Virus record (IMG/VR): IMGVR_UViG_3300045988_082442
Coordinates: 128,001 to 192,000 of that record
Strand: one strand, 5' to 3'
From: a virus
Length of the DNA stretch: 64,000 nt
Shown here: positions 1-64,000 of the stretch, in pieces
How positions within the stretch are numbered: position 1 is the stretch's first letter
How the letters are laid out: every line of letters starts with the position of its first letter
Notes under the pieces: model-generated
What the model was told of the DNA's origin: nothing
Database searches by the model: none
Seen by the model: the letters and a program-made list of their open reading frames with translations, nothing else
Program-made: the position numbers and the translations under genes

Positions 1-73
1 TAAAAATGTTCAGTAAGATGTTAATAAGAATGTAAGTAAGTTTTCTGGTATCTTGATAAAAACCAGAATATAT

Positions 74-146
74 CTCCTTATGGTGTAATAGGCAAACACG
101 CTACTGAGTGGTGGTAGAATTATAGGTTCGAGCCCTGTTGGGGAGG
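74..146 (+). tRNA. tRNA-like gene with non-canonical anticodon loop (GUG/His if read at standard positions)
   Basis: Hand fold: acceptor CTCCTTA/TGGGGAG (two G-U), D arm GTGT-AATAGGCAA-ACAC, T arm ATAGG-TTCGAGC-CCTGT, anticodon stem CTACT/GGTAG. The loop GAGTGGT lacks U33. Confidence 0.5.
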
Positions 147-272
147 ATAAATTCTATATATAGAATAATGTGTTACGCAGTATCTGTATTATAAGGTGAC
201 AAGTACACAGGACGCTGTGGAGGGTTTCAATTCCTGGTAGTTGATTAGGTCTACAAAATACAGATATAATAT

Positions 273-344
273 CAGGTGGTAGTTGATAGGAAAACACTTC
301 TACTAATGTATGAAGAGATGCTGGTTCGAATCCAGCCCTCCTGA
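273..344 (+). tRNA. tRNA-like gene, degenerate (possible pseudo-tRNA)
   Basis: Canonical T arm GCTGG-TTCGAAT-CCAGC. Acceptor CAGGTGG/CCTCCTG has one T-T mismatch. D loop contains GG. Anticodon arm pairs only 3-4 bp (CTTC..GAAG) around an 11-nt loop. Confidence 0.35.
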
Positions 345-357
345 CCTTTTCAAAAAT

Positions 358-443
358 GCAAGTATATCTCAACGGCAGAGCAGCCTCCAGTTGGGGGTGA
401 AAAGTAGCATACGATTGTGTAGGTTCGAATCCTACTACTTGCA
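358..443 (+). tRNA. class II (long variable arm) tRNA-like gene, anticodon arm non-canonical
   Basis: Perfect acceptor GCAAGTA/TACTTGC, T arm GTAGG-TTCGAAT-CCTAC, D loop AACGGCA, variable-arm hairpin GTA-GCA-TAC. The anticodon region GCCTCCAGTTGGGGGT folds as 6 bp with a 4-nt loop rather than 5 bp with a 7-nt loop. No encoded CCA. Confidence 0.5.
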
Positions 444-446
444 ACC

Positions 447-489
447 TAAAAATGACACAGATGTAAAAGAATATATTCATAGGTTATAT
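447..489 (+). ncRNA. candidate tRNA-flanked guide RNA: orphan 3' half of the CRISPR repeat (447-469) plus a 20-nt unique sequence (470-489)
   Basis: TAAAAATGACACAGATGTAAAAG matches the last ~21 nt of the array repeats. It starts 4 nt after the tRNA-like gene ending at 443. The 20 nt AATATATTCATAGGTTATAT that follow abut the 5' end of tRNA-Trp at 490. Confidence 0.45.
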
Positions 490-564
490 AGGAGCTTGGT
501 GTCAATGGTAGCACGACAGTCTCCAAAACTGTGAGTGAGAGTTCAAATCTTTCAGCTCCTGCCA
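490..564 (+). tRNA. tRNA-Trp (anticodon CCA), CCA end encoded
   Basis: Acceptor AGGAGCT/AGCTCCT, D arm GTGT-CAATGGTA-GCAC, anticodon stem ACAGT/ACTGT with loop CTCCAAA, T arm GAGAG-TTCAAAT-CTTTC, discriminator G then CCA. Confidence 0.9.
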
Positions 565-778
565 ACATATCAATAATTCTAAATAAAATAAAAATAATCA
601 GATTGGGTTTGGTACACCTGTAAGTTTGGGTATAGATATGGTCCTAAAAGGTCAGTCTTGATTATGCACAGAGATGTGCTGGCGAACGGTGAATTATTGA
701 TATAAACAGATTGGATTATAACCTCTATAAGTTCAAGATAGAATGGGCTTGAAATACAATCTGTCAGTAATTTAATAT
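565..778 (+). ncRNA. candidate tracrRNA-like RNA between two tRNAs (anti-repeat at about 608-641)
   Basis: No ORF. 613-622 TACACCTGTA is the exact reverse complement of repeat bases TACAGGTGTA. Ungapped extension pairs about 23 of 30 positions with array-1 repeat 1. A repeat-like ATGCACAGAGATGTGC hairpin lies at 663-680. Confidence 0.35.
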
Positions 779-864
779 GGGTAGTTGGGTGAGTGGCTAA
801 AACCATCAGACTGTAAATCTGACCTCATTTGAGTTCCCTAGTTCGAATCTAGGACTACCCACCA
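779..864 (+). tRNA. tRNA-Tyr (anticodon GTA), class II, CCA end encoded
   Basis: Acceptor GGGTAGT/ACTACCC, anticodon stem TCAGA/TCTGA with loop CTGTAAA, variable-arm hairpin CTC-ATTT-GAG, T arm CCTAG-TTCGAAT-CTAGG, A then CCA. Confidence 0.9.
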
Positions 865-870
865 GTAAAA

Positions 871-910
871 GGGCAATTTTACAGCCCTTGCAGGAAACTG
901 TGAACTGTGT
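871..910 (+). promoter_or_regulatory. conserved double-hairpin leader motif, copy A
   Basis: GGGCAATTTTACAGCCC TT GCAGGAAACTGT GAACTGTGT. It lies 9 nt upstream of the first repeat of array 1. Related copies are at 3019, 13279 and 17196. Confidence 0.7.
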
Positions 911-919
911 ATTCTGATA

Positions 920-1144
920 TTTTTATAGCTATATGAAATAATACAGGTGTAAAAGTGTTCTAACTGTTTTAGAGTATAATCGTTTGTTTTACAGATATAT
1001 GAAATAACACAGGTGTAAAAGCTAGACTGTAAATCTGGTCTCATTTGAGTTACTTTGTAGTTATATGAAATAGCACAGATGTAAAATTGGATAATATGTT
1101 CTGAATTGTTTTATAGCTATACAGAAATGACATGGATGTAAGAG
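920..1144 (+). CRISPR. CRISPR array 1: four 36-37-nt repeats, three spacers (30, 30, 20 nt)
   Basis: Repeats at 920-955, 986-1021, 1052-1087 and 1108-1144, with a 66-nt period for the first three. Consensus is GTTTTATAGCTATATGAAATAACACAGGTGTAAAAG. Spacers are unique. The array is 57 nt upstream of the RuvC nuclease gene on the same strand. Confidence 0.8.
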
Positions 1145-1201
1145 TTACGGCTAGGTATAGACATCAATAGTGATAAATAATTTATTTGGGGGTTAAAAAA
1201 A

Positions 1202-3007
1202 ATGAAAAGAAAAGAGTTAAACGAAGGAGTTCACTGTGTAGAATATGCTTTAATGCACATACCAGATGAATATAAGGAATTGTTAGAAAGACAATATAAT
1301 TATATGGAAGATTTCAAGAATGGCTTTATTAGTTATATGTGGAGATATATTTCAAAGCAACGAAAGGAAAACGAAGAATTTGATAAAGCCATGGCTGAAG
1401 TTAGATACTTAAATACAAAGGAAGGAAGAATTATAAAGAAGGATGAACGCTCTAATAGACTAAGTAAAGCATATACAACAATAGGTAATTTTGTAAAAGA
1501 AACAAAGTTATTAGATTCTGGAAGTAGACGAAAAGAATACTACAGTACAGTAAAAAATGTTTATTATGCTTGGATACCAGATGATAGTAGGTCTTATGCA
1601 ATAGATGATGTTTTATCAGCATTTGAAGTATTCTTCTTTGATAGGGGTAAAGCAGTATTCCAAAAGAAATATGGTCATACAAAAATATTACAATTTAAAC
1701 CAGCATACAGTAGAATGAAGAGTACTGGTGAAATCAATACAATAGTACAAACACCTAGCAGAGTTGTATTTGAAAATGGAAATCCTTATTTTGAAATGTG
1801 GGATTTAAGAGATTTAAAAGATATACCAGAAGAAGAATGTCAAAAAGGTAAAAGACATAGTAAGATAAGATTTAGAATGTATTGTAATGATAAAGATGAG
1901 TTACAAAGTTATATAAAAACAAACCCATACATAGGTGGAACTAAGTTATTAAGATACTGGAAGAAGGGAAAATGGAGATATAGAGTTCAATTAAACTTTG
2001 AAGCAATATCACCAGCAGTAAAACAAATGAGCAACGAAGAGCATATAATGGGAATAGACTTAGGTACAGAAACAATAGCTTGGGTAAGAGATGATGGAGA
2101 ACAAGCAATATGGGAGTTATCACCAGATACACCAAGGGTAACAGAAGAAATAAAGGAAATAGATGTATATTTAGATAATTCAAGAAGGGCTATGAATCCA
2201 GAATTATTTAGGGAAGATGGTACTAGAATAAGTAATAGGGAAGCTAGGGAATTAGGATTAGAAGAAAAGCATTCAAAAAGATATATAAAAGCAGCAGCAA
2301 GAAGAAAAGAATGTTTTAGATATTTAGGAGAAAAAAGAAAACTAAATAACAGAATCCTAGCTAAAAAGTTATTTGAATTAGGTAATGAGTTTCATATAGA
2401 AAATAATAAGGTTTCATCTTGGATGTTAAAAAGATGTCACATGGCTCTTAAAACAGCAATGAAATATGCTTCTGGAGCAAGAGCAAGTGATTATGGGAAA
2501 GTTGTAGCAGATAGAGCCCCAGGAATGATAGATGCAAGATTATCTCAATTAGCAGGACAAAAAGGACTTTCATACCATAAAATTGAGAAGATAGAAGGTT
2601 TTAAATGCACAGAATATAATCATTTTACGGATAAGAATGATTTATTCCAATATCTAAATGACAGAATTGTAGTATTAGATGTTGACAGTGTAAATGATGT
2701 CTATAAAGAGTTTATTACTGATTTTGGTGATACAATTACTGATTTAAAAATAGACGGAAAAGACATAATACTACAAAGAGATTTATATGCAGCAGCAAAA
2801 TTAGTTTATTGCACACCATATAAAGAAACTATTGTGAATAGTAAAGGTAGAAAGGTAGAAGTAACAAGATATAAATTTGATAGAGAAGGGTTTAGCAAAT
2901 TCTTTGTTGAGAAATTTTATCCAAAACATTTAGAGTATATAATGAATCTAAGGGCTGAGTTAGCTAATGGTAAGAAGCTAAGTGGTACTGTATTTGGTAA
3001 TATTTAA
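1202..3007 (+). CDS. TnpB-like RuvC nuclease; candidate miniature type V (Cas12-like) CRISPR effector, 601 aa
   Basis: RuvC-I HIMGIDLGTE (about nt 2050), RuvC-II FHIENNKV (about nt 2399) and RuvC-III ILQRDLYAAAKL (about nt 2780) occur in TnpB/Cas12 order. About 280 aa precede RuvC-I. The zinc-ribbon cysteines are absent. RBS GGGGG. A CRISPR array is adjacent. Confidence 0.75.
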   Translation: MKRKELNEGVHCVEYALMHIPDEYKELLERQYNYMEDFKNGFISYMWRYISKQRKENEEFDKAMAEVRYLNTKEGRIIKKDERSNRLSKAYTTIGNFVKETKLLDSGSRRKEYYSTVKNVYYAWIPDDSRSYAIDDVLSAFEVFFFDRGKAVFQKKYGHTKILQFKPAYSRMKSTGEINTIVQTPSRVVFENGNPYFEMWDLRDLKDIPEEECQKGKRHSKIRFRMYCNDKDELQSYIKTNPYIGGTKLLRYWKKGKWRYRVQLNFEAISPAVKQMSNEEHIMGIDLGTETIAWVRDDGEQAIWELSPDTPRVTEEIKEIDVYLDNSRRAMNPELFREDGTRISNREARELGLEEKHSKRYIKAAARRKECFRYLGEKRKLNNRILAKKLFELGNEFHIENNKVSSWMLKRCHMALKTAMKYASGARASDYGKVVADRAPGMIDARLSQLAGQKGLSYHKIEKIEGFKCTEYNHFTDKNDLFQYLNDRIVVLDVDSVNDVYKEFITDFGDTITDLKIDGKDIILQRDLYAAAKLVYCTPYKETIVNSKGRKVEVTRYKFDREGFSKFFVEKFYPKHLEYIMNLRAELANGKKLSGTVFGNI

Positions 3008-3018
3008 TATAAATTATA

Positions 3019-3053
3019 GGGTAATTTTACAGCCCTTGCAGGAAACTGCAAAT
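3019..3053 (+). promoter_or_regulatory. conserved double-hairpin leader motif, copy B
   Basis: GGGTAATTTTACAGCCC TT GCAGGAAACTGC AAAT, 12 nt after the effector stop codon. Confidence 0.7.
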
Positions 3054-3062
3054 AAAATATCA

Positions 3063-3089
3063 TTTTAAAGCTCTATGATATTGTAAAAG
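3063..3089 (+). repeat. degenerate, internally deleted CRISPR repeat
   Basis: TTTTAAAGCTCTATGATATTGTAAAAG keeps the repeat's 5' TTTTAnAGCT and 3' TGTAAAAG ends. It lies 10 nt after leader copy B and is followed by hairpin AAACTGAT-TTAAA-ATCAGTTT (3090-3110). Confidence 0.45.
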
Positions 3090-3157
3090 AAACTGATTTA
3101 AAAATCAGTTTGTATATTCTTTTTATATTTTTTGAATATTTTTTCATTTTAATTTCT

Positions 3158-3191
3158 TTCTATAGCTATTTAAAATACTATAGATATAGAG
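3158..3191 (+). repeat. degenerate CRISPR repeat copy
   Basis: TTCTATAGCTATTTAAAATACTATAGATATAGAG matches 25 of 34 positions of array-2 repeat 6 without gaps. About 37 nt of unique sequence follow, then the terminator. Confidence 0.5.
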
Positions 3192-3228
3192 TTAAAGACA
3201 TCCTATATACAAAGAAATATTCTAATTT

Positions 3229-3254
3229 AAAGGCAGAGAAATCTGCCTTTTTAA
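3229..3254 (+). terminator. intrinsic terminator closing the tRNA-CRISPR-effector unit
   Basis: AAGGCAGA-GAAA-TCTGCCTT followed by TTTTT. Confidence 0.8.
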
Positions 3255-3269
3255 TTTATTAAAAAATGC

Positions 3270-3298
3270 TTGACAAAATTTAAAACTTATACTATACT
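3270..3298 (+). promoter_or_regulatory. sigma-70-like promoter (family consensus)
   Basis: TTGACA, 17 nt, TATACT, within AAAAATGCTTGACAAAATTTAAAACTTATAC. Confidence 0.7.
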
Positions 3299-3338
3299 TA
3301 TTATAATAAGATGTTAATATATAGGAGGGGTGATTATA

Positions 3339-3797
3339 ATGACAAATGATTTAATAATTAGAAAAATAAATAATATTGATATATACGATTTAGAAGATGA
3401 GCAGATATTTGAATTAAAAGATACAATAGTTAAAAATGTAAATTTAAAACAGTTAAGAGAATCAGTAAATAAAGCAGTCTTAAATTTATCAGGGGTTGGG
3501 GACCCTACTTGGAATGCAGACTTAAACTTCATAGCATTAGATAACCAGAAAAGATTAAATATAGTCTATATGCTTATAAGCAATTTGGAGATGTTTGAAA
3601 TTAGTGTTTCTAATATCAAGAAGAATAAATATGGTTGTGCAATGGATTCAGAACAGTCATTGAGATTTTTAGGAATAACAAAAGATTTAGTAGATACAGT
3701 CATCAAGTTTGGAGAGTTTAAAATAGATGAAGCATACCAGAATAAGCTAGAACTAGAAGAAAACAAGAGATTAGAATTAGAAGGAGGGAATAACTAA
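3339..3797 (+). CDS. hypothetical protein
   Basis: ORF-track frame. ATG at 3339 lies 8 nt after GGAGGGG and is preferred over the GTG at 3330. Confidence 0.7.
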   Translation: MTNDLIIRKINNIDIYDLEDEQIFELKDTIVKNVNLKQLRESVNKAVLNLSGVGDPTWNADLNFIALDNQKRLNIVYMLISNLEMFEISVSNIKKNKYGCAMDSEQSLRFLGITKDLVDTVIKFGEFKIDEAYQNKLELEENKRLELEGGNN

Positions 3798-3808
3798 TAG
3801 AACCAGAT

Positions 3809-3925
3809 ATGAAGAAGTTAGATTATGCTTACAAAGAAAATCAAAGAAAGAAGAATGTTAAAGAATATCAAGATAAGTTCTTTAAGAAAATAACAAAGAA
3901 TAAATACCAAGGAAAGAGGGTGTAA
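3809..3925 (+). CDS. small basic hypothetical protein (38 aa)
   Basis: An ATG..TAA ORF fills the gap between neighbouring genes. It is below the ORF-track length cutoff. Confidence 0.3.
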   Translation: MKKLDYAYKENQRKKNVKEYQDKFFKKITKNKYQGKRV

Positions 3926-3927
3926 AT

Positions 3928-4146
3928 ATGCAGACATTGAATAAAATATTAAAATTAAAAGAAGATACTTATAATAAACTATTACAATCAGGAATTACAG
4001 TTGATTTAGCAAAGCAAGCATCTGAACTAACATATCAAATAAATGTATTAAGTGCAACACCAGAAGATTTAAAGAATGATGCTAATCTAAAAGCAGAATT
4101 TGAAAGATTTTGTAGGGAGGCACAAAATGATGAAAATAGGGGATAG
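3928..4146 (+). CDS. hypothetical protein
   Basis: ORF track; RBS AGAGGG upstream. Confidence 0.6.
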   Translation: MQTLNKILKLKEDTYNKLLQSGITVDLAKQASELTYQINVLSATPEDLKNDANLKAEFERFCREAQNDENRG

Positions 4147-4312
4147 AATAATATCAGTAAGAACAGGTGAAACTGGTACTGTTGTTACAGGACCAGAAGA
4201 GATACTAGGTATAATAAATTACGGTATTGAGTTTGATAACCCAGAAGCAAGAAAGTTATTCAATCCATTTTATGTACCAGAAGAATTATTAGTAAGTTTA
4301 AAAGAATATTAG
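4127..4312 (+). CDS. hypothetical protein
   Basis: ORF-track frame. ATG at 4127 follows GGGAGG and overlaps the end of the previous gene. Confidence 0.55.
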   Translation: MMKIGDRIISVRTGETGTVVTGPEEILGIINYGIEFDNPEARKLFNPFYVPEELLVSLKEY

Positions 4313-4325
4313 GGGGGGTATTGTT

Positions 4326-4703
4326 ATGATAATAGAAACAACATTTAATGATAATGATTTCACACATATATTAGATGAATATTGGAGTAGGTTTAGATTT
4401 GTAAATTATTACTATGGACTAGATAGAATAGAAGACCCAGCAGTATATAGAGATGCAAGAATAGATATGGAAAGCTTAATTGAAAAAGCAGTGTATAATG
4501 ATTTAGACCAAGAAGAATCAAAAAGGTTTTTATTATATATTAAAACCAGCATATTGGAATTTATAAAGGATAACTATCGAGATGATTATATATATTTAAG
4601 TGATAATTTTAAAGTTGCAATTAAGAAGTCAGTAGAAGATAAAAATTATAATGGAGAAATAGTATATTATTTCTTAACTAATAATGTATATATAACTATG
4701 TAG
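4326..4703 (+). CDS. hypothetical protein
   Basis: ORF track; GGGGGG RBS upstream. Confidence 0.65.
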   Translation: MIIETTFNDNDFTHILDEYWSRFRFVNYYYGLDRIEDPAVYRDARIDMESLIEKAVYNDLDQEESKRFLLYIKTSILEFIKDNYRDDYIYLSDNFKVAIKKSVEDKNYNGEIVYYFLTNNVYITM

Positions 4704-4743
4704 ATGTTATACTTATTAGATAAATAATATTGGAGGTAGAAAA

Positions 4744-5916
4744 GTGAATTTATTAGATAGTGTAGAAATTCAGAAATTAGAAGAGGATATAAAAAGATAT
4801 GCAAAAGCGTACTACGAGGGAAAAGCTCAAATCTCTGACTATGAGTTCGACAAACTTACAGATAGATTAAGAGATTTAAAACCAGACTCAACTGTATTAA
4901 GAACACCGGGATGGGGATATGAACAAACTGGTACAAAAGTAAAACATAAATATCAAATAGTTAAAAGTTTGGATAAGTGCAGAACATTTGATGAAATTCC
5001 AGAAAGATTTACAAATAAATCAGTAGCATTATCACCAAAACTAGATGGTCTTACAGGTGTATTCTATTATAAAAATGGTAGACTTATAAAAGCAATAACA
5101 AGAGGAAATGGAACAGAAGGCAAGGATATTACAGATAAAGCAAGACTAATAGTAGGTAATGAAATATTAGATAAGAACTTTACAGGTGGTGTTAGAGGTG
5201 AACTTGAAATTTCTAATACTAACTGGGAAATAATAAAGAGCAAATACCCAGAAGCTAAGAATGCAAGGAACTTATGTGCAGGTTGGATAAATTCAAAAGA
5301 CTATAATCCAGATGAAATAAAAATGATAGATTTTATTACTTATAAGGTAACTGGACAAGAAAGAGAAGAAGGAAAAGAAGATATATTTTATGATTTATCA
5401 AAAGTAGATAATATTGGTGAGATATGCTTTAATAGCAATCCAACTAAGTTTAATGTTATAGACTGGCTATCATATAACTTTAAAAATACAATACCAAAGG
5501 TACAAGCAACATTAACAAGAGATGGGTTTCAAGAATTTATGCAAAAGGTATTTACTGAATTTAAAACAAGTGATAGATATAATTTAGATTACGAACTAGA
5601 TGGTATTGTTATATCTGATATAGATGTAATATATCATAGAGCAGAAAATTCATATATTTATGATGAGTGTGCCTTTAAATTTGCAGCTGAATCTGCTGAG
5701 GCTAAGGTTACAGGAATTACTTGGAATATGACAAGAACACAAAGATTAGTTCCCATTGTTCAGTTTGAACCTGTATTTTTATCTGGTGCTGTTTTACAAA
5801 ATGCTACTGGACACAATGCAAAGTTTATATTAGATAATGAAATAAAAATTGGTTCTACTATTGAGATTTGCAGAAGTAATGAAGTAATTCCTTATATAAA
5901 GAAGGTAGTTGATTAA
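4744..5916 (+). CDS. ligA: NAD-dependent DNA ligase, N-terminal fragment (Ia, adenylation and OB domains)
   Basis: LigA Ia-like YYEGKAQISDYEFDKL, adenylation motif I SPKLDGLTG, and ELDGIVISD. The fragment ends where an OB domain would end. GTG start after GGAGG. Confidence 0.8.
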   Translation: MNLLDSVEIQKLEEDIKRYAKAYYEGKAQISDYEFDKLTDRLRDLKPDSTVLRTPGWGYEQTGTKVKHKYQIVKSLDKCRTFDEIPERFTNKSVALSPKLDGLTGVFYYKNGRLIKAITRGNGTEGKDITDKARLIVGNEILDKNFTGGVRGELEISNTNWEIIKSKYPEAKNARNLCAGWINSKDYNPDEIKMIDFITYKVTGQEREEGKEDIFYDLSKVDNIGEICFNSNPTKFNVIDWLSYNFKNTIPKVQATLTRDGFQEFMQKVFTEFKTSDRYNLDYELDGIVISDIDVIYHRAENSYIYDECAFKFAAESAEAKVTGITWNMTRTQRLVPIVQFEPVFLSGAVLQNATGHNAKFILDNEIKIGSTIEICRSNEVIPYIKKVVD

Positions 5917-5917
5917 T

Positions 5918-6679
5918 ATGTATGGTTATATCTATTTAGTGCATGACAGTCTAAATAATAGACATTATATAGGACAACACAAATGGACAAAGTATGAATT
6001 ATTAGACGAAGATTACACAAGAGGGTCTGAAAAAGCATTTAGAGATTCCCATGGATTTGATTTATTTAAGATAGACCCAAATTATTTAGGTTCAGGAAAA
6101 CATTTACAAAATGCAATTAAAAAATATGGTAAGAATTATTTTTATATACAAGATATACTTGATATTGCAGAAACAAAACAGGAGTTGAATAAAAAAGAGA
6201 AAGAATGTATTAGACATTATAAATATGTATTAGGTTATAATCTATACAATATTAGTGAGGGTGGTGATGGAGGATATACTGGTAAAGATATTAGTGGTAA
6301 GAATAACCCAATGTATGGAAAACATCATACAGAAGAAACTAAACAGAAATTAAGAGAAATTATGAAATCTAAGGATTTTGAATATTTTAAAACAGACCCT
6401 AGATTTAGACATTATGGCAAAGATAATGGAATGTATGGTAAAAATCATACTGAAGAATCAAAGGAGAGAAACAGGAAAAAACATTTAGGAAAGAAAGTAT
6501 CTGATGAAACAAGAAATAAAATGAGAAAATCACATAACCCAAATAATATGCCCCCAAATCTACAAGGATATAGAGGAATGAATAATGGAATAATATATAC
6601 AAAAATACCACCAGATAAAATAGATAAATACTTGAGTGATGGTTGGAAGTTTGGAAGAATTAAAAAGGAGGATAAATAA
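5918..6679 (+). CDS. GIY-YIG homing endonuclease with NUMOD3-like repeats
   Basis: YGYIYLV..HYIGQH (GIY..YIG), YNISEGG, and two GK(N/D)NxMYGKxHTEE repeats. It sits between the two ligase fragments with overlapping stop and start codons. Confidence 0.8.
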   Translation: MYGYIYLVHDSLNNRHYIGQHKWTKYELLDEDYTRGSEKAFRDSHGFDLFKIDPNYLGSGKHLQNAIKKYGKNYFYIQDILDIAETKQELNKKEKECIRHYKYVLGYNLYNISEGGDGGYTGKDISGKNNPMYGKHHTEETKQKLREIMKSKDFEYFKTDPRFRHYGKDNGMYGKNHTEESKERNRKKHLGKKVSDETRNKMRKSHNPNNMPPNLQGYRGMNNGIIYTKIPPDKIDKYLSDGWKFGRIKKEDK

Positions 6680-7566
6680 TGAATAGATGTGTAAATTTAG
6701 AAGAGAGTGAATATTTACCTACACAATGCCCAGCCTGTGGACATAATTTGGAGTGGGTTGGTGTTGATTTAAAATGTGTAAACACAGAATGTCCACATAT
6801 AGCAGAGAGTGATTTGGAACAGTGGTGTACTATTGTAGGAGAAACAGATGGGTTAGCATGGGTAACAATGAAGCAATATTTAGATAAATTCAATATACAT
6901 AATACAGATGATTTATATAAGAATATAAATACAATGATAGCTACATTACAAGGTGGTAATGCTTCTATAACAGATAAAAAGATTGTAGAGTTTCTAAATA
7001 AGTTATATAAAGATATGATACCAGTAGAAAAAGCATTGATGGGATTAAATATACCAAGATTAAGTGAACAGACAGCAAAATTATTAAATAAAGAGAAAGA
7101 GTTAGTACATGATTTAATGACAATAGGTTCTCAATATACTACTGTAAAGGATAGAGATATGATTTCTATTCCAGATACATTAAAGAATAAACTATTAGGA
7201 TTAGTTAAAGAAGCAACAACAGAATCTATATTAAGTAATTTAGGAAAGTTGAACACACTACATTATTTATATGAACAAGATACACCTAGAATTATATTCA
7301 ATGACAATACTGATGAAATTATAAAGGTTGCTGTTACTGGCTCATTAGAGAGTATGAAAAGAAGTGCTTTTGAGAAGTATATACAAAGTTATGGATATGA
7401 ATTATCTAGTAGTATTAAATCTTGTAAATATTTAATAACTAATAATCCGAACAGTGGTTCAAGCAAGAATAAAGATGCCCAAAAATATGGTGTTGAAATC
7501 ATAACTGAAAAAGAATTTTTAGATAAATTAGGTAAGGTAACTACTAAATCTAATACATTGTTTTAA
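6679..7566 (+). CDS. ligA: NAD-dependent DNA ligase, C-terminal fragment (Zn finger, HhH, BRCT)
   Basis: CPACGHNL..CVNTECPH zinc-finger motif. BRCT-like VAVTGSL...YLITNNPNSGSSKNKDAQKYGVEIITEKEF. The ATG overlaps the TAA of the endonuclease gene. Confidence 0.8.
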   Translation: MNRCVNLEESEYLPTQCPACGHNLEWVGVDLKCVNTECPHIAESDLEQWCTIVGETDGLAWVTMKQYLDKFNIHNTDDLYKNINTMIATLQGGNASITDKKIVEFLNKLYKDMIPVEKALMGLNIPRLSEQTAKLLNKEKELVHDLMTIGSQYTTVKDRDMISIPDTLKNKLLGLVKEATTESILSNLGKLNTLHYLYEQDTPRIIFNDNTDEIIKVAVTGSLESMKRSAFEKYIQSYGYELSSSIKSCKYLITNNPNSGSSKNKDAQKYGVEIITEKEFLDKLGKVTTKSNTLF

Positions 7567-7576
7567 GGTATAAAGA

Positions 7577-7625
7577 GGGTTTTTACAAATTTATAACAAT
7601 TTTATAACAAATTTTGTAAAAACCC
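7577..7625 (+). terminator. long hairpin after ligA whose 3' arm abuts the next -35 box
   Basis: GGGTTTTTACAAA..TTTGTAAAAACCC. The loop carries the direct repeat TTTATAACAA twice. Confidence 0.55.
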
Positions 7626-7654
7626 TTGACATTTTTTAAAACTTATAATAATAT
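7626..7654 (+). promoter_or_regulatory. sigma-70-like promoter (family)
   Basis: TTGACA, 17 nt, TAATAT. Confidence 0.6.
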
Positions 7655-7681
7655 AAGCAAAGAGGTAGGAGGTGTAACACA

Positions 7682-10432
7682 ATGGGAAATTTATTTAATT
7701 TATTGAACAATCCACCTAAAAGTGAGTTACCAAAGTATTTGAAAGGAATTACAAAATCAGTTGATATTGAAAACTGTAGAACAATGGTAAATACATTTGT
7801 AGAAGGAGTTAATTTTACAGGGGATAAGTTAATTCAATATTGTATATCAAATAACATACCTTATTTTACAAGAGGTGAATATGATGTATTTACACTAGAA
7901 GAAGTTGAATATATAATAAATGATTTGAATACATTAAAAGCTTTAGAACTCGTTTTTGATGATTTTAAAAAGAAATTTCCAAAAAGACATATAGATATGT
8001 CATTAGAACAGTTTAAGAAGAAACTGTTAAAACTAGATTTAATAAAAGATGGAGAGGAGTTGAACAAATATATGAGGTACACAAATGATACAGTAGAGTA
8101 TGTCAGAAGATTAGGTACAGAACATACAATAGAAGAATGTTTGGAAATAATAAAAGTAGACAAACCTGAATTATCAATGACAGCAGATAGACTAAATGAG
8201 ATGAAGGATAGATACTTAATCAAATTTGTTAAAGATGAGGGGATGTTTACAGAATCACAGATTGAAATGATAAAAGTATTAGCAAGAACAGAAACAGTCA
8301 AAAATACATATTTAAGAATGAGAGAGTTATATGGAATACCATGTGGATACTTAGAGTTTATTGAACAAATAAGTAGATTAAAGGCATTATCAATATATAA
8401 CATTGGTACTATAACTACACATTTAACACCATTTGAAGAAGCATATATAGAGGAATTATTAGTTTCAGAAGATAGTAATGCTGTACTATATTCTAAATTT
8501 AATAAAGCATTTCCTAATAAATATCAATATCTACAATTTGTGAAATATTTAAACGAAATTAAAACATCAAAATACAGTAATAATGAAAGCACAAACAATG
8601 ATAAATATAAAGATTTAGAAAAACTTTTAGAATCATTTAAAGGGGAAAAGACAATACAAGAATGTTTAGATGAAGCACAGAAAGATGAAAGATTTAAAGA
8701 TTGTAATTATAAATCTATTTACAACTTTATACACAGAAGAAATATACCATTTAAACAAGCAAAAAAAGGAAGAGTAGCAGGTACAAAGAATATAGATAAA
8801 AAGGATAAGACAGTATCAAGAGCTAAGGGCAGAAAGAGCATACTAGATGATATTTATGATGATTTAGTTGAAACTTTAAGTAGGGTATCAATACCAAAAA
8901 CAATTATAGAATTAAAAGAAAGATATCCAGAGAAAGCAGATAGATTAAGTTATGGTTTAATAATGCACTATGCAAAAAATCATAATATTAAAACTAAAAA
9001 GGAGACACCAGAGGAAAGACAAGATAGAATGAATAAGATGAGAGGCATAAGGGGAACAAAGAAACAGGAACAGACACAATCAAAAGATGGTAAAGTAGAT
9101 GGTAGACAAGAATTGTCTAATAAGATTTATGATGACTTAAAATCATTGTGTAAAGATTATACAAAAATGGAATGCTTAAATATTATTCGTAAGAAATACA
9201 ATGTAGACTATACTGAGACTTATATACCAAATCTAATGAATAGAAAAGGAAAACTAAAATTTAAAGTATATACAGAGTTTACAGATGATATGAAAAAGAC
9301 AATAAGTGAATTAGAAGGAACAGTAGGAAATAAGGTAAATTTATATAGGAAATTTGCAAAAGTATATCCAGGTGCTGTGTCATTAAGACAATTTTGTAAT
9401 ATGTATAATGACATGGAAAAGGCATCAGAGGAAGATACAATACATAATACAGATACTATTGGGGTATCTGCAGATGAAATTGAAAGTAAACCTATTGTAG
9501 AACCAGTTACAGAACATATAGATACAATACCAGTTAAGGAAGAAGAGCATACTGAATTTGTTGAATCAATCCAACAAAAACAACCAGTACCTGTGGAAAA
9601 ATATCAACCAATAATAGATGAGGTAAATGCAACATTTGAAAGAAAATGTAGACAGTTAGGAGTATCAGAAGATACACATCAACATACAGATGAAATCATA
9701 AAAGCATTAGGTACTATTATACAATATGCAGATAGCAAGAAACTAAACAGAATATTAAATGACCATGAAGATATATTAGAGCAATATAGAAGAGAAGTGG
9801 AACATGAAATTGAAATAGAACCTTGGTCAGATGGTGATTCTTATTGTCATAATAAATTAAAAGCAATAGGAATGAGAAGAAGAGAAGTTAAATATGCTAG
9901 AGATGACATTAATGTAATGAAAGAATTACTTGACAATATAAATACTAATATTGAACTTTATAAAAAGACATTAGAAGATTTAGAGGAGAAAAAGTTACAA
10001 AGAGAGAACTCAATATTTATTCCATTGGTGGATTCATCAATGGTAGACAGACTAGATTGGTGTAAACATGCATCTTTAAGAAGCAAAAGAGCTTATACCC
10101 CAATACTAACAACTAATGCAAAGGAAGATAGAATAAAAAGATATAAAGCACAAGGAGACAGAGATTTATGGGTAGAAAAAGAACAGACACAACCTGTATT
10201 TCAAGATAATGTAAGTAAGTCAAATAAAAATTCCCATTTAAAATCAACATATAGAGTTAAGGCAGAATTTATGGTTTTAAAAGGAAACCCTTTTGTAAAT
10301 AAATATTATGATGTTGTAACAACTAATGAAGATTTAGCAAAGGACAAAGCAATAGAGTATTTTGACTTAATAAGCTCAAATAATAATAATGCAAAATATC
10401 AAATAGTATCTGTAACAAGATTAAATAGATAA
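7682..10432 (+). CDS. large hypothetical protein (916 aa) with repeated short helical modules
   Basis: ORF track; GGAGG RBS. Segments of the form ECL(E/D/N)..K...Y.....N recur at least four times. No catalytic motif recognised. Confidence 0.7.
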   Translation: MGNLFNLLNNPPKSELPKYLKGITKSVDIENCRTMVNTFVEGVNFTGDKLIQYCISNNIPYFTRGEYDVFTLEEVEYIINDLNTLKALELVFDDFKKKFPKRHIDMSLEQFKKKLLKLDLIKDGEELNKYMRYTNDTVEYVRRLGTEHTIEECLEIIKVDKPELSMTADRLNEMKDRYLIKFVKDEGMFTESQIEMIKVLARTETVKNTYLRMRELYGIPCGYLEFIEQISRLKALSIYNIGTITTHLTPFEEAYIEELLVSEDSNAVLYSKFNKAFPNKYQYLQFVKYLNEIKTSKYSNNESTNNDKYKDLEKLLESFKGEKTIQECLDEAQKDERFKDCNYKSIYNFIHRRNIPFKQAKKGRVAGTKNIDKKDKTVSRAKGRKSILDDIYDDLVETLSRVSIPKTIIELKERYPEKADRLSYGLIMHYAKNHNIKTKKETPEERQDRMNKMRGIRGTKKQEQTQSKDGKVDGRQELSNKIYDDLKSLCKDYTKMECLNIIRKKYNVDYTETYIPNLMNRKGKLKFKVYTEFTDDMKKTISELEGTVGNKVNLYRKFAKVYPGAVSLRQFCNMYNDMEKASEEDTIHNTDTIGVSADEIESKPIVEPVTEHIDTIPVKEEEHTEFVESIQQKQPVPVEKYQPIIDEVNATFERKCRQLGVSEDTHQHTDEIIKALGTIIQYADSKKLNRILNDHEDILEQYRREVEHEIEIEPWSDGDSYCHNKLKAIGMRRREVKYARDDINVMKELLDNINTNIELYKKTLEDLEEKKLQRENSIFIPLVDSSMVDRLDWCKHASLRSKRAYTPILTTNAKEDRIKRYKAQGDRDLWVEKEQTQPVFQDNVSKSNKNSHLKSTYRVKAEFMVLKGNPFVNKYYDVVTTNEDLAKDKAIEYFDLISSNNNNAKYQIVSVTRLNR

Positions 10433-10438
10433 TGTGAA

Positions 10439-10476
10439 TACATCTAACAGTACATATTTGTTAGATGTATATTTTA
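10439..10476 (+). terminator. intrinsic terminator
   Basis: TACATCTAAC..GTTAGATGTA followed by ATTTTAT. Confidence 0.6.
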
Positions 10477-10494
10477 TATATAGGAGGATTTAAT

Positions 10495-11289
10495 ATGGGA
10501 ATAGATTATAAAACAATAAGTCATGAATTACCAGACAATTTATTATGGCTGGAAGATAGAACAATATTACTAACAAAGGCAGGTTCATACATATATGGGA
10601 CAAACATAGAAACATCAGATACAGACTATAAAGGTGTTTGTATCCCACCAAAAGAATATTATTTAGGTTTAAAATCAATAAATGAATATAATAAATCTGG
10701 TGGTAAAAACTTTGGTGAAAGAAATACCAAAGATGATATAGATATAGTTGTATGTCATATAAATAAGTTTGTAAGAGATGCTATGAATGGTATTCCAAAT
10801 AATTTAGATATACTATTTTGTAGAGATGAGGATGTAATTTATATGGATGATTTTGGTAAGGAGTTAAGAGATTTTAGACATGAGTTCTTATCAAAAGAAG
10901 TATTCAAAAAGTTCTCAGGTTACGCTTTATCACAAAAACATAAAATAGAGACTAAAAAGAATCATGGAACTGGAAGAAGAGAATTAGTAGAAGAATTTGG
11001 GTATGACTGTAAATTTGCTTATCATGCTGTAAGACTAATATTAGGTGCAACAGAAATATTAGAAACACATGATTATCATTCATATAGACCAGAAAGGGAA
11101 TGGTTAGTAGAAATAAGAAAAGGTAAATATACACTAGAAGAAATATTTGATATAATAGAAGATTTAGATGCAAAACTAAAAAGTGCTTATGAAACAAGTA
11201 CATTAAGAGAAAAACCAGATTATCATAAAATAAATAAATGGCTAATAGGTTTAAATGAAAGAGCATTGAATTATGACTTTAAAAGGTAG
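10495..11289 (+). CDS. RlaP-like (RNA-repair-associated, pol-beta-fold) nucleotidyltransferase
   Basis: AGSYIYGTNIETSDTDYKGVCIPP resembles the GS..YG....SD.D..G signature of this family. ATG at 10495 after AGGAGG. Confidence 0.55.
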   Translation: MGIDYKTISHELPDNLLWLEDRTILLTKAGSYIYGTNIETSDTDYKGVCIPPKEYYLGLKSINEYNKSGGKNFGERNTKDDIDIVVCHINKFVRDAMNGIPNNLDILFCRDEDVIYMDDFGKELRDFRHEFLSKEVFKKFSGYALSQKHKIETKKNHGTGRRELVEEFGYDCKFAYHAVRLILGATEILETHDYHSYRPEREWLVEIRKGKYTLEEIFDIIEDLDAKLKSAYETSTLREKPDYHKINKWLIGLNERALNYDFKR

Positions 11290-11297
11290 TCAGCTGC

Positions 11298-11324
11298 CGT
11301 CAGGATTCCCTAGAAATGATTTTA
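11298..11324 (+). repeat. GC-rich conserved intergenic element, copy 1
   Basis: CGTCAGGATTCCCTAGAAATGATTTT is identical to 56975-57000 except for one base. Confidence 0.6.
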
Positions 11325-11388
11325 AATGTTTAGACATAAAATTATAAGGTTGTAAATAAAATAGTCTTAAATATTGTTCAAAAAATGC

Positions 11389-11417
11389 TTGACAAAACTT
11401 AAAACTTATAGTATATT
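11389..11417 (+). promoter_or_regulatory. sigma-70-like promoter (family)
   Basis: AAAATGCTTGACAAAACTTAAAACTTATAG then TATATT. Confidence 0.65.
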
Positions 11418-11445
11418 TATAGAAACGAAGGGAGATGGGTTTTAA

Positions 11446-12213
11446 ATGGGAAATTCAAGAATAAAAACATTAAGTGATAGAATGAAAGATTATGAGTTAG
11501 CATCTGATTACAGACTAACAAAGAAAACACCTGTAATAGTGAGAATAGATGGTAAATCATTTCACACCTTTACAAAAGGATTAGATAAACCTTTTGATAG
11601 TATATTATCAGAAGCAATGAACTATGTTTGTAGAAAATTAGTAGAAACAGTACAGGGCTGTAAGTTTGCATATACACAATCAGATGAGATAAGTTTATTA
11701 TTAACAGATTGGGATAAATCAACAACAGATTGTTATTTTGATTATAGGGTACAGAAAATGGTATCAGTATTAGCTTCAGCAGCAACTATGTATTTTAATC
11801 AGTATATAGTATCAAGAGTTTTATACTGGCAAAAAGGAGAGTCAGAATTATCAGAAAAGTTATTTGATAAATGGGCTGCAAAAGCTGGTTGTGCAATGTT
11901 TGATGCAAGAGCATATAATTTGCCAAAAGAAGAAGTATGTAATTACTTTATATGGAGACAAGAAGATGCAAGCAGAAATTCTATACAGTCATTAGGCAGA
12001 AGTAGATTTTCATTTAAGCAAATGTTAAATAAAAAGAACAATGAAGTACAAGATATGCTGTTTAATGAATATGGTATAAATTGGAATCGTATAGATACTA
12101 AATGGAAAAGAGGATTTGCAGTATGTAGAGATAAAGATGGTATAAAATCAGACTTTGAGATACCATTATTTAAAAAAGATAGAGCATTTATAGACAAATA
12201 TCTTATAGTATAA
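11446..12213 (+). CDS. Thg1-like protein (tRNA 3'-5' nucleotidyltransferase / tRNA-His guanylyltransferase family)
   Basis: VIVRIDGKSFHTFTKG and YTQSDEISLLL match the two conserved Thg1 catalytic segments. The size (255 aa) fits. Confidence 0.7.
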   Translation: MGNSRIKTLSDRMKDYELASDYRLTKKTPVIVRIDGKSFHTFTKGLDKPFDSILSEAMNYVCRKLVETVQGCKFAYTQSDEISLLLTDWDKSTTDCYFDYRVQKMVSVLASAATMYFNQYIVSRVLYWQKGESELSEKLFDKWAAKAGCAMFDARAYNLPKEEVCNYFIWRQEDASRNSIQSLGRSRFSFKQMLNKKNNEVQDMLFNEYGINWNRIDTKWKRGFAVCRDKDGIKSDFEIPLFKKDRAFIDKYLIV

Positions 12214-12242
12214 GATGTTTATAATGATGAAAGGATATAAAA

Positions 12243-12392
12243 ATGTTTATATGTGATAAATGTAGAACTTGTAGTAAGTTTCCATTTTGCACAGTAACAG
12301 AGAGTAAAGATGGAAATTGTGGTGAATATTCCAAAAGAAATATTTACAAGTTTATAGAAGATAAATTAAAAGATATTGAGAATAAGAGGTAG
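12243..12392 (+). CDS. small Cys-rich protein (49 aa)
   Basis: ATG..TAG ORF with CDKCRTC..C..C; fills a gap; below the track cutoff. Confidence 0.35.
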   Translation: MFICDKCRTCSKFPFCTVTESKDGNCGEYSKRNIYKFIEDKLKDIENKR

Positions 12393-12395
12393 AAC

Positions 12396-13013
12396 ATGCT
12401 TGAATTAGAGTTATATGGACGTTGTTATAAAAAGAATAACAATATAAAAATAAATAAAGGTATTACAGTTTTAACTGGACCAAATGGGTGTGGTAAATCT
12501 TATGCTTGTCAGCAAATAAGAGATTACCTAAAAGAAAATAATAAGAAAGTATATTTTGTAGATGTATATTCAGAGGGTAAAACTATATCACAACAATATT
12601 TAGAATATGGAGATATGGAATCATTAGCAAAGCATACAGTAGCATCAGAAGGTCAAAGAGTATTTGATACACTTATAGATAATCATGCATCAAAATTAGG
12701 GGAATTTGTTAGACAACTAATAGATAATAACCTAAAAGAAGGATATATAATTATAGATGGTGCTGATAGTGGTGTTAGTATTGATTTAATGATGTCATTG
12801 AGAAGTTTATTTAGTATGATAGAAGAGGATTGTGTAGACAGTGGAATAGATATATACATAATTATAACTTCAAATAGTTTTGAATTATGTAGAAATTACG
12901 ACTGTATCTGGATACCTACAATGGAACATTATAAAAGAGGAGATGAAGCAGATGCCTATGATTTGTGGAGACACCAATATGAAAAAATCTACAAAGAAAG
13001 AAACAAGAAATAA
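12396..13013 (+). CDS. P-loop ATPase (ABC/AAA-like, small)
   Basis: Walker A GPNGCGKS and Walker-B-like YIIIDGADSG. Confidence 0.65.
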   Translation: MLELELYGRCYKKNNNIKINKGITVLTGPNGCGKSYACQQIRDYLKENNKKVYFVDVYSEGKTISQQYLEYGDMESLAKHTVASEGQRVFDTLIDNHASKLGEFVRQLIDNNLKEGYIIIDGADSGVSIDLMMSLRSLFSMIEEDCVDSGIDIYIIITSNSFELCRNYDCIWIPTMEHYKRGDEADAYDLWRHQYEKIYKERNKK

Positions 13014-13269
13014 GATTGTAGAAGAATATAAAAGAATATACAGTAGAAAGTATAGAAGAGCTCATTATAAGAGTAAATGGGTATTACAATCTGGTAATCA
13101 ACTAGCAGAAGAAGATTTTAAATCTTGGTGTCAAGAATCAAAAGTTATAATGAGAAAGCATAAAGTTGGATTAATTACTGATGATGATATGTTGGGGTAT
13201 ATAAATAAATGGATAGAACAAGATGTTAAGATAAAAGAAGAAATAGATATACTTGCTTTGAGCAAGTAA
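12978..13269 (+). CDS. basic hypothetical protein
   Basis: ORF-track frame 12880-13269. ATG at 12978 after GGAGA is preferred. It overlaps the end of the ATPase gene. Confidence 0.5.
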
Positions 13270-13278
13270 TAGATATAA

Positions 13279-13315
13279 GGGTAATTTTATAACCCTTGCA
13301 GGAAACTGCGAACTA
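13279..13315 (+). promoter_or_regulatory. conserved double-hairpin leader motif, copy C
   Basis: GGGTAATTTTATAACCC TT GCAGGAAACTGC GAACT, 10 nt after a stop codon. Confidence 0.7.
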
Positions 13316-13334
13316 TTTTTAATAGATATAAAAG
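13316..13334 (+). repeat. strongly truncated CRISPR-repeat remnant
   Basis: TTTTTAATAGATATAAAAG keeps the repeat's 5' end and its terminal AAAG. It is followed by the palindrome AAAAGCTTTT and a T-run. Confidence 0.3.
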
Positions 13335-13390
13335 CTTTTTTCGATACCCCAATTTATAAGATAAATAAAACAGAATAGAGGTAGGAAGTT

Positions 13391-15859
13391 ATGAGAAATT
13401 TAGTAGTATTAAGAGGATGCCCAGGTGCAGGGAAATCAACTTGGATAAAAGAAAATGGTTTAGAGCCTTATACATTATGTCCAGATACAATAAGGACAAT
13501 GGTAAGTGCTCCAGTATATACAGAAGAACATGATACTGAGATGACTATATCTCAGCAAAATGAAACTTATACATGGAATTTATTATTTGAATTACTTGAA
13601 AATAGAATGAAGAATGGTGATTTTACAGTAATAGATGCAACACATAGCAGGTCATCAGATTTTAGTAGATATAACGATTTATGTTCTACATATAGATATA
13701 GAAGATATACTGTATCATTTACAGATGTACCAGAAGAAGTATGTAAACAAAGAAATCTGGAAAGAGATGCCTATAAACAGGTACCACCTGAAGTTATAGA
13801 AAAGATGTATGCTAGATTTGCAACACAAAATAAAACAAGTGGATGGACAGAAATTCCAAGAGATAAATTCTGGGAAGTATTTAGTAATAAAGTGTTTGAT
13901 TTTAATAAGTATGAAAAAGTTCATATATTTGGTGATATTCATGGATGTTATGACCCACTAGAACAATATATAGTAGATAGCTATAATGGAGATGATGTAC
14001 ATGAAGATTTAAGCCCAGAAACATTAAAGAATTTATTAAATAAAGATGAGGCTTATATATTTGTAGGTGATTACTTAGATAGAGGATTACAAAATAAAGA
14101 AGTTTTAAAATTTATGATTTCAATATGTCAATTAGATAATGTTTTATGCTTAGAGGGAAATCACGAAAGATATTTATGGTATTGGGCTAATGAACAAGAT
14201 AATGAAATAAGAAGTAAAGAGTTCTTTAATCATACAGTACCACAAATAAGAGGTATATCTCCATCTGATATAAGACAATTTTATAGAAAATTAGGACAAA
14301 TGGCATTATTTACATTTAATAATGAAACATATTTTGTAACACATGGTGGATTATCATTATTACCAGAACACTTACCATTAGTATCAACAAATTGTCTAAT
14401 AAATGGTACAGGAAGATTTAAGTTTCCAATAGATGAAAGATATACAGAAAATATGCAAGGTAAAAATGTATTACAAGTACATGGTCATAGAAATATGGAA
14501 TGTGATTATAAAGGAAAACTACCTTTATCATTCTCACTAGAAGATAGAGTTGAGTTTGGTGGTAATTTTGTAGTATTAGAAATAAATGAGAAAGGTAATT
14601 ACTTCCATAGAATAAAGAATGATACATTTAGGGAACCTGATTATGACAATAAAGAAGAAGAAATAATACCAGCATTTGATATGACAATGGACAATATTGT
14701 AGAAAGAATGAGATTGAATAAGAACATAAAAGAAACAGTGCTACCAGATGGTATATCATCTTTTAACTTTACTAGACAAGCATTTGAAAAAGATAGATGG
14801 AACTCAGAAACAGTTAAAGCAAGGGGATTATTTATAGATACTGAAAACAATAAAATAGTTGCAAGAGGATATGAGAAGTTCTTTAATATAAATGAACAAG
14901 AAAACTGTAAATTATTTAATCTAAAATCATTATTTAATACAGGATTACCTGTAATTGCATATAAGAAGTATAATGGATTTTTAGGAATATTAAGTTATTA
15001 TCATGATGAGTTAAAATTCCATTCAAAATCTACTAATATAGGTGATTATGCAAACTACTTTAAAGACCTATTTTATAAAAGATTTACTGACAAACAAATA
15101 GATATGATTACAGATTATTTAAAGAATAATAATGTATCAATGGTATTTGAAGTTATAGACATAGACAATGACCCACATATCATAGAAGAAAAAGAAAGCA
15201 GAGTAGTTTTATTAGATATAATCAGAAATGAAGTAGAGTTTAGCAGATTACCTTATGACCAGTTATTACTTTTAGCAAACTTATGGGGAATAAAAGAAGA
15301 TGGTGTAAAACAAATATATAAAGAATTTACATCATACAGAGAGTTGACTGAGTTCTATGAAATACATAAAGATGATAAAAACTTTAATGATATTGATATA
15401 GAAGGAGTTGTAATAGAATGTGGTAACTTTATGACAAAGCTTAAATTTAATTATTATAGATTCTGGAAGGGTATGAGAAGTGTTGCAGAAAAATTACAAA
15501 GTGGAAGAGATAATGTAAAATTAAGTATGTTATACAATGCAACTGCAAACTATTTCTATAAGTTTGTAAAAGATATGGTAGAAGAAAAACAGTTAGAACT
15601 TCTAAAAATAAAAGATACATTAGGATTGGGAGATATAAATGCTGGTGATTTAAGAAGAGCAGAATTAGACTTTGAAAATAATATGATTACAATTCATAAA
15701 AGAGATAGAAGAGCTTATTATATAGGAAATGATATTACAGCAGAAAATGTTATTACAGCAACAACAACCCCAGAAATAATGAACAAACTATCAGAACTAC
15801 AAAAATCAAAGGATATAATAACATTAAGAAACGAATATTATAGAAATGGTGGTGTTTAA
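13391..15859 (+). CDS. pnkp: polynucleotide kinase-phosphatase-ligase (bacterial Pnkp-type RNA repair enzyme)
   Basis: N-terminal P-loop GCPGAGKST. Central calcineurin-type motifs GDIHGC, GDYLDRG, GNHE and VHGH. C-terminal nucleotidyltransferase motifs KKYNGF (I), MVFEV (III), IEGVVI (IV) and KLKF (V). Confidence 0.8.
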   Translation: MRNLVVLRGCPGAGKSTWIKENGLEPYTLCPDTIRTMVSAPVYTEEHDTEMTISQQNETYTWNLLFELLENRMKNGDFTVIDATHSRSSDFSRYNDLCSTYRYRRYTVSFTDVPEEVCKQRNLERDAYKQVPPEVIEKMYARFATQNKTSGWTEIPRDKFWEVFSNKVFDFNKYEKVHIFGDIHGCYDPLEQYIVDSYNGDDVHEDLSPETLKNLLNKDEAYIFVGDYLDRGLQNKEVLKFMISICQLDNVLCLEGNHERYLWYWANEQDNEIRSKEFFNHTVPQIRGISPSDIRQFYRKLGQMALFTFNNETYFVTHGGLSLLPEHLPLVSTNCLINGTGRFKFPIDERYTENMQGKNVLQVHGHRNMECDYKGKLPLSFSLEDRVEFGGNFVVLEINEKGNYFHRIKNDTFREPDYDNKEEEIIPAFDMTMDNIVERMRLNKNIKETVLPDGISSFNFTRQAFEKDRWNSETVKARGLFIDTENNKIVARGYEKFFNINEQENCKLFNLKSLFNTGLPVIAYKKYNGFLGILSYYHDELKFHSKSTNIGDYANYFKDLFYKRFTDKQIDMITDYLKNNNVSMVFEVIDIDNDPHIIEEKESRVVLLDIIRNEVEFSRLPYDQLLLLANLWGIKEDGVKQIYKEFTSYRELTEFYEIHKDDKNFNDIDIEGVVIECGNFMTKLKFNYYRFWKGMRSVAEKLQSGRDNVKLSMLYNATANYFYKFVKDMVEEKQLELLKIKDTLGLGDINAGDLRRAELDFENNMITIHKRDRRAYYIGNDITAENVITATTTPEIMNKLSELQKSKDIITLRNEYYRNGGV

Positions 15860-15860
15860 T

Positions 15861-16076
15861 ATGGGGTTAATAGGATACTATATATCTAACCTATTGTGTA
15901 ATATACTTATACTAGCAATGGTTGTAGTGGTGTTGATTATTTCAATACCACTTGCAGTTATAATATCATTATGTGAGGTTGTAGGTACATTAGGTATATT
16001 CCTAAATAAGTTATTAGATAGCCTTATTCAGAAAACAGATAATTTAATAAAAGTATTAAAAACAAAGGAGAATTAG
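15861..16076 (+). CDS. small membrane protein
   Basis: Two hydrophobic stretches. ATG at 15861 lies within the track ORF. Confidence 0.5.
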   Translation: MGLIGYYISNLLCNILILAMVVVVLIISIPLAVIISLCEVVGTLGIFLNKLLDSLIQKTDNLIKVLKTKEN

Positions 16077-16078
16077 AA

Positions 16079-16258
16079 ATGGAAGATTGGTTAAATAGAA
16101 TTGTAAAATGTCCATGGTGTAAGCAAGATGTTAGAGATGGTGATAGAATTTGGTTAGATGGGGAATGCCTATGTCCAGAATGCTATCAGCATAAAAGACA
16201 GAAATATGATGACTTAAAAAGAAGTGGTTATGAACAAGCAAAGAAAGAATCAAGGTAA
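16079..16258 (+). CDS. zinc-ribbon protein (59 aa)
   Basis: CPWC...CPEC. ATG 2 nt downstream of the upstream stop codon. Just below the track cutoff. Confidence 0.45.
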   Translation: MEDWLNRIVKCPWCKQDVRDGDRIWLDGECLCPECYQHKRQKYDDLKRSGYEQAKKESR

Positions 16259-16275
16259 TACAGAGGAGTGATATT

Positions 16276-16815
16276 ATGTTTATAGGAAAAGAGTTAAGAA
16301 GTGTAAAAACTGGAAAACAAATATTAGTACCATTTTGTAATGAATGTAATTCACAGAATATAGAAACTATACAAGTATGTCGTAACTGTGGCTCGCATAA
16401 TATAAAGGTAGACTGGCAAGATGATAGAAGCATAAAAGATGAATATGAGGATAGATGTGCTTATATCTATAAATGTGATTCATGTGGGGAAGAATATGAT
16501 GGATTACAACATGCTAATGTTATATCTTATTCAACAGGTGAATTTATAAGTGGGGAATCTGAATATTCAGAAAAGAAATACAGCATGAAGAGAGATTTAT
16601 GTCCAAAGTGTACTAAAATGCTTATCAACACATTAAATGCTAGAATAGAAGAAATTATAGATGAGGATAATGTTATGAATATAGCAGATAATATCACAGA
16701 TAAAACAGAAACTAAAGAAAGTGAACAATGTCAAACCTGTGCAAAATATGAATATTGCACAATGAGAAAAGATAAAGAGTTCTGTTATGAATATGATAGA
16801 GAGGGTGATTTATAA
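16276..16815 (+). CDS. multi-zinc-ribbon protein
   Basis: CNEC..CRNC, CDSC, CPKC and CQTC pairs. Confidence 0.6.
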   Translation: MFIGKELRSVKTGKQILVPFCNECNSQNIETIQVCRNCGSHNIKVDWQDDRSIKDEYEDRCAYIYKCDSCGEEYDGLQHANVISYSTGEFISGESEYSEKKYSMKRDLCPKCTKMLINTLNARIEEIIDEDNVMNIADNITDKTETKESEQCQTCAKYEYCTMRKDKEFCYEYDREGDL

Positions 16816-17186
16816 TGAGTTTTGCAGTAACTGGTTTGACACATTGTTCTAGTTGTGGAACACCATTAGGCATGAACGAATATGGATATTGTGCAAGTTG
16901 TCAGGAAAAGATAGATAAACAAAAAGAAAAGGATAAAAAACAACATGAGAAAGATATGTTTAAAGCAGAAATTTTAGGCGAGGTTAAAGAAGTTCTAAAC
17001 AAGAACATATTAGATGAATTAGCTAAAATGAGAGGTACTATAAATGAGATGAATATACCAACTAGAAAACCAGATGATATAGATTGGGATAGATGGTATG
17101 CAGATATTGGGCAACAGGTAGTATCAGAATCATTAAAAGGTAATAAATGTATCTTAGTAAATTTTATCAATAATAAAAATAAATAA
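16815..17186 (+). CDS. zinc-ribbon protein
   Basis: CSSC...CASC; start overlaps the upstream stop. Confidence 0.6.
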   Translation: MSFAVTGLTHCSSCGTPLGMNEYGYCASCQEKIDKQKEKDKKQHEKDMFKAEILGEVKEVLNKNILDELAKMRGTINEMNIPTRKPDDIDWDRWYADIGQQVVSESLKGNKCILVNFINNKNK

Positions 17187-17195
17187 TAAATATAA

Positions 17196-17235
17196 GGATA
17201 ATTTTACAATCCTTACAGGAAACTGTGAACTGTGT
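17196..17235 (+). promoter_or_regulatory. conserved double-hairpin leader motif, copy D
   Basis: GGATAATTTTACAATCC TT ACAGGAAACTGT GAACTGTGT, 8 nt upstream of array 2. Both stems carry compensatory changes relative to copies A-C. Confidence 0.75.
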
Positions 17236-17243
17236 AATTTAAT

Positions 17244-17665
17244 ATCCTATAGCTATATAAAATGACACAGATGTGAAAGTATTGCAACATTAAAATACCC
17301 TATTTTTGGGGTTTTATGGCTATATAAAATAACACAGATGTGAAAGAGGGATTTTGTTTTGTTAGCATTTATTTCTGTTTTATAGCTATATAAAATGACA
17401 CAGATGTGAAAGTCTGGAACAAATCTTGAAAAGTCCAGCTTTGTTTTATGGCTATATAAAATAACACAGGTGTGAAATAATTCAAAGTATTGTTCAAATA
17501 GTTTCTGTGTTTTATAGTTATATAAAATGACACAGATGTGAAAGGAATACTAAAATAAAGTAGCAATTGAGCTAGTTCTATAGCTATATAAAATGACACA
17601 GATATGAAAGTTAAGCTCATGAATGATAGCAACAATAGTTTTATAGATATATAAGAAGCAGAAAG
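17244..17665 (+). CRISPR. CRISPR array 2: seven repeats (last one degenerate), six spacers of 27-31 nt
   Basis: Repeats at 17244, 17311, 17377, 17443, 17509, 17575 and 17638, with a 66-67-nt period. Consensus is GTTTTATAGCTATATAAAATGACACAGATGTGAAAG (36 nt). All spacers are unique. Confidence 0.9.
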
Positions 17666-17676
17666 GAGAAAATTAA

Positions 17677-18111
17677 ATGAAAGAAAGATTAATATGTGAT
17701 TTAAAGGAAGCAATGAAGAATAAAGATGTAATTGCTAAAAATACAATACAAAGTATTAGGGCTTCTATACTACAGTATGAAAAAGATAATCATACAGAAG
17801 CAACTAATAAACAAATAGAGGATATATTGGTTAAAGAAAGGAAGAAAAGAGTAGATGCATTAGAACAATTCCAAAAAGCAAATAGGGAAGATTTAATACA
17901 TCAAACAGAAATGGAAATACAAATAATAGAGGGATATTTACCAGAGCAAATGTCAGAAGAAGAAATAAGAGAAAGACTATCTGAAACAATATCTCAAATG
18001 AATGCTGATAAATCAATGTTTGGACAAATAATGAAAATGGCAAAAGAAGAATTTGGAAATACAGCAGATGGTAAGACACTTAGTACAATATTGAAAGAAT
18101 TATTAAACTAA
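17677..18111 (+). CDS. GatB/YqeY-domain protein
   Basis: End-to-end resemblance to YqeY: L..DLKEAMK.KD, ...ILVKERKKR..., IIEGYLP, GQIMK...G.ADGK. Confidence 0.7.
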   Translation: MKERLICDLKEAMKNKDVIAKNTIQSIRASILQYEKDNHTEATNKQIEDILVKERKKRVDALEQFQKANREDLIHQTEMEIQIIEGYLPEQMSEEEIRERLSETISQMNADKSMFGQIMKMAKEEFGNTADGKTLSTILKELLN

Positions 18112-18133
18112 TAAATATTGAGGGGGTTAAATA

Positions 18134-19057
18134 ATGAGTGAAGATGCAGTAAGTAAGATGAGGGATATAATGGATAGATTTGCAAAAATTTATACACCAG
18201 AATATCTAGCAGAATTAAGCTTAAGGAGTTATATAGAAGATAGAGAATATCCAGAAAACTTCTCAAACTGGTACCCACATATATTAAATTTTGGAAAATT
18301 TAGTAATGCAGAGGTTATATCTAATCAAATATTGACACATGGGCAAGTAGAAATATTACAAGAAACAGATGATATAAACAATGTAAATTGGGATAAATGT
18401 GCAGAAGTATTTAAACCTACATTGGATGTAATGAAACCAAATGTAATATATAGTATAAAGAATGGTTGCTTTTCAAATAAGTTTGACTTTGAAACCTGTG
18501 TTACAGATAAGAGAGACTTTGTAGAGAAAATGTGGAAAATAAATTATGCATCATCAATGTTTGAAACAGGTGGATATACAGAAGTAGTAGTTAGAAAATA
18601 TATACCATCAGACCCAAGTAAGTATTTAACTATATATAATGGTATGCCTTTAAGAACAGAGGTTAGAGTATTTTATAATATGATAACAAAGAAAATAGAA
18701 TACATAAAAGATTACTGGGATTATGATTACTGTGTTGACAATATACATAACTTAACAGATAAAGTAGCCTTTAACTATTTTCATAATAAAATGGCTATGA
18801 GTAGTGATTTGGTTATAAATCTTTTTAGACATGAGGCAGAACTAGATAAAGTAAAAGATTTCATAATAGACAATATTGAAACATTAAGATTTGATGGGGA
18901 GCTAGGTAAGATAGAACCTATATGGAGTATTGACTTTATGTATGATGCTGATACAGAAGATGTTTATTTAATTGATATGGCAAGAGGGTTTAGGTCAGCA
19001 TATTGGGATGTAAATCTATTAAGTAAAGAAACACAGGAGGAATTACAAAAGAGGTAG
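18134..19057 (+). CDS. possible ATP-grasp-fold enzyme
   Basis: TEVRVFY and IWSIDFMYD..DVYLIDMA resemble ATP-grasp C-terminal strands. Weak, by eye only. Confidence 0.35.
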   Translation: MSEDAVSKMRDIMDRFAKIYTPEYLAELSLRSYIEDREYPENFSNWYPHILNFGKFSNAEVISNQILTHGQVEILQETDDINNVNWDKCAEVFKPTLDVMKPNVIYSIKNGCFSNKFDFETCVTDKRDFVEKMWKINYASSMFETGGYTEVVVRKYIPSDPSKYLTIYNGMPLRTEVRVFYNMITKKIEYIKDYWDYDYCVDNIHNLTDKVAFNYFHNKMAMSSDLVINLFRHEAELDKVKDFIIDNIETLRFDGELGKIEPIWSIDFMYDADTEDVYLIDMARGFRSAYWDVNLLSKETQEELQKR

Positions 19058-19086
19058 AATAATATACTAAAATGGAGGTAATTTAT

Positions 19087-20088
19087 ATGAGTAAGGGTAT
19101 TGAAGAAAGTAAAAGTATTGAAGAAGTAAAAGATACTAGAGATAACAGAAAGTCTAAAATAAATATGACAAAACTGTTAGGCAGTATTAGTGGAATTAAG
19201 GTAAATCAAAACAGGAGTGAGAAAGTTTCAGTTTATAGAATTACTGGGAAAGATGGTAAAAAGGTGATTTTATCATCAAGACAGCTAGTTTCAAATAGCA
19301 TATCTAAGTTTAAAGAAACTTATTCTTATTTTTGGAGTAAGTTAGCTGAGTATGGACCTAAAGAATTTAAGGCAGAGGTTATAGCAGAATTTCCAGCAAA
19401 GTATCCAGATAGTGATACAAAAAATGTAAGAGGTATAAAAAGTAGGATAGAAAAGATTATCTGGGATGAATTAGCATTTTATAATTTAAATCCCAATTAT
19501 GTTGTAAGGGGGAGCAACAGAACTGGTTATACACCCCTATTTATTAGTGTTGTAAATTATCACAAAACAGATATGCAAGAAGAGTCTAAGGTTATAGCAG
19601 ATAAAGCAGGTATAAGTGAATCTGAGATAAGTTTAATAGTAAATGGTAAAAAGGGTAATTGTCAACCTATGGAACTTATATCAAATAATGGTAACATACC
19701 TTATTGTTATATAAAAACAGCGTTAAATAATACCAAATCTAGTGAGGTAGATAATAATGCAGATAGTACTGAGGTTATAAATGCTAGTAATGAAGCAGAT
19801 ATTAAAATAAGTCAGACACCAGATAAGTTTATATATGAGGTTAAAGATGGTGCAATATCTGAATATAGGGTATTAAATAAAAAACAATGTACCTTATATT
19901 ATTTAGATAGACCATTAAATGGAAAAACAATATTAGAGGAAGATAAGATATTAGAAAATGCTTTATTATTTACAAATAGGGAAGAAGCTGAGAATATGTT
20001 AAATAATCAAATTGATGAATTTAATAAAAGAATAAGTGGTTTGCCAAGGTGGTTTGTAAAGAAAGCATTATCAAAGGAGGAAAACTAA
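19087..20088 (+). CDS. hypothetical protein
   Basis: Track frame; ATG at 19087 is 7 nt after GGAGGT. Confidence 0.65.
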   Translation: MSKGIEESKSIEEVKDTRDNRKSKINMTKLLGSISGIKVNQNRSEKVSVYRITGKDGKKVILSSRQLVSNSISKFKETYSYFWSKLAEYGPKEFKAEVIAEFPAKYPDSDTKNVRGIKSRIEKIIWDELAFYNLNPNYVVRGSNRTGYTPLFISVVNYHKTDMQEESKVIADKAGISESEISLIVNGKKGNCQPMELISNNGNIPYCYIKTALNNTKSSEVDNNADSTEVINASNEADIKISQTPDKFIYEVKDGAISEYRVLNKKQCTLYYLDRPLNGKTILEEDKILENALLFTNREEAENMLNNQIDEFNKRISGLPRWFVKKALSKEEN

Positions 20089-20345
20089 TGTCAAAGAACA
20101 ATTCATATAAAATAGGTGATAAGTTTTATAGATATAATAAAAAGACAAAAGAATTAGAAGAATTAGAGATAGCCAACATACAATATGTCTTTAATAAGAA
20201 AATAGGTTCTAGGGCGAATTTCACAACAGATGAAATACATAAATTGTTAGAGGATGGAGTAGTAACAAATAATATTGATATTCTAAAAAGAGAGGCAATA
20301 TCAAAATTAGAGGAACAGTTTGGAATAAAACTAAAAGAAGTATAA
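20088..20345 (+). CDS. hypothetical protein
   Basis: Track frame; ATG at 20088 follows AGGAGG and overlaps the upstream TAA. Confidence 0.6.
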   Translation: MSKNNSYKIGDKFYRYNKKTKELEELEIANIQYVFNKKIGSRANFTTDEIHKLLEDGVVTNNIDILKREAISKLEEQFGIKLKEV

Positions 20346-20358
20346 GGGGGTTATAATT

Positions 20359-20820
20359 ATGAGTGATTCAAAAGTATGGGTAAATTTAAAAGAAGTATGT
20401 GATATAGCAGAATTAAAACCAGACCAAATGATATGGTGTATAGGAGATGATGGAGATTTTCTAACAGAAGCACACTCTATAAAAGAAACAATAGGAAGTT
20501 TTGATTGGAATGGTATTCAATTTGCATTAGTATCATCAGGTAATGAAAAAGATGAAGGTGAAAAAGTAATAGCAGAGGAAAACCCAGATAAAACAGTAGA
20601 ACCAAGTGCAGATGGATTTCAAATATCTAAAAGAAGAACCAGACAGGCAGTAAAGATATTTAAAGGTGCAGATAGTGAAATATTAGAAGAGAAGATAAAT
20701 GAGTTCTTAGATACTTTATCAGAAGTAGTAAATATAAAATATTCAACATCTGTTGCATCAAGAGGAAATGTAGATGTTATGATGTATTCTGTTTTAATTC
20801 ACTATCTAAAGGAGGATTAA
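20359..20820 (+). CDS. hypothetical protein (Cse60-like C-terminal segment?)
   Basis: ORF track. KIFKGADSEILEEKINEFL is reminiscent of small sporulation protein Cse60. Low certainty. Confidence 0.5.
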   Translation: MSDSKVWVNLKEVCDIAELKPDQMIWCIGDDGDFLTEAHSIKETIGSFDWNGIQFALVSSGNEKDEGEKVIAEENPDKTVEPSADGFQISKRRTRQAVKIFKGADSEILEEKINEFLDTLSEVVNIKYSTSVASRGNVDVMMYSVLIHYLKED

Positions 20821-20823
20821 TCA

Positions 20824-21273
20824 ATGGGGATGTATGATACAATAAACCCTGCATTAGCAAAAAGAATAATAACACATTGTCCTATTTGTGATAAGTACCT
20901 ATATAATAGTGATGATGTAGAATGGCAAACAAAATGTTTTAGTAATATTTTAAAAGAAATAAATTTAGAGGATATACATCGTGATACATTTGAAATGCAT
21001 GTAATATGCCCTAATTGTAATCAATATTTTAGTATAGACGTAAATTTAAAAGAAGGTAATTTTACTGCACAGAGTAACTTTGATTTTGATGTAGGGGATA
21101 CCTATATTAGACCTTTTGAAGATACATCTTTAACATCAGATTATATAGTTTTAAAAAGTCAAAGGCTATTCAATAATGGTATTAAAGAATGGCTAGAGTT
21201 AAATTCAGTAGATATATGTGATATGGAAGGATTTTATATTATACCTAAATCAGTATTAAATAAAAATGCTTGA
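20824..21273 (+). CDS. zinc-ribbon protein
   Basis: CPICDK ... CPNC. Confidence 0.6.
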   Translation: MGMYDTINPALAKRIITHCPICDKYLYNSDDVEWQTKCFSNILKEINLEDIHRDTFEMHVICPNCNQYFSIDVNLKEGNFTAQSNFDFDVGDTYIRPFEDTSLTSDYIVLKSQRLFNNGIKEWLELNSVDICDMEGFYIIPKSVLNKNA

Positions 21274-21328
21274 CAGAAAAATACTTGACAAAAAAATGCT
21301 TGACATAATATCAAATTTATTATATAAT
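21270..21328 (+). promoter_or_regulatory. promoter with three tandem TTGACA boxes
   Basis: TTGACA at 21270, 21285 and 21300. Only the third is 17 nt from TATAAT (21323-21328). Confidence 0.6.
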
Positions 21329-21412
21329 ACAATTAGGGAATGTAAATCCCCAAGAAATGATATTATATAAGTATATAGAATACTATGTCAGATGTAAGGA
21401 GGTGTAATACAA

Positions 21413-21928
21413 ATGGAAGGAAAAAGAGGTAGACCTAGAAAAGGTGTCATCATAGAAAAGGATATAGAATATTCTAATGCAAGAGTAAAAATAGCACATT
21501 ATGTAAGAAGAAACAATATAGAAAAGAAATGTGTAATATGTGGTAAAGAAGGAGAAATAATGCACAATAGAGAAAATCCATATATGATAGCATTTATCTG
21601 TAACGAATGTAGAAAAGACCCAAAGAAAGAAAAGTTAGCAGAGAAAAGAAGATTTGATATTAGAAATAAAGTATCTAAAAAAGGTACACATATATTAAAA
21701 ACAAGTACAGATGAGTATATTACAAAAGTAGTGGACGATTATCTAAAAGATGTATTACCAATTAGAGAATATTGTGATAAAATAGGGGTTTCTAATAGAC
21801 AATTCCATACAATATTAAACAGATATAAAGAGATACATCCAAATCAACCAGTAGATGACTTTATAAAAAGTCATAGAAATACAGTACACAGAAAGAGAAT
21901 AGAAGCATATAAACAAGTAGATGTATAA
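21413..21928 (+). CDS. putative DNA-binding regulator (AT-hook-like N-terminus, zinc ribbon, HTH-like segment)
   Basis: GKRGRPRKG; CVICGK...CNEC; IREYCDKIGVSNRQFHTILNRY. Confidence 0.45.
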   Translation: MEGKRGRPRKGVIIEKDIEYSNARVKIAHYVRRNNIEKKCVICGKEGEIMHNRENPYMIAFICNECRKDPKKEKLAEKRRFDIRNKVSKKGTHILKTSTDEYITKVVDDYLKDVLPIREYCDKIGVSNRQFHTILNRYKEIHPNQPVDDFIKSHRNTVHRKRIEAYKQVDV

Positions 21929-21938
21929 TTAGATAAAA

Positions 21939-21969
21939 TTGTAGATAAAAAATATCTACAATTTTTTTA
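21939..21969 (+). terminator. intrinsic terminator
   Basis: TTGTAGATA-AAAAA-TATCTACAA followed by TTTTTTT. Confidence 0.75.
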
Positions 21970-21978
21970 TTTTATCTA

Positions 21979-22007
21979 TTGACAAATAAAAATATCTATT
22001 ATATAAT
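21979..22007 (+). promoter_or_regulatory. sigma-70-like promoter flanked by AAATATCT palindromes
   Basis: TTGACA, 17 nt, TATAAT. Confidence 0.65.
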
Positions 22008-22067
22008 ACAACCAGAGTTAAAAATATCTAAAAAGATATTTAAGATATTTATTAGGAGGTAGTATTT

Positions 22068-22976
22068 ATGAAAGAAAAGAAATTAGTGATTACGCCAGAA
22101 AAGTATAATTGGAGAGAGGAAGGATTTAACTTTACAAAGGTATTAAAATTAGAGTGTTTTAGAGAGGATAAACCTTTAATAATAGTAAAACAACCAAAGA
22201 CATGGGCAGGATTAGCAAGGGAAGTAATAAGAACATTTGACTATATAATAGAAGCAGAAGTTCAAAACAATCAAATGCTATTTATGGACAAGTTTAATGA
22301 AGCATTACATGGGGTAATAAAAGAATCAGGAGTAAGACCAAATACAAGTTTTTCAGAAGATTTATTTATATTTCCAACTAATGCAGAAATAAATACATCA
22401 AGAGGAATATATCCAGACCATTTACATAGTACAGTTTATATGAATAATGCAAATAGCTTATTAAAGATATTTGAAATACCAGATTCAACATTGTCAGCAT
22501 ATATAACAGCAGTATATAGTGGAGAAGTTGTGTGGGTTATAAATGCACTTATAAAAGCATTAGCTCAATATGATGTTAAAGTAGTAATAACATATATGGA
22601 TAGAGAAAAAGTAAACACAGAAAAACCAGTTCAAATGAGTATAGATGAGATAGAAACAAATAATGAGGAAAAAGTAGAAGATAAATCATTGAAAGAACAA
22701 CTAAATGATATAATAACAACACTAGAAATAGTAGCAGATGCATCTAGTGAAAAACTAAAAAGAACAGTAACATCAGCTAATGAGATAGACTTAGCAAATA
22801 GGGAGATGAGATTAGCATTAAGCCATCCAGAAGAAACAGACAATGAACTATTAAATGAGTATCAAAAATCAATAGATGAGGGAAGTATATCAATGTTAGA
22901 AAATATGGCATATTTAAGGGCATCAATATATTGTATTAAGACTAATTTAAACAATATAAAAGAACTTCTTTCTTAA
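22068..22976 (+). CDS. hypothetical protein
   Basis: ORF track; AGGAGG RBS. Confidence 0.7.
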   Translation: MKEKKLVITPEKYNWREEGFNFTKVLKLECFREDKPLIIVKQPKTWAGLAREVIRTFDYIIEAEVQNNQMLFMDKFNEALHGVIKESGVRPNTSFSEDLFIFPTNAEINTSRGIYPDHLHSTVYMNNANSLLKIFEIPDSTLSAYITAVYSGEVVWVINALIKALAQYDVKVVITYMDREKVNTEKPVQMSIDEIETNNEEKVEDKSLKEQLNDIITTLEIVADASSEKLKRTVTSANEIDLANREMRLALSHPEETDNELLNEYQKSIDEGSISMLENMAYLRASIYCIKTNLNNIKELLS

Positions 22977-22996
22977 TCATAGATAATATAAAGTTG

Positions 22997-23012
22997 GTAA
23001 AATATTAATGAG
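22997..23012 (+). promoter_or_regulatory. late-promoter-like motif GTAAAATATTAATGAG
   Basis: One of 10 copies. Here it is also the 5' arm of hairpin AAATATTAATGAGG..CCTCATTAATATTT. Confidence 0.5.
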
Positions 23013-23063
23013 GAATATGTAAAACCTCATTAATATTTTTTATTTTGTAAAGGAGAGTGTAGA

Positions 23064-26000
23064 ATGGCATCAGTTACAACACCAACTATAAATAAGATAA
23101 TTAGATTAAAGAATTATGATTTACTAGGTACACAATGTAAGAAATACAATATGTATATGTGCCTAGATACACTTCAATTATGGTATGACGAATCTGATTC
23201 AAAGAGAGTATTATATGCCTATGTAGGGGTAGACACAGTAAATGATTTACAGAAAAATTTAATACCAGAATTAGGAACAACATATTACTGTTGGGAGAGT
23301 AATTCATTATGGTTATGGATGAACAGATGGATATGTTTATATACAGATGGTAAATACCCTAGTGCATATAGAACAGATAACGGTTATATAGAAGAAGTAT
23401 ATTTAAGTGATGACCAACCAACAATAGTAGATAATAATGGATTATTGAGAGATGGCTCTGTTGTTGTTAGGGATGCTAATAGAATAATCAAAGGTAGATT
23501 ATATATAAGTGATAGCATGGATAATCTAGTTATATCATCATATTTAGGTGGTGGTGTAAGAATACTTCCAAATGGTGCATTCTCAAGTGATGGGGAATTA
23601 TACATAGATGATGATGCTAGAGCATATATTAGGGGAGAATGGAATGTAAGAAACCATGAAATTTATGTAGACTATACAGAAAAGCCAAATGAGGATAAAA
23701 ATGAATATAGAGATAGTACACATAGATATAGAGTATGGCATGAAGGAAACCTAAAATTATCTAGCTTTGATTTAACAGGAGAGAATATTTATAATAAGAT
23801 TATAGATGCACAAAAGAATGGAACATTACCAGACCCATTAGTATTAAATGTAGATAGATTAAATGGATTACATTCAACAGATTTTGCATTGAAGAGTCAT
23901 GTGCATACAACTAGCGAAATATCAGACTTTAAGGAAGCAACAGAAGCAGCAGCAGAAGCAGTATTAAAGAATAGATTAACAAATATGATATTCAAAGGTG
24001 CAAAAATAACATGGGTAGAAGCATCAAAGAAGTTTATGTTAAGTACAGATAACTTCATATTAACATTAACAGGTGGAGTTACAGGACAAGGTACTGTTAC
24101 AAATAATACAAATACAACAATAGCAGTAACAGTAGACCCAAATAAACATAAGCACAAAGATATAACTGATAGATTAGATAAATTAGAAAAAGGTGGAGGA
24201 GCAGACTTATCAAACTACTATAATAAACAAGAGGTAGATAAAAATATAAGTGATATGTTCTCAGCAACACCAATACAAGGAAAAGCATTATTAGTAGATA
24301 AAAATAAGAATTTACCAGGAAATGCTTTAACAGCAAGTGATTTAGACCATGATACGGAATTAGAATTAGATGGAGATATAACAGGAGCAGTTACATTTGG
24401 TTATGATTTAACTAGATTAACATTAACAACAGATGCATCAAAAATAGTATCAGATACAGCAACAGCAGGAAAAGCATTAAAATTAGATAGTAATGCAGAA
24501 TTACCAGCAACCTCATATAAAGCGAAACAATTAGACCATGATATAGAATTTAATATAGCAGGAGCAGTAACTGGAAGAGCAACATTAGATACATCTCAAT
24601 CATCATTTACAATAAATACAACAATACCAGCAGGCTCAAAGATACTAACAAAAGATGATTTAGGTGTAACAGTAGCATCATTAGGAAGTGATGGAAAAGT
24701 ATTAAGTTCACAATTACCAGATACAGCAATAGGTGGTATGAAAATAGTAGATACATGGTCAGGAGGAATAGCACCAAGTACAAAGCCAGGAGAAGGTAAT
24801 GTATGGTATGTAGATACAGACTGCACATTTAATGGAAAGAGCTATAAAGCAGGGGACTGGATTTATTATCATAATTCAAGTTGGAATAGAGCAGACTTAG
24901 GAGTAAGTGTTAAATCTGTAAATGGAAAATCAGGAGAAAGTATTACACTAACACCAGCAGATGTAAAAGCAATATCAGAAGATTATATAGACTATACAAT
25001 AGGTGCAGATATACCACAAAATAAAATAGTAGTCACAGATAAAGATAGGCATATAGCAGGAGCAACAGTTGATAAATTAACAAAAGAATTTTCAATAGGA
25101 AGTACTAATGGGGATGTTTCAATAAGTGCAACAAAGAGTACAAATTTAAAAACAGATGGCTCAAAGAACTTAAATTTAACAATGGAAATAACACAGGATG
25201 GATATGATAACATAGCAAAAAATGTTAGAAGAGATATAAAAAACAATAATTCAAATGTACCATTTAGAAAGAATTTGAACTTTGTTGACTTTGCCATAGC
25301 AGATGATAGTGGAACGAATACAGTTACAATTAAACCTGATTATACTAATGTTGATGAAATATTATATTTTAATGGAACGCTTACAGATGATTTTAAGAAA
25401 AGATTAACTAATAACTATTATAATAAAAATGACAGACCTTTTTATATAGCATATAGAGATGCTAACAATAGAATACAATTAGTTGGAATAAATGGAAGTA
25501 TTGCAGACGCAGCAGATAATACAACTATTTCTATACCAACAGGAGAATACTCTACAGTATTAGAAAGTAATAAAGTTATAACTAAAGTAGCAACAGCTAA
25601 TATAACATTTGATTCTGGTGGGAATATATCTAATTTTACAATAACAAGAACTAATTCAACAGAGGCATTACCAATATCTGGTGGTACATTAACAGGAAAT
25701 ATAACATTATCAAAATCATCAGGAGATGTAAGTTATTATGCCAAAAGAAGTGATACAGGAACTCAAGTTTGGATGGGTATAGGTTCAGGTGGTGTTAATC
25801 ATGGATTATACTCTAATAAGTTAAATAAATGGATGGTATATGCAGATGCAACAAATGTTTATCTAAATGGAAATGCCACATCAGCAACAAAAGCAACTCA
25901 AGATAGTGATGGAAATGCAATAAATACAACATATTTGAAAAAGTCAGGTGGCACAATGACAGGTACTATTACAACAAGAGCACTAACACCATCAGCAAAC

Positions 26001-26159
26001 AATACTTATAGTGTAGGAACAAGTAGTGCGAGATATAGTAATGGTTACTTTACAAATACAAATACAACAAATCTAATTGTAAATGGAAGAAAAGTATTTC
26101 TACAAAGTGGTACACCATCAGGAGCATCAAATGGTGATATATGGATAGTAACAAAGTAG
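23064..26159 (+). CDS. tail fibre protein
   Basis: 1031 aa, T/N/G-rich. GGT(L/M)TG(N/T)IT repeats near the C-terminus are typical of phage fibres. Confidence 0.7.
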   Translation: MASVTTPTINKIIRLKNYDLLGTQCKKYNMYMCLDTLQLWYDESDSKRVLYAYVGVDTVNDLQKNLIPELGTTYYCWESNSLWLWMNRWICLYTDGKYPSAYRTDNGYIEEVYLSDDQPTIVDNNGLLRDGSVVVRDANRIIKGRLYISDSMDNLVISSYLGGGVRILPNGAFSSDGELYIDDDARAYIRGEWNVRNHEIYVDYTEKPNEDKNEYRDSTHRYRVWHEGNLKLSSFDLTGENIYNKIIDAQKNGTLPDPLVLNVDRLNGLHSTDFALKSHVHTTSEISDFKEATEAAAEAVLKNRLTNMIFKGAKITWVEASKKFMLSTDNFILTLTGGVTGQGTVTNNTNTTIAVTVDPNKHKHKDITDRLDKLEKGGGADLSNYYNKQEVDKNISDMFSATPIQGKALLVDKNKNLPGNALTASDLDHDTELELDGDITGAVTFGYDLTRLTLTTDASKIVSDTATAGKALKLDSNAELPATSYKAKQLDHDIEFNIAGAVTGRATLDTSQSSFTINTTIPAGSKILTKDDLGVTVASLGSDGKVLSSQLPDTAIGGMKIVDTWSGGIAPSTKPGEGNVWYVDTDCTFNGKSYKAGDWIYYHNSSWNRADLGVSVKSVNGKSGESITLTPADVKAISEDYIDYTIGADIPQNKIVVTDKDRHIAGATVDKLTKEFSIGSTNGDVSISATKSTNLKTDGSKNLNLTMEITQDGYDNIAKNVRRDIKNNNSNVPFRKNLNFVDFAIADDSGTNTVTIKPDYTNVDEILYFNGTLTDDFKKRLTNNYYNKNDRPFYIAYRDANNRIQLVGINGSIADAADNTTISIPTGEYSTVLESNKVITKVATANITFDSGGNISNFTITRTNSTEALPISGGTLTGNITLSKSSGDVSYYAKRSDTGTQVWMGIGSGGVNHGLYSNKLNKWMVYADATNVYLNGNATSATKATQDSDGNAINTTYLKKSGGTMTGTITTRALTPSANNTYSVGTSSARYSNGYFTNTNTTNLIVNGRKVFLQSGTPSGASNGDIWIVTK

Positions 26160-26172
26160 GAGGTAGGTAAAT

Positions 26173-26928
26173 ATGGCTTTACAAGAAGTAACTACATTTG
26201 GAGCAACAGGTTATACACCTTATCATAATCATGCATCTACAACTACCTATGATGTACAAAGTAATTTAAGGGTTAGAAATGGACCAGGAGTTAATTACAC
26301 ACAATTATATTACAGATACCCAGGAGATTGGTGGACAGTTGCAGAAAACTATAATGGATGGTGTAGGGTACCAAATGCAAATGAATGGACATCTAATTCA
26401 TATATGAGTAACCCAAACCCATCTCAGCCAACACCAGGTGAGTTTAGAGTAAATTCATTTAAAGTAACAGCAACCAGAGAAACTGCAAGTACAAAGCAAA
26501 TATCTGTAAAGTATGAATGGTGGTGGAATAATGTAGGTGGTACAACAGAAACTTATTATCATTGGAGAGTATATTGCTTTGCACGTAAAAATGGTGGTGA
26601 GGCACAGTATAATATTCACGGAGATACACAAAGCATAGGTAGAGATGGTAGTGGTTATTTTACAGAAACATGGACAATGGACGAAACATCTGGAAATACT
26701 ACATTACACTTTGGTAATTATGGTGTATGGTACACAAGTTATGGTGGTTATTGGAATCCTGGGGGTGGTGTAGGAAATAGCTTTACATTTAATATACCAA
26801 AGTACCAACCAAGCCCAGTAAGACAATTAGTAAATGGTACCTGGGAAACAATACCTATTAGACATACATCAGATAATTCAAATGTAGTAATAAAACAATT
26901 CAATGGTTCAAGTTGGATAGATTTATAG
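26173..26928 (+). CDS. SH3b-like domain protein (fibre/adhesion associated)
   Basis: LRVRNGPGVNYTQ...GDWWTVAENYNGWCRV resembles a bacterial SH3 domain. Confidence 0.5.
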   Translation: MALQEVTTFGATGYTPYHNHASTTTYDVQSNLRVRNGPGVNYTQLYYRYPGDWWTVAENYNGWCRVPNANEWTSNSYMSNPNPSQPTPGEFRVNSFKVTATRETASTKQISVKYEWWWNNVGGTTETYYHWRVYCFARKNGGEAQYNIHGDTQSIGRDGSGYFTETWTMDETSGNTTLHFGNYGVWYTSYGGYWNPGGGVGNSFTFNIPKYQPSPVRQLVNGTWETIPIRHTSDNSNVVIKQFNGSSWIDL

Positions 26929-26936
26929 AATATGAA

Positions 26937-26967
26937 AAAGACTACAAATAATGTAGTCTTTATTTTT
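26937..26967 (+). terminator. intrinsic terminator
   Basis: AAAGACTACA-AATAA-TGTAGTCTTT followed by ATTTTT. Confidence 0.75.
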
Positions 26968-26968
26968 A

Positions 26969-26984
26969 GTAAAATATTAATGAG
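26969..26984 (+). promoter_or_regulatory. late-promoter-like motif
   Basis: GTAAAATATTAATGAG, 30 nt upstream of the ATG at 27014. Confidence 0.5.
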
Positions 26985-27013
26985 TAATAAGTATTATAGA
27001 AAGGAGATTATAT

Positions 27014-29218
27014 ATGGCAGATGTTTGGTGTGATAATGGTTGGCATACTGGTGGAGCACCTAGAAGAAAAGTATCTGGAACTTTAAGTGCTAATTATTCA
27101 GGTTTAACCATAAGTGCTTCTTTTAGTGGAAATCAAGTATTAACTGCTTCAGGTTTCTCTTCAATGTCAGATACAGCAAGACTTTACATAGATGGTAATC
27201 AGGTTGGCAGTACAACAGTTGCAATGACTGGTGGTGGAATATCTATGTCAGGTTCTTTAAATGTAGGTGCTGGAAATCATACAATTTCAGTAACTATGGA
27301 ATGTCCTGATGTTACAAATGGAAGACATTGTTCTGCCAGTCTAAGGGGACCTATAACTATTGGTTCATTAACATTATATGTACCAGACCCATATTCTCCC
27401 CCTTCTTATGATATATGGAGTGCTACCCAAATTGTAAAGGTTGATAGGGATAAAGTAGATGTAAACTATAAAATAGATGGTGGTACAAATGGACTTGATT
27501 GGGTTATTGCAAGAGTAGACGGTGTAAAGGATTTTAATGCAAGTAAAAATAAAGGTGGTTCTTTATGGACATCTTTCTACCCAACATGGGGTGATGGCTT
27601 TAGACATGGAAGCTCTTATAATGTTAGAATAAGATTTAGCGATAATCATGCAGAATATCAAACAGGACATAAGACCTTTTATACATATCAAGAACCTAAA
27701 CTTACAGGAGTATCTGTAAGTCCATCATCTGCAAATGCACAAAACCAATCTATAACATTTACACAATCAGGAATAAACGATAGAGCTTGGTCAACATTAG
27801 AACAAAAATTCTATACATTAGCACATTGTACAGCTGGTGGTTCAAATGTAGGTAATGGATGGACACAAGTAGGTACAGTGGGAAACAATGCTTCATTTAC
27901 ATTAAACGGAGCATCATTAAGGGGATTTGTACCAAAGGCTTATGATAATCAAACAGTAACAATGCATGTTAAAAGAAGGAACAGTTCAGCAAACTGGGAA
28001 AGTGCAGAGCAAACTTGCACATTTAAAGTTATATATAGACCTCAAAAAGGTGTAACCTGTGCTAATACATCATACAAGAAGAATAACTCATTTGGTGCTG
28101 CAGTAGGTAAGGGGGCATTAGTAATAAATGATAATACTACAACTGGAATACATATATCTTGGAATTATGATACAACAACATCTGATGCAGGATATACACA
28201 GGGTTATAGAATAAGATTATATAATACATCTAAAGTAGTAGTAAAAACATATTATACATCTAGCAAGAACTATACAATACCTAAAGCAGATATACCTAAA
28301 ATGCAGAATACTTATATAGATATAACTCCATATTTTGCAAATGACCAAAGTAGTGTTGCTTCATCAGCTGTTGCAGGAAATTATTGGTATTTTGCAAACC
28401 CAGTTAAATGTGATTTTGTAGTGTTGGCTACTAAATTGAGCAAACCAACAATAACATACCCAGTAGAAGGAAGTGAGTGGATAAATACAAAATTTAGAGT
28501 TTGTTTCCAATTACCATCAGATGGAGATAAGGGTGCAGAACTAGAAACATATCATTATGAGGATATAGAGGTAAGTGTAAATGGAAAAGTATTTAGAATG
28601 ACATCAAATCCAGAAGGTTTAACATCTGGTGGAGTTCAAGCAGCTGGAGCATTTAGTTCAACAGCATCAAATTTAACATATACAAAAAAGATAGTTGTTG
28701 CACCATTTAAAGCATCTAATTTCCCTACAGCATCAACATATCAAATAAGGGTAAGAGTTAAAAAGAAATATACAACAGTAAAGAATAACTGGAGCCCATG
28801 GAGTGATGTTAGAACATTTAGAGTAAAGACAGCTACATTTACACCAGCAGTAGGAGATATAATTTATGCTTCCCACTATAATGATTCTAAAAAGGTTATA
28901 GATAGGGTAAGAAAAACATATAGTGTAGCTTGGAATACAAAACCATCAGATGTAGCAAGAGGAACAGAGATATTAAGAACACAATATCCATATACAAATT
29001 TATATAGTATTATTGTTGATACTAAAAAGAAAGTAAATAACTATGCAACATTTGATTCTTCTCAAACATCTGTAAAATTTGATAGCACAAATGCAATACA
29101 AGAAAACTTTACACAATATGTTGAATTGGTAACAGCAGCGAGTAATGAAAGCAAGTCTGATGCAAGTGGTAGAAACTATATGAGAATAGTTTACGATAGA
29201 TGCAACAAGTTAATTTAG
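27014..29218 (+). CDS. tail/receptor-binding structural protein
   Basis: 734 aa, beta-rich S/T/N/G composition, located in the fibre cluster. Confidence 0.5.
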   Translation: MADVWCDNGWHTGGAPRRKVSGTLSANYSGLTISASFSGNQVLTASGFSSMSDTARLYIDGNQVGSTTVAMTGGGISMSGSLNVGAGNHTISVTMECPDVTNGRHCSASLRGPITIGSLTLYVPDPYSPPSYDIWSATQIVKVDRDKVDVNYKIDGGTNGLDWVIARVDGVKDFNASKNKGGSLWTSFYPTWGDGFRHGSSYNVRIRFSDNHAEYQTGHKTFYTYQEPKLTGVSVSPSSANAQNQSITFTQSGINDRAWSTLEQKFYTLAHCTAGGSNVGNGWTQVGTVGNNASFTLNGASLRGFVPKAYDNQTVTMHVKRRNSSANWESAEQTCTFKVIYRPQKGVTCANTSYKKNNSFGAAVGKGALVINDNTTTGIHISWNYDTTTSDAGYTQGYRIRLYNTSKVVVKTYYTSSKNYTIPKADIPKMQNTYIDITPYFANDQSSVASSAVAGNYWYFANPVKCDFVVLATKLSKPTITYPVEGSEWINTKFRVCFQLPSDGDKGAELETYHYEDIEVSVNGKVFRMTSNPEGLTSGGVQAAGAFSSTASNLTYTKKIVVAPFKASNFPTASTYQIRVRVKKKYTTVKNNWSPWSDVRTFRVKTATFTPAVGDIIYASHYNDSKKVIDRVRKTYSVAWNTKPSDVARGTEILRTQYPYTNLYSIIVDTKKKVNNYATFDSSQTSVKFDSTNAIQENFTQYVELVTAASNESKSDASGRNYMRIVYDRCNKLI

Positions 29219-29233
29219 TAAAATATTAATGAA
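29218..29233 (+). promoter_or_regulatory. late-promoter-like motif (variant GTAAAATATTAATGAA)
   Basis: Overlaps the stop codon of the upstream gene. Confidence 0.45.
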
Positions 29234-29260
29234 TGAAATTTTAATAAAGGAGAGGTTGAA

Positions 29261-30301
29261 ATGATAAAAGATTATAGTAAAGTACCTCGTACATTTAGTG
29301 TTACAAATAACACAGGAGCAGACAAGGAGATAGATTTAAGATTTATCAAATTAGTAGTTAAAAATGAAGAAACAATATCTGTAAAAGTAGAGGTAAGCGA
29401 ACACCTTGCATTATTTACAGCAAGAGCAAATGAATTAGGTTTAGAGTTAGGAGAACCAGCAACAGAAGTAACTGATGAAGCTTCTATGAAAGAAGCATTA
29501 GTAGATGAAAATGTTAAAGAAGTTGTATTGTCAGCAGATTTAGAATTAGCAGAAGCATTAGTACCTACACATGATATAACAATAGATGGTAATGGAAAAA
29601 CAATAACATCTACTAAAAGAATCGCAAATGCTGAAGGTGTTACAGTTGAATTAAAAAATGTTAATGTAAATGTTACAGAAGACACAGCAGTTAGAGCATC
29701 AAAAGGTGGAAAAGTAATTATAGGAAGTGATGCTAAAATAACTAACACAAAAGGTTGGGGTGTAACAGCATTTGAAGAAGGAACAACAGTAGAAATAAAT
29801 GGAACTATTGAAACTGGTTCAGAACCTTGTATTGCAGGAAATGGTTCAGCAGGTAAAGGAAATACAAATATAGTAATAAATGAAGGAGCTAAATTAGTGT
29901 CTGATGATATAACTATATTCATACCACAAGACGGAACAGTTACAATCAATGGTGGTGAAATAGTAGGTAAAACTGCAATAGGTATAAAAGCAGGTACACT
30001 TAACATAAATGGTGGTACATTGACAGCAAATGGTGAAAAAGTAGAAACACCAAAAGCAAATAACAATGGTATGGCTGCTTGGGGAGATACAATAGCAATA
30101 GAAGTAAATAAAGGATATGCTGGTGGAAAAACAGATAAGAACATCAAAGTAAATGTATCAGACAAAGCAGTATTAACTTCAGCAAACGCAGAAGTAATAA
30201 GAGAATTCAACCCACTAAAAGAAACAATATCAACAGAAGTAACAGGTGCTTATGCAAATAAAGAAGAAGTTGCAGAAAACATATTTGTATATACAAAATA
30301 A
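29261..30301 (+). CDS. beta-helix-like structural protein
   Basis: Repeated (I/V)NGG / GxG turns with short beta strands; located in the fibre cluster. Confidence 0.45.
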   Translation: MIKDYSKVPRTFSVTNNTGADKEIDLRFIKLVVKNEETISVKVEVSEHLALFTARANELGLELGEPATEVTDEASMKEALVDENVKEVVLSADLELAEALVPTHDITIDGNGKTITSTKRIANAEGVTVELKNVNVNVTEDTAVRASKGGKVIIGSDAKITNTKGWGVTAFEEGTTVEINGTIETGSEPCIAGNGSAGKGNTNIVINEGAKLVSDDITIFIPQDGTVTINGGEIVGKTAIGIKAGTLNINGGTLTANGEKVETPKANNNGMAAWGDTIAIEVNKGYAGGKTDKNIKVNVSDKAVLTSANAEVIREFNPLKETISTEVTGAYANKEEVAENIFVYTK

Positions 30302-30319
30302 TAATGAAATAGATATATG

Positions 30320-30354
30320 AACAAGGGATATGTAATAGTATCCCTTGTTTTATT
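30320..30354 (+). terminator. intrinsic terminator
   Basis: AACAAGGGATA..TATCCCTTGTT followed by TTATT. Confidence 0.7.
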
Positions 30355-30359
30355 ATTTG

Positions 30360-30375
30360 GTAAAATACTAATGTA
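30360..30375 (+). promoter_or_regulatory. late-promoter-like motif (variant GTAAAATACTAATGTA)
   Basis: Same position relative to the terminator as the other copies. Confidence 0.4.
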
Positions 30376-30402
30376 AAGGAAATTTAAGGAGGAGGTAATC
30401 AA

Positions 30403-30441
30403 ATGGCAAATTCAGTAGCATATTATGCTAAGATGTTGTAG
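30403..30441 (+). pseudogene. 12-codon remnant duplicating the 5' end of the fibre gene at 32107
   Basis: 30390-30427 equals 32094-32131 (38 bp, one mismatch), covering the RBS, ATG and first 8 codons (MANSVAYY versus MANPVAYY). Confidence 0.7.
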
Positions 30442-30457
30442 TAAGTAGGAGGAAGAG

Positions 30458-32026
30458 ATGGGTAATAATAGAGTAAAGCTAAATGACAAGATTTTGTCAG
30501 ATGAGGAGTTAAAGAACGAGATAATAAAATATTATATAAATAATAATCATACAATACAAGAAACAGCAGATTACTTTGACGTGAATATAACAACCATTAC
30601 TAGAAAGTTAAAGAAGTTCAAAATTAGAAAATCAAAAGAACTTATAGAAGAATCTAAAAAGATGAGAAATAGAGAAAAATATGGTGTAGATTACCCTCTA
30701 CAATTAGAAGAGACTACAAGGAAAAGGGAGCAAACCAATTTAGAGAAATATGGTTATAAAAATCAATTTCAAAGACCAGATATAATAGAAGATATACAAG
30801 ATGCTAGAAGTGAAAAGATGGACAAGATTGTATCTAAAACAAAAGATACTTGGAATAAAAGATACGGTGGGCATCCATTATCAAATAAAGGGGTACAGCT
30901 TAAAGCAAAACAAACTAACTTAAAAAGATATGGTGTAGAATATTCATCCCAAAATGATGATATAAAGAAGAGGAAGAAAATTTCCAGAATAAAATACTTT
31001 GAGGAAAATTCAGAAGAATATAATCTGTTAAGAGATAAAGAGAGATTTAAACAAATAGTATTAAGTATTCCTTACGAAGAAAGAACATCAACATCATGTG
31101 CAGAAAAAATGGGCATACATACAACTACATTTAATAAGTGGTTTAAGCTTCATAATCTTAAAGAAGAGATTTCAATGAACTTTCAAAGAAGTAGACAGGA
31201 ACAAGAAATAACAGAATATATAAAATCATTTTATACAGGTATTGTAATAAATAACTATAAGCTAGATATGGAACTAGACATTTATTTACCAGAATTAAAA
31301 TTAGGAATAGAGTTTAATGGAACATATTATCATGATGTGGAACATAAAGGAAAAGGTTACCATCAAGAGAAATCATTCTATTTTAAAGAAAAAGGAATAT
31401 TTGTATATCATATATATGAATGGGAATGGGAAGATGATATAAAAAGAGAAATAATAAAAAATAGTTTAAGAAGAATGATACTAAACGATAACAAAGTTAT
31501 CTATGCAAGAAAATGTGAACTTAAAGAAGTAGGTTCATCTGAATCATCTAAATTCTTAAATCAATATCATATACAAGGTAATGTAAATGCAACTATAAGA
31601 TATGGTTTATATTATGAAGATACCCTTGTAGAGATAATGACATTTTCAAAAGCAAGATATACAGACGGATATGAAATAATAAGATTGTGTTCTAAATCAG
31701 ATATAAATGTAGTAGGTGGAACAGAAAGATTATTTAAGCATTTTATAGAACAATATAATCCTAGTAGAATTATCTCATATTGTAACATAGATAAGTTTAA
31801 GGGAACAATATATGAGAAAGTAGGCATGAAGCTGGACAAGATAAATCCACCAAATTATAAATGGGTAAATTGTAATGATAATGATGTTAAGTCAAGATAC
31901 CAATGTCAAAAGCATCTAATAAGGGAAGATGAAAATGATACTAGAACTGAATCAGAAATTATGAAATCAAGAGGATATATAAAAGTAGAAGACGCTGGGA
32001 CTTATAGATTTATATTGGAGAGATAA
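30458..32026 (+). CDS. homing-endonuclease-like protein (HTH N-terminus, repeated KYG modules, Vsr/PD-(D/E)xK-like core)
   Basis: IQETADYFDVNITTITRKL. Four (K/R)YG(V/Y/G) repeats. LDIYLPELKLGIEFNGTYYHD resembles the Vsr-like nuclease core. It sits between duplicated gene starts. Confidence 0.55.
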   Translation: MGNNRVKLNDKILSDEELKNEIIKYYINNNHTIQETADYFDVNITTITRKLKKFKIRKSKELIEESKKMRNREKYGVDYPLQLEETTRKREQTNLEKYGYKNQFQRPDIIEDIQDARSEKMDKIVSKTKDTWNKRYGGHPLSNKGVQLKAKQTNLKRYGVEYSSQNDDIKKRKKISRIKYFEENSEEYNLLRDKERFKQIVLSIPYEERTSTSCAEKMGIHTTTFNKWFKLHNLKEEISMNFQRSRQEQEITEYIKSFYTGIVINNYKLDMELDIYLPELKLGIEFNGTYYHDVEHKGKGYHQEKSFYFKEKGIFVYHIYEWEWEDDIKREIIKNSLRRMILNDNKVIYARKCELKEVGSSESSKFLNQYHIQGNVNATIRYGLYYEDTLVEIMTFSKARYTDGYEIIRLCSKSDINVVGGTERLFKHFIEQYNPSRIISYCNIDKFKGTIYEKVGMKLDKINPPNYKWVNCNDNDVKSRYQCQKHLIREDENDTRTESEIMKSRGYIKVEDAGTYRFILER

Positions 32027-32046
32027 AAGTATCTCTCTTTATTTAT
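32018..32046 (+). terminator. hairpin overlapping the stop codon
   Basis: GAGAGAT-AAAAGT-ATCTCTC followed by TTTATTT. Confidence 0.55.
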
Positions 32047-32048
32047 TT

Positions 32049-32064
32049 GTAAAATATTAATGAG
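32049..32064 (+). promoter_or_regulatory. late-promoter-like motif
   Basis: GTAAAATATTAATGAG. Confidence 0.5.
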
Positions 32065-32106
32065 AGACATCAAGATAATAGATGTTATTATAAAGGAGGT
32101 AATCAA

Positions 32107-34647
32107 ATGGCAAATCCAGTAGCATATTATGATGGAGGTAATATAACTTGTTTCCCATCATCTAATGCAAAAGACTTTGGTAAGTTGCATACAGAATTTA
32201 ATGAAGCAAGATTTGTAACAAGAGTAGCAAAAAAGAACTTTTGTATAAAGAATCCTAGTTTTACATTAAAAGCAGCAGTAGATATAACAACAAATACACC
32301 AATGCTTGAAATATCAGAAGGTGAGGCTTCTATAAATGGTATGGATATAATAGCATCAGTACCAATTCAAATAGCACCCCCAGGAACAGCAGGTAAATGG
32401 TATGTTGCATTTAAACTAGGTAGAGATAATTTAGGTAGAGATTTTAAAGTAGGAAAATATAAATTAAAAGGTAATGTTTTAGGAGACCTAGTAGTAGGTG
32501 TTACAAAAACATTTGAGGGTATGTATTTAACATATTTTGATAAAAGATTAGATGAGGGTGATGAAGACCCAGATATGTTATATTTAGGTAGTATATATTG
32601 GGATGGTCATGATTTCTCAGATATAAAAGAAGACCCTCAAAAATATACTAGAATAGAAGCAGAAGATGTAGGATGTTACATAAAAGACCCAAAACATGCA
32701 GATATAACATATATGGATTTACAAAGTTTAATATACAAACTTCCTGACTGGTATTTCTCAAAAGAGGGAGATGTATGTTATGGAGAGATAAATGTAGTTC
32801 CAGGTAGAGGTTCAGCTCCATCTCCTTATAATGACCCAATGCCAGGATTCCAATTAAGAGCTTATGATGGCAATACGACTAAAATGGTTATTAAAGCATC
32901 TAGTATAGAAAACAGTACATTGATGAGATATGGAGATATAAATAATGATGGTGTTATAGACCAAGCAGATTTAGATTTAGTAACAAAGTTTGTTAATGGA
33001 ACAGTAAAACCAACACCTTTACAAAAAGAACTAGCTTGTGTAAGTGGAAATAGAGAAGGAAAGCTAACTGATAATGATGTTACTATGATTAAGAATTATG
33101 TAGCAGGTGAAAGACCAGTTGGTAAGAAAGGTGAAAAGAACCCAATAGGAAAAACAGGTTGTATCTATGGTATAGGGGATATAGAGAATGGAATGACATT
33201 ATATTCTTCAAATTCTAAATCAGAAATAGATATGGACCATGCACAATTATATACTAACTTTGATGATGATATATTCCATATACACAATCCAGAAGGTATA
33301 TGTGTTGAATCTGGTGGTGGAAATATCAAGTTAGAAGCATATAATGATATTATAATGAAAAGATTTGATTCTCATGCACCAACATTAAAATTAACTGGAA
33401 ATGTTCTTCAAATGACAGACCCAGATACACCAAACTTAAAATGGAAGCTTGATTTTATATTAGATAATAAGAAAGAGAAATTACAACAAACAATAGGTAA
33501 ATCAATACTACAATATGATTTATCAAATAAATACCTATCATTATTAGGAACAGATACATCAAGATTTGATATAATACCACCATTCTATATGGAAAATGCA
33601 GTAAATAGATGTATAGGAACATTATACTTTGGACCAGAAGATGGTAATAATGATAACTACATGAGAAAAAATGAGATACAATTAGATAGTAATGCAGCAG
33701 ATAAGGTTGAACTAAAAATGACTGACAGATTTATATATTTAAAAGATGAAAATAAAGGTTCAACAAATAGCTACTTCAAAGTAGGTGCAGCAGATGATAA
33801 TAACTATGTTAAAATAAATTCTAATGGAAATACAGAAATAAAAAATACAACAGGAACAGCAGAGATTAAATTTGCAGGTAGTGGAACAAATACAGCAAGA
33901 ATATATCATAATCATAATGACAACTATATCAGAATAGATACTAATTTATGGGTTAAAAATGATATAGAAGCAGGTGGTGATGGATACTTTAATGGTGGAG
34001 ATGTTCATATCAAAAATGCAGGTGGACAATCTAATCTATACTTTACAGATGGAAGCAAAACATATAAGATTTATCATATTAATGGTGAAACTGTATTAAG
34101 AATGAATACTACACTTAATATGAACAATAACAATATAGAAAATGTAAACAATATAAAAACAACTACATTAAATGTAGGAACAGGCTATAATAAATTGACA
34201 GTTGATAAAGATGGTAACTTAAATACAACAGGAACAATTACTGGTAAAAAGGTATATGGAGCTGTATATAATGGATTTGGTGAGATATTTAAGAAAGCCA
34301 AAGATGAAGTTATTGAATATGGATACATTGTATATATGGGAACTGATGGACTAGTTCATAAGGTATCTAAAAAAGAAGACCTAAATTCTATTGTTGGTAT
34401 ATGTTCTAATACAATAGGTATGGAGATGGCTGGTGATGCTCAAAACTTAGCTGAAGATGAAAAAGTAGAAGTAGAAATGTTAGGTAAAATATGGGTTAAA
34501 TCAGAAGATACATCTATAAAACCAGGAGATATGATAATGGCATTAGAAGATGGTACAATAGCAAAAACAATAGTTAAAGAAGATAAGTTCGGTATTGCAA
34601 TGACATCAAATATAGATGGTAAAGTAAGAATAGTTTATAATGGCTAA
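32107..34647 (+). CDS. tail fibre/spike protein with internal dockerin-like module
   Basis: 846 aa. GDINNDGVIDQADLDLVTKFVNG plus a degenerate second segment, LTDNDVTMIKNYVAG (nt 32932-33108). Confidence 0.65.
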   Translation: MANPVAYYDGGNITCFPSSNAKDFGKLHTEFNEARFVTRVAKKNFCIKNPSFTLKAAVDITTNTPMLEISEGEASINGMDIIASVPIQIAPPGTAGKWYVAFKLGRDNLGRDFKVGKYKLKGNVLGDLVVGVTKTFEGMYLTYFDKRLDEGDEDPDMLYLGSIYWDGHDFSDIKEDPQKYTRIEAEDVGCYIKDPKHADITYMDLQSLIYKLPDWYFSKEGDVCYGEINVVPGRGSAPSPYNDPMPGFQLRAYDGNTTKMVIKASSIENSTLMRYGDINNDGVIDQADLDLVTKFVNGTVKPTPLQKELACVSGNREGKLTDNDVTMIKNYVAGERPVGKKGEKNPIGKTGCIYGIGDIENGMTLYSSNSKSEIDMDHAQLYTNFDDDIFHIHNPEGICVESGGGNIKLEAYNDIIMKRFDSHAPTLKLTGNVLQMTDPDTPNLKWKLDFILDNKKEKLQQTIGKSILQYDLSNKYLSLLGTDTSRFDIIPPFYMENAVNRCIGTLYFGPEDGNNDNYMRKNEIQLDSNAADKVELKMTDRFIYLKDENKGSTNSYFKVGAADDNNYVKINSNGNTEIKNTTGTAEIKFAGSGTNTARIYHNHNDNYIRIDTNLWVKNDIEAGGDGYFNGGDVHIKNAGGQSNLYFTDGSKTYKIYHINGETVLRMNTTLNMNNNNIENVNNIKTTTLNVGTGYNKLTVDKDGNLNTTGTITGKKVYGAVYNGFGEIFKKAKDEVIEYGYIVYMGTDGLVHKVSKKEDLNSIVGICSNTIGMEMAGDAQNLAEDEKVEVEMLGKIWVKSEDTSIKPGDMIMALEDGTIAKTIVKEDKFGIAMTSNIDGKVRIVYNG

Positions 34648-34707
34648 TATAAAAAGAGGAAGTAAACTTACTTCCTCAATCATTTATAGATAGGAGGTAT
34701 CTGTGTA

Positions 34708-34815
34708 TTGAACTGGAGAGATAGAGTTTTATTATTACTATTATTTATATACTGCATAACATTCTGGGTACTTATTATAGGTGCAGCAAACTTCCTATTA
34801 CAAATAATATTTTAG
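34708..34815 (+). CDS. 35-aa hydrophobic peptide (TTG start)
   Basis: AGGAGGT lies 9 nt upstream. One predicted transmembrane stretch. Below the track cutoff. Confidence 0.3.
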   Translation: MNWRDRVLLLLLFIYCITFWVLIIGAANFLLQIIF

Positions 34816-34836
34816 TATATAGGGAGATGGAATATT

Positions 34837-35340
34837 ATGAGTGATAACAAGTCAGCTAGAATGGAATTAGAGAAAATATTTGGCAAAATATGTATGATAG
34901 AAGAAGCTGGTATAAGATATATTCCAAAAGAGAAGAGAAAGAAAATAAAAGGTTATACAAAATATGATGAAGTACTGACATATCATCATATAAAAGAGAA
35001 GCATACTGGTGGTAAAGCAACTTTTGAAAATGGGGCTTTGATAAGGGGTTATAATCATAGATGGTTACACTCATTACCAGAAGATGAGAAAGAGTTAGTA
35101 AACCAACAATTACAAGAATATAAAATGAGAATTATGACATTACAGGGAAATGGTCAAGTAACAGATAGTAAATCAATTAGTTTAGATTTTAATATGGATG
35201 ATTGCATCACTATTCCTGTATATAATAATAAGAATAAACATAGGGGTTCAGCAAAGAAAAGACAGGCATTAGATAGAGAAGAAAGAAAATTAAGAAAATA
35301 TAATAAATTAACACTTGACGATGATGATTATGAGTTATAA
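34837..35340 (+). CDS. HNH endonuclease
   Basis: LTYHHIKEKHTGGKATFENGALIRGYNHRWLH (H-N-H spacing). Confidence 0.65.
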   Translation: MSDNKSARMELEKIFGKICMIEEAGIRYIPKEKRKKIKGYTKYDEVLTYHHIKEKHTGGKATFENGALIRGYNHRWLHSLPEDEKELVNQQLQEYKMRIMTLQGNGQVTDSKSISLDFNMDDCITIPVYNNKNKHRGSAKKRQALDREERKLRKYNKLTLDDDDYEL

Positions 35341-35357
35341 ATGGGGGTAGATAAATT

Positions 35358-35453
35358 ATGGGATTTATAATATTTATGATAGGATTGATAATTGGATTGC
35401 TTTCAGGAGTTTCAATAATATGTTTATTAAATGCAGGAAAGGATGAAGATTAA
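35358..35453 (+). CDS. 31-aa membrane peptide
   Basis: MGFIIFMIGLIIGLLSGVSIICLL; fills a gap. Confidence 0.35.
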   Translation: MGFIIFMIGLIIGLLSGVSIICLLNAGKDED

Positions 35454-35455
35454 TT

Positions 35456-35755
35456 ATGTGTGAAAAATGTGGAAGAACAATATTATTACAATCACATGAT
35501 GGTAGAGAACATGTAGATATAAAAGATAATGAAATCAGACTTAGACGTTTTTCTTTTGAAGAAGGATATGAATATACAATGGAGTCAGAGACATTGAATT
35601 ATTGTCCAATATGTGGAAATAAAATTGGAAATAAACCAGTAGAAAAATATGTAATTGCTAGTAATAATGACGATGATGATGAAGATTGGGATGACGACGA
35701 AGACAACGAAGATGTTGAAGACTGGGATGAAGAAGATGATGACGATAAAGACTAA
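35456..35755 (+). CDS. zinc-ribbon protein with poly-acidic tail
   Basis: CEKCGR...CPICGN; C-terminus DDDDEDWDDDEDNEDVEDWDEEDDDDKD. Confidence 0.65.
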   Translation: MCEKCGRTILLQSHDGREHVDIKDNEIRLRRFSFEEGYEYTMESETLNYCPICGNKIGNKPVEKYVIASNNDDDDEDWDDDEDNEDVEDWDEEDDDDKD

Positions 35756-36002
35756 TAATGAACAATCAGCAAAACAACAAATAATAAATAGATTATTTAA
35801 TGTATTACAAGGACAAGGTATGTATGTTAGAGAAGATGGAACATTATCACCAAATGACAAATTAGAACAAACAAGTATATTAGTAGATACAGTGAAGTTT
35901 TTAAAAGACTATGATGAAAACATAAAAGTATTAAATAAATATTGGTTAGATAAGCATAGAAAAGAAAAGTTTAGTAAACCAGAGGAAGATATTGAAAGAT
36001 AG
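35655..36002 (+). CDS. hypothetical protein, paralog of 36080-36304; true start uncertain
   Basis: From about 35754 onward, the product (EQSAKQQIINRLF...) aligns with MDKLEAKQQMLKTML of the next gene. There is no in-frame ATG at that point. Confidence 0.45.
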   Translation: MLVIMTMMMKIGMTTKTTKMLKTGMKKMMTIKTNNEQSAKQQIINRLFNVLQGQGMYVREDGTLSPNDKLEQTSILVDTVKFLKDYDENIKVLNKYWLDKHRKEKFSKPEEDIER

Positions 36003-36079
36003 TATGAGATTCTTATGAGATTCAATTTCTAGGCATTTTTATATAATAAATATATAATTTTATATCAGGAGGTATAAAT

Positions 36080-36304
36080 ATGGATAAACTAGAAGCTAAA
36101 CAACAGATGTTAAAAACAATGCTAGGTACAATAAAAGATGAAGCTATGCAAGTTAAGGATTCCACAATACCAGACAAAGATAAATTAGAGAAAGTAAATG
36201 TGCTGTTAAACATTATGTATTATGTTCAAAACTATAATGAATATACACAGGTTATAGCAGAATATAAAAGAAAGAAATCAAGACTAATGGGAAGGGAGAT
36301 ATAG
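36080..36304 (+). CDS. hypothetical protein
   Basis: ORF track; AGGAGG RBS. Confidence 0.65.
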   Translation: MDKLEAKQQMLKTMLGTIKDEAMQVKDSTIPDKDKLEKVNVLLNIMYYVQNYNEYTQVIAEYKRKKSRLMGREI

Positions 36305-36307
36305 ATA

Positions 36308-36895
36308 ATGAGTTTTAATCAAGTATTGAATAATAGACTAAATAAAGCTAATTTACCAGAAAATACAAATATAGTAGTATTATCATTAGTTCCAGAGTTA
36401 GATTATGTAGATGACTATATATTTGTATTTAGAAAAGAATATCAAGATACTAAAACTCATATCTATAATCTAAAAAGAGTATATGTCATCAAATGTAGTA
36501 CATTATTTTATGATAATAGAGTAATAATAACAAAATTGTTAGATTGTGTTAATGAAGCTTGGGAATCATATAATACTTTTGGAAATAAGGTATATGTTGA
36601 AAGATATAACTGGGGAAGTACATCTGATATAGCAATTGTAGAATTTGAAGAATTAGATATAATATATCAATATGAAAACACAGAAGGAAACCTTACAGAA
36701 GGAGATATAAAGAGCTATACCTTAAATGAAAAGAAGAGTATAAATAAATTTTTAGGAAGTGCAGTTGTATATCAATACGGAGCAGATGTAACAATAGAGC
36801 TAGAATATGATAAAAAACCAACAGAATCCAAATTTAAAAAAGATATTATAGCTGAATACGAAAAGACACATACTAAGAAAGGGGATACCAAATGA
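36308..36895 (+). CDS. hypothetical protein
   Basis: ORF track. Confidence 0.65.
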   Translation: MSFNQVLNNRLNKANLPENTNIVVLSLVPELDYVDDYIFVFRKEYQDTKTHIYNLKRVYVIKCSTLFYDNRVIITKLLDCVNEAWESYNTFGNKVYVERYNWGSTSDIAIVEFEELDIIYQYENTEGNLTEGDIKSYTLNEKKSINKFLGSAVVYQYGADVTIELEYDKKPTESKFKKDIIAEYEKTHTKKGDTK

Positions 36896-37272
36896 ATTTA
36901 GTAGATATAACCAGAAATATGATGTTAGAGGATTATGACTATTACGATGATGACGATGATTGGTCATATACACCATCAGAAGAGGAAATAAAATCTGAAA
37001 AAACTAAGAGAGCAAAAAGACTATTCCCAATGGAATATAAGACAACAGAAAAAGAAGAAATAAATGTAGATAATTGGGATTTAAAGGATTGTGTAGAAGA
37101 AGCTGAGAAATTAGCAAATAAATATAAAACAATACTTCTAAATGAATATAATCTTACTATAAATGACTTACAAAGAGCTAGTTATTCTAATACTGATAAA
37201 AGCATTATGGATATTATAGTATGCTGGAAAAGATGGAATAACTTTATACTATCATTTAAAAGATATGTATAA
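36892..37272 (+). CDS. hypothetical protein (acidic N-terminus)
   Basis: ORF track; 4-nt overlap with the upstream gene. Confidence 0.65.
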   Translation: MNLVDITRNMMLEDYDYYDDDDDWSYTPSEEEIKSEKTKRAKRLFPMEYKTTEKEEINVDNWDLKDCVEEAEKLANKYKTILLNEYNLTINDLQRASYSNTDKSIMDIIVCWKRWNNFILSFKRYV

Positions 37273-37277
37273 AATAC

Positions 37278-37306
37278 TTGACAAAATTTAAAACTTATAT
37301 TATAAT
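37278..37306 (+). promoter_or_regulatory. sigma-70-like promoter (family)
   Basis: TTGACA, 17 nt, TATAAT. Confidence 0.7.
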
Positions 37307-37342
37307 GAATTTAGGTTATAATATGAGAAGGAGTATTTTATA

Positions 37343-37776
37343 ATGAAAGATGTAATTGAAGAAACAAAAAGATTGATATTAAATAATAATAGAAAAAATT
37401 TAACAGAAATGGCTAGAATTGGTTATTTATATGATAAGAAAGGAAGAAAGGAAGACCAGAAGAGCAGTTTGAAGTATATGTAAATACAAATGATGATGGG
37501 GATAGACCACACTTTCATTTAAGATATGAACCAGACTGGGATGAATTTCATATCTGTATTAGAATTGACTGTTGTGAATACTTTGAACACGAGGGAAAAG
37601 AGAGTACTTTAAATAGTAGTATGAGAAAAAGGTTAGTAAACTTTCTAACATCTATAAATGAGGATGATGATAGCAAAACAAACTGGCAAGTTTTAGTTAT
37701 TGAATGGAACAGAAATAACTCTAATCAAAAAGTAGATAAAGATATTGAGATGCCAGATTATTTGAATTTGAAGTAA
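37343..37776 (+). pseudogene. frame-disrupted gene (46-codon ORF, then -1 frame open from 37438 to 37776; DUF4160-like PHFH segment)
   Basis: Frame 1 stops at 37481. The second frame reads ..FEVYVNTNDDGDRPHFHLRY.. with no start codon. The switch must lie in the purine-rich stretch 37438-37480. Confidence 0.5.
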
Positions 37777-37788
37777 AATATTAATGAA
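37773..37788 (+). promoter_or_regulatory. late-promoter-like motif (variant)
   Basis: GTAAAATATTAATGAA, followed by hairpin GCAGGTAG..CTACCCGC. Confidence 0.35.
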
Positions 37789-37839
37789 AGCAGGTAGGAC
37801 ATACAAATTCTACCCGCTTTAAACTTTTAAGAAAAATGC

Positions 37840-37868
37840 TTGACAAAATTTAAAACTTATAATATACT
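37840..37868 (+). promoter_or_regulatory. sigma-70-like promoter (family)
   Basis: TTGACA, 17 nt, TATACT. Confidence 0.7.
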
Positions 37869-37898
37869 ATCAACAGTTTAAGTTTGGGGGTATAAATA

Positions 37899-38030
37899 AT
37901 GAATTTGGAAGAATTTATAAATGATATAAAAGAACAAGAATTAAACTTATATAGAAATTGCATAGAGGCACTAAAAACAGAATATAACACAGGTAAATAT
38001 AATGGAGATTTACAATCATTTTGGAGATGA
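37899..38030 (+). CDS. small hypothetical protein (43 aa)
   Basis: ATG after a GGGGG RBS; below the track cutoff. Confidence 0.35.
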   Translation: MNLEEFINDIKEQELNLYRNCIEALKTEYNTGKYNGDLQSFWR

Positions 38031-38139
38031 TTATTCTTTTGAAGGTGAAAAGGGAAGTTGTGTAATTGAAGTAATTTGGGCAGGAGGATATAATATACAA
38101 AGACTTCATACTAGATGGATAGTTAAGAATAGTTTATAG
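38002..38139 (+). CDS. small hypothetical protein (45 aa), overlapping the previous ORF in another frame
   Basis: ATG..TAG ORF. It could be the continuation of 37899 after a frame change. Confidence 0.3.
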   Translation: MEIYNHFGDDYSFEGEKGSCVIEVIWAGGYNIQRLHTRWIVKNSL

Positions 38140-38153
38140 GAGATATATAAGAT

Positions 38154-38432
38154 ATGAAAATATTAAAGATGTATTACGAAAGATTAAAAGGGAATATGCC
38201 ATATAATAAAGCAAAAGAAGCATTATATAACTTTGGAGATTTATTAGAGAAACATGGTTGGGTAAATGATATGATGGAAGCTGGTTATGTTTCCCCAGAT
38301 TTAAGTACAATATTCTATTATGGAAGAAGTCCTTATAATGGACAATTTGTTCAGTTTACAGCAGGAACAAAAGCAAATAATAAGTATGTAGAAATACAAG
38401 AAAGATATTCAGAATACTTTGTAGAGGTATAG
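38154..38432 (+). CDS. hypothetical protein
   Basis: ORF track; GGAG RBS. Confidence 0.65.
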   Translation: MKILKMYYERLKGNMPYNKAKEALYNFGDLLEKHGWVNDMMEAGYVSPDLSTIFYYGRSPYNGQFVQFTAGTKANNKYVEIQERYSEYFVEV

Positions 38433-38512
38433 AAATAAATAAGTAGATTTAGATGTTAATATAAGTAGAACACCAATCTTTAAAAAAAATTAAAAATATT
38501 TTACAAAAATGC

Positions 38513-38541
38513 TTGACAAAATTTAAAACTTATAATAATAT
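38513..38541 (+). promoter_or_regulatory. sigma-70-like promoter (family)
   Basis: TTGACA, 17 nt, TAATAT. Confidence 0.7.
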
Positions 38542-38577
38542 ATGTGCATAATAAAAATACAAAGGAGGTAAATGTAA

Positions 38578-38888
38578 TGAAAAGAGGTAGAAGAGAAAGT
38601 GTTGGGGAGGCTATTGAACAGCTTCAAAAAATGAAAAGAAAGGTAGATACAGAACATAAAAGATATAAAGAAATGTATATAACAGAAACTGTAAAAGAAT
38701 CCCAAAACACTGTAAGAAGGCTTTCATCTAAATTAGAAACATTACAAGGGAAAGAAACAAACGAGGAAACAATACTAAAAGTAGTTGATGAATTATTTAG
38801 CATATTGTTTGAAAGTCATAAAAACTTAGATAAGATTGAAGATAATTATACATTTTATAAAGACCTTGATGATAAGTTCAATCAATAG
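38578..38888 (+). CDS. hypothetical protein
   Basis: Track frame. ATG at 38578 follows AAGGAGG. The track start at 38544 lies immediately downstream of the promoter -10. Confidence 0.65.
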
Positions 38889-38905
38889 TTTAGGAGGAAA
38901 CTAAA

Positions 38906-39734
38906 ATGATAAAAAGAAATAAGAGAAAATCAACAACAAACAGAAGATTTAAAGATACTAAAAGGAGTAGTCACCTGAGAAGGAACAATAAGTTTAGTGT
39001 AAAGAAAGGTTTTAAAAAGCCACATTTAAGAATAGACAGAATAATATTAGTTATAATGATTATAGTTTTTATAATATTAATACATAATCAATATAAGAAA
39101 CAACATGAAACAGACAATACATTAAATAAAATGATAAATACTTTAGAAACAATACAGACAGAGCTAGAAGATATGACTGATAAACAAGTGCAATTAGAAG
39201 AGAAACAAAAAGAGTTAGAAGTATCAAAAGCTCAAAAGAAAGAAGAGAAAGCAAGATTAGCAAGGGAAGCAGAAGAAAAGGCTAGAATTGCTAAGGAAGA
39301 AGCTAGAAAAGCAGAAGAAGCTAGAAAAGCAGAAGAAGCTAAGAAACAAGAACAAATAAGAGTTGCCAGTACAAAACCAGTTACATCAAGAGGTGGAACA
39401 ACAGTAAGGGAATCAAGCTCTAGTTCTAAATCAGGATTACAATCTTATGCACATGATTTATGTATAAATACTTATGGTTGGTCAGAAAATGATTATCAAT
39501 GTTTAGTTAAATTATGGAATAGAGAATCAGGATGGAATCCAAATGCCCATAATAAATCATCAGGATCCCATGGTATTCCACAGTCATTACCAGCATCTAA
39601 GATGGCTAGTGAAGGTTCTGATTATTATACAAATGGAAAAACCCAGATACGCTGGGGATTACGGGTATATTAAAAATAGATATAGCAATCCTTCTAGTGC
39701 CTGGGCTCACTCACAGCAGACAGGGTGGTATTAA
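38906..39734 (+). CDS. membrane-anchored coiled-coil protein with C-terminal transglycosylase-like domain; apparent +1 frame break near 39662
   Basis: WNRESGWNPNAHNKSSGSHGIPQ ... QIRWGL in frame 1 stops at 39673. YIKNRYSNPSSAWAHSQQTGWY continues in the next frame to 39734. Confidence 0.6.
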
Positions 39735-40270
39735 TGGAAATATGGAAAGATATTAAAGGCTATGAAGGTTACTATCAAGTAAGTAATCAAGGAAGGGTTA
39801 AAAGTCTAAGCAGAACTGTAAGTAAGAATTATAATCCAAGAAGAATAAGGGAAAGAATACTAAAAGTGAGACCAGATAAAGACGGTTATCTTTGTGTTAC
39901 ACTATCTGTTGATAATGTTAAAAAGGGTTTCCCTGTCCATAGGCTTGTTGCAATGACTTTTATTCCAAATCCAGAAAATAAAAGAACTGTAAATCACATA
40001 GATGGAGATAAAACTAATAATTGTGTTGAAAATTTAGAGTGGGCTACTGATTTAGAACAAACAGTTCATGGAATCAGGCTTGGGATTATAAATCCACATC
40101 ATACAAAGAATAGAAGACGTAGAAGGGTTATAAGGAGTGACGGTATTATTTATGATTCTATAAAGGAGGCTGCAGAGAAAAATAATCTTTTTACTTCTAA
40201 TATAATTGTATGCTGTCAAGGTAAGGTAAATTCTATTGGTGGCTATCATTGGGATTATTATAGTGGTTAA
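39734..40270 (+). CDS. HNH homing endonuclease with NUMOD4-like N-terminus
   Basis: WKDIKGYEGYYQVSNQGRVKS; HRLVAMTF..VNHIDGDKTNNCVENLEW. The ATG overlaps the TAA of the shifted transglycosylase frame. Confidence 0.75.
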   Translation: MEIWKDIKGYEGYYQVSNQGRVKSLSRTVSKNYNPRRIRERILKVRPDKDGYLCVTLSVDNVKKGFPVHRLVAMTFIPNPENKRTVNHIDGDKTNNCVENLEWATDLEQTVHGIRLGIINPHHTKNRRRRRVIRSDGIIYDSIKEAAEKNNLFTSNIIVCCQGKVNSIGGYHWDYYSG

Positions 40271-40273
40271 AGT

Positions 40274-40303
40274 AAGGAAGTGTAAAATACACTTCCTTTT
40301 TCT
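40274..40303 (+). terminator. intrinsic terminator
   Basis: AAGGAAGTGT-AAAA-TACACTTCCTT followed by TTTC. Confidence 0.7.
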
Positions 40304-40316
40304 TTGTGTTATTTGT

Positions 40317-40332
40317 GTAAAATATTAATGAG
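40317..40332 (+). promoter_or_regulatory. late-promoter-like motif
   Basis: GTAAAATATTAATGAG, followed by a TTGACA box (40341) that has no usable -10. Confidence 0.5.
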
Positions 40333-40379
40333 GGAAAACCTTGACAAAATTTAAAATTAGAGGTAGGAGGAAGATATCC

Positions 40380-40853
40380 ATGAAACAATTAACAAAACAA
40401 GATATTTTAAACAAATTGTATGAAATTGCAGAGAAAGAAGGATTAGATTTTACACGAGAGGTACAAAAAACAATAAGAAATGAAGTAGTGCCAATGGAGG
40501 TTATTAAGATTTTAAACAAATATGATAAGTCTTTTTTACCAATATATGATACATATAACACAGTGTATTTAAAAAGGTTTAAAAACCCATTATATAGAAA
40601 TCTAAGAAACCCATACATAGAAGAAGCAGAGGCAGCAATAGCATTAAGTTCATTAGTAACTAAGATGCTAATAAGCATTAGTATGATGAAAGAGGAAGAT
40701 GTAAAGATATTCTCTGCTGTAATGAATATACAAGGAATAAATGAAGCTCTAACTGATTATGCCTTAAATAGAGATGCAGAAGGTATTATGGAACGACACA
40801 GACAAGTTAGAGAATTGTTAGAATTGTTATTTTTAGAAGATAAGGAGGCATAA
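40380..40853 (+). CDS. hypothetical protein
   Basis: Track frame; ATG at 40380 after GGTAGGAGG. Confidence 0.65.
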   Translation: MKQLTKQDILNKLYEIAEKEGLDFTREVQKTIRNEVVPMEVIKILNKYDKSFLPIYDTYNTVYLKRFKNPLYRNLRNPYIEEAEAAIALSSLVTKMLISISMMKEEDVKIFSAVMNIQGINEALTDYALNRDAEGIMERHRQVRELLELLFLEDKEA

Positions 40854-40854
40854 A

Positions 40855-42771
40855 ATGGGGTTTAGAGATAGAATGCAAAACTTTATGGAAAGCACATTCA
40901 AAGTCAGAATAATACCTAAACAAACACCAAGAGAAGGAATGGCTATTACATCTGAAAAGAACTCTTTACCAAACCAATTAGATGAAGCTGTTGAATCTGG
41001 AAAAAGGATTGACCTATCTGGATTAAGAGATTTAATGTCATTAAAAACAGATAGAAATGAGCAATATAAAGCTTACGAAGAAATGGTTGCAGATGGACGT
41101 ATAGGTGCAGCTGTTGAGATGTATGCTAACGATACAGTACAACAATCTCCAGAGGGTAAAGTTATTTGGGTAGAAAGCGATAATGCTGATGTAGCATCCT
41201 ATGGAAATAAACTATTAGAAGATTTAGGTGTTGCACAAAATCTTTGGAGTTGGGCATACTGTTTATGGTTATATGGTGACGTGTATTTAGAGTTATTTGA
41301 AAATACTTCTACATTAGGAAATAAACCAACATTATTGACAGAACCAGTAAATCATAATGCTAATTTCCAAAAACAAGTTCCTATTGAAGGAGCATATCTT
41401 GAAAGATATGTGGAAAAGGTTCCAAACCCAGCAGATGTATATGACCTACAATTCAAAGGTAAGACATCTGGATTTGTTAAATCAAGAGAACCATTAACAC
41501 CAACATATAAAAATAGAATAAACACATATAATGTTACATCATCAACTGAAAAGATAGATATATTATCTCCTATGAAGTTTGTTCATATATGTTTATCACC
41601 TAATATTTCAAGATACCCAGAGAAATTTAGTATAGTACAAGAAACACCAGATAATAAGAATGTGCATACAACTGGTGGAGATGCAATAAATGAAAATTCA
41701 GTAGGTGGATCTACTTATACTGTATTAAGAGGACAATCAATGTTAGAGAATGTATATGGACCATATCAAGCATTGAAACTAAAAGAAGATAGTATATTAT
41801 TAGAAAGAATAACAAAAGCTTCCATTACAAGAATTATACAAATAGAGCTAGGTGATATGCCAGAAAGTCAAAAAGACAGGGTATTAAGGGATTTAAAGGA
41901 ACAAATAGAACAACAACTTCAAATGAATAAATTTACTGGTGATATAAATAGCAGAGCAAGTGCTAACCCATCAGAGAATATAATCTACACAACTACTAAA
42001 AATGGTAAGGGTGTAATTAATACAGTAAATATTGGTGGAGAAGCAGATTTAGGTAATATAGAAGATATTACACAATCTGAGAATAAACTATATGGTGCTT
42101 TACAAGCTAATAAAGCAGCTTTAGGTGCAGATATGGATGGTACTGGATTATCAAATGGTGGTTCATTAACAGAATTAAACTCAATATATGCTAGAAGAAT
42201 AGTTAGAGGGCAAACAGCACTAACATCTGGAATAACTACTTTAATAAATATATTTGCATTAAAAGAAGGACTTGCAGTTACTCATGTAAATAACTTTAGA
42301 GTTAGAATGGTTAAACCAGTAACATCAGAAGATACAAGAAGAGATGATTTATTATCTAATAAGATTAGAAATGTAAGTGATTTACTAAATCTATTAAATG
42401 ATAAAGATATAATTGACTCAGTATCAAGATTAAAGATTATAGCTAACTTAATGGTTAACTACCTATCTCAACAAGATATTGCAGATGTATTAAATGAAAT
42501 ACTTGAATCTCAAGAAGCAGAAGTTGAAGATACAGATAAGGGAGATGGTGATGATACATTTGATGATATTACAACACATGGGGGTTCTGGAAGTAGTTTA
42601 AGAGAACCACCATCAGGAGGGGAAGCACCTAGTAAACCAAATAGCCCAGATTTAGATACTGAAACAGATACTGAAACAGAACCTAATACGCCAGATTTAG
42701 AATCTAATGTAGGAGCAGGTTCTACTGATGATATAGACTTATCAGAAATAGAAGGTAAAGATTTATTATAG
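40855..42771 (+). CDS. possible portal protein
   Basis: 638 aa. YKAYEEMVADGRIGAAVEMYANDT resembles a portal N-terminal segment. Acidic, low-complexity C-terminus. By eye only. Confidence 0.4.
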   Translation: MGFRDRMQNFMESTFKVRIIPKQTPREGMAITSEKNSLPNQLDEAVESGKRIDLSGLRDLMSLKTDRNEQYKAYEEMVADGRIGAAVEMYANDTVQQSPEGKVIWVESDNADVASYGNKLLEDLGVAQNLWSWAYCLWLYGDVYLELFENTSTLGNKPTLLTEPVNHNANFQKQVPIEGAYLERYVEKVPNPADVYDLQFKGKTSGFVKSREPLTPTYKNRINTYNVTSSTEKIDILSPMKFVHICLSPNISRYPEKFSIVQETPDNKNVHTTGGDAINENSVGGSTYTVLRGQSMLENVYGPYQALKLKEDSILLERITKASITRIIQIELGDMPESQKDRVLRDLKEQIEQQLQMNKFTGDINSRASANPSENIIYTTTKNGKGVINTVNIGGEADLGNIEDITQSENKLYGALQANKAALGADMDGTGLSNGGSLTELNSIYARRIVRGQTALTSGITTLINIFALKEGLAVTHVNNFRVRMVKPVTSEDTRRDDLLSNKIRNVSDLLNLLNDKDIIDSVSRLKIIANLMVNYLSQQDIADVLNEILESQEAEVEDTDKGDGDDTFDDITTHGGSGSSLREPPSGGEAPSKPNSPDLDTETDTETEPNTPDLESNVGAGSTDDIDLSEIEGKDLL

Positions 42772-42789
42772 AAAGGAGAGAGGGTTTGT

Positions 42790-43212
42790 ATGAAAGTTAA
42801 TATTATAAATGAATGTGATGGTGGCTTTACACAACCCTCTGCTATTTCTGGAATAAGGCAAGATATATTTAAAAGAAAAGTAGAGGAAGCTTCTATTGAT
42901 AGAAATTCAAAAGATGCTGGTATTCAGTTTAGAGATTTGGTAGAAAAGACACAGGATGAACTTAATGATTATATAGATATATCAGGATGGGACAATATAC
43001 CACAGAAAAATAAGGTTATAATAAAGAAATTTCAAGGTGAATTTGATAATATAATGAATAGCTATAGTACACCACCTAGAGATTTACCATTATATAAACT
43101 TTGGGATTTACTATCAGAAAAAGAACAAACTAAACTACTATATGAAATAGAAGAAATAAACAAACTTTTAGATAGGGGTTATGTAGTCAAGAAAGAAATA
43201 AAAAGAGTTTAA
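42790..43212 (+). CDS. hypothetical protein
   Basis: ORF track. Confidence 0.65.
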   Translation: MKVNIINECDGGFTQPSAISGIRQDIFKRKVEEASIDRNSKDAGIQFRDLVEKTQDELNDYIDISGWDNIPQKNKVIIKKFQGEFDNIMNSYSTPPRDLPLYKLWDLLSEKEQTKLLYEIEEINKLLDRGYVVKKEIKRV

Positions 43213-43220
43213 TAAAATGC

Positions 43221-43249
43221 TTGACAAAATTTAAAACTTATAATAAAAT
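43221..43249 (+). promoter_or_regulatory. sigma-70-like promoter (family)
   Basis: TTGACA, 17 nt, TAAAAT. Confidence 0.7.
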
Positions 43250-43287
43250 GTTATAAAGTTAAATTAAGAGATTGGAGGAATTATATA

Positions 43288-43641
43288 ATGGAAGAAGTAA
43301 ACATCTTAAATCCAGAGGATAAAGATTACTATGAAGGTAAACTATTTAGAGTTTGTATTTGGAGTGGTATGGGTTACAGTTTATACTCATACGATGTATA
43401 TGCAAATCACGAAGAAGAAGCTTTGAATCTTGCTGTTAAATATGCAGAAAGAGAAGGAGACCCAATTTTATTTAGCTGGGATGAAGTTGAACAAGATGCA
43501 GAGGAAAATGATGAGGGTGATGATGCAGAATCATATATAGATGAATATTATGTTTATGTAGATGCAACTATGGAGGGAGCAGAGAATCCTTGGTTTATAT
43601 TAAGGGAAAATTTAAGAATAGAAAGATTGGAGGAAAATTAA
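43288..43641 (+). CDS. acidic hypothetical protein
   Basis: ORF track; GGAGG RBS. Confidence 0.65.
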   Translation: MEEVNILNPEDKDYYEGKLFRVCIWSGMGYSLYSYDVYANHEEEALNLAVKYAEREGDPILFSWDEVEQDAEENDEGDDAESYIDEYYVYVDATMEGAENPWFILRENLRIERLEEN

Positions 43642-43642
43642 A

Positions 43643-44794
43643 ATGGCAAATGTAAATAAGATTGCAAAATTTCTAAAAGATAGTGTTGAAGAACTTATTA
43701 AAATAGACGAGGGTTGCTGTGAGCTTAAACTTGATGATGACTTATCATTATTTGTAGGTTGGTCAGGTGGTTATGATAATCAACCAGACAATACAATAAT
43801 TCAAAGCAAAAATGACCCAGAATATGCTATAAATGCTGGTATTAAATCAAACCATGAATATCTAAAAACAGACTTTGATTGGTTAAATTATCCTTATGAA
43901 GAGGAAAGCGGAGAAGTTTGGGATTCAGGAATAACAATATCTCCAAATGAAGATTATGAAAAAGATGCTCAATGGTTTGTAGACCAATATGCAGAAATAA
44001 GAACAGCATTAGATAAAGGTGAAATAGTATTAGAAAGTAAGAAAGTAGAAAATGTATATAAAAGTGAAGATATAACATTTCAAGAAATAGAAGCAAGAAT
44101 GGATAATGCTGAAGACTATGCAGATTTATATGAGGCAGCAAGTCTAATAGCAGATACAAGTTTAAGAATAGATGTAGAAAATCTAATTGGACAATGTGAA
44201 GATGATGAAGATGAAATAGACCAAGCAGTATCAATTATATGTAGTGATTTATTAGACGCTTATGCAAATGAAGAAAATGTAGAACATTTTGAAGAAAGCA
44301 AAAAAGTAGGAGAAAAGAAACTACAAGAAGATTGGGCAGAGGATGTTGACTTTGTTGCAGACTATGTATTAGCAAATGTAGATGGAAAAGACAATGTTGA
44401 ATTTGAAGATTTAAGAAATATCATACATGATGGTTTAAAAGAATTTTACCCAGAAATGAGTGAAGAAGAATTAGAAGATAAAGAATCTGATATAGAACCA
44501 GATATAAGAACTATATTATCTTTAAATGGTTATGGTACAGACTTTGTAACAGGGAATGTAACAACAGACATTGATAGTTTAGAAGAAGGCAAGAAGATAG
44601 AAGAAAAAGATACTAAACAAGAATATCAAGACTATTGTAAAGATTTAAAAATAGATGCTAATAAGAAATCTTCTGTAAATAAATTCTTAAATGACTATGC
44701 TCAAAATTATACTAAAATGAATGGTGTGTCTAATCTACAATCAGAAATTGACAGAGTTAAGAAAGAACTAAGAGAAAGTATTACAAGAAAATAA
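43643..44794 (+). CDS. acidic hypothetical protein
   Basis: ORF track; D/E-rich. Confidence 0.65.
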   Translation: MANVNKIAKFLKDSVEELIKIDEGCCELKLDDDLSLFVGWSGGYDNQPDNTIIQSKNDPEYAINAGIKSNHEYLKTDFDWLNYPYEEESGEVWDSGITISPNEDYEKDAQWFVDQYAEIRTALDKGEIVLESKKVENVYKSEDITFQEIEARMDNAEDYADLYEAASLIADTSLRIDVENLIGQCEDDEDEIDQAVSIICSDLLDAYANEENVEHFEESKKVGEKKLQEDWAEDVDFVADYVLANVDGKDNVEFEDLRNIIHDGLKEFYPEMSEEELEDKESDIEPDIRTILSLNGYGTDFVTGNVTTDIDSLEEGKKIEEKDTKQEYQDYCKDLKIDANKKSSVNKFLNDYAQNYTKMNGVSNLQSEIDRVKKELRESITRK

Positions 44795-44864
44795 TAAATA
44801 ATTACCAGTAAAGAGGATTTATATAAAATCCTCTTGAATGGGATTTATATAAAGGAGTAATGAT

Positions 44865-45158
44865 ATGGCAAAGCAAATTGTTGAATATAAAGTAAAAGAC
44901 AGAGCTTCTTTAAATGAACTTGAAAATAAAGTAAAGAATGCCAGAAATAGTAACGATTATATCCTTATCAAGTTTGGTAGAAAAGGAGAATTTATTAGAG
45001 TAGATTTTGCAAAAGACCAAACTTATGGTGTTTCACATAACCTATACAATATGGAATTTATAGTTAAGTTAAATGTTATGACAAGACAATATAAAGTAGT
45101 AAATATTAGAAAGATTGCTGATTTCATATTTGATTGGGTTAATAGATTAAATCGTTAG
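44865..45158 (+). CDS. hypothetical protein
   Basis: ORF track. Confidence 0.6.
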   Translation: MAKQIVEYKVKDRASLNELENKVKNARNSNDYILIKFGRKGEFIRVDFAKDQTYGVSHNLYNMEFIVKLNVMTRQYKVVNIRKIADFIFDWVNRLNR

Positions 45159-45182
45159 GCGTCAGGTTCGGTTCTGTGCCAA
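45158..45182 (+). repeat. GC-rich intergenic element, partial copy
   Basis: GGCGTCAGG shared with 56973-56981, followed by TTCGGTTCTGTGCC. Confidence 0.35.
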
Positions 45183-45225
45183 TTTAATTACATAGGTAAT
45201 AAATTTATATAGGAGGTTAGTAAAA

Positions 45226-47277
45226 ATGGAAAATAATCAAAAAGAAATCATTGACATTGCATTAGATAGACTAAACCAAGAAGGATTATGGTTTACTACA
45301 AAAGAAGATAAACTATATGCTAATGCAAAAGATTTATACAAACTAGATAAGTTTGGTGAACTAGAAGATAAATCAAAAGAAAGACTAATTGCTGAAGTGG
45401 AATCATATTTAGGCGATGGAGCTACATTTATTATAGAAGCAGTAGACCAATGGATAGAGGATAATATTGCAGAAGGATTATTAGGTTATGTAGATACATT
45501 AGCTATGGATTTTGAAATTCCAGAAGCAGTTGAAAATACAAATTCTTATTCTGAACAAGGTGTTGATAATTTAGAAACAACAGTTGCTAAAGAAGCAGAC
45601 AAAGCTAAAAAAGAAGAAGGAAAAAAGATAGTGGAAGATAACGATAGAGATTTTGATGTATATCAACAATACATAATGAGTAATGTTTATTGTGATAATG
45701 AAACAATGATGACAAGCCCAGAAATAATAGAAGATAATGCTGGTTTAATAGCAGAAGATGCTGCTAAAGAAGTTGTTGCACAAATATTTGATGGGAAAGA
45801 ACCAGAGGGAATATATCAAGCAACATTAGAAGATTATACAGAAGAAATAAAAAGAGTTATCTTAGCAAATATTGACAGAATTGTATATCTTCAAAATACA
45901 GAACAAGAAGAGTTAAATGCAAAACTAACAGAAGCAAAAGCAGATGGTTATTCAAAACCAGTTAAAGTAGATGGTAAATGGTTTAGATATAATTATAAAT
46001 ATAATGAATTAGAATATATAACACATTCTAGTAATGAATTTGGACCTATTGAAGTAATAGATAGTATAGGTGTTGACCCAGAAGATTGGAGAGAAGATAA
46101 AGACTTATGTATTCAAAGATTTTTAGAAGATATTAAATCAGAAGAAGATGTAGATATATCAGAATTTGATAGTTTATTTCCTAAAAAATTAAAAGAAATA
46201 AGCAGTAAAGTAAATTGTATGCACTATGCTTATAATGAACCAAATGTATATAGGTATATGTTTACAAATAAGAAAGATGCTGAAGAAGCTAAATCTATTT
46301 TAGGTCAATACGGAAAAGTAGAAGAAGTAGACCCTATGGAATTTTCTGAATATGAAGATAAGAAAGACTTAGATAAAGCAAAAGCATGTCTTGTAGTTAC
46401 ATTTAATTCTGGTGTTTTAACTGAAAGTAAGAAAGAGGAAGATGCTGGTAGTGATGATAATACATTATCAATGGATGTAATTAAATTCTTAAAGAATACA
46501 ACATATAAAAATAAACCAGTTGCAGTATTAGATTATGAAGGTGTTGAAGATACATTTGGAAATGAATATATAGTTAGAATGAGAGTTTATATTGAAGAAG
46601 CAGATGGAGATTATAGACTTGTAATTAAAGGCTCTTATACTAATGAAAATGGAACACCTTTTGCTTGGAGCAATGGTGGTTGGGAAGATAAATCAGGTTA
46701 CACAAGGGAATTTACTATAAATGAAGCTGAAGTAGAACAACTATGCCAAGCTATTATAACAAAAGACGAAGATGAATTATATGGTTTCCTTGAAACATAC
46801 GATAACAATTTCAGAGATGACTTTGCTTCTTATCTTGCAAAAGGTTATGACAAATATAGTGATGAAGGAAAGAAGGATAAATCTGTAAATTTTAATGAAG
46901 CCCTTGATGTTAAATCTAACAGAAAGGCTCTAACAGAGGGGGCTAGAGAAAGACTTGATGAAAGAAATGAACAAAGTGCCTCTATCATAGATAAAGCTTT
47001 ACAAGGAATATCAGAAGATACATCTGATAAAGAAAGTGGAATAATAATTAAAACAAGTGAACTATTTAAGAAACTATCAGACAGGGGATATGACGTACAA
47101 GTAAGTTTTGATAATGGGGAAAGTACAAGTTCAATAGCTATTGGACAACAAGGTGCAAATGTTCTTATAACAATAACAGATGCTGACCAACCATTAAGAG
47201 CCTTTATTAGTGGAAATCTTGAAATAAATGATGACAGTTTAAAAATGATAAAGAGTATAATGGAGGTGCTTAAATAA
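45226..47277 (+). CDS. large acidic hypothetical protein
   Basis: ORF track; 683 aa; D/E-rich. Confidence 0.7.
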   Translation: MENNQKEIIDIALDRLNQEGLWFTTKEDKLYANAKDLYKLDKFGELEDKSKERLIAEVESYLGDGATFIIEAVDQWIEDNIAEGLLGYVDTLAMDFEIPEAVENTNSYSEQGVDNLETTVAKEADKAKKEEGKKIVEDNDRDFDVYQQYIMSNVYCDNETMMTSPEIIEDNAGLIAEDAAKEVVAQIFDGKEPEGIYQATLEDYTEEIKRVILANIDRIVYLQNTEQEELNAKLTEAKADGYSKPVKVDGKWFRYNYKYNELEYITHSSNEFGPIEVIDSIGVDPEDWREDKDLCIQRFLEDIKSEEDVDISEFDSLFPKKLKEISSKVNCMHYAYNEPNVYRYMFTNKKDAEEAKSILGQYGKVEEVDPMEFSEYEDKKDLDKAKACLVVTFNSGVLTESKKEEDAGSDDNTLSMDVIKFLKNTTYKNKPVAVLDYEGVEDTFGNEYIVRMRVYIEEADGDYRLVIKGSYTNENGTPFAWSNGGWEDKSGYTREFTINEAEVEQLCQAIITKDEDELYGFLETYDNNFRDDFASYLAKGYDKYSDEGKKDKSVNFNEALDVKSNRKALTEGARERLDERNEQSASIIDKALQGISEDTSDKESGIIIKTSELFKKLSDRGYDVQVSFDNGESTSSIAIGQQGANVLITITDADQPLRAFISGNLEINDDSLKMIKSIMEVLK

Positions 47278-48071
47278 TGAATATTACAGATTTAATTGGG
47301 GAAGATAAAGTTGATAGTATGATAAGAAATAACCCTTGCTTTGGTTTTGTAGAAAATTATACAATAGATGGTGATATTCTTACTATCAAATCAAAAATGT
47401 CAATTACCTATTATAGACTAAAAGAAGATAACGGAGTTATGTATGCCTATATGATAGGATTAGATGGTAGCCAATTAGGGGATGAATTTCCCCTTGATTG
47501 GCAAGAGGCAGAAGCTGATGGTTTAGTAGAAGAAAAAGAATTACCTGAAGATTTCAATGAAGATGAGTTAGATAGCAGAAAACAAAACCTACAAGAAAGT
47601 GTAAATTGGAGTTACTTTGACAAATTTAGAGATGTAATAGATAAATTTATGCCAGACCAAGGAGAGGGAGAAACTTATGCTTCTCAAATAGCAACTGCCA
47701 TAAATAAATTAGTTTATAAATGGTACAATGATGGTGATGTTTATGATAACAGCTGTTATTTAGAAGGATGGGCTAATGATTTATCTGACTATGCAAACTG
47801 GTTAGCAAAAAATGTTGACGGTGCAAAAGATATACTTGACAATATCTTTGAAGCTAGAAACGATAGTGATTACGAAAACATTTTAAAAGCACTTGCAGAC
47901 AATTATTTATCTATGGAATTTTTAGATAGAGCATCTGAAAAATCTAAAACTGGAAGCATTTATGATTGTGCTGGAGATTATAGTTTTGATGAACATAGAT
48001 GGGATGAAGATGAGGACGACTATTGGGAAGATGATTATGATGAAGATGAGGAAGATGAGGAGGATTACTAA
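47277..48071 (+). CDS. acidic hypothetical protein with poly-D/E tail
   Basis: ORF track; ends WDEDEDDYWEDDYDEDEEDEEDY. Confidence 0.7.
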   Translation: MNITDLIGEDKVDSMIRNNPCFGFVENYTIDGDILTIKSKMSITYYRLKEDNGVMYAYMIGLDGSQLGDEFPLDWQEAEADGLVEEKELPEDFNEDELDSRKQNLQESVNWSYFDKFRDVIDKFMPDQGEGETYASQIATAINKLVYKWYNDGDVYDNSCYLEGWANDLSDYANWLAKNVDGAKDILDNIFEARNDSDYENILKALADNYLSMEFLDRASEKSKTGSIYDCAGDYSFDEHRWDEDEDDYWEDDYDEDEEDEEDY

Positions 48072-48658
48072 TGGATGAGGTTGCAGATTATATAAATAAT
48101 ATGGAACAAGATATGCCAGTAGAATATTCTACACTTCTATTCAATAATAAATGGGAGTATCTATTAGATGCAGCAAAAGATAGAAAGAGAGCAATAAATA
48201 AAGCATTTAAAGATAAAAGTTGTAGATACTCTGATTCTTTTCTAAGAACTCAACTAGACATAACAGAAAGAGCAATAGATGAGTTAAAGAGAAGAAGTAA
48301 GGAGGAAACTATGAAAAAGGAAAATCTAAACGAAGCAGTTGATAAAGATATATTTGATGAAAGAGATAAAAAGATATTCCAAGATTTAAAAGATAAAGAA
48401 GAACCAGAAACTGTTTATGATTTACTTGTTGCAAGAATTGGACAAGAAATAACAGTTGGAGAATTAAATACAGTTCTACAAAGCATCTTTGGTAAATATG
48501 ATGATATATTCTTACTTGAAAATGATTTGTATAATGCAGATAGAGACCAATTACAAGATTTAGTAATTTGGGATGACGATGATGAATATACACTTACATT
48601 TAAAGTAATTGATATGTTAGATGGAACTATTGAACTTACTGATGTCAATGTGGAATAA
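48071..48658 (+). CDS. acidic hypothetical protein
   Basis: ORF track; start overlaps the upstream stop. Confidence 0.65.
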   Translation: MDEVADYINNMEQDMPVEYSTLLFNNKWEYLLDAAKDRKRAINKAFKDKSCRYSDSFLRTQLDITERAIDELKRRSKEETMKKENLNEAVDKDIFDERDKKIFQDLKDKEEPETVYDLLVARIGQEITVGELNTVLQSIFGKYDDIFLLENDLYNADRDQLQDLVIWDDDDEYTLTFKVIDMLDGTIELTDVNVE

Positions 48659-48687
48659 AACAAATACCATAAGTTTTGAAAAACCCC

Positions 48688-48716
48688 TTGACAAGATTTA
48701 AAACTTATGGCATTAT
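48688..48716 (+). promoter_or_regulatory. sigma-70-like promoter (family, weaker -10)
   Basis: TTGACA, 17 nt, CATTAT. Confidence 0.5.
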
Positions 48717-48744
48717 TCATATAATAATTTAAGGAGGTAAGTGT

Positions 48745-51093
48745 ATGAGATTAGAAGAAAGTCATTTAGATGATTACCTTGCAGACAATGAATATGCAGT
48801 AACTTACATAGACGGGGAAGGTAAAGAAAAACAGATTAAATTTAAACCTAATAAGAACACTAATATTGCAGGTATTCAAAAACAATTAGGTGAAACATAT
48901 AAAGATTTCTTTAAGTTAAAAGAAATCAAAGGAGGAGAAAAAATGCAAGAAAGTAAAAATATTAAGGACTTAACATTAGCAGAAAGAATATTGTTAAATG
49001 CAATCAAGACAGTAAATAGTGCTTATGATTTAGATAATGTAGTTTGCACAACGATACCATCTACTGGAGATGTATTAGTATCAACTAAAGATGGTAAGGA
49101 TATATGCACAATAGCAAGACATAAATTTGCAATAAATGGTGATGACACAGAACTTATTGATGAATTAAGATTTAATGGTTATTGGAAAGAACCAGACTTT
49201 GAGGATAAAGATACATTAGAGGAAGAAGTTTTAATTGAAAAAGATGGTAAATACGATACAATGGCATTTGCACAATGGCTACCAATGTCATTTACAGATT
49301 ATGTTGATAGTCATATTAAAGATGATTATGAAGAAATGGGAAGTAACTATAATAAGATAGAAAACTTTATTGAAGATTATGTATTACAATATCAAGAGGA
49401 CCATTTAGATGCAGAAGAGCAAGAAGAGTTTGAATATGATTTAGCAAAAGATTATGTTAGATATAAATTAGATAATATTGAAAAGAAGGAAGAAAAAGTA
49501 TTAACATTATCAAATGGTAAATTCAAAAAAGGAGACATATATGTAAATGGTAATGGTGCATTGATTAGAATAACAGATTATACAAAATCAGGAACACCTC
49601 AATATGATATAGGTATGCCAACAGATTTTGCAATGGGTACTCACACTTGTAAAGGAATGGCAAGTGATGAGGAATTACAAGCACTTTTAGATAATAATGG
49701 ATATAGAAAGATAAGTGAAAGCAGGGAAATCAAAACAGAAGCATCTGCTTTATCAGCAAAAGACGAAGCAAATACAGTTATAGTAAATAAAAATCAATTT
49801 GGGTATAATACAATAGCAATAATAATAGATGACACAAATAAAAGATACCAATTAGTATCTGGACAATCATTACCAAATGGAAGATATAAGAAAGCATCAA
49901 AGAAAGCAATTAGACAAAAAGCTGAAGATTTAAAAGCATCTGGTTATACAGAAGTTAAAGGTCCTAATAGTTTAAGTGAATCAGTAGAACTAAAGACTGG
50001 TTCTGCTGAAGATATAATGAAAGGTAAAGCATTCTCTGTAAAAGATACAGAAATATTAAATACAGTTATGGATGCTTTAAAATCAGAATTAGGTCCAGAT
50101 TGGGAAGGAAAATCATTGATAGATATTGAAGATATAACATTTAATACTATTGATGAATATTCAAAAGACCATAATGAAGATATAGACCCACAACCATACT
50201 ATACACAACTAAAGATGTTGATTGGTAGAAATGATTTATCAGAAGGTAAAGATACAAAATCAGATGAATTGAGTAAAGAAGATATTGTTAATTTATTAGA
50301 TAATGGTCATATCTTAACTGCTGGTAAAAAGAACTATACACCAACAGAGTTCTTATCTGAAAAAGGTAAGATTTACTTTAACAATAGAGAAATTAGCTTT
50401 GGTTGGCAAGAACATCCTAGCTTAAAAACTGCTGATGATTTAGCAGATTTCCTATTAAATTTACAAAAAGAAGGATTTGAAGTAACACATAGTGATAGAA
50501 CAGAAAAGGACACAATTACTGAGAGTGCTTCAAAAGAAGATACACTAACAAAACTTGCAAATAAGATACTAGATTTCTATGGGGAAGATATGGGAAATTA
50601 TTTTGATGAGATAGCAGGAAAAGAAGAAGATGTTTTTAATAATATACTTTCTTCACTAGAAAATAAAGATGAAAGTGATATAAATAAGTTTATAGAAGAT
50701 ATGGAAGAAGACGAAGGTAATGAAGATACTGTAAATCAACTTAAATCTATATTAAATGAATGTAAAGAAACACTTATAGAAAAAGATGAAGTAGATGAAC
50801 CAGATACAGTAATTGAGTATGGTATATTATTTGAAAATGGTGATGATGAATTTTATTCAGATAAAGAAGAAGCTGATAAAAGATTTCAAGAAATTATAGA
50901 TAATGGAAACCTAGAAGATGTTGTTCAATACTATAAGAAAGAATGGATAAAAGGGGAAAAAGATTACGAAGAAGGAGATGTAGAGGTATATTACACAGAA
51001 GGTGATATTCTACATGAAGAATTATTTGGTGCTTCTGACAAAGTATATCAAGATAGTAAAGAAAAAGGTTTATATTCAGAAAACTTAAAATAA
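48745..51093 (+). CDS. large acidic hypothetical protein
   Basis: ORF track; 782 aa. Confidence 0.7.
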   Translation: MRLEESHLDDYLADNEYAVTYIDGEGKEKQIKFKPNKNTNIAGIQKQLGETYKDFFKLKEIKGGEKMQESKNIKDLTLAERILLNAIKTVNSAYDLDNVVCTTIPSTGDVLVSTKDGKDICTIARHKFAINGDDTELIDELRFNGYWKEPDFEDKDTLEEEVLIEKDGKYDTMAFAQWLPMSFTDYVDSHIKDDYEEMGSNYNKIENFIEDYVLQYQEDHLDAEEQEEFEYDLAKDYVRYKLDNIEKKEEKVLTLSNGKFKKGDIYVNGNGALIRITDYTKSGTPQYDIGMPTDFAMGTHTCKGMASDEELQALLDNNGYRKISESREIKTEASALSAKDEANTVIVNKNQFGYNTIAIIIDDTNKRYQLVSGQSLPNGRYKKASKKAIRQKAEDLKASGYTEVKGPNSLSESVELKTGSAEDIMKGKAFSVKDTEILNTVMDALKSELGPDWEGKSLIDIEDITFNTIDEYSKDHNEDIDPQPYYTQLKMLIGRNDLSEGKDTKSDELSKEDIVNLLDNGHILTAGKKNYTPTEFLSEKGKIYFNNREISFGWQEHPSLKTADDLADFLLNLQKEGFEVTHSDRTEKDTITESASKEDTLTKLANKILDFYGEDMGNYFDEIAGKEEDVFNNILSSLENKDESDINKFIEDMEEDEGNEDTVNQLKSILNECKETLIEKDEVDEPDTVIEYGILFENGDDEFYSDKEEADKRFQEIIDNGNLEDVVQYYKKEWIKGEKDYEEGDVEVYYTEGDILHEELFGASDKVYQDSKEKGLYSENLK

Positions 51094-51096
51094 ATC

Positions 51097-51112
51097 ATAA
51101 AATATTAATGAG
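51097..51112 (+). promoter_or_regulatory. late-promoter-like motif (variant ATAAAATATTAATGAG)
   Basis: Overlaps hairpin AATGAGGGCTG..CAGCCCTCATT. Confidence 0.4.
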
Positions 51113-51163
51113 GGCTGTATATGTCTTGCAGCCCTCATTTTAAATAAGATAGGAGGAATTATA

Positions 51164-54100
51164 ATGTCTAACAAGCTAATTGAAGCATTAGAAGTACATG
51201 ATGAATTAAATCCAGTACTTTGGGATGGAATGGAATTAAAAGATGAAGTTAAAAATAAACTATTAGAGATTGCTGATACCTTTATAAAGGGGCTAGAATA
51301 TCCAATAAATGTAGCTGATATAAGATTTTTAGGTTCAAATGCTAGTTTTAATTACAATGAAAACTCTGATATAGACTTACATATTATTTCTAATTTTGAT
51401 TTAACTTACATAGATAAGAACATATTACAACTATTGTATAATTCTAGTAAGAATAACTTTAATAACAATCATGATATATCTATACATGGTATTCCAGTAG
51501 AAATTTATGTTGAAGATATGAACAGTATGAATGCTACAAATGGTTCTTATAGTTTAATAAAAGATGAGTGGGTTAAGATACCAAAACCAATAGACTATGT
51601 CATTCCAGATTATTCCAAAGAGTTAAATGATTATTTAGATGAATATAATCAAGTTATGAAAGATGGAACATTAGATGAAATAGAAGAACTAATAAACAGA
51701 ATTTATATTGGAAGAAAAGATGGTTTAGCAACTGAGGGGGAAGCAAGTATTGGAAACTGTGTATTTAAAGAATTAAGAAATAGAGATGTTATTAGTAATT
51801 TAAGAGATAGATTACATGAATTAGAAAGCGAAGAACTTACACTTGAAAACAAGAAACTTGAGGAAGATGTAATTGACGATGTTGCTGTTGAAATGCAAGA
51901 CGAACCAACACCAGAGCAAATAAAAGAAAAAGAAGATGAATATACTGAATATATAGAAACACATATAAAAAATGTAAGAAAAGCTTATGATAGAATTGTA
52001 AAAGATTTAATCAAAGATGAATTTACTGATACACAACTAAAACAGTTAGAAGATAATTTAGAAGTACACGATAAAGATAAATATATACCATTTATGTTTG
52101 ATGCTTATAGAAGAGACCATTTACCAGTAAATGAAAAAGAAAAACAAGAAGCCAAAGAGGATTATGATATTGCCTGGGATTATCATAAGCATAATAATAC
52201 TCATCATTGGGAATATTGGTTAAATAGTGCTGGTGAGTTTGCTCAAAACATAGATGGGGAAGCAATGAAACTTGCTTATGCAGAAATGTTTTGTGATTGG
52301 TTATCTTTTGGTTTTAGAAAGGAAGAAACATCAGCTACTGGTGAGTCTACTGAATTTAAAACATGGTATGGTGAGAGTGGTAAGAATATAAAAATACATC
52401 CACAATTAAGAGAATGGTTTGATGATAAAGTTGATACTATTATAAAATATATTGACGAGAATAAAGATACTATTTATGTAGATAAAGAACAAGAAGGAAA
52501 ATGCTTGACAAAATTTAAAAATTGTAATAAAATAGAAGAAGATGATAATATTAATAGAGAGGTAGGTGAAAATATTATGTCTAATGAAGATAAAGAAAAA
52601 GAATTAAAAAGAATGCAAGAATGGGTAAATAAAGTACTAGAAAACAGAAAACTTGAAGAAAGCTCTATGAGTAAAGTAGCAGAATATATTTCTCATTACC
52701 AAGTTGGGTTTATAACAGCTTTTAGACAAGGTAATACAAAAGCAGTAAATCAAGATAATAATCACTGGTTAAAGCTAGATATAATACAAGATTTAGATAA
52801 AACAAAATTATCTTATATAAAAGTAGATGGTACTTATCCAGAACAAAAGAAGAATGCAGATGGTACAGACGCTGAAGGAGAATATGTGCAAATATTTGAA
52901 GAAACTTTTGCAGTAATAAATGACCAATATAGAAGTGATGACTTTATAAAAATTATGTGCAGTCTAGTTAAGAAATATAATCAAGATAGTACATTGATAG
53001 TATTCCCACCATCAAATGATTCTAAAAAGATAGAGGATAATATAACAGCAGCTGAATATGATGGAGATGGTAATAAGAAAGCAACATATAAAGGTTTTAC
53101 TGTTAGTGTTTATGACAAATATAAGGATAAAAATACTGCAGTTGAAGAATATTACACAAAAGTTGGAAACAAGAAACTAAGTTTCACTAATAGACAAGAA
53201 GTAAAAGAATGTATTGATAAAGAACCAGAATATGATGTTTACACTTATAGATTAAAGAAACAAGGAAATCAAGGAAGTATGCTAGAATCCCAAAGAAAAC
53301 ATATCTATGTAGAAGGATTATTAAATGAATTTAATAAGTTAGAAGAAAGTAGTATGTCAAGGATATTACAACTAATTCAACAAGGATATTTTGCAACAGT
53401 AAGTGCTGATATTAGTATTATAAGATATGCTTTCTATGTAGCAAAAGATGAAGAATTTATTAAATTAGTTGATAATGATATTCAAAACTTTAATAAACTA
53501 GACAACCAAGAAGAAATAGAAAGTGAACTAAGCTCTAAATATGGTAAAGATTTATTGACATATAATAAAGATGCTTATAAGCAATTACAAGAATCTGTAA
53601 GAAATACTGGATTAGGATATGTTCCAATAGAAGGAGTTTATACTTACTCTGATAGCAATCAAGAAAGTACAGAACCATCATTGTTCATATCTATATCAAA
53701 AGACAAACGAGCTTCATTTGAGGACTTTAAAAATACTATAATAGATATAGGTAATACTTACTATCAAGAAAGTGTTGTTATAGGCAATTCTGATAAGTCT
53801 GACAATGGGGATATAAAAGCAGATAATGATGGAAAAATAACTATTGATGCTTCTTTATATGATTGTGAAACAGGTTCAGTCATAGCATCAGAGTATTATG
53901 ATACAGAATATAATAAAATTAAGTTATCTGATTTTTCAGGTTTCTTATCAAGATTAGTTAAAGATAAGAATAAAGCATTTGCAATGTATAAATTTGATGA
54001 AAGTGTAGAAGTATTTAATGGTATTGATACATCTTCATATACAAAATGTTTACAAGCAGGTGGAGTACATGAAAGATGGAAACAACATATAAACCCAGTA

Positions 54101-54694
54101 GCAAATAAAATGACAGAAAAATATTCTAAGCTACAAGAAGATTATGATGACTATAGAAGTAAAGTTAAGTTTGATTTGGAATATAGAGTAATAGCTCCTA
54201 TTACTGTAAAACAAGAAGATGAATTTGACACATACGGAAAATATGACCAAGAAATGGACATTGATATAGATAGTCTTTATGAATCTTATGAAGATGTAGC
54301 TAAACAAATTCAAGACTTAGTTGATGATGAAGATTTATTAAAAGAAATCTTCCCTAATGTAGGTTTAGGTAGAGTATATGTTGGAAATATTGAACTTGAT
54401 GAAGATAAACTTGATTTTGATATTGGTTTCAGTAGTATAGTAGACCCAGTAGAGAGAGGTAATGATATAAAACTTGATGAAGATGAGATTAAAGAACAAA
54501 TAAAAGATTTAGTTATTTGTATCATTGAAAATGTTGATTATGTATCAGCAAAGCAAGTATATACAGAATATACTGGGGAAGTAGATGAGGATGGAGAACC
54601 TATTGAAGAAGAAATTACTTCTGATAATGAAATAAGCTATTCTATAAATCTTGATAAATCAAAAGATATTGAAATACACAAAATAAGTGAATAG
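51164..54694 (+). CDS. 1176-aa composite protein: N-terminal pol-beta-fold nucleotidyltransferase region plus C-terminal region with two related modules
   Basis: GSNASFNYNENSDIDLHI (GS..D.D). HDKDKY...HHWEYW. LEESSMSKVAEYI and LEESSMSRILQLI mark a duplicated module. A promoter, RBS and ATG lie in frame at 52505-52579. Confidence 0.6.
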   Translation: MSNKLIEALEVHDELNPVLWDGMELKDEVKNKLLEIADTFIKGLEYPINVADIRFLGSNASFNYNENSDIDLHIISNFDLTYIDKNILQLLYNSSKNNFNNNHDISIHGIPVEIYVEDMNSMNATNGSYSLIKDEWVKIPKPIDYVIPDYSKELNDYLDEYNQVMKDGTLDEIEELINRIYIGRKDGLATEGEASIGNCVFKELRNRDVISNLRDRLHELESEELTLENKKLEEDVIDDVAVEMQDEPTPEQIKEKEDEYTEYIETHIKNVRKAYDRIVKDLIKDEFTDTQLKQLEDNLEVHDKDKYIPFMFDAYRRDHLPVNEKEKQEAKEDYDIAWDYHKHNNTHHWEYWLNSAGEFAQNIDGEAMKLAYAEMFCDWLSFGFRKEETSATGESTEFKTWYGESGKNIKIHPQLREWFDDKVDTIIKYIDENKDTIYVDKEQEGKCLTKFKNCNKIEEDDNINREVGENIMSNEDKEKELKRMQEWVNKVLENRKLEESSMSKVAEYISHYQVGFITAFRQGNTKAVNQDNNHWLKLDIIQDLDKTKLSYIKVDGTYPEQKKNADGTDAEGEYVQIFEETFAVINDQYRSDDFIKIMCSLVKKYNQDSTLIVFPPSNDSKKIEDNITAAEYDGDGNKKATYKGFTVSVYDKYKDKNTAVEEYYTKVGNKKLSFTNRQEVKECIDKEPEYDVYTYRLKKQGNQGSMLESQRKHIYVEGLLNEFNKLEESSMSRILQLIQQGYFATVSADISIIRYAFYVAKDEEFIKLVDNDIQNFNKLDNQEEIESELSSKYGKDLLTYNKDAYKQLQESVRNTGLGYVPIEGVYTYSDSNQESTEPSLFISISKDKRASFEDFKNTIIDIGNTYYQESVVIGNSDKSDNGDIKADNDGKITIDASLYDCETGSVIASEYYDTEYNKIKLSDFSGFLSRLVKDKNKAFAMYKFDESVEVFNGIDTSSYTKCLQAGGVHERWKQHINPVANKMTEKYSKLQEDYDDYRSKVKFDLEYRVIAPITVKQEDEFDTYGKYDQEMDIDIDSLYESYEDVAKQIQDLVDDEDLLKEIFPNVGLGRVYVGNIELDEDKLDFDIGFSSIVDPVERGNDIKLDEDEIKEQIKDLVICIIENVDYVSAKQVYTEYTGEVDEDGEPIEEEITSDNEISYSINLDKSKDIEIHKISE
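52505..52533 (+). promoter_or_regulatory. family promoter located inside the 1176-aa ORF
   Basis: AATGCTTGACAAAATTTAAAAATTGTAA then TAAAAT. GAGAGGTAGGTGA and an in-frame ATG at 52577 follow. Confidence 0.55.
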
Positions 54695-54699
54695 AAATA

Positions 54700-54727
54700 A
54701 AAGACAGGTTATAACCTGTCTTTTTAT
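54700..54727. terminator. bidirectional terminator between convergent genes
   Basis: AAAGACAGGTT-ATA-AACCTGTCTTT flanked by A-runs and T-runs. Confidence 0.8.
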
Positions 54728-55125
54728 ACTTCTGGTTTTGGTTTAAATTTAACATTACCTTTTACTGATTTTTCCATAAGGTAAGAGTTAAACTTTTCTT
54801 CTCCTAAATCTTCTTTTAATTTATCTTGGTCTAATTCTTTCTTTGTATAGGCATGTGTTAGATTTGCTATTATTGACATTCCTTCAAGGTAATCAATATC
54901 AGAAGCTTCCATACCTTCATACATATTTTTCTTTGCATCATTATAAATTATGTTATTATCTTCTAGTTTCTTTTGTAATGCTAGATATTCTTGTAATACC
55001 TCATTATCCCTATTCTTTTCTAGTAGTTCTTCTAGCATTACCTCTATTTGATTATTCTCAGTAGCTGCGTTATCAGCTTTGATAAACTCCTCTTTAAAAT
55101 CATATACAACTTTCTTCTTTGCCAT
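54724..55125 (-). CDS. hypothetical protein (only minus-strand gene in the window)
   Basis: ORF track. AGGAGG RBS and a family promoter on the minus strand. Confidence 0.7.
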   Translation of the reverse strand: MAKKKVVYDFKEEFIKADNAATENNQIEVMLEELLEKNRDNEVLQEYLALQKKLEDNNIIYNDAKKNMYEGMEASDIDYLEGMSIIANLTHAYTKKELDQDKLKEDLGEEKFNSYLMEKSVKGNVKFKPKPEV

Positions 55126-55197
55126 TGTACTTTACCTCCTACATAAATATTTCTATAATAACAACATCTTCTGTGTTGCTTTATTTTAACTATAACC

Positions 55198-55226
55198 ATC
55201 TTACTATAAGTTTTAAATTTTGTCAA
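55198..55226 (-). promoter_or_regulatory. sigma-70-like promoter (family), minus strand
   Basis: The reverse complement reads AAAATGCTTGACAAAATTTAAAACTTATAG then TAAGAT. Confidence 0.65.
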
Positions 55227-55268
55227 GCATTTTTATAAAATATTTTAAACTTATATTATTACTATTTT

Positions 55269-55284
55269 GTAAAATATTAATGAG
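55269..55284 (+). promoter_or_regulatory. late-promoter-like motif
   Basis: GTAAAATATTAATGAG, 27 nt upstream of the ATG at 55311. Confidence 0.5.
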
Positions 55285-55310
55285 AGATATTATTCAAGGA
55301 GGTTTTGAAA

Positions 55311-55499
55311 ATGTTTATATTTCTAAATGATGGTAGAAAAGTTAATATGATGTGGGTAGCAACATTTTACCAAGAAAAGAATGAAGTTATATATGAAATG
55401 GTTAAAGGACAAACAGTAAAAGTAGTAGAATCTTTTGGAACAGAAGCTGAAGCCAAAGCAAGAATAGATGAATTAGAGGATATTTATTTATATCATTAG
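55311..55499 (+). CDS. small protein homologous to the N-terminus of the 58127 fibre protein
   Basis: MFIFLNDGRKVNMMW...ESFGTEAEAKARIDELE versus FIKLKDGRKLNLFYL...EGYATPEEAEARVKEVD. Confidence 0.6.
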   Translation: MFIFLNDGRKVNMMWVATFYQEKNEVIYEMVKGQTVKVVESFGTEAEAKARIDELEDIYLYH

Positions 55500-55510
55500 G
55501 AGGGATTAAA

Positions 55511-56026
55511 ATGGCTGTAAAATATAGAAAACAAAAACCAGAAGAAATAATAGAAACAGGTCATGTGGTTATGATTTCCCCAGATACTTCTTTTGTTACA
55601 AAAGCTCAAAGGGACCCTTTTGGAATAAATGAAAGATTAGTAGTAGGTGTTGCTGATAATACAGATAATAAAACACCTGTACCTATTGAGTTTAAATGTG
55701 GTAATGCAAAAGAAGTAACAGCATTAAATATAAATGGTGGAAATTCTAGTTCTAATAGTACATTAAACATAAATGGTGGAAATTCTTTAATAAGTTCAAG
55801 AGAATATATAGACACTGTTGAATATGGAATTGTTACAATGACTATTGATGTACCACCTTGTTCAAGGGTTAGAGTAGGAGATAAACTAGCAATAAGTAGA
55901 AAAAATGCTGGTAATATAGAAGTTATGAGGGTTACTAATAACCATCCCTTTGGGAATAGAAGTGTTGGTAAAGTAATTAAAATTATAGATGGAACACATG
56001 TAGAAGTTCTATTGAATATAGAATAG
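55511..56026 (+). CDS. structural protein, paralog of 56598-56966
   Basis: Shared C-terminal signature RSVGKV(I/V)...LLNI(E/K). Confidence 0.55.
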   Translation: MAVKYRKQKPEEIIETGHVVMISPDTSFVTKAQRDPFGINERLVVGVADNTDNKTPVPIEFKCGNAKEVTALNINGGNSSSNSTLNINGGNSLISSREYIDTVEYGIVTMTIDVPPCSRVRVGDKLAISRKNAGNIEVMRVTNNHPFGNRSVGKVIKIIDGTHVEVLLNIE

Positions 56027-56041
56027 GAGGATTTATAGATT

Positions 56042-56572
56042 ATGGAAGATGAAAATAAGCCTGTTGTTGTAATAACACCAGAAGAAATAAAAAAGGCAGT
56101 AGAAGATTATTTTAAAGATGTAGTATGTGTTATAATACCTAGACACGATACATCTTCAAATTGGGTATTAAATGATACTATATTATCTAATGGAGAATAT
56201 GGTATTGAGGATGATACACATAGAGTAAAAAGAGGAAATGGTACTGATAAATGGTCTGACCTAGATTATGAAACATTTGGAATAGAACACTTAATGACAG
56301 CAAAAGCAGAAGATGTTTCTTATAATAATACAACATCTGGAATATCAAAAGTAAATGTTCAAGAGTGTTTAGATTATATTATAGATAGTCAGTTACAATT
56401 AAAACAAATTCTAAGTGCTCAAGAAAGTGTAAAGAATAAAGTTTATAACATTGACGCTGATAAAATATCTAGTAGCAGTTACCCATCAGCTAGAGCTGTT
56501 ATGGAATATGTAAATAATATCACATCTCAATATGAAGATAGAATAACAAGACTAGAAAATAAATTAAAATAA
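56042..56572 (+). CDS. hypothetical structural protein
   Basis: ORF track. Confidence 0.6.
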   Translation: MEDENKPVVVITPEEIKKAVEDYFKDVVCVIIPRHDTSSNWVLNDTILSNGEYGIEDDTHRVKRGNGTDKWSDLDYETFGIEHLMTAKAEDVSYNNTTSGISKVNVQECLDYIIDSQLQLKQILSAQESVKNKVYNIDADKISSSSYPSARAVMEYVNNITSQYEDRITRLENKLK

Positions 56573-56597
56573 AAGCATTAGAATAGTAGGTGATAAA

Positions 56598-56966
56598 ATG
56601 AGTGAAATTCTAAAATATAAAGCAGAAGAAGATATACAAATAGGTGACTTGATTGCAATGGACCAAGTTTCAAATTTAGTACATAAAGCAACTATGCTTG
56701 ATAGAAAAAAAGTTATAGGTGTATGTGCTGATGTATTTCCAGATACAGAAGAAGTTTTAATCTGTAATCAAGGTGTTATAGATGTTAATGTTACTGGTAT
56801 AATTTGTCTAGGAGACCATATAGGTGTATCACAGAAGCCAGGAAAAGCAGAAGCAATAAACTATGAAATACAGGAAGAAAGACAATTTGATGTTAGAAGT
56901 GTAGGTAAAGTAGTAGGTTTATATGATGTCTATTCCAAAGCAAGAGTGCTACTAAATATTAAGTAA
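56598..56966 (+). CDS. structural protein (DUF2190-like decoration/fibre-tip fold?)
   Basis: 122 aa with pattern IGDL...VIGVC....GVIDVNV.G....GD.IGVS..PGKAE. By eye only. Confidence 0.45.
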   Translation: MSEILKYKAEEDIQIGDLIAMDQVSNLVHKATMLDRKKVIGVCADVFPDTEEVLICNQGVIDVNVTGIICLGDHIGVSQKPGKAEAINYEIQEERQFDVRSVGKVVGLYDVYSKARVLLNIK

Positions 56967-56974
56967 TTCTGGGG

Positions 56975-57000
56975 CGTCAGGATGCCCTAGAAATGATTTT
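56975..57000 (+). repeat. GC-rich conserved intergenic element, copy 2
   Basis: CGTCAGGATGCCCTAGAAATGATTTT, within the possible hairpin GGGC-GTCAGGAT-GCCC. Confidence 0.6.
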
Positions 57001-57052
57001 TATATTTAATTAGATAAATTATATTACTAAACTAGAAAGGTAGGAAATAAAT

Positions 57053-57412
57053 ATGAGTTTAGAAGGATTTGATACTGATATATCTAATAAGGAAGTAATG
57101 AGAGCAATTCCAGAGGAGATTAAAAGAAAAATAAATGAACATGGAGCAATATGTGATTATTTAAAAGATTTATATAAAACTAAAAATGCTGATTATGGGG
57201 ATTGTATGCACCCACTATTTAAAGAATATGGTTTAACTGCATTCTTAGTAATGTTAGACATAAAGTTAAGTAGAATAAAATCATTACAATATAAATCTAA
57301 TCATTATGAAAGTCTTGAAGATAGTTTGTTAGATTTAGCTAATTATGCTATGATAGCAGTAACAGAATTAAGAGATAAGAAAAATAATCATAAAACACTT
57401 GACAAAATTTAA
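57053..57412 (+). CDS. DUF1599-like helical protein
   Basis: KNADYGD...LDIKLSRIKSL...EDSLLDLANYAMIA pattern. Confidence 0.45.
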   Translation: MSLEGFDTDISNKEVMRAIPEEIKRKINEHGAICDYLKDLYKTKNADYGDCMHPLFKEYGLTAFLVMLDIKLSRIKSLQYKSNHYESLEDSLLDLANYAMIAVTELRDKKNNHKTLDKI

Positions 57413-57427
57413 AACTTATTGTATAAT
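57399..57427 (+). promoter_or_regulatory. sigma-70-like promoter (family) overlapping the last codons of the upstream gene
   Basis: TTGACA, 17 nt, TATAAT. Confidence 0.7.
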
Positions 57428-57467
57428 TGTCTTAAAATAAGTTTATAATAAGTGAAAGGTGATTGAG

Positions 57468-57908
57468 ATGAAAAAAGAGGATATAGTTACAAAAGAAACA
57501 ATGAGGATGATAATTGAAGAAGAAAAAGAACAATTATTTGAAATGGCTAACTTACAACCAAGAACAACAGGACTAAAAACAGTATTATACTCAACATTCG
57601 ATGGTGACGAAGAAAGTTATCAACATAGTAGTCCGAGAGTTAAAATAAAAACAATAAATGCAGGAAGATTTCCAATATTATTAGAACCTAATGTAGAGCC
57701 ATTAAATAGTAATGGTGAATATAATAGATTAAAAAATGAAGACTTAAAAATAGTAGATGAAGCCGTTGAGTATGTTAAAGAAAATAAAGAATCTTTTCTA
57801 TCTCATTGGTATGGTAGAATAGGTGATGAGCAATTGAGAAAAGTATTGACTGGAATAATGTCATTAAAAGAAGCAGAAGAAGATGCAATGCAAAATGGAG
57901 TTGAATAA
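57468..57908 (+). CDS. hypothetical protein
   Basis: Track frame; the ATG at 57468 is preferred over the GTG at 57459. Confidence 0.6.
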   Translation: MKKEDIVTKETMRMIIEEEKEQLFEMANLQPRTTGLKTVLYSTFDGDEESYQHSSPRVKIKTINAGRFPILLEPNVEPLNSNGEYNRLKNEDLKIVDEAVEYVKENKESFLSHWYGRIGDEQLRKVLTGIMSLKEAEEDAMQNGVE

Positions 57909-57925
57909 ATAAATTTAATTTTTAA

Positions 57926-57960
57926 AAAGTATCTAAAATTATTAGATACTTTCTTTTTTG
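57926..57960 (+). terminator. intrinsic terminator
   Basis: AAAGTATCTAA..TTAGATACTTT followed by CTTTTTT. Confidence 0.75.
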
Positions 57961-57965
57961 TTTTT

Positions 57966-57981
57966 GTAAAATATTAATGAG
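57966..57981 (+). promoter_or_regulatory. late-promoter-like motif
   Basis: GTAAAATATTAATGAG, followed by an unusually long leader (about 145 nt). Confidence 0.5.
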
Positions 57982-58068
57982 GCGAATAGTCTATACAAAA
58001 TTAAATACTTTGGTATGGTGGGAAAGGCTCTGGGATACAGAGATGTCATACATATATAATATAAATTC

Positions 58069-58102
58069 AAGACCCTAGTTCTATCCCATCGACTAGGGTC
58101 TT
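58069..58102 (+). other. stable hairpin in the 5' leader of the fibre operon
   Basis: AAGACCCTAGT-12 nt-ACTAGGGTCTT, 24 nt upstream of the GTG start. Confidence 0.6.
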
Positions 58103-58126
58103 ATTATATGAAAGGAGGAAACTTAA

Positions 58127-59854
58127 GTGTTTATAAAACTTAAAGATGGAAGAAAGCTAAATCTATTTTATTTATCAGATTGTTTCATTGGTAAACATGA
58201 TAAGACAGTAGTTATCTTTTATTTAGTAAATAGTGTGAAAATAATAGAAGGATATGCAACACCAGAAGAAGCTGAGGCGAGAGTAAAAGAAGTTGATTTA
58301 GCAATGGAAGCAGCAAGAGGTGGAGGATTAATTCAAAAAGATACTTTTTCAGATTTTCCTGATAAAGGAAATAAAGGATTTGTTTATATAGCAAAAGATA
58401 CAGGTCAAACATATTATTGGGATGAAATAACAAAAACATACATCTCAACAGGTACTGCTGGTAGAACTGGTGTTTATTCTACTGATATTGCTTTACCTGT
58501 AACAATAGGTTCTGAAATTAAAATAAATAAGTCAGACCTAACTGAAATATTAAAACCAACAGTAGATTATTCAGATGGTTCTGAAATAATAGGAAATAAT
58601 AATATGCATGGTATTATTGTAGGAAGTGATGCTACGACAGTTACTGTAAAAACAATAACTGACTTAACAATAGATAGCTTTCAACAAGTAGAAACACTAT
58701 CTGATTTACCAGCAACAAATACACCTAATGTTTTATACTATGTTAAAGATATAGACGAGTTTAGAGTTTGGGACGATACAACAAATTCATGGGTAGAACC
58801 ATTCCACCCTATAATATTTGGTACTGTAAATGTAGCAGATGCTAGAACAGGAACATTGTATGTTGAAGATGGTGTTGCTAAGTACACAATTGACAATGTA
58901 AATTGGATTGAATTAGATAAACATGTCTTTGAGTATAATAAAGATACAGATTATCTAAAAGATACTTTTGTGTATGTAGGTGATTTAACTGCAAGAGTTG
59001 TAGCTGATTATAAATCAGATAATACGAAACCAACAATAGCAGAATCATTTGAAAAAGATATAGCAGATGGTAAATTAGCACTAGTAAGTGCATCAGCAGA
59101 ATTAGAAAGGGACATTACTTCAAATGTTGACTGTGGTGCAGCTCCAAAAGGTTCTTTCTTCCCAGAAGGAATGTCATTTACAGATTTTGCTGAAAAGATA
59201 CTAAGAAAAGATATAGTACCAACAATAAGTACTTCATTCTCAAATTCTGGAGTAAAACAAGTTGGCTCAACAGTAAATAATACATTAATGAAATTAACAA
59301 TAACAAATTTAGCTGATGTTACAGTAGGAGTAAATACAATAGATTTCTATATAGGAACTACATTAGTTGATAGTCAACCATTTGTAGCAGGTCAAAATGT
59401 ATATCAATATAATTACACAACACCTATTACATCTAATACACCAACAACAATCACTGCGAAAGCAGTATTGACATATCAAACAAGTAAAAAAGCTCAAGGA
59501 ACTGGAAACTTTATATTTGTTTACCCATCATATTCAGGAGTTACAAAATTAGCAACAATTACAGATGCTGATGCAACAGGATTCCAAACAACATTTACTA
59601 AAAATGTTAAAACAGCAAAAGGCTATACATGGAACAATATAACTGTAAATGATGAAAGATTCTGTTATATGTACCCAAAATCAATGGGAGCTTTAACAAG
59701 TATTATAGATGGAAATGGATTTAATCAAATGGATTCATATACAAGATTTACAGTAAATGTTACAGACGCTACTACAAGTAATGTAGAACCTTATTATGTT
59801 TATTTATTAACTGACCCAACAACAGGTACAGGATTTAAACAAGTATATGCTTAA
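58127..59854 (+). CDS. tail fibre-like protein (GTG start)
   Basis: 575 aa. Shares the Y.KD..VY.G.L.ARVVADY.SDNTKPTI module with the next two genes. Confidence 0.65.
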   Translation: MFIKLKDGRKLNLFYLSDCFIGKHDKTVVIFYLVNSVKIIEGYATPEEAEARVKEVDLAMEAARGGGLIQKDTFSDFPDKGNKGFVYIAKDTGQTYYWDEITKTYISTGTAGRTGVYSTDIALPVTIGSEIKINKSDLTEILKPTVDYSDGSEIIGNNNMHGIIVGSDATTVTVKTITDLTIDSFQQVETLSDLPATNTPNVLYYVKDIDEFRVWDDTTNSWVEPFHPIIFGTVNVADARTGTLYVEDGVAKYTIDNVNWIELDKHVFEYNKDTDYLKDTFVYVGDLTARVVADYKSDNTKPTIAESFEKDIADGKLALVSASAELERDITSNVDCGAAPKGSFFPEGMSFTDFAEKILRKDIVPTISTSFSNSGVKQVGSTVNNTLMKLTITNLADVTVGVNTIDFYIGTTLVDSQPFVAGQNVYQYNYTTPITSNTPTTITAKAVLTYQTSKKAQGTGNFIFVYPSYSGVTKLATITDADATGFQTTFTKNVKTAKGYTWNNITVNDERFCYMYPKSMGALTSIIDGNGFNQMDSYTRFTVNVTDATTSNVEPYYVYLLTDPTTGTGFKQVYA

Positions 59855-59872
59855 GAAGGGAGGAGTTAAATA

Positions 59873-62662
59873 ATGGCTATTAAAATAGCAGATAACTTTT
59901 TATATCAAGGTAGAAAACCCTTGGACAATAGAATTTTAATAGATACAGTGGCTGATATGGTGGCAATGATTCCAGCAATTATATATGATGGTATGATTGC
60001 ATATGTTAAAGATACTAAAGAATACTATATGTATGATTCAACAAACACAGTTGACCCCGTATTAGCTAAATGGAGATTATTCTCAGATGGACAACCATCA
60101 TTAAAAGAATATCTACAAAATACTAAATATAAAAAAGATGACCTTGTATATTTAGGCGAAAGTTTAGCAAGAGTAGTATCAGATTTTACATCAGATAATA
60201 CTAAATCTACAATAGATGGTTCATTTGAATTTGATATTGATAATGCAAAACTAATACCAGTTGGAGCTACAACTGAGTTTAAAATATATAAGAGCAATAA
60301 TGCTTTAGATACTAATATTGATGGTATATCAACACTTCAATTTACAGATTTAGTAACTGCAGGAATTACAATAGATGATATAGAAGTTAATCAATTAGTA
60401 TATGACATCGATGGTACAGTTGCTAAAGTAGACAGCATAAATATAGGTGCTTCAACTCTAACTGTAACAACTATTACATCTAGTGGTAGTGGTGCTTCTG
60501 GAATATATTTAAGTAATGATATACTAAATAAAACAATACTAGGTACTACATCTGTATCAATTTTAAATTTATCATGTGTAGGAACACCATCAGCATTAGA
60601 AATAAATACTCACGTATATGATAGTGAGGGTACAGTTGCTAGAGTAAAAGGAATTAATACTGCTGGAGATATTATAGATTTAGAAACAATAACTATTTCT
60701 GGAAAAGATTATTCTATATATAGAAGCACTAAAGAATTAAGTAGTGTTATAACAGATACTTCAATTTTATCTTTTACAGATATTATAACACCAATGGGAA
60801 CTACAATAGCAGATTTAAAAGTAAATCAAATAGTATTTGATGAGAAAGGAACAGTTGCAAAAATAGATGCAGCTGATGAGGTTAATGGTAAATTTACAGT
60901 TACAACTATGACAACCGCAGACAATATAAATCACATGCCTATCGCACCAGATACTAAAGAGTTAAAGATAAATAATGGTGGTTCAGGTTATCAAGTAGGA
61001 GATATAGTTGAAACAACCGAAACAGGTGTATTTGCAGAAATAACTTCTGTTATAGCAAGTGGTGTTATAGATGGTGTTAAGTATTCAACTAGCACAACTC
61101 AAACAACTACTGGTACAGGTGCAATAATTGATAATAAACAAGTTATATATGGTGGTTATGGAAGTAATTGGGCTGCATTATCTGAGGCAGCAGTATTAGT
61201 TGCACAAACACTAGTTGACCAATTTGACTATGAAGTTGGATATAGTTTTGAAATTACAGCACAAGGTACAGGATATGTAGTAGGTGATGTAGTAAGTACA
61301 GATACTACAGGACAATTTGTTAAGGTAACTAAAATAGGTACTGCAGGTGAAATTCTTGAAGTTGAATATACAAGAAATTTAACAGCAACTACAAGTGGTA
61401 CGGGTGCAGTAATCAAAGCAACTTTAGATACAAATGTATTTAAAATACCAGACCAATATTGGAATGCTGGGTTATCATTATTCTATCTAACAAATGATGA
61501 TGGTGCTAGTGTTCAATATTATAGAACAGGAGATATTCTAGTTAAATATAATGCTGGTAATAATAACCAGGTTTTTGAATTTACATTTAACGAAGTAAAT
61601 GGAACTATTACACAAAAAGTAACAACAGCAGGAGGAACTACAAAAGGTTCATCTATGAAAGAATATCAAACAACTGCTACGATTAGTAGGACAATAAATG
61701 ACTTAACTATAATAAATGTAACAGATATACCAAGTGTTACAGTAGTTGCAGATTTAGAAGTAGAACAACTAGTATATGACATTAAAGGTACAGTTGCTAA
61801 AATTACAAGTATTGATACAACAACAGGAGATATTGCATTACAAACTATGACTATTTCAGGTGCTGATGGTGATTTATTTATGCCTATTGCACCAGACACA
61901 AAGGAATTGAAAATTAAAAATTCTGGTAATGGTTATGTAGTAGGAGATATAATTGAAACTACAACTACAGGTATATTTGCAACAGTAGATAGTGTTGATG
62001 CAAATGGTTCAATAACTCAAGTATCATTATCTTCAGCAACTACTCAAAGTGTAACAGGTACAGATGCTATAATTTCTTATGAACAAGTAATTTATGGTGG
62101 TTATAACAATCAATGGGCTCCTTTAATAGATGCAGCTGTTTTAAATGCAAAAGTAGTAGCAGATATTGATGGTTACGAAATTGGTTATGATTACACAATA
62201 GCAAATGCAGGTACAGGTTATCAAGTAGGAGATATAGTTGCAACAGATATAGCTGATGTATTTATAGTAGTTAATTCTGTTGGTGCTTCTGGGGAAATTA
62301 CAGATGTTGGATTTACAAGATTAAAAGCACCAAATACAACAGGCACAGGTGCAAATATAACTGCTGTACAAAATACAGATAAATTAGTTATACCTGATAT
62401 TCAATGGAATGGTGGCTGCACAATATTTGGTTTAACAAATAATGATGGTGCTTCTACCGAGTTCTGTAGAACAGGTGATATAAACACTAAATATGGTGTG
62501 AGTGAAAATAATATATATAAATTTGAATATGATGATGTTAATGGAATAATTACACAAACTGCACTTCCTTTTGGAAATGGTTGTAGTTGTGATTCAGACT
62601 CACTAACTGATGCTGATATAGACGCAGCAATACTAGATTCATTGACAACATTAAATATATAG
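59873..62662 (+). CDS. tail fibre-like protein with an internal tandem duplication of about 270 aa
   Basis: MPIAPDTKELKI(N/K)N(G/S)G(S/N)GY(Q/V)VGDI(V/I)ETT occurs twice. G(T/S/N)GY.VGD occurs four times. Confidence 0.7.
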   Translation: MAIKIADNFLYQGRKPLDNRILIDTVADMVAMIPAIIYDGMIAYVKDTKEYYMYDSTNTVDPVLAKWRLFSDGQPSLKEYLQNTKYKKDDLVYLGESLARVVSDFTSDNTKSTIDGSFEFDIDNAKLIPVGATTEFKIYKSNNALDTNIDGISTLQFTDLVTAGITIDDIEVNQLVYDIDGTVAKVDSINIGASTLTVTTITSSGSGASGIYLSNDILNKTILGTTSVSILNLSCVGTPSALEINTHVYDSEGTVARVKGINTAGDIIDLETITISGKDYSIYRSTKELSSVITDTSILSFTDIITPMGTTIADLKVNQIVFDEKGTVAKIDAADEVNGKFTVTTMTTADNINHMPIAPDTKELKINNGGSGYQVGDIVETTETGVFAEITSVIASGVIDGVKYSTSTTQTTTGTGAIIDNKQVIYGGYGSNWAALSEAAVLVAQTLVDQFDYEVGYSFEITAQGTGYVVGDVVSTDTTGQFVKVTKIGTAGEILEVEYTRNLTATTSGTGAVIKATLDTNVFKIPDQYWNAGLSLFYLTNDDGASVQYYRTGDILVKYNAGNNNQVFEFTFNEVNGTITQKVTTAGGTTKGSSMKEYQTTATISRTINDLTIINVTDIPSVTVVADLEVEQLVYDIKGTVAKITSIDTTTGDIALQTMTISGADGDLFMPIAPDTKELKIKNSGNGYVVGDIIETTTTGIFATVDSVDANGSITQVSLSSATTQSVTGTDAIISYEQVIYGGYNNQWAPLIDAAVLNAKVVADIDGYEIGYDYTIANAGTGYQVGDIVATDIADVFIVVNSVGASGEITDVGFTRLKAPNTTGTGANITAVQNTDKLVIPDIQWNGGCTIFGLTNNDGASTEFCRTGDINTKYGVSENNIYKFEYDDVNGIITQTALPFGNGCSCDSDSLTDADIDAAILDSLTTLNI

Positions 62663-62676
62663 GAGGTGAGATATAG

Positions 62677-64000
62677 ATGAATTTAGCACAAGTTAAAAAA
62701 TATGTAGAAGGAGTTCTAAAAGGTTGGTTTCAAAATAAGAAAATATTAGACAAATTAAGTGTAAATACAGATGGTAATCTTACCTTCGATGGTAGTGAAA
62801 TTAAAGGTGGCTCTGCATCAATACTAGAATACACACAAGGAACACAATATGCAAAAGATAATCTAGTTTATGTTGACGAGGTATTAGCAAGAGTTGTTGC
62901 AGATTATACATCAGATAATTCAAGACCTACACTACAAGATAGTTTCCAATACGATATAGACAATGGTGCATTGGTTGAGGTATCATCAGAATTAGCATCA
63001 TGTTTAGGAAATGTAAGAGATGATAATACATCAAGTTTCCCTACTACAGCAAATAATGGAGATTGGGTATTAGTAGAAGATTGTGTTAACAATTTCCCAG
63101 GAGAAGCTGGTATAGCAGTATTTGATGGTGTTAGTTGGATAGTGTATAAAATACCAAGACCATCAAGTAGTTTCCCAGAACCAAGTGCTGATGGTAAGAA
63201 TTACTTTAGAACATTAGATGTTGGAAATACAGTGGGTACTTGGACATTATTTGATAAAGTATCTGGAGATGAAATAGAGATAACATTAAAAACTATGAAT
63301 AGTTCTGATGTATCTTATGTTCCAAAGAAAGGTGAACTTATATTCTTACAAGATACTGGAAAATTAGTATTAGGTGATGGAACAAGTAGTTTAGGTTTAT
63401 TAAAACCATTTTATGAAGGAACACTAACAAGTGCTGATGTAATTTCAGCATTAGGGTATCAACCAGAAGATGCAAGTATGAAAGGACAACCTAATGGTTA
63501 TGCTCCTTTAGGTGCAGATGGCAGAGTACCAAATGCAAACTTACCTGCAAGTTTAACAGATACTTATTCAAAATCTGAAATAGATAATAAAGATACTACA
63601 ATTCAAAATGCTGTAACTACTTTAATAAATAATGAAGCAACAACAGCAAGAGCAGCAGAAACAGCTTTAAGAACAGATTTAGATGCACATACAACAAATA
63701 ATGCAATACATGTAACTCAAACAGAAAAAGATACATGGAATGATAAAGTAGATGATGCAGATTTAGTACCATTTACAAATCATATATCAGATACAGCTAT
63801 ACACGTAACACAGGCAGATAAAGATAAGTGGAATGGTATGAATAAAGCAGTATATGTTACAGATATAGCAGATTTACCTATGACAGATAATGAAGTAGGA
63901 AATATGGGTTATGTTCAAGTTTCAGAAGCAGGAGTAACACCCATAGTATGTGATACTTATATATGGGATGGAACTGCTTGGCAACTAATGGACGTAGACC
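62677..64000 (+). CDS. tail fibre protein, 3' end outside the window
   Basis: ATG at 62677 after GGAGGTGAG, open to the window end, and not in the ORF track. KGELIFLQDTGKLVLGDGTSSLGLL is a fibre-type motif. Carries the same ARVVADYTSDN module. Confidence 0.7.
   Translation, partial: MNLAQVKKYVEGVLKGWFQNKKILDKLSVNTDGNLTFDGSEIKGGSASILEYTQGTQYAKDNLVYVDEVLARVVADYTSDNSRPTLQDSFQYDIDNGALVEVSSELASCLGNVRDDNTSSFPTTANNGDWVLVEDCVNNFPGEAGIAVFDGVSWIVYKIPRPSSSFPEPSADGKNYFRTLDVGNTVGTWTLFDKVSGDEIEITLKTMNSSDVSYVPKKGELIFLQDTGKLVLGDGTSSLGLLKPFYEGTLTSADVISALGYQPEDASMKGQPNGYAPLGADGRVPNANLPASLTDTYSKSEIDNKDTTIQNAVTTLINNEATTARAAETALRTDLDAHTTNNAIHVTQTEKDTWNDKVDDADLVPFTNHISDTAIHVTQADKDKWNGMNKAVYVTDIADLPMTDNEVGNMGYVQVSEAGVTPIVCDTYIWDGTAWQLMDVD

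Follow-up and report, generated by a model that had tools for sequence, protein, structure and literature searches.

The stretch of DNA analysed here, referred to as the window, is 64,000 nt long and lies within a 213,644-bp human-gut metagenome contig (ENA ERZ28663717, ZEEV15-1_SAMEA3664998 scaffold_17). Its source is a jumbo phage of 214 kb with a GC content of 29.3%. Nearly all open reading frames (ORFs) of the window are on the + strand, and their products (PHROG) include a portal protein, RNA ligases, a polynucleotide kinase, a tRNA-His guanylyltransferase, an NAD-dependent DNA ligase and many HNH/homing endonucleases. The tRNA genes, CRISPR arrays and effector gene considered below are arranged as follows:

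73-864: cluster of five tRNA genes with tRNA-Tyr(GUA) last (ARAGORN)
779-864, + strand: the phage's own tRNA-Tyr(GUA) gene (ARAGORN; Rfam tRNA 58.6 bits; cloverleaf fold)
806-835, + strand: anticodon arm and whole variable arm of that gene (tRNA nt 27-48), matched by spacer 2 at 26/30
869-911, + strand: leader of array 1, a covarying hairpin (AAGGGC..GCCCTT) followed by CAGGAAACTGTGAACTGTGTA
920-1144, + strand: CRISPR array 1, with a 66-nt period (36-nt repeats, 30-nt spacers)
920-955, 986-1021, 1052-1087 and 1108-1144: repeats of array 1, the third degenerate, the fourth degenerate and 37 nt long
956-985, 1022-1051 and 1088-1107: spacers of array 1, the third cut down to 20 nt
1022-1051, + strand: spacer 2, 30 nt, in tRNA sense, matching a foreign tRNA-Tyr at 29/30 and the phage's own at 26/30
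1202-3007, + strand: compact type V (Cas12f/Cas12m-like) effector of 601 aa, with RuvC D/E/D motifs GIDLGTE, FHIENN and QRDLYAAAK
17194-17236, + strand: second leader element, the same element as the leader of array 1
17244-17654, + strand: CRISPR array 2, of the repeat family of array 1, with six full repeats, a truncated seventh and six spacers

The tRNA-Tyr gene that closes the cluster folds into a cloverleaf with the anticodon stem UCAGA/UCUGA. Two odd tRNA-like genes also lie beside array 1, at 273-346 and 357-446. One of them is a tRNA-Ile(AAU), and the other is a 90-nt tRNA that ARAGORN leaves without assignment (Thr|Asn, with a two-base anticodon call and a long extra arm). Comparable genes adjoin the arrays of related phages (L014 9253-9327; L025 382-456; L022 1144-1231 and 1280-1354), among them some with the ARAGORN call 'tRNA-???(aa)'. 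The window ORFs between 3330 and 62659 (e.g. 4744-7563 and 11446-12210) further contain a tRNA repair and maturation kit, consisting of at least two RNA ligases, a polynucleotide kinase, Thg1, a nucleotidyltransferase and a tRNA amidotransferase-like protein. Together with the many HNH/homing endonucleases, this kit suggests pressure from host anticodon nucleases.

A promoter-like leader element is common to both arrays of the window and is found with arrays and effector genes of related phages. The element spans about 45 nt and consists of a hairpin with the loop AATTTTACA, followed by G-CAGGAAACTG-[TC]GAA; its stems covary (AAGGGC/GCCCTT, AAGGAT/ATCCTT, AGGGT/ACCCT, CAGGC/GTCTG). Copies are located at 869-911, 3017-3059, 13277-13319 and 17194-17236 of the window, and in the relatives at L014 5002, 9353 and 9951, L018 9807, L020 836, L021 6314, L022 1519, L024 1003 and L025 480. 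The element precedes every mini-array, some effector genes and other genes, and looks like a phage-specific promoter or start signal. One spacer of array 2, TCTGGAACAAATCTTGAAAAGTCCAGCTTT (17413-17442), is identical at 27 of 30 positions to the first spacer of L022 (1592-1621), and the three differences fall on codon positions 3, 3 and 1 of one reading frame (SGTNLEKSS[F/L]). From this pattern the window phage and L022 would seem to aim at variants of one protein-coding protospacer; no target of the shared spacer was found in the IMG/VR scans or among the fetched loci.

The effector gene starts about 150 nt downstream of spacer 2. The protein matches the PADLOC Cas12f profile (4e-7) and a PHROG TnpB-like ‘transposase' (3e-11); against NCBIfam TnpB it scores 17 bits, with the cut-off at 100. 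It has no match in Pfam and none by sequence in the PDB. By structure, its best Foldseek matches in the PDB are AsCas12f (1.2e-7) and Cas12m2 (1.6e-7), with a probability of 1.0 and TM of 0.25-0.36, obtained with an AlphaFold model of medium quality (pLDDT 65, C-terminal third poor). The modelled protein is thus predicted to be Cas12-like, with a single RuvC-like nuclease domain and a Cas12/TnpB fold. Only eight homologues were found in 5.8 billion proteins. RuvC D/E/D residues are kept in seven of these eight; the full triad is present in five of the six full-length proteins, and the third motif is missing from the two truncated ones. Wherever the surroundings of a homologue could be read, its neighbours are tRNA genes, a tmRNA gene or mini-arrays; the context, where it could be assessed, is that of a phage. 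The effector is a member of a very rare Cas12f/m-like lineage that lies outside the curated libraries. In one homologue (P0005, L023), the first RuvC aspartate is replaced (AINGQTET) and the glutamate is changed to aspartate (FVLDNN), and by its motifs this protein may be a nuclease-impaired variant.

In the related jumbo phages the number of separate mini-arrays reaches six, with 36-nt repeats and 30-nt spacers (L018 2473-12085, in a 195-kb phage; L021 4757-9028; L014 5030-12149; also L020 and L024). The mini-arrays are interspersed among tRNA and tmRNA genes of the same strand, some lie 27-50 nt from a tRNA gene, and some show compensatory repeat variants. In L025, whose effector is 55% identical, the leader element is kept and the array is gone (470-530), and what is left of a repeat, GATTTTATAGGAGG, is joined to the effector gene's ribosome-binding site.

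In array 1, the repeat upstream of spacer 2 (R2) is intact, and its terminal stem is kept by paired changes; across the arrays this stem occurs as TTTTACA/TGTAAAA, TTTTATA/TGTGAAA and TTTTAGAC/GTCTAAAA, the changes being compensatory. The repeat downstream of spacer 2 is changed at eight of 36 positions, spacer 3 is shortened to 20 nt and an insertion has entered the last repeat: the array is decaying at its far end. Spacer 2 itself is exactly 30 nt long and in register with the 36+30 nt array. In a close strain (L001/L002, contigs from other samples, effector 99% identical), the slots of window spacers 2 and 3 are filled by two unrelated 30-nt spacers. The whole of array 1 is identical in another sample (L004), and two independent samples (L003/L004) agree in spacer 2. 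By these features spacer 2 is a genuine CRISPR spacer that is specific to the strain. It reads in the sense of the tRNA, on the strand of the leader, the genes and the array polarity, and can consequently pair only with the template strand of the DNA and not with tRNA-Tyr. No cas1, cas2 or cas4 gene was found among the 53 window ORFs (PADLOC, E<=1e-5); adaptation genes are commonly missing from phage CRISPR loci (PMC7162821).

The sequence of spacer 2, CTAGACTGTAAATCTGGTCTCATTTGAGTT, closely resembles a segment of the phage's own tRNA-Tyr gene, TCAGACTGTAAATCTGACCTCATTTGAGTT (806-835), which lies about 160 nt upstream. The match of 26/30 given in the original prediction is confirmed, and the best matches to the spacer in 200 shuffles of the window (both strands) reached 18-22/30. 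Elsewhere in the window the spacer was not found at up to three mismatches. The four mismatches are at spacer positions 1, 2, 17 and 18. Positions 1 and 17 correspond to tRNA nucleotides 27 and 43, and together they change the own U-A pair into C-G. Position 2 corresponds to nucleotide 28, whose partner G42 is unchanged, so that C-G becomes U·G, and the variable region begins with position 18. The anticodon stem accordingly stays paired, as had been proposed. A further claim, that similarity to the tRNA runs on into the next repeat (TAGTT), is put down to chance: beyond the end of the spacer only four of seven bases match the tRNA, and the same TAGTT repeat variant recurs in array 2 (17509-17544), where no tRNA-like spacer adjoins it.

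The paired differences had been taken to indicate a different but genuine tRNA-Tyr(GUA) gene as the source, and such genes are found. The 26-nt core of the spacer occurs at nine loci, each of which carries CCAGACTGTAAATCTGGTCTCATTTGAGTT and matches the spacer at 29/30, the sole difference being a T in the spacer for a C at position 2. An 86-nt tRNA-Tyr(GUA) surrounds the match at eight of these loci (ARAGORN), and the ninth is cut by a contig end. Both kinds of carrier originally suggested, host and rival phage, are represented. Three loci (L005, L006, L009) belong to one type of large phage, of up to 175 kb, with RNA ligase and DNA ligase genes. Five or six of the nine are low-GC Clostridia chromosomes from the rumen or the rabbit gut. 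Bacterial housekeeping neighbours are present at L007, L011 and L013 (cytidylate kinase (cmk), an acyltransferase, a Lon-like protease, an M16 peptidase, an acyl-CoA ligase and TetR), and L010 and L012 have a tRNA-Met/tRNA-Tyr pair in common. The four matches in GTDB are metagenome-assembled genomes (MAGs) of Clostridia, two from sheep rumen (PMC4158751), one from water-buffalo rumen and one from rabbit gut; other than in these four animal-gut genomes, the core is absent from the GTDB species genomes. The GC content of the bacterial loci is 26-29%, compared with 29.3% in the phage. Habitats differ: the readable bacterial near-exact alleles come from the rumen (sheep, water buffalo) or the rabbit gut, and the phage comes from the human gut, where none of 27 contigs had a tRNA at the syntenic site beside the conserved neighbouring gene.

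A genome carrying the exact variant, for which a search had been proposed, did not come to light: the 30-mer (30/30) was found in none of IMG/VR, the JGI metagenomes and the GTDB species genomes. The one base that separates the spacer from the sampled alleles is nevertheless a natural one in tRNA-Tyr. At least 13 further phage tRNA-Tyr genes in IMG/VR have the stem CUAGA/UCUGG with U28·G42: of the 14 loci there that hold CTAGACTGTAAATCTGG, 13 have it within a tRNA-Tyr(GUA) gene, combined with other, unrelated variable arms. Since U28·G42 occurs naturally, the T at spacer position 2 may plausibly reflect a real allele missed by the sampling and not a mutation acquired later. Judged by these alignments, the source of the spacer would be a foreign tRNA-Tyr(GUA) allele of the form C[C/U]AGA-CUGUAAA-UCUGG-UCUCAUUUGAGUU. 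This source allele is found on the chromosomes of a narrow clade of low-GC Clostridia, and other large phages that infect such bacteria have it too.

The tRNA-Tyr gene of the phage itself shares about 90% identity with the bacterial gene that has the 29/30 match, and hence derives from the bacterial lineage. Its own-type allele (TCAGA/TCTGA-CC) was not found in IMG/VR. It is also present in the phage L022, whose effector is only 52% identical and in which spacer 2 is missing, and has been seen only in these two phages (window and L022), both with this effector family. Because L022 has the allele without the spacer, the divergence of the own gene predates spacer 2. The proposal that the own allele evolved to escape the spacer is rejected on the same grounds.

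The nucleotides that flank the tRNA site bear on recognition by the effector. On the 5' side the foreign alleles have AAAACCG and the own gene has AAAACCA; the array repeat ends in TAAAAG. A T-rich PAM is usual among the relatives of Cas12f and TnpB. The flank AAAACCG is not T-rich, which counts against an active spacer as the preferred reading. By inference from these flanks, a PAM that spares the phage's own array would have to involve positions -2/-3 (CC). The own tRNA gene shares this CC, so that its sparing would rest on position -1 or on the four mismatches. It had been suggested that the own-gene mismatches at positions 1 and 2 fall in a PAM-proximal seed. The Cas12-like character of the effector is in keeping with this if the usual type V geometry applies; position 2 of the presumed seed, however, also mismatches all nine sampled foreign alleles, that is, the candidate targets themselves.

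The other spacers gave no comparable match. GenBank phages searched with the locus and 42 pooled spacers (E<=1) returned only distant tRNA matches or nothing, and three further spacer scans of IMG/VR gave zero matches. When about 60 spacers were compared with all fetched loci, all against all, no protospacer appeared apart from the tRNA; against about 200 kb of related DNA the other spacers reached 20-24/30. Among the roughly 60 spacers of seven related phage loci, compared with 67 distinct tRNA sequences, only spacer 2 rose above the shuffle background, and tRNA-matching spacers as a general theme of these arrays were rejected.

With moderate confidence, spacer 2 is read as directed against a foreign tRNA-Tyr allele and as functional, or functional until recently, the favoured target being a rival phage. 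Set against this reading, besides the flank, are the lack of a 30/30 protospacer in the collections searched, the mismatch at position 2 to all nine sampled alleles, the failure of every other spacer to yield a protospacer, the difference in habitat, the decay of array 1, the absence of cas1, cas2 and cas4 among the window ORFs and the single tRNA match among about 60 spacers. In the proposed mechanism, the promoter-like leader would drive transcription of array 1, and the repeat-spacer RNA, with the ends of the repeat paired as a stem, would load the Cas12f/m-like protein. The loaded effector would then be directed to the DNA of any genome that carries the foreign allele and would presumably cleave it there. 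The likeliest target is a rival phage infecting the same cell; the bacterial chromosome would be hit too. The own tRNA-Tyr gene would be spared through its four differing positions, two of which are at the PAM-proximal end. As the own allele had already diverged, spacer 2 could be kept by the phage, and the divergence was not a response to it. Since the tRNA-Tyr genes of large phages that infect these bacteria are host-like, spacer 2 would cover rivals broadly. The locus appears to be a true instance of a phage CRISPR system directed at a gene of a rival or a host.

The same near-exact alleles admit a reading centred on the host, in which the chromosomal tRNA-Tyr gene is cut or silenced and the phage relies on its own guide-resistant tRNA-Tyr. 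This takeover with immune replacement, a part of the original prediction, is unlikely. [quoted passage not shown] At least four Clostridia species whose GC content is like that of the phage do have the 29/30 allele in a chromosomal setting, the own tRNA-Tyr is of the same bacterial lineage, and the own-type allele is confined to phages with this effector family. But no bacterial genome searched has an exact match, the sampled human-gut relatives have no tRNA at the syntenic site, and beyond the four animal-gut genomes the GTDB species genomes do not contain even the 26-nt core. Mature tRNA outlives the lytic cycle, and loss of the gene therefore creates no need for a replacement. The own allele is moreover older than the spacer, and the identical allele in other large phages fits competition between phages equally well. 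A host-type allele at 29/30 and the sigma-70 parallel thus speak for the earlier idea, and the age of the own allele and the longevity of tRNA speak against it. It is doubtful to the same degree that the phage guide cuts or silences the tRNA-Tyr of a Clostridial host, and of any co-infecting phage with a host-like allele, while the own guide-resistant copy is expressed upstream of the array; the data can be explained without the immune replacement.

Spacer 2 might also be an old spacer from a foreign tRNA-Tyr whose target is now gone and which drifts in a decaying array, a reading considered rather unlikely. The changed downstream repeat, the 20-nt third spacer and the insertion in the last repeat would fit such a relic, as would a sole mismatch to all nine sampled alleles that is a C-to-T transition at position 2 and the lack of an exact target in IMG/VR, JGI metagenomes and GTDB. 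Against it, the upstream repeat, from which a type V guide takes its handle, is intact and its stem changes are compensated, the spacer is the same in both independent samples, and tRNA-Tyr genes naturally include the variant U28·G42. The databases are besides poor in human-gut phages of this type, to the point that even the carrier phage is missing from IMG/VR as searched. A recombination scar, raised already with the original prediction, would mean that part of the phage's neighbouring tRNA-Tyr gene entered the array as a copy, through illegitimate recombination or gene conversion, and diverged afterwards. The short distance of 160 nt to the tRNA gene and the weak extra similarity in the next repeat (TAGTT) point in this direction, but the foreign alleles, at 29/30, are closer to the segment than the own gene is, at 26/30, and three of the four differences from the own gene are exactly the foreign bases. 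The segment is also of exact spacer length and in register, TAGTT is a repeat variant shared with array 2, and ordinary spacers fill the slot in the sister strain. Such a scar is disfavoured by these features and must be judged very improbable. Least credible is a role at the level of RNA, with the spacer transcript acting as an antisense against tRNA-Tyr or serving, through an anticodon stem-loop, as a decoy for a host nuclease that attacks tRNA-Tyr. The spacer RNA can indeed fold into an anticodon-like hairpin, and the tRNA repair kit (RNA ligases, polynucleotide kinase, Thg1) suggests anticodon-nuclease pressure; antisense action is nonetheless ruled out by the strand sense, which allows no pairing with tRNA-Tyr, and the decoy is without support, one spacer in about 60 making no system.

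An active spacer against a foreign allele can be placed among several known systems. Huge phages have CRISPR-Cas loci whose spacers are directed at rival phages or at genes of the host (Al-Shayeb et al. 2020, PMC7162821), and the present locus shares with them a large phage genome, a compact array, a small type V effector and the absence of adaptation genes nearby. As in their sigma-70 case, the spacer matches a gene of the translation apparatus of which the phage has its own version. In contrast to those loci, the gene matched here is a tRNA gene and not a protein gene, the own copy is directly upstream of the array, and the best match is 29/30 in other habitats, whereas the published cases have at most one mismatch within the same sample set (PMC7162821). 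Viral CRISPR mini-arrays have been linked to competition between related viruses (reviewed in PMC11656645). The likeness extends to very short arrays, spacers that differ between close strains and a target homologous to the carrier's own gene, with mismatches that would protect the carrier; yet viral mini-arrays borrow Cas proteins and repeats from the host, while this phage encodes an effector beside the array.

Homing guides of the V-K (Cas12k) CAST elements (Hsieh & Peters 2021, bioRxiv 10.1101/2021.02.06.429022) resemble spacer 2 in being type V guides to a tRNA gene with atypical or degenerate repeats adjoining. However, Cas12k is nuclease-dead and the RuvC triad is intact here, and the spacer is inside an array with a full upstream repeat, in a 214-kb phage and not a transposon. 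No Tn7-type transposition genes were found among the 53 window ORFs (listed PHROG and PADLOC family matches), and a CAST homing guide is rejected, given the intact RuvC, the lack of Tn7 genes and the portal, ligase and HNH genes typical of a phage. A preprint on Cas12r of Thermus phages was also set aside as a parallel, the tRNA link being made there through the attachment sites of integrative elements and not through tRNA-matching spacers. With Cas12f (V-F) and Cas12m (V-M) the effector shares its size of 601 aa, the RuvC D/E/D motifs, Foldseek values of about 1e-7 and the PADLOC Cas12f match; its sequence similarity is far under the family thresholds, and it differs from both in having no relative in the PDB by sequence.

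Competition among phages and takeover of the host are the roles generally ascribed to CRISPR systems carried by phages, and few of their spacers have identifiable targets. Here the class of target is clear, namely a tRNA-Tyr allele common to a narrow Clostridia clade and large phages, and the carrier's own paralogue shows how a phage can keep a guide against a gene that it also needs. The effector family, being small (601 aa), very rare and uncurated, is of possible interest to developers of genome editing. If interference with the foreign allele and immunity of the own allele hold true, the locus would represent a compact, natural case of allele-specific discrimination between self and non-self by a miniature Cas12, and would also point to the host clade of the phage.

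What the first reader, a model, noticed from the sequence alone, without database searches (positions are those of the whole stretch)
10495..15859. Clustered RNA (tRNA) repair toolkit: RlaP-like NTase, Thg1-like 3'-5' polymerase, P-loop ATPase and a Pnkp-type enzyme, with no Hen1 partner
- The Pnkp call rests on motifs seen directly: a kinase P-loop; GDIHG, GDYLDRG, GNHE and HGH for the phosphatase; KxNG, FE, EG and KxK for the ligase.
- The Thg1-like call rests on RIDGKSFH and SDEIS.
- Established knowledge: bacterial Pnkp normally works with the Hen1 methyltransferase to repair ribotoxin-cut tRNA, and Thg1-like proteins repair tRNA 5' ends. No Hen1-like ORF is present here.
- Together with the phage tRNA genes, this looks like a layered counter-defence against anticodon nucleases.
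- The Thg1-like, ATPase and Pnkp combination in one phage operon is not a textbook arrangement.
Basis: partly seen in the sequence, partly recalled or inferred. Interest (0 to 1): 0.7.

Follow-up and report, generated by a model that had tools for sequence, protein, structure and literature searches.

The report
Phage tRNA-repair gene cluster, Hen1-independent
A large uncultured gut phage carries neighbouring genes for four RNA-end repair activities; this is a real but expected phage tRNA-repair kit, and it needs no Hen1 because its ligase is the self-sufficient T4/yeast type.

Summary
The four ORFs exist exactly as described, and profile and structure searches confirm their domains. They are RlaP (10495-11289), a bacterial-type Thg1-like protein, TLP (11446-12213), a 205-aa ABC-like ATPase (12396-13013) and an 822-aa kinase-phosphatase-ligase, "KPL" (13391-15859). 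The "Pnkp" call is half right. The KPL kinase and metallophosphatase are Clostridium thermocellum Pnkp-like. The ligase is Rnl1/Trl1-type (Pfam RNA_lig_T4_1, 1e-36; best folds are fungal Trl1-LIG, then T4 Rnl1). The bacterial Pnkp model matches only its first 402 of 851 positions. That explains the missing Hen1. No methyltransferase appears in about 81 kb of this 213.6-kb phage contig, nor beside about ten KPL homologues. KPL belongs to a large family (more than 5,000 proteins, PHROG 8238) that usually stands alone. The order RlaP-TLP-ATPase-KPL recurs in five related contigs, one of them rearranged. It was absent from 80 other TLP-bearing viral loci. The ATPase family shows no general link to RNA repair. 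Links between Thg1, polynucleotide kinase and RNA ligase, and between RlaP and ligase, are already published, including for jumbo phages. Verdict: a new member of a known kind, of modest interest.

The parts
10495..11289 (+). RlaP-family Pol-beta nucleotidyltransferase (264 aa). Predicted to add 1-2 nucleotides to RNA 3'-OH ends.
   Evidence: PF10127 1.4e-21 and phrog_388 6.8e-70. 68-73% identical orthologues sit in the same position in L007, L099, L100 and L102. Activity is inferred from PfRlaP and PaRlaP biochemistry (PMC12776372).
11446..12213 (+). Bacterial-type Thg1-like protein, TLP (255 aa). Predicted template-dependent 3'-5' RNA polymerase that rebuilds tRNA 5' ends.
   Evidence: PF04446 3.8e-32. 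The best solved relative is Bacillus thuringiensis TLP 4kgk, 2.8e-54. The protein has RNSIQS where eukaryotic Thg1 has INNLYN. D35 and D80-E81 are invariant in the six aligned TLP sequences.
12243..12392 (+). 49-aa Cys-rich ORF between the TLP and ATPase genes. Function unknown.
   Evidence: Conserved at 73-90% identity in L007, L099 and L100. No Pfam hit.
12396..13013 (+). 205-aa minimal ABC-type ATPase. Role unassigned; it is adjacent to KPL only in this phage lineage.
   Evidence: Has Walker A GPNGCGKS, signature-like ASEGQ and Walker B IIIDGADSG. AF2 pLDDT 86.9; the best folds are ABC nucleotide-binding domains YbbA, SufC and FtsE, at TM about 0.4. The word-seeded search found 31 close homologues. 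The profile search found 572 clusters at E<=1e-10, mostly about 200-230 aa. Of 80 IMG/VR loci, only the close relative L102 has KPL nearby.
12952..13269 (+). 105-aa ORF overlapping the ATPase 3' end. Function unknown.
   Evidence: Called as a gene on the source contig. 45% identical to a counterpart in L100 only. No Pfam hit.
13391..15859 (+). KPL, a single-chain RNA healing-and-sealing enzyme. It comprises a P-loop 5'-kinase (about 1-165), a binuclear metallophosphatase (about 175-410), an Rnl1/Trl1-type ATP-dependent RNA ligase (about 445-735) and a clade-specific C-terminal insert (about 745-800).
   Evidence: Pfam, PHROG and NCBIfam hits. Foldseek: ligase to Trl1-LIG 8rbj, 6n0t and 9qw7 (E 1e-14 to 1e-13) and T4 Rnl1 (3e-12); kinase to CthPnkp 4mde and 4gp7 (TMt 0.72-0.75); phosphatase to CthPnkp 4j6o (TMt 0.70). 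Catalytic residues are invariant.
17677..18111 (+). YqeY (GatB-tail-like) protein. A possible tRNA-binding accessory.
   Evidence: PF09424 4.4e-35. It lies 0.3-1.8 kb downstream of KPL in the window, L007, L010, L012 and L102. Its function is inferred only.
73..864 (+). Phage tRNA array: a His-like gene, two tRNA-like genes with closed anticodon arms, tRNA-Trp and tRNA-Tyr. It lies about 9.6 kb upstream of the cluster.
   Evidence: ARAGORN and Rfam and folds. In relatives, tRNA genes and a tmRNA gene sit inside the repair cluster.

Best explanation
This is a phage-borne tRNA break-repair module of the known ligase + nucleotidyltransferase + end-modifying-enzyme kind.

Core enzyme. [quoted passage not shown]
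- the metallophosphatase domain removes the cyclic or terminal phosphate;
- the P-loop kinase phosphorylates the 5'-OH;
- the Rnl1/Trl1-type ligase seals the ends through a Lys526-AMP intermediate.
The ligase belongs to the Rnl1/Trl1 clade, not to the Hen1-gated bacterial Pnkp clade. No Hen1 is needed, and no 2'-O-methyl mark is installed.

Auxiliaries. Two enzymes deal with breaks that have lost nucleotides:
- RlaP adds one or two nucleotides to the 3'-OH end;
- the BtTLP-like Thg1 homologue extends 5'-monophosphate ends 3'-to-5' against a template, for example in the acceptor stem. The KPL kinase could supply its substrate.

Shown versus inferred. The domain identities and intact active sites are shown here. 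The pathway, tRNA as the substrate, and the purpose (undoing host or competitor tRNA nucleases during infection) are inferred from characterised homologues and gene context. The ABC-like ATPase and YqeY are conserved neighbours with no assignable role.
For: - Domains and catalytic motifs.
- Structure: the ligase is nearest fungal Trl1-LIG and T4 Rnl1. The kinase and phosphatase are nearest C. thermocellum Pnkp.
- Synteny: RlaP-TLP-(insertions or tRNAs)-ATPase-KPL recurs in L007/L008, L099, L100 and L102, where KPL is 62-69% identical. In L009 (56%) it is rearranged to ATPase-x-KPL-xxx-TLP. Proximity therefore survives rearrangement.
- tRNA context: relatives place tRNA and tmRNA genes inside the cluster. 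A Swiss-army-knife RNA-repair phosphatase domain (HAD_SAK_2) and a tRNA array lie upstream.
- No Hen1: none beside any KPL homologue examined.
- Literature: RlaP adds 1-2 NMP to damaged RNA 3' ends and helps restore activity to over-damaged tRNA (PMC12776372). BtTLP prefers 5'-truncated tRNAs (PMC3061083). Thg1-PNK-ligase neighbourhoods are known (PMC2904730). Jumbo-phage RNA repair sets are described (PMC7824862).
Against: - No biochemical or infection data exist, and the phage is uncultured. The only host hint is one homologue labelled "uncultured Clostridium sp.".
- In 80 other TLP-bearing viral loci, none had an Rnl1-like ligase within 10 kb and only 12 had RlaP. In most phages TLP and ligase are therefore not physically linked.
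- KPL usually stands alone.
- The ATPase family has unrelated neighbours elsewhere.
- Promoter-like and hairpin sites inside the cluster mean that a single operon is not shown.
- A template-dependent TLP has no obvious template within an anticodon loop. Its substrate in this scheme is therefore uncertain.
Confidence: 0.7

Rival explanations
1. The enzymes serve maturation or quality control of the phage's own tRNA, tRNA-like and tmRNA transcripts, rather than counter-defence. Possible tasks are 5'-end correction, an odd tRNA-His-like gene, or joining of processed pieces.
For: - tRNA and tmRNA genes are interleaved with the repair genes in relatives.
- The window's His-like tRNA has an 8-bp acceptor stem with U-1•G73 instead of the bacterial G-1:C73. 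It also has A33 and no encoded CCA.
- BtTLP performs templated N-1 addition in vitro (PMC3061083).
Against: - Templated addition opposite G73 would give C-1, not the G-1 identity element.
- No tRNA-His gene was found near TLP in L099 or L100.
- Only 4 of 80 other TLP loci had a tRNA-His gene. Three of those four encode G-1 with C73; the fourth has T at both positions.
- No intron-bearing or permuted tRNA that would need a ligase was recognised.
Confidence: 0.15
2. The genes are neighbours without functional coupling. A lineage-specific block of accessory early genes happens to include several independent RNA-end enzymes and an unrelated ATPase.
For: - KPL, TLP and RlaP are each widespread and mostly unlinked in other phages. 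In Bcp1, RlaP and TLP lie 22 kb apart.
- Close relatives L010 and L012 keep KPL and YqeY but have no TLP, RlaP or ATPase within 10 kb.
- Neighbours of the ATPase family elsewhere are unrelated: a transposase, a tubulin-like protein, Bro-N and a P-type ATPase.
Against: - Proximity of ATPase, KPL and TLP is kept despite a rearrangement in L009 and despite insertions in L007 and L099.
- RlaP-ligase and Thg1-PNK-ligase linkage has been seen independently in bacteria.
Confidence: 0.12
3. This is an ordinary bacterial Pnkp-Hen1 system whose Hen1 gene lies elsewhere in the genome.
For: - The kinase and phosphatase halves resemble CthPnkp.
- Only about 81 kb of the 213.6-kb contig could be inspected.
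Against: - The ligase half does not match the Pnkp profile beyond position 402 of 851, at 99.5 bits against a cut-off of 750.
- No CthPnkp ligase-domain structure appears among the listed sequence or fold matches to solved structures.
- The ligase is Rnl1/Trl1-type.
- pnkp and hen1 are reported to be always in the same operon (PMC4411300). No methyltransferase lies beside any of about ten KPL homologues.
Confidence: 0.02

Closest known systems
Bacteriophage T4 Pnkp + Rnl1 tRNA repair (with the RlaP homologue NrdC.11)
   Same: A phage-encoded pathway of 5'-kinase, 2',3'-phosphatase and Rnl1-clade ligase that would give a clean 3'-5' junction. An RlaP family member is present in the same genome (PMC12776372).
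   Different: Here the three activities are fused in one chain. The phosphatase is a binuclear metallophosphoesterase, not a DxDxT/HAD acylphosphatase. Sequence similarity to T4 Rnl1 is seen only at profile and fold level.
Bacterial Pnkp-Hen1 (Clostridium thermocellum Pnkp)
   Same: Same order of kinase, metallophosphatase and ligase. The kinase and phosphatase domains are the closest solved relatives (4gp6, 4mde, 4j6o).
   Different: The ligase domain is of a different clade. There is no Hen1, no Hen1-gating insertion is implied, and no 2'-O-methylation is expected. TIGR04075 is missed by a wide margin.
Fungal/plant tRNA ligase Trl1
   Same: A trifunctional healing-and-sealing enzyme. Its ligase domain is the best structural match (8rbj, 6n0t, 6n67, 9qw7).
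   Different: The domain order is reversed (LIG-KIN-CPD). Trl1 uses a 2H cyclic phosphodiesterase and leaves a 2'-PO4 that Tpt1 removes. No Tpt1/KptA was seen here, and the metallophosphatase predicts 2'-OH/3'-OH ends (inference).
Bacillus thuringiensis Thg1-like protein (BtTLP)
   Same: Matches at E 2.8e-54 over the full length, with the same catalytic carboxylates. BtTLP repairs 5'-truncated tRNAs in a template-dependent way (PMC3061083).
   Different: Phage-encoded and syntenic with RlaP and KPL. Activity is untested.
Jumbo-phage RNA repair gene sets (Iyer et al. 2021) and the Burroughs-Aravind RNA-repair 'syntax'
   Same: The same component list: ATP-grasp RNA ligase, PNK, calcineurin-like phosphatase, RlaP, sporadic Thg1 and many tRNAs (PMC7824862). 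Band-7 sits beside RlaP in relatives.
   Different: This lineage packs them within about 5.4 kb. It also adds a conserved mini ABC ATPase that is not part of the published syntax.

Membership tests
Bacterial Pnkp-Hen1 RNA repair system | Full-length match to the Pnkp equivalog, including its own ligase domain (TIGR04075) | tested here: not met
   99.5 bits against a cut-off of 750. Only profile positions 9-402 of 851 aligned. No CthPnkp ligase-domain structure is among the 8 sequence matches or the 50 listed fold matches.
Bacterial Pnkp-Hen1 RNA repair system | A hen1 methyltransferase gene in the same operon | tested here: not met
   No methyltransferase or Hen1 Pfam hit in the window plus its 8.8/8.6-kb flanks. 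None beside homologues in L001, L002, L007-L014, L099 and L100. The rest of the contig (about 62%) could not be read.
Bacterial Pnkp-Hen1 RNA repair system | N-terminal P-loop polynucleotide kinase plus a central binuclear metallophosphatase | tested here: met
   AAA_33 1.5e-20 and Metallophos 2.8e-14. CthPnkp kinase and phosphatase structures match at TMt 0.70-0.75. All motif residues are invariant.
Rnl1/Trl1 clade of ATP-dependent RNA ligases (Pfam RNA_lig_T4_1) | Profile match above the curated threshold, plus nucleotidyltransferase motifs I (KxxG), III, IV and V | tested here: met
   PF09511 at 127.3 bits against 28.3, covering profile positions 1-227 of 227. K526-x-N528-G529, E587, E671-G672 and K683-x-K685 are invariant.
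Rnl1/Trl1 clade of ATP-dependent RNA ligases (Pfam RNA_lig_T4_1) | Fold closest to Rnl1/Trl1-LIG rather than to other RNA ligase families | tested here: met
   Foldseek ranks 1-7 are Trl1-LIG and ranks 8-10 are T4 Rnl1. Archaeal Palaeococcus and Pyrococcus RNA ligases rank lower (model pLDDT 86.4).
Rnl1/Trl1 clade of ATP-dependent RNA ligases (Pfam RNA_lig_T4_1) | Autonomous sealing of tRNA 3'-OH/5'-PO4 breaks | not testable with these tools
   Needs enzyme assays.
Thg1 superfamily, bacterial TLP branch | Thg1 catalytic domain with the conserved carboxylates (RxDG and SDE) | tested here: met
   PF04446 at 111.4 bits against 29.2. D35, D80 and E81 are invariant in the six aligned TLP sequences.
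Thg1 superfamily, bacterial TLP branch | TLP-type rather than eukaryotic tRNA-His-specific Thg1 (no HINNLYN-type motif; closest to BtTLP) | tested here: met
   4kgk (BtTLP) at 2.8e-54, against 2.8e-13 for Candida Thg1. RNSIQS aligns to INNLYN. That this motif is what distinguishes the two branches is from memory.
RlaP (PF10127) nucleotidyltransferases | Profile match above threshold and genomic association with an RNA ligase | tested here: met
   77.8 bits against 23. The gene lies 2.1 kb upstream of the KPL ligase gene, and this is conserved in L007, L099, L100 and L102.
ABC-type ATPases | Walker A, signature (LSGGQ-like) and Walker B motifs on an ABC nucleotide-binding-domain fold | tested here: inconclusive
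   GPNGCGKS, ASEGQ and IIIDGADSG are conserved. The top folds are ABC nucleotide-binding domains, but at TM of only about 0.4. No catalytic Glu follows Walker B. No dedicated Pfam or PHROG family exists.

The most novel reading that the evidence does not exclude
The conserved 205-aa ABC-like ATPase is a new, active part of phage tRNA protection, possibly together with the closed-anticodon tRNA-like RNAs and YqeY. Two mechanisms are conceivable. It could be an ATP-driven clamp that holds or hands over broken tRNA halves to KPL. Or it could be a decoy subunit that poisons the ABC-type ATPase domains on which host tRNA nucleases depend (PrrC, RloC, PtuA or AriA class). The evidence does not exclude either. 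The ATPase keeps its place next to KPL through a rearrangement. It shows weak N-terminal similarity to GajA, PtuA and AriA models (E 2e-6 to 2e-5). Members of its wider family sometimes sit beside tRNA arrays or YqeY.
Probability: 0.1. Interest if true: 0.65.

Novelty: new member of a known kind. Interest (0 to 1): 0.35.

Why it matters
It corrects an annotation trap. A protein with kinase, metallophosphatase and ligase domains is not necessarily a Pnkp awaiting Hen1.

The KPL family has more than 5,000 phage or prophage proteins, including ones in SPbeta-like Bacillus phages and Staphylococcus epidermidis phages. It is a hybrid of Pnkp-type healing and Rnl1/Trl1-type sealing. I found no biochemical study of it in the library searched. 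It could be a convenient single-chain RNA repair enzyme.

The conserved synteny of a bacterial-type TLP with RlaP and KPL is further genomic support for the long-proposed but unproven idea that prokaryotic TLPs work in RNA repair.

Otherwise the cluster fits published comparative-genomic descriptions of phage RNA repair and does not change the picture.

Tried and rejected
- Megablast of the 5.5-kb region against GenBank phages gave no match. The phage has no close cultured relative.
- The search for related loci with the single KPL protein found nothing in IMG/VR. An alignment was needed to find related loci.
- Burroughs & Aravind 2016 (PMC5062991) is not held in the library. Its content is cited only second-hand.
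- RlaP has no relative detectable by sequence among solved structures.
- The idea that TLP installs G-1 on the phage tRNA-His was considered and downgraded. The gene has U-1•G73, relatives show no tRNA-His near TLP, and three of the four tRNA-His genes found in other TLP loci encode G-1 with C73.
- PADLOC gave only weak N-terminal ATPase hits and nothing for the other proteins.
- Neighbours of distant ATPase homologues gave no consistent association.
- Staphylococcus phage PMBT8 (which has TLP) was checked for KPL. There was none in bases 1-50,000. Coverage was incomplete, so this line was dropped.
- The 66-nt repeat arrays were tested as CRISPR. There were only sub-threshold CRISPR-DR22 hits (15 bits against 50). 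The spacers appear to retain residual similarity to each other (my reading of TRF's 74-79% matches over whole units), and some look able to form small hairpins on reading. A reading as tandem promoter/stem-loop cassettes is preferred.
It was redone with alignment A3.

Full report
OBSERVATION

The region 10495-15859 holds four same-strand ORFs plus two small ones.
- Pfam assigns RlaP (PF10127, 1.4e-21) and Thg1 (PF04446, 3.8e-32) to the first two.
- The third gets a generic P-loop/ABC-like signal.
- The 822-aa protein gets AAA_33 + Metallophos + RNA_lig_T4_1 (1e-36).
- PHROGs agrees: phrog_388, phrog_4717, and phrog_8238 over the full length at 8.8e-205.
- The catalytic residues of all three KPL active sites are invariant across 28 homologues of 49-73% identity.

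SOURCE

The window is part of a 213,644-bp metagenomic scaffold (ENA ERZ28663717 scaffold_17). That size indicates a jumbo phage. A T4-type portal and tail-fibre-like genes lie further along. There is no nucleotide-level relative in GenBank phages. One homologue of the ATPase is labelled "uncultured Clostridium sp.".

WHAT THE 822-aa PROTEIN IS

The N-terminal two thirds resemble bacterial Pnkp.
- The sequence matches to solved structures covering these two domains are the C. thermocellum Pnkp kinase and phosphatase domains; T4 polynucleotide kinase (1ly1) and a plant Ser/Thr phosphatase (9tp7) match weakly.
- The AF2 model (pLDDT 86.4) superposes on them at TMt 0.70-0.75.

The ligase third does not.
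- The NCBIfam equivalog for bacterial Pnkp aligns only to profile positions 9-402 of 851. It scores 99.5 bits against a cut-off of 750.
- Pfam places the C-terminal domain in RNA_lig_T4_1.
- Foldseek ranks fungal Trl1 ligase domains first (8rbj, 6n0t, 6n67, 9qw7), then T4 Rnl1. No Pnkp ligase structure is listed.

In true Pnkp, an insertion domain blocks the ligase site until the Hen1 N-terminal domain locks it open. pnkp and hen1 are reported to be always in the same operon (PMC4411300). Neither condition applies here.

No methyltransferase was recorded in the roughly 81 kb of the contig that could be inspected. None was recorded beside homologues in about ten other contexts. "No Hen1" is therefore the expected state of an Rnl1/Trl1-type enzyme and not an anomaly.

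The family is large. A search scoring only the 8,000 best candidates found 5,073 proteins with E <= 1e-10, and all 120 listed share the same architecture. Members occur at about 40% identity in SPbeta-like Bacillus phages and Staphylococcus epidermidis Sepunavirus/Sextaecvirus phages, where they are annotated "RNA ligase" or "polynucleotide kinase". I found no paper characterising it.

THE OTHER GENES

The Thg1 homologue is a bacterial-type TLP. Bacillus thuringiensis TLP is the best solved relative (2.8e-54), and the eukaryotic anticodon-recognition motif is absent. BtTLP prefers to restore missing 5' nucleotides of truncated tRNAs in a templated way (PMC3061083).

RlaP enzymes add one or two nucleotides to 3'-OH ends of damaged RNA. 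They are proposed to rescue tRNAs from which a nuclease such as RloC removed a base (PMC12776372).

The 205-aa ATPase has Walker A, an ASEGQ signature-like motif and a DG-type Walker B. Its model is confident (pLDDT 86.9). It resembles ABC nucleotide-binding domains only loosely, at TM about 0.4.
- Word-seeded search found just 31 close homologues, all apparently from this phage group.
- A profile search found 572 clusters at E<=1e-10, mostly about 200-230 aa. None belongs to a dedicated Pfam or PHROG family.

IS THE CLUSTERING MEANINGFUL?

Five related contigs keep the same neighbourhood.
- L007/L008: Band_7-RlaP-TLP-[four inserted ORFs]-ATPase-KPL...YqeY.
- L099: RlaP-TLP-[tRNA-Cys, Lys, tmRNA, Lys, Asp; a 400-aa ORF; tRNA-Leu, Tyr, Trp, Pro]-ATPase-KPL.
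- L100: Band_7-RlaP-TLP-tRNA-Trp-ATPase-KPL.
- L102: the same order, with tRNA-Cys and tRNA-Trp after TLP.
- L009: rearranged to ATPase-x-KPL-xxx-TLP.

Retention through insertion and rearrangement argues for selection on proximity.

Against generality:
- Two other relatives (L010, L012) keep only KPL and YqeY.
- More distant KPL genes stand alone.
- Among 80 other TLP-bearing IMG/VR loci, none had an Rnl1-like ligase within 10 kb and 12 had RlaP.
- Among 80 loci of the wider ATPase family, only the close relative L102 had KPL.
- Neighbours of the ATPase family elsewhere were unrelated.

The ATPase's role in RNA repair is therefore unproven.

A strong sigma-70-like site (11389-11417) precedes the TLP gene. 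Hairpins precede the RlaP and KPL genes. A single operon is not established.

MECHANISM (INFERRED)

A tRNA is cut by a metal-independent nuclease, leaving 2',3'>P and 5'-OH ends. The KPL phosphatase, kinase and ligase then heal and seal the break.

RlaP and TLP rebuild ends that have lost nucleotides. The KPL kinase could supply the 5'-phosphate that TLP needs. That link was proposed from bacterial Thg1-PNK neighbourhoods in 2010 (PMC2904730).

The phage tRNA array, an upstream HAD_SAK_2 phosphatase and YqeY fit the same theme.

COMPARISON AND NOVELTY

All component families and their associations are published, including for jumbo phages (PMC7824862). Three things are particular here:
- the tight packing in one lineage;
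- the hybrid make-up of KPL, a large family for which I found no biochemical study;
- the conserved mini ABC ATPase.

I rate the finding a new member of a known kind, with interest 0.35.

SIDE OBSERVATIONS

These cover the tRNA-like RNAs with closed anticodon arms, the odd tRNA-His-like gene, the 66-nt repeat arrays that flank the block, and the split DNA ligase. They are listed under "noticed in passing".

Noticed in passing
window 273-346 and 357-446; L099:6621-6695; L100:2868-2942 and 71-158: There are two families of tRNA-like genes whose anticodon arm is a closed 6-7-bp hairpin capped by a tetraloop. Examples are AC-UAAU-GU, and GCCUCC-AGUU-GGGGGU against GCUGUC-UAUU-GACAGU. ARAGORN reports them as 'Ile aat' or '???'. 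The stems show compensatory changes between phages, while the acceptor, D and T arms look normal. They cannot decode. They may be cofactors or decoys, comparable to the predicted band-7-associated tRNA of RNA repair operons (bioRxiv 10.1101/312249). A Band_7 gene sits beside RlaP in L007 and L100.
   Followed up: partly
window 73-147: The 'tRNA-His' (GUG) gene has an 8-bp acceptor stem like tRNA-His, but with U-1•G73 instead of G-1:C73. It also has A33 instead of U33 and no encoded CCA. tRNA-Trp and tRNA-Tyr do encode CCA. Its Rfam score is only 38 bits. It is unclear whether it is a functional tRNA-His.
   Followed up: partly
window 921-1144 and 17249-17650 (also a half-motif at 450-469, and L015:6900-6918): There are arrays of a motif of about 35 nt (TTTTATAGCTATATAAAATGACACAGATGTGAAAG) repeated every 66 nt, with variable inserts of about 31 nt. 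Eleven motif matches were found where 0.45 are expected by chance. The arrays lie just upstream of the ORFs at 1202 and 17677, so they bracket the block that holds the DNA ligase and the repair cluster. The layout is CRISPR-like, but only sub-threshold CRISPR-DR22 hits were found. The inserts appear to keep some mutual similarity (inferred from the TRF match percentages) and some look able to form small hairpins. Tandem promoter/stem-loop cassettes seem more likely.
   Followed up: partly
window 1024-1058 versus 808-842: One insert of the first repeat array is an 86% copy of the anticodon arm and variable arm of the phage's own tRNA-Tyr. It could be a tRNA gene remnant or something functional.
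   Followed up: no
window 4744-7566: The NAD-dependent DNA ligase gene is split. The adenylation + OB part (4744-5916) and the BRCT part (6679-7566) are separated by a GIY-YIG/NUMOD3 homing-endonuclease ORF (5909-6679). Related phages have an intact ligase of 578-680 aa.
   Followed up: partly
L015:6015-6572 (2.2-2.8 kb upstream of the window start); L099:2696-3217: A HAD_SAK_2 ('Swiss army knife' RNA-repair phosphatase) gene lies just upstream of the tRNA array and is conserved in a relative. The RNA-repair gene set therefore extends beyond the window.
   Followed up: no
L099:16773-17132; L100:1695-2059: Related phages encode a tmRNA (tag ANLNAEKVAA or ANNYAEKVAA) among the tRNA genes. In L099 it lies inside the repair cluster. 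No tmRNA was found in the window.
   Followed up: no
window 7682-10432: A 916-aa protein with no family match lies immediately upstream of RlaP. It is conserved in the same position in relatives, at 27-43% identity. Function unknown.
   Followed up: no
L002 (Staphylococcus phage Terranova), L003 (Fusobacterium phage Fnu1), L007, L100: Band-7/prohibitin/HflC-like genes recur within a few genes of KPL, TLP or RlaP in unrelated phages. This echoes the published Band-7 association with RNA repair systems. The window itself has none.
   Followed up: no

Follow-up and report, generated by a model that had tools for sequence, protein, structure and literature searches.

A dispersed CRISPR array with its own two-hairpin leader in a phage-encoded miniature type V-like system

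The window is the whole stretch of DNA analysed here, 64 kb of a phage genome of ~215 kb. The array under study (array 2) lies in it between two open reading frames, and the features at this site are as follows.

16815..17186, + strand: zinc-ribbon ORF of 123 aa upstream of array 2, with weak zinc-ribbon/treble-clef matches
17194..17214, + strand: array 2 leader hairpin 1, a 6-bp stem (AAGGAT/ATCCTT) with the conserved 9-nt loop AATTTTACA
17215..17226, + strand: array 2 leader hairpin 2, ACAG-GAAA-CTGT, a 4-bp stem with a GNRA tetraloop
17230..17240, + strand: array 2 leader tail CTGTGTAATTT, complementary to repeat positions 17-27, a candidate built-in anti-repeat
17244..17673, + strand: CRISPR array 2, with six good repeats (R1-R6), a degenerate R7 and spacers S1-S6
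17244-17279, 17311-17346, 17377-17412, 17443-17478, 17509-17544 and 17575-17610, + strand: repeats R1-R6, 36 nt each
17638-17673, + strand: degenerate repeat R7
17280-17310, 17347-17376, 17413-17442, 17479-17508, 17545-17574 and 17611-17637, + strand: spacers S1-S6
17413..17442, + strand: spacer S3, the sole array 2 spacer with an identified target
17677..18111, + strand: YqeY-like gene (Pfam PF09424, E = 4e-35), with its ribosome-binding site inside R7

The repeats R1-R6 start 67, 66, 66, 66 and 66 nt apart. Spacers S1-S6 are 31, 30, 30, 30, 30 and 27 nt long, and no two are alike. As in other CRISPR arrays, fixed-length, near-identical repeats alternate with unique spacers of similar length. 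The 23-nt core of the repeat occurs seven times in the window with three or fewer mismatches, against 0.00 occurrences expected from shuffled sequences. The coordinates and the shuffle test bear out the seven 36-nt repeats and six unique spacers of the sequence-only reading, the seventh repeat being degenerate, and the placement between a zinc-ribbon gene and a YqeY-like gene is confirmed. R1 is degenerate at its 5' end, where ATCC replaces GTTT, and R2, R4, R5 and R6 each carry point changes.

Array 2 is A/T-rich, intergenic and small. R7 contains GAAAGGAG 5' of the YqeY ATG at 17677, and this end of the last repeat had been taken for the ribosome-binding site of YqeY. The overlap is present in the sequence, but it is dispensable, since another strain (L012) has lost R7 and the 5' two-thirds of YqeY. 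A sigma-70 scan around array 2 gave no promoter-like site upstream of the array, with a count below the shuffle mean, and a scan of the same region for intrinsic terminators gave none, including between the zinc-ribbon ORF and the array. For this reason, array 2 would most likely be read from an upstream operon.

The other parts of the system in the window are as follows.

869..1144, + strand: array 1 with its leader (hairpin 1 at 869-889, hairpin 2 at 890-901; repeats at 920, 986 and 1052; a degenerate repeat at about 1108-1144)
1202..3007, + strand: effector gene, encoding a TnpB-derived, Cas12-like protein of 601 aa with RuvC residues D286, E400 and D527
3017..3200, + strand: third array, decayed, with an intact leader (3017-3049) followed by degenerate repeat remnants, directly past the effector stop codon
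13277..13309, + strand: orphan two-hairpin leader without repeats, upstream of a Pnkp/RNA-ligase gene

Array 1 begins 5 nt past a tRNA-Tyr gene and sits immediately 5' of the effector gene. The distance of 14 kb given earlier can be made more precise: from the effector gene, counted at its 3' end, to array 2 it is 14.2 kb, and from array 1 it is 16.3 kb. Alignments of the repeats and of the leaders agree with the sequence-only reading that the array 2 repeat is diverged from that of array 1 and that the two arrays have the leader in common.

The RuvC motifs of the effector are GIDLGTET, HIENNK and LQRDLYAAAK, and its D286/E400/D527 triad is intact. Among 16 family members, the RuvC-I residue is D in 7 and N in 8. 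The combination of N at RuvC-I with D at RuvC-II, seen in about half of the family, means that some relatives may not cleave. The only name that the protein carries in any source is "hypothetical protein". It matches no Pfam family at E <= 0.01 and no PDB sequence at E <= 1, and it scores 17 bits with the NCBIfam guided_TnpB model, for which the cut-off is 100. PADLOC gives partial matches to Cas12f (4e-7) and Cas12u3 (6e-6). No significant sequence similarity was seen to the profiles or solved members of the named Cas12 subtypes, and Casdelta is ruled out as its identity by size (867-936 aa). The CxxC zinc finger is absent. The closest relatives in sequence are TnpB proteins, with homology to their WED/RuvC core: tblastn finds TnpB genes of Clostridium phages with 32% identity over effector residues 247-477 (E = 6e-19), and a profile search finds TnpB-like proteins of ~500 aa at effector positions 249-538 (E about 1e-32). 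The ~250 extra N-terminal residues are without a TnpB counterpart. A search of 5.8 billion sequences returned only eight clusters, and 1.8 billion representative proteins contain about 14 full-length clusters at 50% identity, followed by a sharp gap to TnpB-like proteins. The family is very rare, and its sequence shows no relation to that of any solved Cas12.

The structure was modelled from a 49-sequence input, superseding an 8-sequence model in which the RuvC half had a pLDDT of 65. The current model has a pLDDT of 88.5 and a pTM of 0.84. Foldseek matches it with a probability of 1.00 to Cas12m2, Cas12f and TnpB, at about 10% identity. The match to Cas12m2 has E = 1.5e-10 and a TM score of 0.49, and the target-normalised TM scores are 0.59 for AsCas12f and 0.62-0.63 for TnpB (up to 0.63 on ISDra2 TnpB). 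As modelled, the effector has the bilobed fold of Cas12 and TnpB. With its 601 aa and an intact nuclease triad, it may be considered a candidate compact genome-editing enzyme. PADLOC found no Cas1, Cas2 or Cas4 among the 59 ORFs of the window, and there is none among the precomputed Pfam matches at the loci of relatives.

In each of the four other lineages compared, where effector identity falls as low as 34%, arrays with related 36-nt repeats flank the effector homolog or lie near it, so that arrays accompany the effector in five divergent phage lineages. The position directly after the effector gene, decayed here, holds an intact array in four relatives (L001, L003, L007 and L008). Each relative has two to five arrays, which are dispersed, often lie among tRNA genes and have their own repeat variant per array. 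Two arrays with distinct repeats had been called unusual for such a small system; several dispersed arrays are instead the normal architecture of the family. The repeat variant is not bound to a locus, as the array 1 locus of another strain carries an array 2-type leader and repeat. Neither megablast of window positions 1-20000 against GenBank phages nor an exact scan of IMG/VR with the repeat gave a match. Solo repeat units are seen at 447-469 of the window and at 5905 of L001, and a related mini-array of three repeats is present on Enterococcus faecium plasmids, with no annotated effector close by.

The leader could be aligned in 15 copies from five phage lineages. Hairpin 1 is 96.7% paired with compensatory changes in five of its six pairs, and hairpin 2 is 100% paired with compensatory changes in three of four. 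The stem of hairpin 2 appears in other copies as GCAG/CUGY, ACGC/GCGU, GCGC/GCGC and ACGG/CCGU. Jointly, the two hairpins are 98% paired and 8 of their 10 pairs are compensatory, a level reached by none of 500 shuffles. The tail of the leader pairs with the repeat of its own array: over nine distinct leader/repeat combinations, 84.8% of positions are paired, in a register picked by eye in A/T-rich sequence. This duplex has five compensatory pairs, matched by 0 of 500 shuffles, and slid controls reach at most 51%. A further match of 12/13 between tail and repeat is seen in L060. The minimum free energy fold of 17196-17310 includes the duplex, but when leader and repeat are folded together, the energy gains little over shuffles (z of about -2 or worse), and the structural claims for leader and repeat thus rest on covariation, not on energy. 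A search of the window for a separate tracrRNA anti-repeat gave chance-level matches alone, with no Cas9-style tracrRNA anti-repeat. Rfam at gathering thresholds reports tRNAs alone and no CRISPR-DR or leader family. A conserved folded RNA element opens every array of the phage family and seems to pair with its own repeat, and the covariation suggests that the leader tail is a tracrRNA-like anti-repeat built into the array.

The sequence-only reading had instead stressed a small palindrome inside the repeat that appeared to covary between the arrays. Array 1 does read TACAGGTGTA in R1, but R2 and R3 have a C.A mismatch there. Across 45 repeat variants, this 4+4 palindrome is 61.7% paired, while the terminal stem formed by the 5' and 3' ends of the repeat is 81.6% paired with four compensatory pairs. 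With a loop of 2 nt, the palindrome is unable to fold as a hairpin. Its covariation is weakly supported; the terminal stem and the two-hairpin leader are better supported. Two other repeat hairpins were rejected. One in the 5' half (columns 2-8 with 13-19) is 73% paired, shows no covariation and is not above shuffles, and an internal 3' hairpin (columns 18-23 with 27-32) is 69% paired overall and fits the L007 and L008 variants alone. In the repeat stem, 39 G.U pairs stand against 29 A.C mismatches, a balance too even to indicate which strand is transcribed.

Comparison of strains shows that array 2 is dynamic. In L012, the array 2 leader is identical and spacers S1 and S3 are in common, while S2 and S4-S6 are missing and two other spacers are present; the deletion that removed R7 runs from array 2 into YqeY. 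Array 1 is wholly different in three strains (including L058 and L060), whose effectors belong to one 90%-identity cluster. The common spacers S1 and S3 are leader-proximal and the differing ones distal, the opposite of textbook polarised acquisition. Spacers turn over between strains, in agreement with the earlier view of array 2 as a second array of the same system.

These comparisons bear on the possibility that array 2 is a once functional but decaying orphan, read through as the 5' UTR of YqeY and contributing no guides. The degenerate first and last repeats, the point changes in four internal repeats, the clearly decayed third array of the same genome and the array-to-YqeY deletion of one strain could all be remnants of such decay, and neither adaptation genes nor a promoter upstream of array 2 were found. 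Nevertheless, near-identical strains differ beyond simple loss, since L012 has two spacers that are missing in the window. The leader is identical between strains and its structure is conserved across lineages, the repeat changes largely keep pairing (A8G, for example, gives G.U), and S3 is still 29/30 identical to a live target family. Decay is therefore considered improbable.

The target of S3 is a DUF2800/PD-(D/E)XK exonuclease gene in a phage replication module, matched at 29/30 nucleotides in L027 and L029 and at 27/30 in L026 and L028. Protospacers with 29/30 identity are also found in IMG/VR phages of 45-54 kb, and the targeted element is another phage or prophage. The second spacer of array 1 matches a Clostridia tRNA-Tyr gene at 29/30, while the phage's own tRNA-Tyr has four differences from it. 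The 5' flank of the S3 protospacer is CC(C/T/G). CC is present at -3/-2 in both independent protospacers (TCCY for S3 and ACCG for tRNA-Tyr), with only two cases and the S3 flank lying inside conserved coding sequence. Of the proposed database search with all six spacers, S3 thus gave a foreign phage gene; the other five are without a match in GenBank phages or PLSDB. Array 2 otherwise shows chance-level matches alone against GenBank phages (E >= 0.5), and eight further spacers have no match there. Exact scans of IMG/VR with S1, S3, one of the two other L012 spacers (L012-X1) and three more spacers gave none. Local BLAST of all 62 spacers against the collected loci found nothing convincing except S3 and the tRNA-Tyr spacer.

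That the repeats only look like an array and instead have a role in phage regulation or replication, as iterons or a structured UTR would, is effectively refuted by comparing strains and by the protospacers. The A/T-rich composition, the small size and the intergenic position just upstream of a gene whose ribosome-binding site overlaps the array would suit it. The spacers, though, are unique, of fixed length and swapped between strains while the repeats stay; one has its match in a gene of a foreign phage, another in a tRNA gene of bacteria, and the arrays co-occur with a Cas12-fold protein.

These facts indicate that array 2 is a genuine array of a phage-encoded miniature type V-like CRISPR system. 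With a probability of about 80%, it is a working guide cassette, one of several, of this compact system on the ~215-kb phage, whose host is probably gut Clostridia. Each cassette consists of the two-hairpin leader, a short leader tail that complements the middle of the cassette's own repeat, the 36-nt repeats, with ends that can pair, and spacers of ~30 nt. It would be transcribed from the + strand, array 2 most likely within the upstream operon, and the transcript would be processed into crRNAs. These could direct the 601-aa TnpB-derived nuclease, with its intact RuvC triad, to double-stranded DNA, possibly next to a 5' CCN-like PAM. The targets would be competitors, as with S3, which matches an exonuclease gene from a different phage or a prophage, and the host, as with the second spacer of array 1 and the Clostridia tRNA-Tyr gene. 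As no Cas1, Cas2 or Cas4 is present in the window, new spacers would have to be supplied by adaptation machinery of the host or by recombination of entire leader-plus-array cassettes.

The guides might alternatively be intended for a Cas protein of the host (type II, for example), either against rivals or as decoys, or the arrays might be RNA anti-CRISPRs that sequester host Cas. The 36/30 geometry and the repeat start GTTTTAG(A/T)(A/G)C presumably resemble type II-A repeats. The solo repeat units and the E. faecium mini-array would fit such a use, and use of host Cas proteins has been proposed for host-like repeats in huge phages (PMC7162821). This is very improbable given that in every lineage the TnpB-like effector is flanked by arrays, also at the omega-RNA-like spot right after its stop codon, that every array has its own covarying leader tail and that the window has no Cas9-style tracrRNA anti-repeat.

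A type V-like system of the phage itself has several precedents. Phage CRISPR systems without adaptation genes are known to be aimed at rival elements and host genes (PMC7162821; bioRxiv 10.64898/2026.04.20.719267). Absence of the adaptation module is usual for them, and the arrays of huge phages have a median of six repeats (PMC7162821). As in Cas12j/CasPhi (PMC7162821), CasLambda (PMC12141684) and Cas12r, one compact phage RuvC effector goes with short arrays and without Cas1, Cas2 and Cas4, and as in phage miniature type V systems generally, spacers match rival mobile elements and sometimes host genes. Cas12r of the Thermus Lalka phages is likewise a separate recruitment of a TnpB branch with an array directly after the gene, although its repeats measure 29 nt, it has just one array, and no additional RNA was detected for it (bioRxiv 10.64898/2026.04.20.719267). 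The effector shows no detectable sequence relationship to Cas12j, CasLambda or Cas12r, CasLambda being a weak fold match. Unlike in phage miniature type V systems, two to five arrays are dispersed over each genome here, frequently in between tRNA genes, and every array has a repeat variant of its own together with a two-hairpin leader whose tail matches that repeat.

TranC, Cas12f and Cas12n (bioRxiv 10.64898/2026.03.27.714800) also combine a small TnpB-derived effector, an expanded N-terminal half and few repeats. TranC and other miniature effectors have repeats of 32-38 nt, and some come from gut Clostridia or phages; the TranC-type guide is thought to be derived from a split transposon right-end RNA, and the anti-repeat RNA is encoded between gene and array on the same strand (bioRxiv 10.64898/2026.03.27.714800). 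The leader described here has the position of that anti-repeat RNA, the TranC clades being compared by description. LaTranC and Cas12f are remote fold matches to the effector, at about 10-12% identity. Unlike in TranC and Cas12f, the candidate anti-repeat element is ~50 nt long with 10-13 bp of complementarity, is fused to every array and is copied along with the array to distant loci. Like the guide of the IS200/IS605 TnpB with its omega/reRNA, the closest relative of the effector in sequence, a guide-encoding element starts right after the stop codon. The guides here come from arrays with several spacers that vary by strain, not from a single fixed guide at the transposon end, and this speaks against a classical TnpB element.

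It can be speculated, as a tentative and rather unlikely extension, that each array is a self-sufficient cassette whose tracrRNA-like leader, with two hairpins and an anti-repeat of 10-13 nt, co-evolves and moves with its repeat, as an intermediate between TnpB omega-RNA and CRISPR. Such cassettes might have spread through the tRNA cluster, with release aided by tRNA-processing enzymes, and might be used against rival phages and the tRNA-Tyr of the host, the phage supplying a mismatched tRNA-Tyr. The fusion of a putative anti-repeat to each array, and its covariation with that array, bear on the route from TnpB guide RNAs to CRISPR arrays that have or lack tracrRNAs. In ecological terms, this human-gut jumbo phage carries guides that vary by strain and are directed at another phage's replication module and at a tRNA gene of the host for which it also brings a replacement. 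This extends the view that CRISPR serves huge phages in eliminating competitors and in taking control of translation.

Virus-borne mini-CRISPR arrays and solitary repeat units (PMC11656645) are similar in the small size of the viral arrays, in the mobile-element conflicts and in the solo units. They usually depend on an effector of the host, with host-mimicking repeats (PMC11656645), while here the effector is dedicated and its presence covaries with the arrays. In L007 and L008, YqeY lies immediately 5' of the effector gene.

Array 2 is a guide cassette, functional now or in the recent past, of a type V-like system that is TnpB-derived, carried by a phage, and used in conflict with both the host and other phages. 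As the sequence-only reading described, it consists of six 36-nt repeats and a degenerate seventh, separated by spacers (S1–S6; 31, 30, 30, 30, 30, and 27 nt) that are each unique. The repeat core has seven matches in the window at ≤3 mismatches, against 0.00 expected from shuffles, and a non-CRISPR repeat is a less well supported reading of the locus. The array and the elements relevant to it are as follows.

447–469: half repeat
~920–1144: array 1, beginning 5 nt past the tRNA-Tyr gene and directly 5' of the effector ORF
1202–3007: 601-aa ORF, the Cas12-like effector
16815–17186: ORF upstream of array 2, with weak zinc-ribbon/treble-clef matches
17244–17673, plus strand: array 2, with 36-nt repeats starting at 17244, 17311, 17377, 17443, 17509, and 17575 (spacing 67, 66, 66, 66, 66)
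17638–17673: degenerate seventh repeat of array 2
17677–18111: ORF downstream of array 2, a clear YqeY protein (E = 4e-35)

The sequence GAAAGGAG, previously taken for the ribosome-binding site of the downstream gene, is indeed inside the degenerate last repeat and 5' of the YqeY start codon.

The spacers of array 2 differ between strains; their conservation, which the sequence-only reading had named as counter-evidence, was not found. In a second strain, L012 on the 216.5-kb contig, the leader (the two-hairpin element heading each array) is identical base for base to that of the window. S1 (minus one T) and S3 are common to both, S2 and S4–S6 are missing from L012, and two different spacers are present there. 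A decaying relic is a less well supported explanation of array 2. The last array 2 repeat of L012 is joined to the middle of YqeY (L012 3694–3900 against window 17575–18000, junction at window ~17980), with the 5' two-thirds of YqeY deleted. Short-read contigs break at array 2. In two other related contigs, L007 and L008, YqeY is immediately 5' of the effector or its array, unlike in L012.

Array 1 is wholly different among three strains whose effectors share one 90%-identity cluster. The window-type array 1 is also seen in L061 and L062. At the same locus, L058 has the array 2-type leader and repeat of the window with two other spacers, and L060 has five other spacers behind a third leader variant. 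Leader and array behave together as an exchangeable cassette. It is an anomaly that the spacers of array 2 common to strains sit nearest the leader, and turnover may thus be due to recombination rather than polarised acquisition. Cas1, Cas2, and Cas4 are not listed among the 59 window ORFs; missing adaptation genes are normal in phage CRISPR systems (PMC7162821; Cas12r preprint bioRxiv 10.64898/2026.04.20.719267).

Two irregular spacers are seen at the array 1 locus. The last spacer of array 1, truncated to 20 nt (1088–1107, TGGATAATATGTTCTGAATT), is conserved at 19/20 nucleotides in L003 (9888–9907), as the final spacer of the array 5' of an effector only 49% identical to that of the window. 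It is absent from two strains closer than L003. Part of it is found again in L003, inverted and a few bases downstream (AATAATATGTT...AACATATTATT). This spacer could serve as a regulatory guide, or it could be left over from the exchange of cassettes between phages. In L060, the first array 1 spacer (2637–2666, ACCATAATCCATAAGGATAATTTTACAATC) is mostly a copy of sequence just 5' of it, namely the end of the tRNA and leader hairpin 1, and the interval that follows is only 8 nt, a pattern suggestive of recombination or of an aberrant duplication within the cassette.

Targets were found for one spacer of each array. The protospacer of S3 (17413–17442) lies in a gene that a 17-kb contig and a 498.6-kb metagenome contig carry with 29/30 nucleotides matching, and two further contigs with 27/30. 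The gene encodes a DUF2800/PD-(D/E)XK exonuclease (Pfam E = 4e-161; PHROG 69) and belongs to a phage replication module that also encodes a Gp2.5-like SSB, DNA polymerase A, a D5-type primase-helicase, an SNF2 helicase, and a ParB-methyltransferase. Relatives, in 45–54-kb IMG/VR phages, have 3–4 mismatches to the spacer. Target searches returned none for the other array 2 spacers. Spacer 2 of array 1 (1022–1051), found in the window-type strain only, matches at 29/30 the tRNA-Tyr(GTA) gene of a tRNA-Met/tRNA-Tyr pair on four Clostridia MAG contigs (L022–L025). The phage's own tRNA-Tyr (779–864), located 5 nt 5' of the array 1 leader, differs from this spacer at four positions (1, 2, 17, and 18). 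One possibility is that the phage attacks the host tRNA-Tyr gene and brings along a resistant copy of its own. The 5' flank of each protospacer reads CC at positions −3 and −2, which hints at a putative CCN PAM, although two cases are too few.

The effector has no Pfam family and no PDB sequence match, and "hypothetical protein" is its sole name across sources. Its relatives form only 8 clusters in a collection of 5.8 billion sequences. By exhaustive profile search, the full-length family comprises ~14 clusters at 50% identity, beyond which there is a sharp drop in score to TnpB-like proteins of ~500 aa whose alignment is confined to positions ~250–540. IS200/IS605 TnpB genes of Clostridium phages match it with 32% identity (tblastn, E = 6e-19). 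An AlphaFold model from 49 sequences is confident (pLDDT 88.5, pTM 0.84). Its best structural matches are all proteins of the Cas12/TnpB fold with ~10% identity: Cas12m2 (E = 1.5e-10, TM 0.49), AsCas12f and ISDra2 TnpB (target-normalised TM 0.59 and 0.63), and further Cas12p, LaTranC, and Fanzor2. The effector is TnpB-derived and Cas12-like, outside every solved or curated subtype. Casδ is a separate, larger family. The RuvC triad of the window's effector is complete (D286, E400, D527), and no CxxC zinc finger is found in the protein. Among 16 aligned full-length members, RuvC-I has Asn instead of Asp in eight and RuvC-II has Asp instead of Glu in seven, while the RuvC-III Asp does not vary. 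Some of the family may therefore be unable to cleave, and a subclade may bind DNA without cutting. In L001 (10001–11831; 476 + 153 aa) and L008 (1217–2984; 351 + 182 aa), the effector is split into two called ORFs, and the arrays around it look intact. These splits could be due to pseudogenisation, programmed frameshift, or assembly error.

Arrays accompany the effector across lineages, and a supply of guides or decoys to a host Cas protein is less well supported for array 2. L003 has three arrays, one 5 kb upstream of the gene and one immediately on either side of it. L001, a 195-kb contig with a truncated effector ORF of 44% identity, has five arrays and a solo repeat within 10 kb, interspersed with 19 tRNA genes. 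In L007 (34% identity) and L008 (42%, truncated ORF), arrays are on both sides of the gene. Each array has its own repeat variant. The pair of arrays that the sequence-only reading called "unusual" is therefore an understatement, several dispersed arrays being the family rule. All lineages have an array starting right after the stop codon of the effector gene; that of the window (3017–3200) has decayed to an intact leader (3017–3049) and repeat remnants.

The leader gives the strongest structural signal. In 15 copies from five lineages, it forms two adjacent hairpins, the first with a 6-bp stem and the loop AAUUUUAYA, the second with a 4-bp stem capped by a tetraloop that is mostly GNRA. With one nucleotide between the hairpins removed in three copies to hold column register, the hairpins are 98% paired, with compensatory changes at 8/10 pairs (reached by 0/500 shuffles; slid controls ≤45%). 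G·U at pair 5:17 in nine copies fits RNA of the plus strand. The 11-nt tail after the hairpins is complementary to positions 17–27 of its own array's repeat: CTGTGT with ACACAG in the window, TATGTAATTT with AAATTACATA in L001, TATGTAAAAT with ATTTTACATA in L003-A, and TATATAAT with ATTATATA for the L001 solo repeat. Pairing is 84.8% with five compensatory pairs (0/500 shuffles; slid controls ≤51%), but it is a good lead and not proof, since the register was picked by eye and the sequence is A/T-rich. L060 shows an additional 12/13 match. No anti-repeat other than the leader tail was found in the window. Energy-based folding is only weakly informative, though it does recover the tail-repeat duplex of array 2.

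Repeat covariation was evaluated in an ungapped alignment of 45 distinct variants. The small palindrome that was previously supposed to covary (columns 23–26 with 29–32) is weakly supported: 61.7% of cells are paired, its 2-nt loop is too short for a hairpin, and in array 1 it closes in R1 only. The 5' end pairs with the 3' end (columns 2–12 with 25–35) at 81.6%, with four compensatory pairs (0/500 shuffles; slid controls ≤59%). A 5'-half hairpin (columns 2–8 with 13–19) is 73.3% paired with no covariation.

Array 2 would be transcribed from the plus strand, most likely by read-through out of the upstream operon, because neither a terminator in the region nor a sigma-70 promoter upstream of the array is predicted. 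The transcript would be processed into crRNAs, with the leader possibly acting in a tracrRNA-like manner, and the system would recognize a PAM and cleave DNA.

Miniature type V systems that are carried by phages and lack adaptation genes are already known, among them CasΦ, Casλ, and Cas12r (PMC7162821; bioRxiv 10.64898/2026.04.20.719267). TranC proteins are TnpB-to-Cas12 intermediates with guide RNAs split from transposon-end RNA (bioRxiv 10.64898/2026.03.27.714800). What appears new here is the effector lineage, the spread of 2–5 arrays per genome across the tRNA region, the conserved leader of two hairpins whose tail matches its repeat, and the host-tRNA-Tyr-directed spacer paired with a mismatched phage tRNA-Tyr.

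Leaders often start 1–5 nt past a tRNA 3' end, and some have no working array. An orphan copy (13277–13309) is upstream of the Pnkp/RNA-ligase gene, behind the copy after the effector stop codon there are only repeat remnants and a hairpin with a run of T, and a further copy in L003 (9928–9960) is just 5' of the effector start codon. The leader may have a role beyond heading arrays. At 357–489, an odd tRNA of 90 nt (ARAGORN "tRNA-???", with a two-base anticodon call) directly precedes the 3' half repeat (TAAAAATGACACAGATGTAAAAG), and tRNA-Trp starts ~20 nt past this repeat, at 490. Lying between two tRNAs, the half repeat resembles a crRNA-like unit that could be released by tRNA-processing enzymes. 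L001 has a comparable case at 5905, where a solo repeat headed by its own leader comes after tRNA-Leu.

A related 36-nt repeat (GTTTTAGAACCATGTAAAACAACACAGTTCTCAAAT) forms a three-repeat mini-array with 30-nt spacers in conjugative Enterococcus faecium plasmids (NZ_CP018130.1, 66573–66736; L064 2437–2600). It adjoins an IS66 element, and no effector is annotated in its vicinity. The query also matched 33 further Enterococcus plasmid records and nine staphylococcal-type records. The repeat family may be wider than the effector-bearing phages.

The coding share of the window on the plus strand is ~90%. Its genes include a portal protein, a homing endonuclease, an NAD-dependent DNA ligase, a Pnkp/RNA-ligase fusion, and five tRNA genes. 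By exact-protein look-ups, the same genes are on 210,066-, 213,644-, and 216,533-bp contigs from human-associated metagenomes, which indicates a jumbo phage. No GenBank phage is similar to the window at the DNA level. The host is probably a member of the Clostridia, based on the spacer match to Clostridia tRNA genes and the nearest TnpB relatives in Clostridium phages. A recurring motif, AAAAATGCTTGACAA, followed ~17 nt on by a TATAAT-like hexamer, is a candidate promoter (window 3262–3300, 21262–21305, and 38492–38521; L003 ~12200) and looks like a putative phage sigma-70-type early promoter. It is absent 5' of both arrays, and is in tandem repeat at 21262–21305. L007 (3855–4215) and L008 (3829–4181) contain a tmRNA with the tag ANEELVAA, together with 17 tRNA genes just 3' of the effector and arrays.
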